A stretch of DNA of 24,000 nucleotides from NCBI GenBank assembly GCA_029203615.1, contig CP091280.1, positions 160,697 through 184,696 on the forward strand, given 5' to 3'. Below the pieces are notes generated by a model. That model had not been told where the DNA came from and did not search any database. It saw only the letters and a list, made by a program, of their open reading frames with translations. Source of the stretch: Mycoplasma sp. (GTDB taxonomy: Bacteria; Bacillota_I; Bacilli_A; Mycoplasmatales; Mycoplasmoidaceae). Position numbers and translations under genes: made by a program. Of the stretch, positions 1 through 24,000 are shown in pieces (the stretch's first letter is position 1; every line of letters begins with the position of its first letter).

Positions 1-1
1 T

Positions 2-2575
2 AGAAAAAAAGATAAAGAACCTAAAGTAAATCAACCGCAACCAAACGAACCAACAGAAGTTACCGAAGTTGAAGCAGCTGTTGTTGAAACTACTCCTGGA
101 TCTGTAACCATTAACTTAATTGCTTCTGATATTAATCTTGATGATTTTAAAAAAGAAACTCAAGAAACAGTTAAACCTGTTCATGAACGCATTGAAAAAC
201 TTGAAAAACAAGAATCATCTAAACAACAAGTTGAAGCTAAACAAACAAAAACTAAACCAGTTAAAGTTAAAAAACTAAAACCACGTAAGAAAAAGATTGA
301 TATTGTTAAGCTTGTTAAAACAAGAATTGAAAAATATAGCAATATCTTTGAATTACGAGTTGCTAAATTAATTGAACGTCATAAAAAAGAAGTTAAATTA
401 ATTCATACTTGATTACCTAATACCAAGAAAAAACTAGATAAGAAACTAGCTGAATTAATAAAAAACTACGAAAAACAAGTTGAATTAATTAAAAAACAAG
501 AAACAAATGTTGAATTACGTAAAAATAAACTAGCAAATTTACAAAAACATTACGAATTCAACAAACATAACACATTATTTGTTTTTGAGCAACGCTTAAA
601 ATTCATTAGTGAATTAACCCAAAAACGTATTGAAAAAGCTAACCGTAAATTACAAATTGGTTTATTTAAGGTTAAAGAAAAATTCTTAGTATTTATCTTC
701 AATCAAGACCAAATCCTAAAAAACTTAGAATTTAAAAAAGAAACTTTAGCTTTCAATAAAAAAGTTCTAGCCATTGTTCATAAGTTTAAAAGATCAAGTC
801 ATAAAACGCCAAACACAGTTTTAACTAAAGAACTTAATAAGGATAAACTAGTTAATCAAACCTTTAATAAGATTAACTTAAAGATTAAAGAAGATAAACT
901 TAAAGCTAAACAAAAAGCACTAGCCCAACAAAAAGCCTTATTAAAAAATCAACCTAAGTCTAAAGATAAACCACTTAGTGCCTATCAAGCAAATAAAACT
1001 CCTTATGCTGTAGAAATGCATCATATTTCTAAATCATTCCATAAAGGTCAATTATTAGCTTTAGATGATGTAACACTAAAAGTAGCTAAAAACGAAATCC
1101 ATGCGATTGTTGGTGAAAATGGGGCCGGAAAAACTACTTTAATGTCAATTTTATTTGGCCAAATTCCAGCTGATGAAGGAAAAGTGTATGTTAATGGGCA
1201 ATTATCAAAAATTAAAACCCCAGATGATGCGACTAAAAATGGGATTGGAATGGTGCACCAACACTTTAAATTAGTCAATGTTTATTCGTTACTAGATAAC
1301 ATTATTCTTGGTGCTGAAAAAACTAAAAATGGTTTTATTGATCGAGCTGCAGCGATTGAAAAAATTAACAAAATTACTAAAGCATATAACTTAAAACTAA
1401 ATTTAGATACTAAAGTACGTTATGCTTCAGTTGGTGAACAACAAACAACAGAAATTGTTAAACTGCTATATCGTGATGCTGATATCTTAATTTTTGATGA
1501 ACCTACCGCAGTATTAAGTGATATTGAAATTGCTGGATTCTTAAAAATGTTAAAAGAATTTAAGCGTTTAGGTAAAACTGTAATTTTAATTACACATAAA
1601 CTAAATGAAGTTGAAGCCGTAGCTGATAAAGTTACTGTGATTCGTAAAGGTTGTGTAGTTGATACTGTGGTAATGAAGAAAACTAACCAAAATAAATTAG
1701 CGAATATGATGGTTGGTGAAAAACTAGTATTAAGTAAAAATAACGTTCGTGATTTAAAATACAGTACGCGTCCAGTAGCATGCAATATTGAAAACTTATA
1801 TGCGAATAAAATTTCGCAACCAAAAGTTTTAGCCCTAAAAGGCTTAAACTTAAAGATTCATGCTGGAGAAATTGTCGGATTAGCAGGAATTGAAGGTAAT
1901 GGACAAACCGAATTAGCTTTAATTATTGGTGGATTATTAAAAAATAAAGTTCGTGGTAAAGTTGAAATTTATAACGAATTAACTAATGTTAAATTAGATG
2001 CACTTAAAACTTCAACTGATAAACTATACCGCCATGGTTTAACACATGTTCCCGAAGATAGATTAAAATATGGTTTAGTTTTAGATGAAACAGTAGCAAT
2101 TAACACTGTTTTACCAAGAATTAATGAAGACCCTTTTACTGTTTTAGGAATGCTTAACCATAAAGCAATTAATGGTTATACTAAAAACTTATTATTCCAA
2201 TGAGATGTTCGAGGTGCTAATAATGGTAAAGCTTTAGCAAGAAGTTTAAGTGGGGGAAACCAACAAAAATTAGTTATTGGAAGAGAAATCTCTCGTCCAC
2301 ATTGTTTCTCAATTTATGTTCAACCAACTAGAGGACTAGATTTAGGAGCAATTCAAAACGTTCATAAACAAATTATGGAAGACGCCAAAAAAGGAGTTGG
2401 GGTATTATTAATTTCTTACGAATTAGATGAAATCTTAGCGATCTCTTCACGAATTGCTGTTATTAATGATGGAAAAATTACTTTCCATGCTTTAAGACAT
2501 AAAACTAACCGTCAAGAAATTGGCCGTCATTTAGGATCGAATATGAAGAGTGTTAGTAAGAAAGGAAGTAAATAA
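2..2575 (+). CDS. ABC transporter ATP-binding protein with two fused ABC domains (CUT2 / BMP-lipoprotein-associated sugar-nucleoside type), 5'-partial, long N-terminal extension
   Basis: Frame 2 is open from the window edge to TAA 2573-2575 when TGA 410-412 and 2201-2203 are read as Trp. Motifs: Walker A GENGAGKTT (~nt 1112), Walker B ILIFDEPT, second-domain GIEGNGQTEL, signature LSGGNQQK. ABC homology begins ~nt 1005 (YAVEMHHISKSF). Nt 2-1004 encode a K/E-rich non-ABC region, and there is no stop and no ATG/GTG/TTG in frame between 413 and 1015. Confidence 0.9.
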
Positions 2576-2580
2576 GACTT

Positions 2581-4887
2581 ATGAAAAAGCAGCATAAAGT
2601 AAATAACCAAGCGAAAAGTTTCTTAAATAGCCAACTACGAGTTCCAAATACAATTGGTGCTTATAGTGGAAAGACTTTAGCTTGATGACAACGATTTTAT
2701 TACAGTCCAAGTAAAAGTAGTATTTGAAGAAACATTTTAGTTTCTTTAATTTCGATTATTCTGGCAACTTTTGTCGCTTTAGTGATTACGGCTGTTGTAT
2801 ATCAACGAGCTGATGTATTTTATTTAATTCCACAAATTATCTTTACTAGTTCATTTACTGGTGAAGGAATTAATAAAACCTTAATCATTATGGCGATTGT
2901 CTTCTTGTCGGCCATCTCGTTTATCTTTGCCCAAAAAGTAGGGTTATTTAATATTGGGATTAGTGGACAAATGCTATTTGCTGGTCAAGTGGCCTTTATT
3001 ATTGCCTGAGTCTTTGGTGATCGTGTGCCACGAGGTTTAGGACAAATTATCTTTATTTTTGTTGCCATGGGTGCAGGAGCATTTGTTTCATTAATCATTA
3101 CCTTATTAAAAGAATACTTTAACATTCATGAAGTTATTAGTTCAATAATGTTAAATTGAATTATCTTCTTCTGTGGAACTTACATGTTAAGTTCAGTTGG
3201 ACAAATTTATGGACAAATCTCAGATACAAAAATTAATACTAAGCCATTAGCTGATAATTGAATTATTTCCTTAACTAGCGATAAAAACCAAGCGTGAGTA
3301 ATTGCTTTAATTTTAGGTGGAATTGTTTTATTATTCAGTTTCTTTGTTTTAAGCATTTCAACTTACGGTAAGAAAATTGCGAGTGTGGGAAAAAGTTTAA
3401 CTGCTAGTCAATATGCCGGAATTAGTGTTCGTAAACAACGGATTATTGCCATGTTAATTTCAGGAGCTGTTGCTGGATTAATGGGAGCGATTGTTTATGG
3501 TGGATATGAAAACGGTATGAGTGTGATCTTTGCTTCGAAAATTATTCCCCATTGAGGATTTGATGGTATCTCAATTGGTTTAATTGCTGGGAATAACTCA
3601 TTAGCGGCTTTACCAGTAGCATTATTGTTTGCGATGGTGGAACAGTCTAAACAATTAATTCAAACAACAGCGACTGTTAGTGATGTATTTGCTGGATTAA
3701 TCTTTGGGATTATTGTTTATGGAGCTGCAATTATTGCTGTATTCATCTACTTTAAACCATACATTTGATTAAAAATTGTGTTAAATGGTAAACGGGGTGG
3801 AAAGAACTATGAAGATTATGTCAATGCGGTAAGACAAGATTTAGATCAATTAAATTCGCGTCTATCAACATTTGCTTATATTCGTCGTTGTCTACTAAAA
3901 AGAAGAAGATTACAAGCGAAATTAACTCGTTTATTAAAAGCAATTAAGATTGTTCCAGAAAACTATAAAAGTATTGATGCGGCTAAAATTTATGATGAAG
4001 TTTTAGAACGAGTTACTGATTCGCGTGGGTTAATTCGTAAAGAAGGACGTAAACTATTTAACGATACTGTTAATAAGTTATGAGTAAGTCGTTCATTATT
4101 TGAAAGTATTGCTTTTACTAAACAACAAATTAAACGTTTAAACGAAAAGATTTACTTTGATGGTAATTCAGCTTCATTCCAACAAATTTTAAGTGAAAAC
4201 AAGATTCAATCAGTTGATGATTTAATTATTTATCAAAACTATGATTTAGTAGTAAAAAACTTATACCGTTTCTACCGTTTAAGTAAATTAAAACAAGACA
4301 CTAAATATGCCATTGCTTGTTTAAAAGAAAAAAACAACCGAACCTTAAACCGTAATAAAAATAAAAAACTACAACAATTAATTAATAAATGTCATTTAGA
4401 TGAACAATGAGTATTAATGAATCATCGTTCATACCTAAACTTTAAAAAGCAATATCATAATATTTATGATATTTCACCAAATTATTTATTGTTAACTAAA
4501 AAAAGTCCAATTAACCACAAACCAACTTTCTTTAACCGTTATACTAGTCAATTACCAGAATTTGACCACTACACTAAATTTATTGAATTATTTAGTAATG
4601 ATTATGTTGTTACTTTAAACAAAAAGAAAGAAATTAATCATAGAACATTTGCTAATCACCACAAAGATCATGCGTTCTATGAACGGATTAAATTATTACG
4701 TAGTTTAACACACCAAAGTCGTTATTTAGTAATGAAGAAAGTTTTAAAACAAGTTTTAGTAACTAATATTAACCATAATTTAGCTTATAACTATCATTTA
4801 GCTAGATTAGAAAATCAAAAAGAAATGTTAGATGCTAAACTAGTTAACTTTAGTCATAGTTATTCATTAGTTGGAGGAGAAAAGTAA
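2581..4887 (+). CDS. ABC transporter permease (YufP/RbsC-like, BPD family 2) with ~370-aa hydrophilic C-terminal extension
   Basis: Frame 1 runs from ATG 2581 (5 nt after the ATPase stop) to TAA 4885-4887, with multiple in-frame TGA and no TAA/TAG (checked codon by codon). The multi-TM permease core includes GLFNIGISGQMLFAG and ends ~nt 3770 (FKPYIW). From ~3778 onward the sequence is basic and helical with no TM segments. Confidence 0.85.
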
Positions 4888-4888
4888 T

Positions 4889-5812
4889 ATGATTGCTGGA
4901 ATTGTTTTAGACTTTGCTTTAATCTACGGAGCGATTTTATTAATTGGTGGATTAAGCGGATTATTAAGTGAAAGAGCCGGAATTGTTAACATTGGAATTG
5001 ATGGAATGATGTGTTTTGGTGCGTTATTCTACGGAATATTCAGTTCCAAAGCCGTAGGTATTGCCGAACACGGATTATGAACAATGCCGTTTGTATTGTT
5101 ATTAACAATGTTAGCTACGACCATTACTGGGCTGTTACATGGGTATGCTTGTATTAACTTAAAAGCTAACCATATTATTAGTGGGACGGCAATCAACTTA
5201 ATTGGGGTGGCATTATGTCAATTTGCTAATTTACCTTTAGCCCAAGTTTTAGATGAAGGTAAAGCCCGATTAGAATCAGGTTATACTAACTTCTTATTCG
5301 TGGGAAATAATGTTTATGGTTCATCAATTATTATCTTTATTATTGCCATCTTAATTGCAGTTGGAATTTGAGTTGTTTTAAATAAAACAAAAACCGGATT
5401 AAGATACAAAGCTGTTGGTGAAAATCCTTTTGCTGTAGCTGCACAAGGAATTAGTGTTTTAAAATACCAATGAACAGCGGTAATTCTTTCTTCAGCTTTT
5501 GCCGGATTAGCCGGAGCATTATTCTTATTTAAAACTAATGTCTTTAATGGTGATACTGAAGGGTTAGGATATTTAGCTTTAGCAATTATGATTGTTGGGG
5601 CATGAAAAGTTGAATGAACTATAGTTGCGGCTTGAATCTTTGCTTTATTTACCGGATTAACTAATACTGACGTATTATTAAATGCCGGAGTACCAAAAGC
5701 GATAGCTAACTCAATTCCTTACATTATTACACTTGTAATTCTGGTATTCTTCTCAAAATGAGTTCAACCACCAGAATATGATGGAATTCCATACGATCCA
5801 TCTCAACGTTAA
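4889..5812 (+). CDS. ABC transporter permease (YufQ/RbsC-like)
   Basis: ATG 4889 sits 9 nt after GGAGGAG (4873-4879) and 1 nt after the upstream stop. Frame 2 runs to TAA 5810-5812 with in-frame TGA. Contains GIVNIGIDGMMCFGA and hydrophobic segments throughout. Confidence 0.9.
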
Positions 5813-5836
5813 AAATACTTAAAACCATTTAAAACT

Positions 5837-5872
5837 CCTTCTAGTCTACTAATTGAGATTAGAAGGTTTTTT
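5837..5872 (+). terminator. Rho-independent terminator of the ABC operon
   Basis: CCTTCTA (5837-5843) pairs with TAGAAGG (5860-5866) and is followed by TTTTTT (5867-5872). It lies 25 nt after the permease stop. Confidence 0.7.
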
Positions 5873-5884
5873 AGATGGTGGAAA

Positions 5885-5893
5885 TGTTAAAAT
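5885..5893 (+). promoter_or_regulatory. Extended -10 promoter element (TGtTAAAAT) for the large LRR protein gene
   Basis: TGTTAAAAT at 5885-5893 lies 20 nt upstream of ATG 5914 and just downstream of the operon terminator. No clear -35 was found, which is usual in Mollicutes. Confidence 0.45.
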
Positions 5894-5913
5894 AAATAAA
5901 AATAATCTTAATT

Positions 5914-8900
5914 ATGAAATTCAAATTATTAACTGGGTTATTAATTGCTCCAGTTGTTGTTCCGTTAGGAATAAGTTTTTCTAATCATTCTAGTCAAAAT
6001 CAAAATGTTGTTTTAAGCGATAAAAAAACAACTAATGATGTTTTGTGAAGCATTACTGATGATGGTACGATTTCACCAATTGATAAAAAAGTTTTTTCAG
6101 GATTAGTAACTATACCAGAAGCTTTTGATGGTATTACTGTTAAAAAAATTGATAATAGTGCTTTTTTTAATAACGATAAAATAACAGGTGTAATAATTCC
6201 AGACACTGTTACAACAATCGGAAATGCAGCGTTTCAACAAACAGGTCTAGAAAGTGTAACCATTCCAGATAGTGTTACAGAAATTGGTTCTGGAGCTTTT
6301 TATTGATGCGGAAGTTTAAGTTCAATTAATATTCCTTCCCAAACTACAAAAATTGGAAATGATGCCTTTTTTGCAGTTCCATTTACTAATATCACTTTAG
6401 ACTCAAATAACCAAACATTTGAATGAAGGGGTACAGAAAATAATGGTTATATTGTTAGAAAAGACGCAGAAGATAAGTATGCTTGCCCAACTAGATTAGC
6501 CGTTGGAAGAATTGATTTAACGGGAGCAACAATAATTCATAATGAAGCATTTTCGTTTTGTCGTGGTATAACAATGTTTTATGGAATGGAAAATATAACA
6601 GAAATACAATACGAAGCTTTTAGGTTTTGTACTGGTTTAAATTCCTTTACCATTCCAAAAAAAACTAAAACACTTGGTGAAGGATGTTTACAACAACTTA
6701 GTACAATAGGCAAAATTATTTTTGAAAACGATGACATAAATTCAATTAATTTTGCTCCTAGACATGTTTTTTGAAGAACAAGTCCAAGGAAAATCCAAAT
6801 AAACGCCGGAATTAATTATCTCGATAACGAACAACAAACTCTTTTATTTAATACTTTTATAAATAAATTAAATTCTATTGGTTTTGAAACAACAATTGAT
6901 CAATATACAACTTGATATGATAATTCAACTACATCGCCTTCTGGGTATTTTTATGTTTTTAATCTTAATACACAAGCAACTACAACTATTGGATCTGGAT
7001 TTAAAGCATGAAGAGATGAAAAATCAGATACTAGAACTGTAGCTCTAGAATACACAACTAGTGATAATAATATTAATGTAACTGGGACAATTGATGATAA
7101 TTTATCAATAATAAATACCACAATAACTGGCAATGTTCCTAATATATATGGTAAGCATGTAACCTTTACTCCAAGATTGCATCTAAGAGATAGTTCTAAC
7201 AATTTTGATAAAACTGTGGGTTTAGAATCAGGAATTATTCGTTTAAAAGCAAATATTAACATCACAACTAATGATCCAGTATTCCATGAAGATAACCGTA
7301 TAAATGTTAGTCGTGATAATGGTTTATGATTTGGTAATGATTTTTATATAACAAATACACAAATTAACAAAGCTTATTTTGGTGAACATTGAAATGATAA
7401 AGAATATATTAAAAATAATTTATCTACATACTTTAAATTTACTAATAATTCTGGTACTGAATTATCATTAATTAAAAATAATAATTATTGATTTAATAAT
7501 CAATTAGGAGTAATACTTATTAACATTAATACAAAAAATTTTACAACTTATACTGTTACTTTTGCTATTGCAAAAGGTAATGGCAATGATATTGCTACCC
7601 TTATTGATCAAAATATTAATTGTTATTTAAAGCCTTGAGCTAAAAATAAACCAATATTTAGTATTCAAACATATAGTGCTAATAAATTTAAACCAAACCG
7701 AACATTTAGTGACAATGGAAGCAATGTTAACTTATCTCTAAACAATCAGACCCAAAGAACAACTTGAAATTTAGATAACCAAACAATTGATTCGCAAATT
7801 GCTAAAAACGATTTTGATTGATATCAAAGACAAGGTTATTCATTTAGACTTGATGCAAGTAGTTTTAATAATCAATTCATTGGTATCGGTGATGATTTGA
7901 CTCTAAATGATGATAAAACCCAATTTAGTGTTAGTGTTAACTTAAGAACGCCAAATATTAATGCAGTTAATGTAAATGTTAGTGGGTTAAAAGTAATTGC
8001 TTATAAATCAGGAGTAGCTAATGTTGAGTTTAACTTACCAACATTTAATGTTAATGCATCTAACAACGATAACCACAGCATTAACAAAAACCATCTTAAC
8101 AAATCTACCGAGATTTCTAATACTCGAGACGGTTTATGAATTAATGGTGATACATATGATACAAGAGTAGTTGTTAACAAAGCTTATTTTGGTCAAAACT
8201 GAAATAATCCTAATTACATTAAAAATAACTTTAATCAATATATTAATGTTAGTGGTAATGGTGAAACTTATCAATTTAATCACGCCGATAACACTAATGT
8301 TTACACTAACCCTAAAATTGGTCAAATGAATGTAACAGGAGTTGACCAAGATACTGATCCAAATAGTTATTTAATTAAATTATGATTTAGTGTTCCTGAT
8401 AGTGTTGACTACCAATTATTAGATCAAACTATCACTTTTGATTTAAAGAATGCTCCTAGTGGTTCAGATCATTTATTTACTATTAATACTTGTGATAAAA
8501 ATCAGTTTGATCCAAACTACAATAACTTTAGAGCTAATAACATTAACTTAACTAGTGGACAACGAAGTGGAACAATTGTTTGAAATGATAGTGATCAAAC
8601 TCAATTTAAAAACTTAGGTAATACGAATACATGTAAGTGAGCAATTAGTAAGGGATATACTTTATCAGTTGAAGGATTTAGTGATCAATATATTATGCTT
8701 GACTCTAATGCAACATTTGATGTTAACTCAAATACATTACAAGTTGGAGTTACCCAAGCTAAATTTGTAACCCAAGAAACTAGTGTTAATGTTTCTGGTT
8801 TAAAACTAAATATTATGAATGGAAGTACTGTAGTTAGACAAGATATTACTTTACCTAATTTAACAATTACTTTGGGTGCAGCAAGTACTGATATTACAAC

Positions 8901-9411
8901 CACAAATCTAACTTATACAAGTGTAGATCAAAAATCTTTACGTGATAAAGGCGATACTGCTAGTTTTGATTTAACCATTCCTGAAGTATTAAAACCAGAA
9001 AATGATGCACAATTAATTAACAAATTCAACTTTGCTTATAAAGGTGAAGGTCAATCTACTTGAACTTGAAAGCCAGTGCCTTCTGAAACCGGAATTTATA
9101 AATTCCAATATCAACATGATGATGAAACTTACACTTTAACTTATCAACTAGTAACTAATTTACAAAGCGATATTAACCCAAGATATACTTATCACATTAC
9201 TCTAACTCAAGAATTTGATGGTAAAGTGAAGAAAGATATTGAATTTAGTTTTGTTGGTGCAAGTAGTAGTAATCCATTTGAAATTAACGCTGACGAATGA
9301 CAACCAACACTTAATTTAGGTGCAATTTTAGGTGGAGTGTTTGGTGCAATTGTCTTAATTGGATTAATTGCCTTAACCGTTGTTTTAATTAAAAGAAGAA
9401 AGAATAAATAA
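5914..9411 (+). CDS. Large surface protein (1165 aa): signal peptide, BspA-like leucine-rich repeats, two ~270-aa Asn-rich tandem modules, C-terminal TM anchor
   Basis: Frame 1 runs from ATG 5914 to TAA 9409-9411. All 1165 codons were checked: many TGA, no TAA/TAG. N-terminus [28 protein letters not shown]_5/BspA-type units such as [47 protein letters not shown] fall at ~nt 6090-6780. C-terminus [27 protein letters not shown]. Confidence 0.9.
7309..8934 (+). repeat. Intragenic tandem duplication, two diverged ~813-nt (~271-aa) modules
   Basis: An exact 18-mer, aacaaagcttattttggt, occurs at 7366-7383 and 8176-8193. Protein landmarks recur 813 nt apart: RDNGLW (7312) and RDGLW (8125), NKAYFG..WN...YIKNN, then VNVSGLK (7972 and 8785). 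Boundaries are approximate. Confidence 0.8.
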
Positions 9412-9430
9412 TAGATTATTTTTAATAAAG

Positions 9431-9497
9431 AAAAGTGGATTCCCATTTGTTACCTCCTAGATATTTTTCTGGTGTATACAGGGTGTCCACTTTTTTT
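9431..9497 (+). terminator. Long imperfect hairpin plus T7, putative terminator of the large LRR gene
   Basis: AAAGTGGA (9432-9439) pairs with TCCACTTT (9486-9493). The stem extends through CCC (9442-9444) / GGG (9481-9483) and is followed by more T up to 9497. The loop is large (~35-45 nt), so it is atypical. Confidence 0.35.
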
Positions 9498-9527
9498 GTC
9501 CGTGTTTATTTTTCAAAAAAAGTATGC

Positions 9528-9546
9528 TTTTTTTTTTTTTTTTTTT
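9528..9546 (+). repeat. Poly(T)19 homopolymer in the promoter region of the small LRR protein gene
   Basis: Counted directly: T at 9528-9530, 9531-9540 and 9541-9546. It ends 7 nt upstream of TACAAT (9554-9559). Confidence 0.95.
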
Positions 9547-9553
9547 GGCTGGA

Positions 9554-9559
9554 TACAAT
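9554..9559 (+). promoter_or_regulatory. -10-like hexamer TACAAT for the small LRR protein gene (near-leaderless transcript implied)
   Basis: TACAAT lies 8 nt upstream of ATG 9568. There is no SD sequence between them and no convincing -35 at a 16-18 nt spacing, because that position falls inside the T tract. Confidence 0.4.
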
Positions 9560-9567
9560 GAAACTAT

Positions 9568-10335
9568 ATGAAGTTAAAATTTTTATCAAAATTTTTATGT
9601 GGACTAGGTTTAGTTAGTACTTTAGTTCCTTTAGGTATTAATACTAGTAATCATGTTTTATTAAGTAGTGATGCTAAAAATGAGGAAGAGGTGTTGGCGA
9701 ATCTTAAATTTGAAGATTTATCAAGAGAAGGGTTCTGCGCAGTTGTTGGTTGTACTAATAAAGATACTGCAACAAAAATTATTATTCCATGAAAAAACAC
9801 AGAAAACAAGATTGTTTTTCAACTTGCACGTGACGCTTTTAATGGTTGTCCTCTAGTTAAAACAGTTGAATTTGAACAAGGATCAAATCTTGCCATTTAT
9901 ACTAATTGCTTTGCAAATTGTCCTAATTTAAAAACAATTATTGCGCATGATTGTATTCGTTATATCAATCCTAAAGGTATTACGAACTGTCCTAATCTAA
10001 CTAGAATTTATATGTCTTACTCAAATTCATATTTTGAATTACATGATGGATATTATCCAGACACCAGCAATTACATGTTTTATGAATCTAACAATATAAC
10101 AATTTACTATAAAACATGAGATTGAGATAATGAAAATGTTTTATTAAATAATTATGTTGAAAGATTTCAAAAAAAAGCAGGCTGTGAATTTGTACGTTTT
10201 AAAAAAGATGCTCCAATTGAAAAAGACAATTTAGGTCCTGTCTTAGGTGGTGTGTTTGGTGGAATTGCTACTGGTTGACTAACAGCCGGTGGAATTGTTT
10301 TCTATAAAAGAAAAAACAACAAGAAGAATAAATAA
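9568..10335 (+). CDS. Small surface protein (255 aa): signal peptide, Cys-containing BspA-like LRR region, C-terminal TM anchor; paralog of 5914..9411 at both termini
   Basis: Frame 1 runs from ATG 9568 to TAA 10333-10335 with 4 in-frame TGA and no TAA/TAG. N-terminus MKLKFLSKFLCGLGLVSTLVPLGINTSNH (compare [11 protein letters not shown] in the large protein). Repeats of the type AFNGCPLVKTVEF / CFANCPNLKTII / ITNCPNLTRIYM. C-terminus NLGPVLGGVFGGIATGWLTAGGIVFYKRKNNKKNK. Confidence 0.85.
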
Positions 10336-10366
10336 AAAAAAAGGCACCATGTGATTGGTGCTTTTT
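10334..10366. terminator. Bidirectional rho-independent terminator between convergent genes
   Basis: A9 (10334-10342), then G-GCACCA (10343-10349), loop tgtgat, TGGTGC (10356-10361), then TTTTT (10362-10366). It serves the + strand LRR gene and, via the A tract, the - strand ftsZ. The ftsZ stop (10365-10367) overlaps the T tract. Confidence 0.75.
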
Positions 10367-11747
10367 AATTTTCAACTTTTGGTTTTTTAAATCCTGGTTT
10401 AATTGCTTTAGTTAATAAATCAGTATAAGATTGTGAATCTAGTTTAACGGTATGATGAACAGTATCGCTTTTATTTTCTTCTTCTAATGACTCTTCGTTT
10501 AAATAACTACTAGTTTTTAAACCACTAAAGATTTGTTTATCCTTATTAACTTCTTTTTGTTCTTGGTGGTTATGATTAATAAATTTGTTTAATTCATCAT
10601 TATTTACAAAAACACGTTGACGGGCTTTTTGATAATCATTAAATTCTTCTTCGTTATAACCATTTAATACTTGATCATCAGCAATATTAGATGCGACTAA
10701 GATATCAACAATGATTTGGTCATCAATAGTATTTTCATCAATCCCGTTAGTTAATCATAATTCATTGTTTTGGGTTAATTGATTAAAAACTGTTTTAATA
10801 TCAGTAATAATGTTTCTGGTTGTATTAATTGGTAATTTCACATTTGCTAAAACATTATTAGCATCAGTTAAAGGAACGTTACAATAACTATTTTTAATTG
10901 TTGAACTGATAATCTTAAAGAGATTATCATAGTTATAGTTTTCACTATTAATCTTAAAGCTTAAAGGCATAAAGACTTTAGCATTAGTAAAGAAATTTCT
11001 CACATCCGCAAAATCAATATTAACTTGGGTAGGATGATTAATTGTTTCACAAATCATCGAAACTAAATTACCCACTTCTTGATTTGCTCTTTTAAAAGCA
11101 CCAAATAAAGTTAATTCATCATGAGCAACTTGAATAATCTTGTCATTACTAATTGAACAATAAGAATTACTGTTAGCAACAATTTCTTTAAAGTTATTAA
11201 TACTATTTCGATAAACTTTTTGTCCTTCAGCTTGAATACTTGGTAAATTGACGATCGAAATAGTGGTAATGCCCATATTTTTTGCTAATTTAGCAATTTC
11301 TGGAGTTGCCCCACTTCCTGTTCCTTTACCTAATCCGGCAATTAGAATTAATAAATCAGTATCTTTAATAATTTCCCCAATAGTAGCTAAATCATCAATG
11401 GCTGCACTTTTTCCAACACGAGGATCACCACCACTTCCAGCTCCTCTTAATGTTTTTTTACCTAATAAAAAACAATTACAACAACCTTGTAATTTTCTTA
11501 AAGCGCCAACATCGGTATTAAAAGCATAAAGTTTGACATTATCTTGTAATTTAATGTTTTGGTTAATGTGATTAATCACATTACATCCCGCCCCACCAAT
11601 ACCAATCACTTTAATTTTGATTAAACCAAAGTTATCGTCTAAATCATCTAAATTAGAAATAAATTCACTAGTTGGTTTTTTCTCTAGTTGATTATCATTT
11701 GGTTTAATCTCTTCATGATTGATAATTTGATCTAAGACATTAGCCAT
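10365..11747 (-). CDS. ftsZ: Cell division protein FtsZ (460 aa) with long acidic C-terminal tail
   Basis: ATG at 11745-11747 is preceded by AAGGAGAA. Motifs VIGIGGAGCNVINH and GLGKGTGSGATPEIA. The track ORF ends at TGA 10755-10757. Reading it as Trp extends the frame 130 codons to TAA (10365-10367), with no in-frame TAA/TAG (checked). The tail ends in IKPGFKKPKVEN. Confidence 0.9.
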
Positions 11748-11750
11748 AAA

Positions 11751-12773
11751 TTATTCTCCTTGACCAAGTTTGGCACTAATTTGGGTACTGATAATTCCAA
11801 ACTTCATCAGTAAATTCTTTTGGATATTACGTGAAGTAATTTCTTCAGCAATAAAAGCATCAATACTACAAATGTTTTCTAAGTTAGCATTTTTACGTTC
11901 AATGATACTAGCTTTTAGACAATTAATTAATGTATTAGTGTATTCATTTTCTAAGCCAAACACATTAGTTTTAACTAAGTTAATGTTTTGTTCATTAACA
12001 CTAACGCCATGATTTTCAAAAATTACATCAAATACTGCTTGAAATTCATTTTCACAGTTACAATAAATGTTTTTATTAGCATAAGGAGTTAATTCGTTAG
12101 CTAAACTATTAAAAAACGTTTTAAATCATTTTTGGACTAATAAAATAAAGTCTTTCACTTTAATTTGTTGTAGTGATAAAAATTGGTTAGGGAAATAATT
12201 AAACAATGATAAATCTTCATCTAAAGTTTTTAAGTGTTTAAAATTAATAAAGCAGTTTTTAAAAGCTTCAAAAGCATTAGCAAATTTAAATTGGTTATTA
12301 ACTAATTGTTTAAAGTAGTTAATGCCTAATTCAGTTTTCTTGGTATTAACTAATTGATTTTGGTCGTTATATTCATTGATTACACTATAGTCATCTTTAA
12401 TATCGATTAAAATATGGTTGGTATCAACATAACTAAAGGATTTAGCCATTGATTGTAAACCGATTTTCTTAATGCCTAATAAGTTAGTTAGTTCATCAAT
12501 CTTTTGCTCAATTGCTAAATCAGTATGATCAACGATAAAGATATAACGTTTAACCATAATGCCCATTAACATATCGACTTGAACTAATTCGTTATTAAGT
12601 GTTTTGGCTAATTCGCTAACACTAAATTCTTGGTCTATTGTTAAGTTATTAGTATTAATAACTTTATGGTATAGACAGTGTTGAAGATTAGTGTTTTCGT
12701 TTTGCAACACTGCTAATATAATTTGGTTATTTTGTAATTGGATTAATCCGTAAACTGATTTTAAGTGATACAT
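11751..12773 (-). CDS. Hypothetical protein in the ftsA position of the dcw cluster (possible highly degenerate FtsA-like protein, 340 aa)
   Basis: Track ORFs 12126..12773 and 11751..11963 are in the same frame, joined through TGA 12126-12128 with no TAA/TAG between them (checked). The gene is packed 5 nt after rsmH and 3 nt before ftsZ. Weak FtsA-like patterns (YGLIQL..., ILIDIKDDYSVI) lack the canonical Gly-rich phosphate loops. Confidence 0.6.
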
Positions 12774-12778
12774 AATGT

Positions 12779-13714
12779 CTAGACCTTTCTAATGCCCCGT
12801 AGTTTAGCACTACGACTACGATGATTGTTGTTTATTTCGTTTTGACTTGGTAATATTGGTTTTTTATTTGTTAGTTGATAGTTAATTTGTTCTTTAATAG
12901 GTATTTCAATTGGCAAAGCAGAAGTAATAAAAGAATTAAAAGTTTGTTTAACAATCCGGTCTTCTAAAGAGTGATAACTAATGACACTTAATACTCCGTT
13001 TGGTTTTAAGGAATTAATCGCTTGAATTAAAAAATATTTTAAAACATTTAATTCATTATTAACTTCAATTCTTATCGCTTGAAAGATAACTCGAGCTGGA
13101 TGCTTATGCTTATTAAGTTCTTTATTTGGTAAACAACTTTTAATGATCTCAACAAGTTCTAAAGTTGTTTCAATTAATTTAGTTTGTCTAGCATTAACAA
13201 TAGCATTAGCAATTGTCTTAGCATAGTGGCATTCGCCGTATTCACTGAAGATGTCTTGTAGTTGTTTAAATGAATAGTAATTAACAACTTGAAAAGCATC
13301 TAGTTCTTGATTAGTATCCATTCGCATATCAAGCTTAGCTTCAGTATGGTAACTAAAACCACGACTAGCATTATCTAGCATTGGACTACTTACACCTAGA
13401 TCAGCAATAACTCCATCCACTTGCTTAATGTTTAATTCACTTAGTACACGCGCGTAATGCGAAAAATTAGCTTTAATAATAGTGACATTATTAGCATTAG
13501 CAAATTTTGATTTTAAAGCGTTAATAGCTACTTCATCTTGATCTAAACAAATTAGTTTCCCTTGATTAGATAATTGGTTTAAAATTAATTGGCTATGACC
13601 ACCAAAACCAGCGGTAGCATCCACATATACTCCGTCTGGTTTAATGTTTAATAAAGCAATTGATTCACTAGCTAATACACTAGTATGCAAATTATTAAAT
13701 TGGTTTTTCATCAT
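12779..13714 (-). CDS. rsmH: 16S rRNA (cytosine1402-N4)-methyltransferase RsmH/MraW
   Basis: Motifs DATAGFGGHS, DLGVSSPMLD, SYHSLEDRIVK. Stop is TAG at 12779-12781. The start is taken at the ATG ATG pair (13709-13714), giving MMKNQFNNLHTSVL; an upstream ATG at 13736-13738 is possible. Either start overlaps the mraZ 3' end. Confidence 0.9.
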   Translation of the reverse strand: MMKNQFNNLHTSVLASESIALLNIKPDGVYVDATAGFGGHSQLILNQLSNQGKLICLDQDEVAINALKSKFANANNVTIIKANFSHYARVLSELNIKQVDGVIADLGVSSPMLDNASRGFSYHTEAKLDMRMDTNQELDAFQVVNYYSFKQLQDIFSEYGECHYAKTIANAIVNARQTKLIETTLELVEIIKSCLPNKELNKHKHPARVIFQAIRIEVNNELNVLKYFLIQAINSLKPNGVLSVISYHSLEDRIVKQTFNSFITSALPIEIPIKEQINYQLTNKKPILPSQNEINNNHRSRSAKLRGIRKV

Positions 13715-14129
13715 CAATGTTTTGTGCAATATCAGCATAAATTTGATCAGTTGATTCTTTAAATGATTGATATGCTTTTTTATCCCAAATTTCTAATTTG
13801 TTACCAACTCCAATAATGACTACTTCATCTTTAATGTTGGATTCAGCTAATAAGTTTTGTGGAATTAAGATTCGATTAGCTTTATCTAACTTTAAATCAA
13901 TGGCATTCGCTAATAATTGACGCACTAAGATCCGGCTTTCACGCTTATTAGCTGAATAATTCATTAATTGGGCACTATAGTTTTCAAAAGCAGTAAATGT
14001 TCTTAGTTCTAAACAACCTTCAAAACCCTTAGACAAAACAACATCAGCCGATAGTTTACTAACAATCTTAGTTGGTAAATTTAATCGGTTTTTTGCGTCT
14101 AATTTGTGATAGAAGGTACCTAAAAACAT
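13695..14129 (-). CDS. mraZ: Transcriptional regulator MraZ (144 aa)
   Basis: MFLGTFYHKLDAKNRLNLP... is the typical MraZ N-terminus, and the protein has the duplicated SpoVT/AbrB-like halves. ATG 14127-14129 is preceded by a GGGAGAAAGTGG SD-like sequence. The track start at 14159 (MCIEVGESGN) is an upstream in-frame ATG inside the operator and is not favoured. Confidence 0.9.
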   Translation of the reverse strand: MFLGTFYHKLDAKNRLNLPTKIVSKLSADVVLSKGFEGCLELRTFTAFENYSAQLMNYSANKRESRILVRQLLANAIDLKLDKANRILIPQNLLAESNIKDEVVIIGVGNKLEIWDKKAYQSFKESTDQIYADIAQNIDDEKPI

Positions 14130-14133
14130 ATTA

Positions 14134-14160
14134 CCACTTTCTCCCACTTCGATACACATT
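14134..14160 (-). promoter_or_regulatory. MraZ operator: three direct heptamer repeats with 10-nt phasing
   Basis: The minus strand reads AATGTGT-atc-GAAGTGG-gag-AAAGTGG-taat-ATG. On the plus strand these are ACACATT 14154-14160, CCACTTC 14144-14150 and CCACTTT 14134-14140. This matches the published Mollicutes MraZ box AAAGTG[T/G] with 3-nt spacers. Confidence 0.7.
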
Positions 14161-14163
14161 ATA
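14158..14163 (-). promoter_or_regulatory. -10 box TATAAT of the dcw (mraZ) promoter
   Basis: Plus-strand ATTATA at 14158-14163 is TATAAT on the minus strand. It lies 28 nt upstream of the mraZ ATG and overlaps the distal MraZ repeat. Confidence 0.5.
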
Positions 14164-14214
14164 TAAGTTTTTTTGGCTTTTTAATAAAAAAACTAAAAAT
14201 TTACCTCATAAGAT

Positions 14215-14249
14215 AAAAGAAAAAAACTTGCTAACATTTTCTAGCAAGT
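14215..14249 (-). terminator. Rho-independent terminator after the small TM-protein gene / pepA unit
   Basis: The minus strand reads ACTTGCTA-gaaaatgt-TAGCAAGT followed by a T run (6 T after the stem) then CTTTT. Stem arms on the plus strand are 14226-14233 and 14242-14249. Confidence 0.75.
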
Positions 14250-14274
14250 CTTCTTAAGCTTTAAAACTGATTAA

Positions 14275-14460
14275 TTATTTAACTAAAACAAGAACAAGAA
14301 TCGTAGTAATTACCATTACAACTGCCAAAACACTTAAAGCACTTAAAACGATAATTCGTTTAACTTTTAAGGTTTTTAATTGTTGCGGAGTTAAAGCAAT
14401 ATTTTGGTTTGTTAATGGTTTTTCTTCATTAACTGGTTTTTGTTTTTTCTTAAATAACAT
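14275..14460 (-). CDS. Small single-pass membrane protein (61 aa), hypothetical
   Basis: ATG 14458-14460 lies 9 nt after the pepA stop. The protein has a Lys-rich N-terminus (MLFKKKQKPVNEEKP) and one clean TM helix (IIVLSALSVLAVVMVITTILVLVLV). A strong terminator follows. No homology was recognised. Confidence 0.5.
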   Translation of the reverse strand: MLFKKKQKPVNEEKPLTNQNIALTPQQLKTLKVKRIIVLSALSVLAVVMVITTILVLVLVK

Positions 14461-14469
14461 ATTATTTAA

Positions 14470-15849
14470 TTATTTCTTTTTATTGCTATGAACGTTATTT
14501 ACAAAATCAATAAAAGTTCTTAGCATGGTTGGGAATGGTTTTAATACACCATTAATCATTCGTTCATTAGTAAAAGCAATATCAAAATGCATGTATGGTT
14601 TATCTTCACTAAAGAAATGTAAGAATTCAGCAGCGGCTGCACTTCCAGCTTTAGTATCCATATGGAAGTTAGCAAAATCAGCAATTAATGTTTTATTGAT
14701 CATGCCATTGGCATATTCTTGATGTAATGGCATACGTCAAATGTATTCTCCAGCTTCAGTTGCTGCTTGTTCAATATTATTAGCGCATAAATTACATGTT
14801 GATCAATATCCAGTCATCACATTACCTAAAGCAATTCCAATTGCTCCAGTTAAAGTAGCGATTGTAGCTAATGAATGAGTTTTTAAATCACGAATAGCAT
14901 AAGTCATGGCATCAGCTAATATTAATCGACCTTCTGCATCAGTATTAGTAATTTCGACTGTTTGACCGTTATATGAACGATATACATCATTCATGCGGTA
15001 AGCATCTGGACCAATGTCATTATTACTTAAAGCTAAAACAACAGCAAAGTTAGCTTTTTTGTTTAATTTACATAACGCTAGCATGATTCCAGCACTAATT
15101 GCCGCTCCAGACATGTCCATATGCATCTTGTACATGTTGCCATTAATTTTTAAATTAAGTCCACCAGTATCATAAGTAATTCCTTTACCAACTAAAGTAA
15201 AGCTTGGTTTAGTATTTTTAAAGCAAATACTCATCATCATTGGTTTAAATTCTTTGTTTGAACCTCTTCCTACTGCCGTAATTAAACCCATGCCTTTTTT
15301 AACCATTTGTTCATAATTCAATGTTTTGATATCAACCATTGTTTTATAAGGCATAAAAGCTTTATTAACACGTTTAGCAAATTCGTTTGGAGAAAGAACA
15401 TTGTTGGGTTCAAGCATTAAGCTACGCGCAAAATTAGCTCCTTCAATAATAGCCTCAATTTCTTTTTGGTTTTGTTTTCATAACTTTGCTTCTAAAATAA
15501 AGTTATGTTTTAAACTCTTACATCCTTTAGTTTTATAACATACAGGCATGAAGTTAATGACTTCATGATTAAAAAAGGCATTAATAATAAATGGTTTAAC
15601 TAGTTCTTTAGGTAATAAACTAATAAAACTATCTAAATCAATATTAGCTTCAAACTTTAAACTAGTAATTGCTTTATTCAAGTTTCAATCTAATGATTTG
15701 GGACAAAGATCTTTTTTATCAATCACAAAATAAGTGATATGACCTTCATTAAAAAAACTATAAGGTTTTTTATCTTTAGCTAACTTATCTGTTAGACTAA
15801 GTGCTTTTAAAGTAATTGGATTTTTTTGTTTTAAATTAACGTTGAACAT
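14470..15849 (-). CDS. pepA: Leucyl (cytosol) aminopeptidase, M17 family (459 aa)
   Basis: Track ORFs 14470..14733, 14803..15417 and 15478..15681 are in one frame, joined through TGA codons with no TAA/TAG in the gaps (checked). Motifs VGKGITYDTGGLNLK and NTDAEGRLILADA. The first ATG after the upstream stop (15877-15879) is 15847-15849. Confidence 0.9.
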
Positions 15850-15862
15850 AATATTTAAAAAT

Positions 15863-15868
15863 ATTATA
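15863..15868 (-). promoter_or_regulatory. -10 box TATAAT upstream of pepA
   Basis: Plus-strand ATTATA at 15863-15868 is TATAAT on the minus strand. It lies 13 nt upstream of the pepA ATG, in the 34-nt truA-pepA gap. Confidence 0.35.
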
Positions 15869-15883
15869 CGTTTAATTTATTAA

Positions 15884-16609
15884 TTAATACTTAACTTGAA
15901 ATAGATATAAACCGTTAGGAATAGCTTTAAATAAACTTGAACCTTTTTTAGGGTGGTTTAGTCAAAACGACAATTGTTTTAAGTCAATTTGATTTAAGCT
16001 ATAAGCAACTAAAGAACCAACAATAAATCGGACCATATTACGCAAAAAGCCATTACCACTAATCGTAATTTTGATTAACGCTTTTTGTTTAGTGATTTTA
16101 ATATCATAGATTGTTCGAACTTTATTGTCTAAATCACTAGAAGCAAACGAACTAAAATCATGGGTACCAATAAAGACTTTTGCTCCTTGTTTGAGTTTTG
16201 TTAAATCTAATTTATCTTTGATAAACCAAACATAATTACGTTCAAAGAGATTATCGGTTTGGTTATTAATAATGTATTGATAAGTTTTAACTTTAACATC
16301 ATGTTGAGCGTGAAAATTATCATTAACTTTTTTAACACTAATAATTTTGATTCCGTTTGATAAATGTTTATCTAAAAAAGTTTTAATTTTATTAGTATCG
16401 ACAAACTTAGCGTTAGTTTTAAAACTAACATACTGGTTTAAAGCATGAACCCCACGATCAGTTCTTCCTGAACCAATTATTTTTACTTTTTCATTTAGCA
16501 ATTTACTTAAACAAGATTCTAGTTCTTGTTGAATGGTACAAACATTATTTTGTTTACCAAATCCAAAATAACGACTTCCATCATAACTTAATCTCATTAA
16601 GTAATTCAT
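15884..16609 (-). CDS. truA: tRNA pseudouridine(38-40) synthase TruA
   Basis: Motifs MNYLMRLSYDGSRYFGF and GSGRTDRGVHA. The frame continues past TGA 15962-15964 for 25 more codons to TAA 15884-15886. ATG 16607-16609 is preferred over the TTG at 16643-16645 used in the track. Confidence 0.85.
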
Positions 16610-16637
16610 ATTAATAGTTCGTAGTAATAACTTCAAT

Positions 16638-17675
16638 TCATCCAAAAGGACCCATAATCATTTTGTAATTAACATAAATGATTAAAAATCCAAAGACTAA
16701 ACCAGTTAAACCTAAAGCTAAAAAGTCACGATAAGAAACCGAATAATTGCGATAACTTGTTCTTATTGCTCTAGGTGAATAATTTCTCGCTTCCATCGCA
16801 TTCGATAAATCATCAGCTTTATGGAATGCCACACTAAACATCGGCACAATTAAAGATACTAGTGATTTAATCCGGTCTTTAAAATTACCATTTTTAAAAT
16901 CAACTCCACGCGAAGCTTGAGCTTTTAAAATGTTTTGGCTTTCAGTTAATAATGAAGGTACAAACCGAATGGCAATCGAAATAATCATCGCTCATTCATT
17001 AACCGGAATTTTAAATAACTTTAATGGTGATAATAAATCTTCAATTGCACCAGTTAATTGAATTTCACTAGTGGTTGAAACTAAAATGGTTACCACCATA
17101 ATCATTAACATAATCTTAAACGAAACGTTAAAAGTGTTAAAAACAACTAAACTAGATAGCGTATATCAAGAAGATTGATAAGCAAGATAATATGTAATTC
17201 CATCAATTGATCTAGTGATATATTTATTAAATAAATCAGTTGGTAATGGTTTATTTAATTTTAATCCATATGGGTCAATAACTCCCCCCCATAAATCACC
17301 AAAGATATAGGTATAGTGGTGTTGACCAACATCAATTTCTTTCAAGTTAAAAATATTGCGGTTAAAATAACCAATAAAACTATATCTGTCAATATCTATT
17401 ACTAAGGCTGGGGATTTATAAACTAGTCAATTAATGACAAACAATAATACCAGCATAATTGCCCAAGCAATGAGAATTGATTTAAATAATTTTCACCCTA
17501 ATTTAGCAACTAACCAAATAATACTTAAAGCGACAAATAAGAATAATTGACCAAAAAAACCTAATGGTAAGAAAATTACCACAATTAAAAAGATCGTTGT
17601 TACCAATTTCACTAATGGATTTAATTGGTGTCAAAATGATTTACGATTAACATATTTATCAAATGTGTTTTTCAT
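16638..17675 (-). CDS. ecfT: ECF transporter transmembrane (T) component EcfT (345 aa)
   Basis: ATG 17673-17675 is preceded by AAGGAG. All codons from 16986 to 17675 were checked: many TGA, no TAA/TAG. The C-terminal part carries the EcfT motif region (ILKAQASRGVDF), and the N-terminal part has multiple TM segments. Confidence 0.85.
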
Positions 17676-17678
17676 AAG

Positions 17679-18611
17679 CTAAATCATCTCCTTAATCGCA
17701 TTAGCTAGTTCTTCAATGTTTCTTGGTTTAGCGTCATATAGTTTTTTAAACTTTTCGTTTTTTTCAACTAGTTTATCAATCGTTTGAATCACTTTTGGTT
17801 TAATTAAACTAGTTTTACTCATGATGTTTTCGTTAGTAAATATGTTATAAGGTGTATCATAACCTAAAACAGCGTTTTCACCTAAAACAATGACTTGATC
17901 AGCTAATCTTAAAACTGCATCCATTTCATGGGTAATGACAAAAACAGTTTTATTTTGTGTTTTTAATTCCTTAATGATTGCTAGCATTTCTTCAATTCCA
18001 ACTGGGTCTAATCCTGCGGTTGGTTCATCAAAAACAACAATATTAGGTTCAATTGCTAAAATTCCCGCAATGGCTACTCTTCTTTTTTGTCCACCTGATA
18101 AGTTAAATGGAGAACGTGAAAATAACTCTTCACTAATCCCTAATTTCTTTAGATATTTTTTACCTAATTCTTGGGCAATAAGTTTTTTAACTCCTAAATT
18201 AATTGGCCCAAACATCACGTCTTTTAAAACGGTGTCTTTAAATAATTGGTATTCCGGGAATTGGAAAACCATACCCACTGATTTACGTAATTTTTTAAAT
18301 TGAGGAATTGTTCTTTTTTGCCCAATAATCTTGGAATTTTCAACAAAGATATTCCCGTATTTAGAGCGAATTAAACCATTAAAATGGTTAATTAAAGTCG
18401 TTTTTCCACTACCAGAATCACCAACAATAAAATAAATTTGGTTTTTAGGAAATTCAATACTTAAGGGGTTTAAAACTAGAACTTCTTCATCGCTATTTTC
18501 ATTGAAAATAATTTTTAATTGATCAATCTTAATGGCTAAATTATCAGCTAATTGGAATGACTTAGCTTGTTTTTTATCCATTGGTAATTGATTACTACTA
18601 GTTATTTGCAT
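17679..18611 (-). CDS. ecfA2: ECF transporter ATPase component EcfA2
   Basis: Walker A GDSGSGKTT, signature LSGGQKRRVAIAG, Walker B VVFDEPTAGLD. It overlaps the ecfA1 3' end by 10 nt. Stop is TAG at 17679-17681. Confidence 0.9.
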   Translation of the reverse strand: MQITSSNQLPMDKKQAKSFQLADNLAIKIDQLKIIFNENSDEEVLVLNPLSIEFPKNQIYFIVGDSGSGKTTLINHFNGLIRSKYGNIFVENSKIIGQKRTIPQFKKLRKSVGMVFQFPEYQLFKDTVLKDVMFGPINLGVKKLIAQELGKKYLKKLGISEELFSRSPFNLSGGQKRRVAIAGILAIEPNIVVFDEPTAGLDPVGIEEMLAIIKELKTQNKTVFVITHEMDAVLRLADQVIVLGENAVLGYDTPYNIFTNENIMSKTSLIKPKVIQTIDKLVEKNEKFKKLYDAKPRNIEELANAIKEMI

Positions 18612-19459
18612 AAGTTGTTTATATTTTCAATGACTTGATCAATTTCTAATGAAAGGTTAACTCTTTCATCCTTTGCTTTTAAGTTTTTACTTAACTCTAA
18701 AGCAAACGGCAGATTTAATTTATTGTTAGCTAGAAATTCTTCGTTTTCAAATACGGTTTTAGGTTCATCTAATTTTTGCAGTGTTCCATTCTTAATCACC
18801 ATAACTAAATCAGCATTAAGCATCTCTTCCATGTTATGGGTAATTGAAATAATGGTTTTATGGTATTTTTGTCGCAAAGTAACCATTAATTCCATCAGTT
18901 CAGTCTTAGCTGTTGGATCAAGCATTGATGTACTTTCATCAAAAATAATGACTTTTGGATTTAAAGCTAAAACACTAGCAATTGCTACTCGTTGTTTTTG
19001 TCCACCCGAAAGTCTTCCAGCATTTAAACCTAATAGATGTTTCACATTAACGATACTAGAAGCGTTTTCAATAATTGCATACATCATCGTTGGATTAATC
19101 TTATGGTTTTCTAACCCAAAAGCAATATCGTCTTCAGCTGTTAAACCAATAAATTGGTTATCGGGGTTTTGAAAAACAATCCCAATATCATTACGAATAC
19201 TTTTAACTGTATAGTTATCCAAAACAGTATTAAAAATTTGGATTTGTCCACTTCATGGTTTTAATAAACCAACTAGTAATTTACTAATAGTTGATTTCCC
19301 ACTACCATTACCACCAACAATACAAATGTATTTGCCGGTGGGAATTTCAAAGCTAATTTTGTTAATGGTTGGAACATTCATTCCTTGTTCATAACCAAAA
19401 ACAACGTCTTTAAAACGTACAGCAATTGGAACATTTTTTTCTGTTGATGGACTTGACAT
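18602..19459 (-). CDS. ecfA1: ECF transporter ATPase component EcfA1
   Basis: Track ORFs 19253..19459 and 18602..19222 are in the same frame, joined through TGA 19253-19255 (LLKPWSGQIQIF). Walker A GGNGSGKST, then IGIVFQNPDNQF, signature LSGGQKQRVAIAS, Walker B IIFDESTSMLD. Confidence 0.9.
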
Positions 19460-19506
19460 AATCTAACAGTTAAAATAATTATAATTTATATAAATAAAAA
19501 TTATCT

Positions 19507-21033
19507 ATGCGTAATAAAGTTTTACTAACCATTTTAGATGGTGTGGGATATAGTCCAAAAGTTGAAGGTAATGCTGTTTATTTAGCTAAAACCCCTAATT
19601 TAGATAAATTAATGCAAATTTATCCCCATGAATTAATTAGTGCTAGTGGGAAAGATGTTGGTCTTCCAGCTGGACAAATGGGAAATAGTGAAGTTGGTCA
19701 CTTAAATATTGGAGCTGGAAGAATTGTTTACACTGGTTTAAGTTTAATTAACAAAGCCATTGAAGACAAAGTTTATGCCTCTAATCCAGCATTTAATAAT
19801 GCTTTTAAATGAGCAAAAGAACATAAATCGAAATTACATATTATGGGTTTAGTTTCCCACGGAGGAGTGCATTCAGATTACCAACATATTACCGAATTAT
19901 TAAAAGCTGCAAATCAATTTGGGCTTGAACCAATTATGCATATTTTTACTGATGGACGAGATGTTGATCCGCATGCATTTGAAAAAGACCTAGTGGACTT
20001 TATAAAAGTATGTAAGAAATATCAAGTTAAAATTGCTTCAATTTCTGGTCGATATTACGCGATGGATCGAGACCAAAGATGGGAACGAATTGAACAAGCT
20101 TATGAAACTATTCTAGGTCGTAGTAAACAAAAATTTGAAGATTTAGCAAAGTATGTAGAAAACTCATATAAAAACAACATTACTGATGAGTTTATTATTC
20201 CAGCAATGAATGGAAGATATGAACCAAAAAACATTGTTTTAAGTGATAATGATGCAGTAATTTTTGCTAATTTTAGACCAGACCGAGCAAGACAATTAAC
20301 CCACTGCATTATTGGTAGTAGCTATTATGAATACAAACCAAAAATTACTTTAAAAAACATTTATATGGTGACTATGTCACAATACGAAGGTCTTCATCCA
20401 AATGATGTTGCTTTCATGCCAATGAAACTAAATAATGTTTTAGGCGAAGTAATTGAAAAAAATAACATGAGTCAATTGCGGATTAGTGAAACTGAAAAAT
20501 ATGCCCATGTTACTTTCTTTTTTGATGGCGGAAAAGAAATTGACTATAAAAATGAAAAGAAAATTTTAATTCCAAGTCCTAAAGTAGCAACATATGATTT
20601 AAAACCAAGTATGAGTGCTAACGAAATTACCGATAATTTAGTGGCTAATTTAGGTAAATTTGATGTTATTATTGTTAACTATGCCAATGGTGATATGGTT
20701 GGGCATACTGGTAATTTAGAAGCTTCAATTAAAGCAGTTGAATCATTAGATGTCCAAATTGGTCGACTATATGAAAAATGTCAAGAATTAGGGGTAACAA
20801 TGTTTATTATTGCTGATCATGGTAATGTTGAAAAAATGTTAACCGAAGATCATAAACCAGTAACTAAACATACAACAAATCCAGTATGATTTATCTTAAC
20901 TGATGATAACTACGAAATTGCTAAACATGGTAAGTTAGCTAATATTGCTCCAAGTATTCTTTCATATCTAAATGTGAATATTCCATTAGATATGAATGAA
21001 AAACCAATAATTAGTTTAAAAAATGGCAAGTAA
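19507..21033 (+). CDS. gpmI: 2,3-bisphosphoglycerate-independent phosphoglycerate mutase (508 aa)
   Basis: Frame 1 runs from ATG 19507 to TAA 21031-21033 through TGA 19810-19812 and 20887-20889. Motifs ILDGVGYS, GNSEVGHLNIGAGR, NYANGDMVGHTG and ADHGN. Confidence 0.92.
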
Positions 21034-21784
21034 TTTAATTACTTCTAAAGATAATAAACAAATTAAGTTTGTTCACAAGCTATTTTTAGATAGTAAATAC
21101 CGTAATTCAAGTAATTGTTTTGTTGCTGAGAGTGTTCGGGTTGTTAATGCTTTTATTAATCAAGGATTTAACTTAAAAGCGTTAATCATTAATCATCAAA
21201 GTAAATTTCTTAACCAATACAAGAAATATGAAGAACTAATAACTTTAGTTAATCAAGAAGTTTATCACCATTTAAGCCAATTACAAAATGGTGATGGAAT
21301 CATTGGGGTTTTTAGTTTTAAAAAACAAACTGTTAATGATAATGCACAAAAAATTATTGTGCTAGACAGTATTCAAGATCCAAACAACTTAGGCGCAATT
21401 TTAAGAAGTGCTAAAGCTTTTAATGTGGATCAAATTTACTTAGTTAATAATTGTGTTGATCTTTTTAACTTTAAAGTCATTAAAGCCTCAATGGGTTATG
21501 GTTATGATATTCCCATTAAACATGAAACTAACCTTGAATATTTAATTAACAAATTAAAACAAAATAAAATTAAAGTTTATGCCACAGGAATTAATAAGCA
21601 AGCTAAAAGTATAAAAGTTGTTGATTTTAATCACCCGACAGCGATTATCTTTGGTAATGAAGGTAATGGTTTAAAAAAACAAGTTTTTGATTTAGTTGAT
21701 CAAACAATCTTTATCCCGATTAATTCAGCTGTAGATTCACTTAATTTAGCGATTGCTGTTAGTGTTATTTTAAGTCAAATGTAA
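21023..21784 (+). CDS. TrmH/SpoU-family RNA 2'-O-methyltransferase (RlmB-like, 253 aa)
   Basis: SPOUT motifs NLGAILRSA, IFGNEGNGL and IPINSAVDSLNLAIAVSVIL. ATG 21023 overlaps the gpmI 3' end by 11 nt. Confidence 0.85.
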   Translation: MASNLITSKDNKQIKFVHKLFLDSKYRNSSNCFVAESVRVVNAFINQGFNLKALIINHQSKFLNQYKKYEELITLVNQEVYHHLSQLQNGDGIIGVFSFKKQTVNDNAQKIIVLDSIQDPNNLGAILRSAKAFNVDQIYLVNNCVDLFNFKVIKASMGYGYDIPIKHETNLEYLINKLKQNKIKVYATGINKQAKSIKVVDFNHPTAIIFGNEGNGLKKQVFDLVDQTIFIPINSAVDSLNLAIAVSVILSQM

Positions 21785-21786
21785 TT

Positions 21787-22728
21787 ATGAATAAATTAGT
21801 TGTTAAAGATAATGATGTTAACTGACGAATTGATAAATTCATTCGAAAAGTTTATCCATCTTTAAAACTAAGTGAAGTTTATAAATTTTTAAGAAACAAA
21901 AAGATTAAAGTTAACAATAAAAAAGTAAGACCGGATTACCGATTAAACTTAAATGATGAAATAACTTGTTATTTCAATGCTGAAGTTTATACTAAACAAG
22001 TTGAAACTAAAGATTTAAAACAAGAATTTAGTGTGATCTATGAAGATAAAAACATTCTTGTTGTTTATAAACCAGCTGGATTGGTTGTTCATATTGATCA
22101 CGAAAAAACGACTAATACCTTAATTAATCAAGTCCTTAATTATTTAATTAGTAAGAATGAATATGATCCTAAATTAGAACAATCATTTGCTCCTAGTTTA
22201 GTGAACCGGATTGATCGGAATACTGCTGGACTTGTGATGATTGCTAAAAATCGTAAAAGTCTTGATATCTTAAATGAAAAAATTAAGCTTCATGAGATTA
22301 ATAAAACTTATTTAGCCAAAGTTTATGGCATTATCGATCCTAAACAAGCAATTAAAAAAGCTTTTTTAACTAAATTTAGTGATAAGAATCAAGTATTAAT
22401 TACTCCTAAACCAATTAACCCTAATTCCAAAGAAATTATTACCGAATATAAGTTAATTGAACATAAGCAAAACCAAAGCTTAATTGAAATTAATTTAATT
22501 ACGGGAAGAACGCACCAAATAAGAGCTCATTTTAATTACTTAGGTTATCCACTAGTTGGTGAACAAAAATACACTAAGAATGAATTTAAACATTTATCAA
22601 AAAGAAAATATCAAGCCTTAGTTGCTTTTCAAATTCAATTTAACTTTAAATCTTCAGCTGATATTTTAGATTATTTAAATCATAAGGTAATTACCTTACC
22701 TAACGAAATAATTGCTAAAATTTTATAA
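21787..22728 (+). CDS. RluA-family (RluC/RluD-like) pseudouridine synthase with N-terminal S4 domain (313 aa)
   Basis: ATG 21787 sits 2 nt after the previous stop. Frame 1 passes through TGA 21823-21825 into track ORF 22033..22728. Motifs VNRIDRNTAGLVMIAK, KTYLAKV and GRTHQIRAHF. Confidence 0.88.
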
Positions 22729-22738
22729 ACAATTTCGT

Positions 22739-23404
22739 ATGGTTAAAAAGCATAAAAAACCAATTTTAATTTGTGTTAGTGGTGGAACAGCTAGTGGAAA
22801 AACTACGGCTGCTAAATTAATTCTTTCTAACTTACCTAAATCAGTCAAAACAGTGATGATTTGTATGGATAACTTTTATAAGGATATTAGTTATTTAGAT
22901 AATTCGATTAAATTAACTAATACTAAAAATTCAAACATCCAAAGAATTAATTATGACCACCCTTATGCTTTTGATTGACAATTAATTACTAATACGTTAA
23001 AAGACTTGTTAAAAAGAAAAACAGTTCAAATTCCTAACTATGATTATGTAACTGGTAAACGTTTAAAACAAACAAAAACTATTAAACCAGCTGATGTGAT
23101 TATCTTTGAAGGAATTTTAGCAATTCATAATCCTGATATTAATAATTTATCAGCCATTAAAATCTTTGTTGAATCTCCTGATGATGAACGATTTATTCGA
23201 AGGTTTTTACGTGATAAATGTGAATTAAAAAGAACTGATGAAGAAATTATTAATCGTTGACGAAAATTGGTTCAACCAATGTATAAACAATTTTGTCAAC
23301 AGCAACGAGCTGATGCTGATTTAATTATTCCGTGATTTAACCAAAACGATGTTGCCATTGAACTATTAAAATCAGCTTTGACAATGCGAGTCTTACACCG
23401 ATAA
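22739..23404 (+). CDS. udk: Uridine kinase (221 aa)
   Basis: ATG 22739 gives MVKKHKKPILICVSGGTASGKTT (P-loop). Frame 2 continues through TGA at 22976, 23258 and 23333 to TAA 23402-23404. Motifs NYDHPYAFD and IIFEGILA. Confidence 0.88.
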
Positions 23405-23408
23405 ATTC

Positions 23409-24000
23409 ATGCGTAGTTATTTTCAATATTTAGGAGTTATTGCACTAAAGCGTCCATCGATTTGGATTACTTTTGCTTTATATTGAATTTATACGATCAT
23501 CTTATTATTTCTTGTCCCGATATTAAGTGGGATTGGTCCAATTGCCGTATGAAGTAATACTTTATTTAATTTACAAAGTAACTTCATTATGATTCTTGGC
23601 GTTGCTATTGCTTTATTAGTAGGAACAATTTTCCGTAAAAGTATTGAAGATCAAAGTGAATTATTAGTTATTTCTAAACCAATTAAAAGATGAAAAATTA
23701 ATACGATTAAATTTATTTGGGTTTTAATTATGACTAGCATCCTTATTTTTGGTTGTTGAATCATAATTGCCTTAACGCCAATATTAGGACAATACGATCC
23801 ATTAAATAATGAAAAAGGAATTCCGTTTGATAAGATTTTCCCTTTAATGTTAGCAATGACTTTAGCTGGATATGTCATTAGCTTTTTGTTTTCTTCAATC
23901 GCAATATTCTTATCATTAATTGCCAACCGTATTCAAATTATTATTACCCTAATAACCATTAATGTGGTTTTTTCAGTTTATAACAGTGTTAGCACACTAG
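23409..24000 (+). CDS. Integral membrane protein, ABC-2-type transporter permease-like, 3'-partial
   Basis: Frame 3 runs from ATG 23409 and stays open to the window end with in-frame TGA. Several TM segments are present. The EDQSELLVISKPIKRWK segment resembles the E..ELL...P(I/V).R motif of ABC-2 permeases. The functional call is tentative. Confidence 0.55.

What the first reader, a model, noticed from the sequence alone, without database searches (positions are those of the whole stretch)
9528..9546. T19 homopolymer abutting the -10 box of a surface LRR protein gene: candidate phase-variation switch
An uninterrupted run of 19 T lies in the 156-nt gap between the two LRR surface-protein genes. 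It ends 7 nt upstream of a TACAAT hexamer (9554-9559), which is only 8 nt from ATG 9568, so the transcript would be near-leaderless. It is the longest homopolymer I saw in the 24 kb and is flanked by T7 (9491-9497) and A7 (9515-9521). In Mollicutes, slippage-prone tracts in promoters of surface-protein genes are an established ON/OFF mechanism: poly(A) in the -35/-10 spacer of M. hyorhinis vlp genes, TA repeats for M. mycoides Vmm, and GAA repeats upstream of M. gallisepticum vlhA. Here the position 17 nt upstream of the -10 falls inside the tract and I see no convincing -35. Whether the tract acts as a spacer, an UP-element or curvature element, or a weak A7/T-run hairpin is therefore unresolved.
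Basis: partly seen in the sequence, partly recalled or inferred. Interest (0 to 1): 0.7.

Follow-up and report, generated by a model that had tools for sequence, protein, structure and literature searches.

The report
Long T-run in surface-protein gene promoter
A run of 19 T's fills the upstream half of the promoter of a small surface-protein gene in an uncultured pigeon mycoplasma; it is probably a slippage-prone expression switch of a kind already known in mycoplasmas, but nobody has yet shown that its length or the gene's expression varies.

Summary
Extrapolating the window's A/T run-length distribution predicts about 2e-5 runs of 19 or more; the next longest run is A9.

The window uses genetic code 4. 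It matches, at 100% identity, contigs from run SRR17641486, the pigeon-crop metagenome behind the 'Candidatus Malacoplasma/Mycoplasma trichamica' genome.

A strong terminator (9428-9497) closes the upstream BspA-like gene, so the 255-aa gene needs its own promoter. TACAAT is the only credible -10 in the 70 nt available. This puts the tract at about -38 to -20 of a leaderless promoter with no -35.

Tract-length variation could not be tested: no second copy of the locus and no reads were reachable.

- **For a switch:** poly(T) promoter tracts in M. arthritidis maa2 and M. bovoculi vpb; repeat-driven phase variation of BspA-like genes in the sister species.
- **Against:** a T tract next to the -10 of the M. 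agalactiae vpma promoter does not switch.

Verdict: a new, unproven member of a known kind, of moderate interest.

The parts
5914..9411 (+). Upstream BspA-like LRR surface protein gene (g4, 1165 aa, code 4). It ends in TAA followed by TAG and has no homopolymer tract in its own upstream region.
   Evidence: Code-4 ORF. Pfam LRR_5 E 1.9e-31. Two paralogues in the same genome, 60% and 46% identical. Its upstream region carries TGtTAAAAT at 5885-5893 and no run longer than T6.
9428..9497 (+). Intrinsic terminator of g4: a long hairpin with an A-rich 5' flank and a T7 tail (9491-9497).
   Evidence: RNA fold -27.8 kcal/mol; shuffles average -12.7; z -5.9; 0 of 200 shuffles fold as well. It is also the dominant structure in the fold of the whole gap.
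9515..9521 (+). A7 run, 6 nt (GTATGC) upstream of the T tract. It could pair with the first T's, but only weakly.
   Evidence: Sequence. Folds give -7.7 kcal/mol, z -1.2 as RNA and -5.1 kcal/mol, z -1.2 as DNA. A similar A6 + 3-4 nt + T17/T20 arrangement occurs in two other Mycoplasma loci, L027 and L018.
9528..9546 (+). T19 homopolymer, at about -38 to -20 relative to the predicted transcription start. It is the candidate slippage tract.
   Evidence: Expected number of runs of 19 or more in the window is 1.7e-5 by extrapolation.
9547..9553 (+). GGCTGGA, the 7-nt stretch between the tract and the -10. It does not form a TGn extended -10.
   Evidence: Sequence, compared with the TRTGn/-16 element described in PMC3325076.
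9554..9559 (+). TACAAT, the predicted -10 hexamer of g5.
   Evidence: It is the only hexamer in 9498-9567 with T1, A2, A4, A5 and T6. TACAAT is a mapped -10 variant in M. hyopneumoniae. The two-hexamer scan finds no promoter here because there is no -35.
9565..9568 (+). Predicted transcription start zone, giving a leaderless or 1-3-nt-leader mRNA. There is no Shine-Dalgarno sequence.
   Evidence: Inferred from the 5-8 nt distance between -10 and start site in mapped mycoplasma promoters (PMC3325076). Not mapped here.
9568..10335 (+). g5: a 255-aa BspA-like LRR protein with an N-terminal signal or transmembrane segment and a C-terminal transmembrane anchor followed by a Lys-rich tail.
   Evidence: Code-4 ORF. 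Pfam LRR_5, 32.6 bits against a cut-off of 27.7. Its N- and C-termini align with those of g4 from residue 1-3 onward. It has no homologue other than itself among 5.8 billion proteins.
10334..10366 (.). Bidirectional terminator shared by g5 and the convergent ftsZ: A9, hairpin GCACCATGTGATTGGTGC (10344-10361), then T5.
   Evidence: Terminator scan and sequence.

Best explanation
T19 is a hypermutable poly(dT) tract that forms the whole upstream half (about -38 to -20) of the promoter of g5. That promoter has no -35 and yields a leaderless mRNA. g5 is a small BspA-like surface protein of 'Ca. M. trichamica'.

**Shown**
- The tract exists and its length is far from chance.
- g4 ends in a strong terminator, so g5 must be transcribed from the 70 nt that contain the tract.
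- TACAAT is the only -10-like hexamer in that interval, and it sits 8 nt from the ATG.
- g5 belongs to a surface multigene family.

**Inferred**
- Mollicutes lack mismatch repair, so a 19-nt homopolymer will gain and lose bases by slipped-strand mispairing at high frequency. The population is therefore a mixture of tract lengths.
- The -10 has neither a TGn extension nor a -35. The T tract therefore probably supplies the upstream contacts or DNA geometry, acting as a T-rich surrogate for the -35 and a proximal UP-like element. It would also set the helical phase of the A7 and flanking DNA relative to the -10.
- Length changes are then expected to raise or lower g5 transcription. A homopolymer covering the -35 position looks the same after a one-base shift, so I expect graded or multi-step modulation more than a one-step ON/OFF switch.
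For: - Tract and coordinates. Statistics.
- Terminator 9428-9497, z -5.9.
- Unique -10 and leaderless geometry, consistent with mapped mycoplasma promoters.
- g5 is LRR_5 with a signal segment and anchor, and is paralogous at both termini to g4. Further paralogues exist in the same genome.
- Literature precedents: maa2, vlp and vmm switch by indels in the promoter (PMC2268961). Five M. bovoculi vpb surface-protein genes are each preceded by a promoter with a T tract (PMC3931370).
- Sister species Ca. M. girerdii: 13 of 20 dinucleotide repeats and 2 homopolymers vary in metagenomic reads, affecting 8 BspA-like genes (PMC5476646).
- A scan of 185,579 species genomes for T16+ / TANAAT / ATGAAR gave only 45 loci. 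Nine of them are named Mollicutes. All 5 Mollicute cases with a real downstream ORF encode exported or membrane proteins, with the -10 placed 6-9 nt from the ATG: L005, L019, L027, L028, L037.
Against: - No tract-length polymorphism was seen, because no second copy of the locus and no reads were reachable.
- There is no -35 hexamer, so the best-understood mechanism, spacer length, does not apply.
- The adjacent paralogue g4 has no tract.
- The M. agalactiae vpma promoter has a T tract immediately upstream of its -10, yet phase-locked mutants never lost expression (PMC2268961).
- The genome-wide pattern scan did not return Ca. M. girerdii. Either its representative genome has no tract of 16 or more T's in this arrangement, or it is absent from that collection; I did not check which.
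- The ATGAAR term in that scan favours Met-Lys starts, which are typical of signal peptides, so the link with exported proteins is partly built in.
Confidence: 0.5

Rival explanations
1. Static promoter and insulator element. The T tract is just the T-rich upstream part of an AT-rich -10-only promoter, and perhaps also a back-up stop for read-through from g4. Its length may drift, but this has no meaningful effect on g5 expression, as with the T tract of the M. agalactiae vpma promoter.
For: - The vpma counter-example (PMC2268961).
- A homopolymer that covers the -35 position is unchanged by small shifts.
- Low-GC mycoplasma promoters work with a -10 plus AT-rich upstream DNA (PMC3325076).
- In several low-GC 'Bacilli' MAGs, T16-T20 tracts are simply terminator tails that abut the next gene's -10: L013, L020, L030, L035.
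- g4 has no tract.
Against: - An uninterrupted 19-mer is about 5 orders of magnitude beyond the local run-length distribution. It would be eroded without selection or very recent expansion.
- The real terminator lies 30 nt upstream with its own T7 tail.
- The hairpin next to T19 is insignificant.
- The surface-gene context and the lineage's record of repeat-driven switching also argue against a neutral tract.
Confidence: 0.33
2. Assembly or sequencing artefact. The tract is real but much shorter, or its length is an artefact of consensus building at a low-complexity site.
For: The genome is a metaSPAdes assembly of 2x150 Illumina reads from a PCR-based library, and one ~100-bp gap was filled by Sanger sequencing at an unstated position. 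Homopolymers stutter in such data.
Against: - Coverage was 2,500-5,000x, and 150-nt reads span 19 nt easily.
- Independent Logan contigs of the same run are 100% identical to the window where they overlap.
- There are no N's and no junction signature around the tract.
- Similar T16-T20 tracts occur in finished Mycoplasma genomes.
Confidence: 0.05
3. The tract acts on RNA rather than on promoter geometry. Either transcription starts inside the T run from the weak TATGCT hexamer (9523-9528), giving UTP-sensitive reiterative transcription, or the U19 stretch is a second terminator or pause for g4 read-through.
For: TATGCT matches T1, A2, T3 and T6 of the consensus and sits just before the tract. 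The minimum-energy fold pairs A7 with the first U's.
Against: - TATGCT lacks the two A's that do not vary in mapped mycoplasma -10 boxes (my reading).
- The hairpin is no better than shuffles (z -1.2).
- The strong terminator upstream should leave little read-through.
Confidence: 0.05
4. Coding-region frameshift switch. g5 really starts upstream at an in-frame GTG (9502) or TTG (9496), so the tract encodes Phe6 and ±1 slippage throws the gene out of frame, as with M. hominis Vaa.
For: The g5 reading frame is open from 9415 through the tract, read as GCT TTT x6. In-frame GTG and TTG codons lie upstream of the tract.
Against: - The signal peptides of g4 and g5 align from Met1 at 9568.
- The alternative starts lie at or just after the terminator tail, with no room for a promoter and no Shine-Dalgarno sequence.
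- A 51-codon open stretch has roughly a 4% chance in this composition (my estimate), which is not compelling.
Confidence: 0.03

Closest known systems
Mycoplasma arthritidis maa2 poly(T) promoter tract (Washburn et al. 1998, as cited in PMC2268961)
   Same: A homopolymeric T tract on the coding strand in the promoter of a variable surface-protein gene. Indels in the promoter turn transcription on or off.
   Different: maa2 is described as varying the spacer between a -35 and a -10, and there is no -35 here. MAA2 is a repeat-containing lipoprotein of a Hominis-group species, not a BspA-like LRR protein. I could not read the primary paper, so tract length and distances could not be compared.
Mycoplasma hyorhinis vlp genes, poly(A) tract between -35 and -10 (Yogev 1991; Citti & Wise 1995, as cited)
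   Same: A homopolymer inside the core promoter of surface-protein genes of a multigene family, with slipped-strand mispairing as the mutational engine.
   Different: The vlp tract is a true spacer between two recognisable hexamers, and every vlp gene carries it. Here the tract replaces the -35 region, and only one of the two family members in view has it.
Mycoplasma bovoculi vpbA-E contingency locus (PMC3931370)
   Same: Paralogous surface-protein genes preceded by putative promoters that contain a homopolymeric T tract. As here, the case is predicted from sequence only.
   Different: All five vpb genes carry the tract and lie in one array. Here g4 lacks it, and the other paralogues could not be inspected.
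Mycoplasma agalactiae vpma promoter T tract (PMC2268961)
   Same: A T tract immediately upstream of the -10 of a surface-lipoprotein promoter. Positionally this is the closest match.
   Different: It was shown not to produce ON/OFF variation in phase-locked mutants, where switching is by Xer1-mediated inversion. It is the model for the static rival explanation.
'Ca. Mycoplasma girerdii' BspA-like genes with length-variable simple repeats (PMC5476646)
   Same: The sister lineage and the same protein family: BspA-like, mostly with a C-terminal transmembrane anchor (PMC4206474). Repeat-length heterogeneity was demonstrated in metagenomic reads.
   Different: There the repeats are mostly dinucleotide repeats inside ORFs that act by frameshift. 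This window has no dinucleotide repeat of 5 or more units, and the tract here lies upstream of the ORF.
Mycoplasma gallisepticum vlhA GAA repeats upstream of the promoter (PMC6258824)
   Same: A repeat outside the -35/-10 spacer whose length governs transcription of a surface-protein family in a Pneumoniae-group mycoplasma.
   Different: It is a trinucleotide repeat about 40 nt upstream, not a homopolymer that abuts the -10.

Membership tests
Repeat-driven promoter phase-variation switch of Mollicutes (vlp / maa2 / vpb type) | An uninterrupted simple repeat long enough to slip and far beyond compositional expectation | tested here: met
   T19. The expected number of A/T runs of 19 or more in the window is 1.7e-5, and the next longest run is A9.
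Repeat-driven promoter phase-variation switch of Mollicutes (vlp / maa2 / vpb type) | The tract lies inside the core promoter of a gene that has its own promoter | tested here: met
   A strong terminator at 9428-9497 isolates g5. The tract ends 7 nt before the only -10-like hexamer, which is 8 nt from the ATG. The transcription start itself is predicted, not mapped.
Repeat-driven promoter phase-variation switch of Mollicutes (vlp / maa2 / vpb type) | The tract forms the spacer between recognisable -35 and -10 hexamers, so that its length sets the spacing | tested here: not met
   The -35 position (9531-9536) is TTTTTT. The sequence before the tract (GTATGC) matches TTGACA at 1 of 6 positions and would sit 26 nt from the -10. 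The two-hexamer scan finds nothing here.
Repeat-driven promoter phase-variation switch of Mollicutes (vlp / maa2 / vpb type) | The downstream gene encodes a surface-exposed protein of a multigene family | tested here: met
   LRR_5 match, N-terminal signal segment and C-terminal anchor. The termini are shared with g4. Two more paralogues exist in the genome.
Repeat-driven promoter phase-variation switch of Mollicutes (vlp / maa2 / vpb type) | Other family members carry the same kind of tract | tested here: inconclusive
   g4 has none. The loci of paralogues P0003 and P0004 could not be fetched.
Repeat-driven promoter phase-variation switch of Mollicutes (vlp / maa2 / vpb type) | Tract length differs within a population or between strains | not testable with these tools
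   No reads were available and no second copy was found. g5 occurs once among 5.8 billion proteins, and the metagenome and genome scans were empty. Logan contigs of the source run stop at 10285 and do not reach the tract.
Repeat-driven promoter phase-variation switch of Mollicutes (vlp / maa2 / vpb type) | Expression of the gene correlates with tract length | not testable with these tools
   This needs clones, reporters or paired DNA and RNA read data.
Intrinsic (rho-independent) terminator tail | A stable G+C-containing hairpin directly followed by the T run | tested here: not met
   The only hairpin next to T19 is A7:U7, at -7.7 kcal/mol and z -1.2. The true terminator is 9428-9497 with its own T7 tail.
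UP element (binding site for the RNA polymerase alpha subunit C-terminal domain) | An A/T-rich element at about -40 to -60 | tested here: not met
   The tract spans about -38 to -20 relative to the predicted start, so it overlaps only the proximal edge of the UP region. Its function was not tested.
Coding-region homopolymer frameshift switch (Vaa / P78 type) | The tract lies downstream of the start codon, inside the ORF | tested here: not met
   Homology with the g4 signal peptide begins at the ATG at 9568, and the tract is upstream of it. The open upstream frame has no promoter room.

The most novel reading that the evidence does not exclude
The T tract is not a spacer. It is the entire upstream half of a leaderless promoter that has no -35, and it works as a length-dependent dial for a BspA-like protein. 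If BspA-like proteins mediate recognition between the mycoplasma and its Trichomonas partner, as PMC10557491 hypothesises, slippage at this tract would create subpopulations of the symbiont that differ in attachment to the protist or the bird. That would be a promoter-homopolymer mode of variation alongside the in-ORF dinucleotide repeats seen in the sister species.
Probability: 0.2. Interest if true: 0.55.

Novelty: new member of a known kind. Interest (0 to 1): 0.4.

Why it matters
BspA-like proteins are the expanded surface family of the Trichomonas-associated mycoplasmas 'Ca. M. girerdii' and 'Ca. M. trichamica'. They are the leading candidates for symbiont-protist-host recognition (PMC10557491, PMC4206474).

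Neither the paper describing this genome nor the first girerdii genome paper mentions homopolymers or phase variation (0 occurrences). If the tract switches or tunes g5, it would extend the repeat-driven variation documented in the human-associated sister species to the avian species. It would also add a promoter-level mechanism.

It can be tested at once with public data. The source run has 2,500-5,000x coverage of this genome, and metatranscriptomes exist.

More generally, the locus is a clean example of a question that is still open for mycoplasma promoters: what a long T tract next to a -10 does when there is no -35. One such tract switches (maa2) and another does not (vpma).

Tried and rejected
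**Fetching the rest of the source genome or a second strain**
- Exact-protein look-ups for g5, P0003 and P0004 found nothing.
- The genome-contig scan with the g4-family alignment matched 97 stretches, but none was a relative.
- The metagenome scan with the 28-nt flank of the tract gave 0 hits.

**Logan contigs of the source run**
- They were reached through GpmI, RsmH and MraZ. They cover window 18486-21981 and 10285-15670 only.
- The contig holding the tract could not be addressed, because g5 is cut by the contig end.

**Synteny in a relative**
- Loci of the 69%-identical GpmI (L047-L051) have different upstream neighbours and no LRR genes. They served only as background for run lengths.

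**Searches that returned nothing useful**
- Rfam gave no match in the window.
- Pfam gave no hit on the five comparator proteins. The LRR-like look of the L027 protein is therefore unconfirmed and I do not rely on it.
- Washburn 1998, Flitman-Tene 2003 and van der Woude 2004 are not held, so maa2 and vpma details come second-hand from PMC2268961.

**Ideas considered and rejected**
- T19 as a terminator tail: the adjacent hairpin is insignificant.
- T19 as a UP element in the strict sense: it is in the wrong position.
- A coding frameshift through an extended ORF: there is no promoter room, and signal-peptide homology starts at 9568.
- A contraction that creates a -35: no tract length brings a TTGACA-like hexamer to 17-nt spacing.

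Full report
**What is there**

The window uses genetic code 4. With TGA read as Trp, the fragmented code-11 ORFs merge into long genes:
- an ABC sugar-transporter operon;
- two LRR genes, g4 (5914-9411, 1165 aa) and g5 (9568-10335, 255 aa);
- a convergent ftsZ-rsmH-mraZ block, followed by pepA, truA, ecfT/A/A, gpmI and others.

The finding's coordinates are all correct:
- T19 at 9528-9546;
- T7 at 9491-9497 and A7 at 9515-9521;
- GGCTGGA (7 nt) between the tract and TACAAT at 9554-9559;
- GAAACTAT (8 nt) between TACAAT and ATG 9568;
- a 156-nt intergenic gap.

T19 is the longest homopolymer by ten bases. A/T run counts fall about 3.2-fold per extra base. Extrapolation predicts 1.7e-5 runs of 19 or more in the window, and a first-order Markov model predicts 5e-4 to 1e-3. 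About 21 kb from a related mycoplasma contains no A/T run of 9 or more.

**Where the window comes from**

- g5 and g4 each match one NCBI entry, 'MAG... [Mycoplasma sp.]', on a 656,646-bp contig.
- Two Logan contigs from run SRR17641486 are 100% identical to window 18486-21981 and 10285-15670.
- PMC10557491 lists SRR17641486 as the Beijing pigeon-crop metagenome behind the ~657-kb, 28.8% GC circular genome of 'Candidatus Malacoplasma (Mycoplasma) trichamica'. This organism is a Trichomonas gallinae-associated sister of 'Ca. M. girerdii'.
- Sequencing was Illumina 2x150 with a PCR-based library, assembled with metaSPAdes at 2,500-5,000x coverage.
- GpmI identities fit this placement: 67% to a Malacoplasma MAG, 57% to M. 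testudinis and 56% to M. pirum.

The tract is therefore a short-read consensus. It is surely real, but its exact length may be off by a base or two.

**The genes**

- Both g4 and g5 pass the Pfam gathering score for LRR_5, the BspA type.
- They share an N-terminal signal segment (…VPLGI-x-x-SNH) and a C-terminal transmembrane anchor with a Lys-rich tail.
- g4 has two more paralogues elsewhere in the genome, at 60% and 46% identity. One of them has an identical signal peptide.
- This is the BspA-like family described for Ca. M. girerdii: 26-28 members of 136-1481 aa, 23 with a C-terminal transmembrane domain (PMC4206474; PMC5476646).
- g5 has no detectable homologue outside its own genome.

**Anatomy of the gap**

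Seventeen nucleotides after the TAA-TAG stops of g4 lies a long hairpin, 9428-9497. It folds at -27.8 kcal/mol against -12.7 ± 2.6 for shuffles (z -5.9) and ends in T7. This is an intrinsic terminator. g5 is closed by a bidirectional terminator shared with ftsZ. g5 must therefore be transcribed from 9498-9567.

In that interval TACAAT is the only hexamer with the T1/A2/A4/A5/T6 pattern. Other promoters in the window are also -10-only: TATAAT or TAAAAT sits 13-20 nt before pepA, ecfA and gpmI, and TGtTAAAAT sits before g4.

Mapped M. hyopneumoniae promoters have the -10 placed 5-8 nt from the start site and no -35. They show AT-rich upstream periodicity and frequent leaderless mRNAs, and TACAAT is one of the observed variants (PMC3325076). 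Applied here, transcription would start at 9565-9568, the mRNA would be leaderless with no Shine-Dalgarno sequence, and the tract would span about -38 to -20.

**What the tract is not**

- *Not a terminator tail.* The only adjacent hairpin, A7:U7, gives -7.7 kcal/mol with z -1.2 as RNA and -5.1 kcal/mol with z -1.2 as DNA.
- *Not a vlp-type spacer.* The -35 position is TTTTTT. The sequence before the tract matches TTGACA at one position and would sit 26 nt from the -10. No contraction brings a -35-like hexamer into register.
- *Not a classical UP element.* It lies too close to the -10.
- *Not coding.* The g5 frame is open back to 9415, the tract would read GCT TTT x6, and in-frame GTG and TTG codons exist. 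However, signal-peptide homology with g4 starts at the ATG at 9568, and there is no room for a promoter upstream.

**Comparative evidence**

I could not obtain a second copy of the locus or any reads. As a substitute I scanned one genome for each of 185,579 species for T16+, 3-11 nt, TANAAT, 4-16 nt, ATGAAR.
- Only 45 loci matched.
- Nine carry Mollicute names, and several more are low-GC 'Bacilli' MAGs.
- In most hits the ATG opens no real ORF.
- About eleven have an ORF of 90 aa or more, and five of these are Mollicutes:

| Locus | Organism | Tract | Downstream product |
|---|---|---|---|
| L005 | Mesomycoplasma moatsii | T16 | 1042-aa protein with signal peptide and C-terminal anchor |
| L027 | Mycoplasma sp. 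CSL7503-lung | T17 | 551-aa secreted protein |
| L028 | M. procyoni | T16 | lipoprotein |
| L037 | Mycoplasma sp. 6243 | T18, 1 nt from TAAAAT | lipoprotein |
| L019 | Mesoplasma seiffertii | T16 | polytopic membrane protein |

In all five the -10 lies 6-9 nt from the ATG. The arrangement of a long T tract, a -10 and a leaderless start of an exported protein therefore recurs in Mollicutes. The ATGAAR term does bias the scan toward signal peptides.

In the 'Bacilli' MAGs (L013, L020, L030, L035) the tract doubles as a terminator tail upstream of paralogous membrane-protein genes, and its length differs between paralogues.

**Literature**

- PMC2268961 states that promoter indels switch vlp, maa2 and vmm.
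- The same paper notes that the M. agalactiae vpma promoter has a T tract immediately upstream of its -10. This tract plays no role in variation, because phase-locked mutants never turned off.
- PMC3931370 predicts phase variation for five M. bovoculi vpb genes from T tracts in their promoters.
- PMC5476646 shows from metagenomic reads that in Ca. M. girerdii 13 of 20 dinucleotide repeats and two homopolymers vary in length within one population. Eight BspA-like genes are affected, mostly by in-ORF frameshifts.
- This window has no dinucleotide repeat of 5 or more units.
- The genome paper for this organism does not mention homopolymers or phase variation.

**Mechanism I commit to (confidence 0.5)**

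Shown:
- the tract, its improbability and its position;
- the isolation of g5 by a terminator;
- the surface-family context.

Inferred:
- From established knowledge that Mollicutes lack MutS/MutL (recalled, not tested here), a T19 run will slip frequently. The population should therefore hold a mixture of lengths.
- The -10 lacks both TGn and a -35, so the tract probably supplies the upstream promoter contacts or geometry, and its length should modulate transcription.
- Because a homopolymer looks the same after a one-base shift, I expect graded or multi-step changes rather than a clean one-base ON/OFF switch.

**Rivals**

- The main rival (0.33) is a static T-rich promoter or insulator element, as in vpma.
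- Minor rivals are a consensus-length artefact (0.05), RNA-level roles of the U tract (0.05) and a coding frameshift (0.03).

**Verdict**

The locus works like the maa2 and vpb poly(T) promoters but fails the spacer criterion of the vlp type, and variability is untested. It is a new, unproven member of a known kind, in a lineage and protein family where repeat-driven variation is already documented by another route. Interest is moderate (0.4), mainly because public reads at several-thousand-fold coverage could settle the question quickly.

Noticed in passing
window 10169-10176 (in g5) and 6657-6664 (in g4): Each LRR gene contains an A8 run in its coding region. A ±1 change truncates g5 at 211-221 aa, which removes the C-terminal membrane anchor. 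It truncates g4 at 251-264 aa, leaving the LRR domain only. These are possible frameshift sites of the M. hominis Vaa kind.
   Followed up: partly
window 9409-9570: g4 and g5 lie in the same reading frame. After the TAA-TAG double stop of g4, the frame stays open for 51 codons, through the terminator and the T tract, up to the g5 ATG. This is probably chance (about 4% by my estimate) but was not explained.
   Followed up: partly
whole window; loci L046 and L052: The window is 100% identical to Logan contigs from SRR17641486. It therefore comes from the published 'Ca. Malacoplasma/Mycoplasma trichamica' genome from a Trichomonas gallinae-infected pigeon (PMC10557491). Logan contigs end at window 10285, 15670, 18486 and 21981, and the cause of these breaks is unknown.
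   Followed up: partly
protein P0003 (paralogue of g4 elsewhere in the genome): This paralogue, 60% identical to g4, ends at '...QNDDQLIIN', just before the segment that carries the C-terminal anchor in g4 and P0004. It may be a truncated or frameshifted family member. Its DNA could not be fetched.
   Followed up: no
L027 1630-1690 and L018 7790-7860: Two Mycoplasma sp. CSL genomes share a motif directly before their T17 and T20 tracts (ttttaaaaaaTCG / aaaaaaCTCG). This resembles the A7-GTATGC-T19 arrangement here: an A run, a short loop, then a long T tract ahead of a -10. It may be a recurring promoter cassette.
   Followed up: no
L013 2898-2917 and 3973-3988; L020, L030, L035: In low-GC 'uncultured Bacilli' MAGs, nearly identical modules of a terminator hairpin, a T16-T20 tract and a -10 precede paralogous membrane-protein genes. 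Tract length differs between the copies.
   Followed up: no
L005 1040-4168 (Mesomycoplasma moatsii): The 1042-aa protein downstream of a T16 promoter tract ends in a transmembrane anchor plus '...IKSKKNKKNN', much like the C-termini of g4 and g5. It has no Pfam hit. The tract lies in a 107-nt divergent gap facing a putative lipoprotein gene.
   Followed up: no
window 13695-14159: The longest mraZ ORF starts at an ATG that overlaps a TATAAT. The Logan gene call (144 aa) and the conserved MFLGTF N-terminus indicate the real start is 10 codons downstream, so that TATAAT is probably the promoter of the cell-division (dcw) gene cluster.
   Followed up: partly
window 2-1015: The reading frame of the ABC ATPase gene (first ATG at 1016) is open back to the window edge. 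The open stretch encodes a long Lys-rich, low-complexity extension, so the gene may start upstream of the window.
   Followed up: no
window 17284-17290: A C7 run (G7 on the coding strand) lies inside the ecfT gene. It is the only G/C homopolymer of 6 or more in the window.
   Followed up: no
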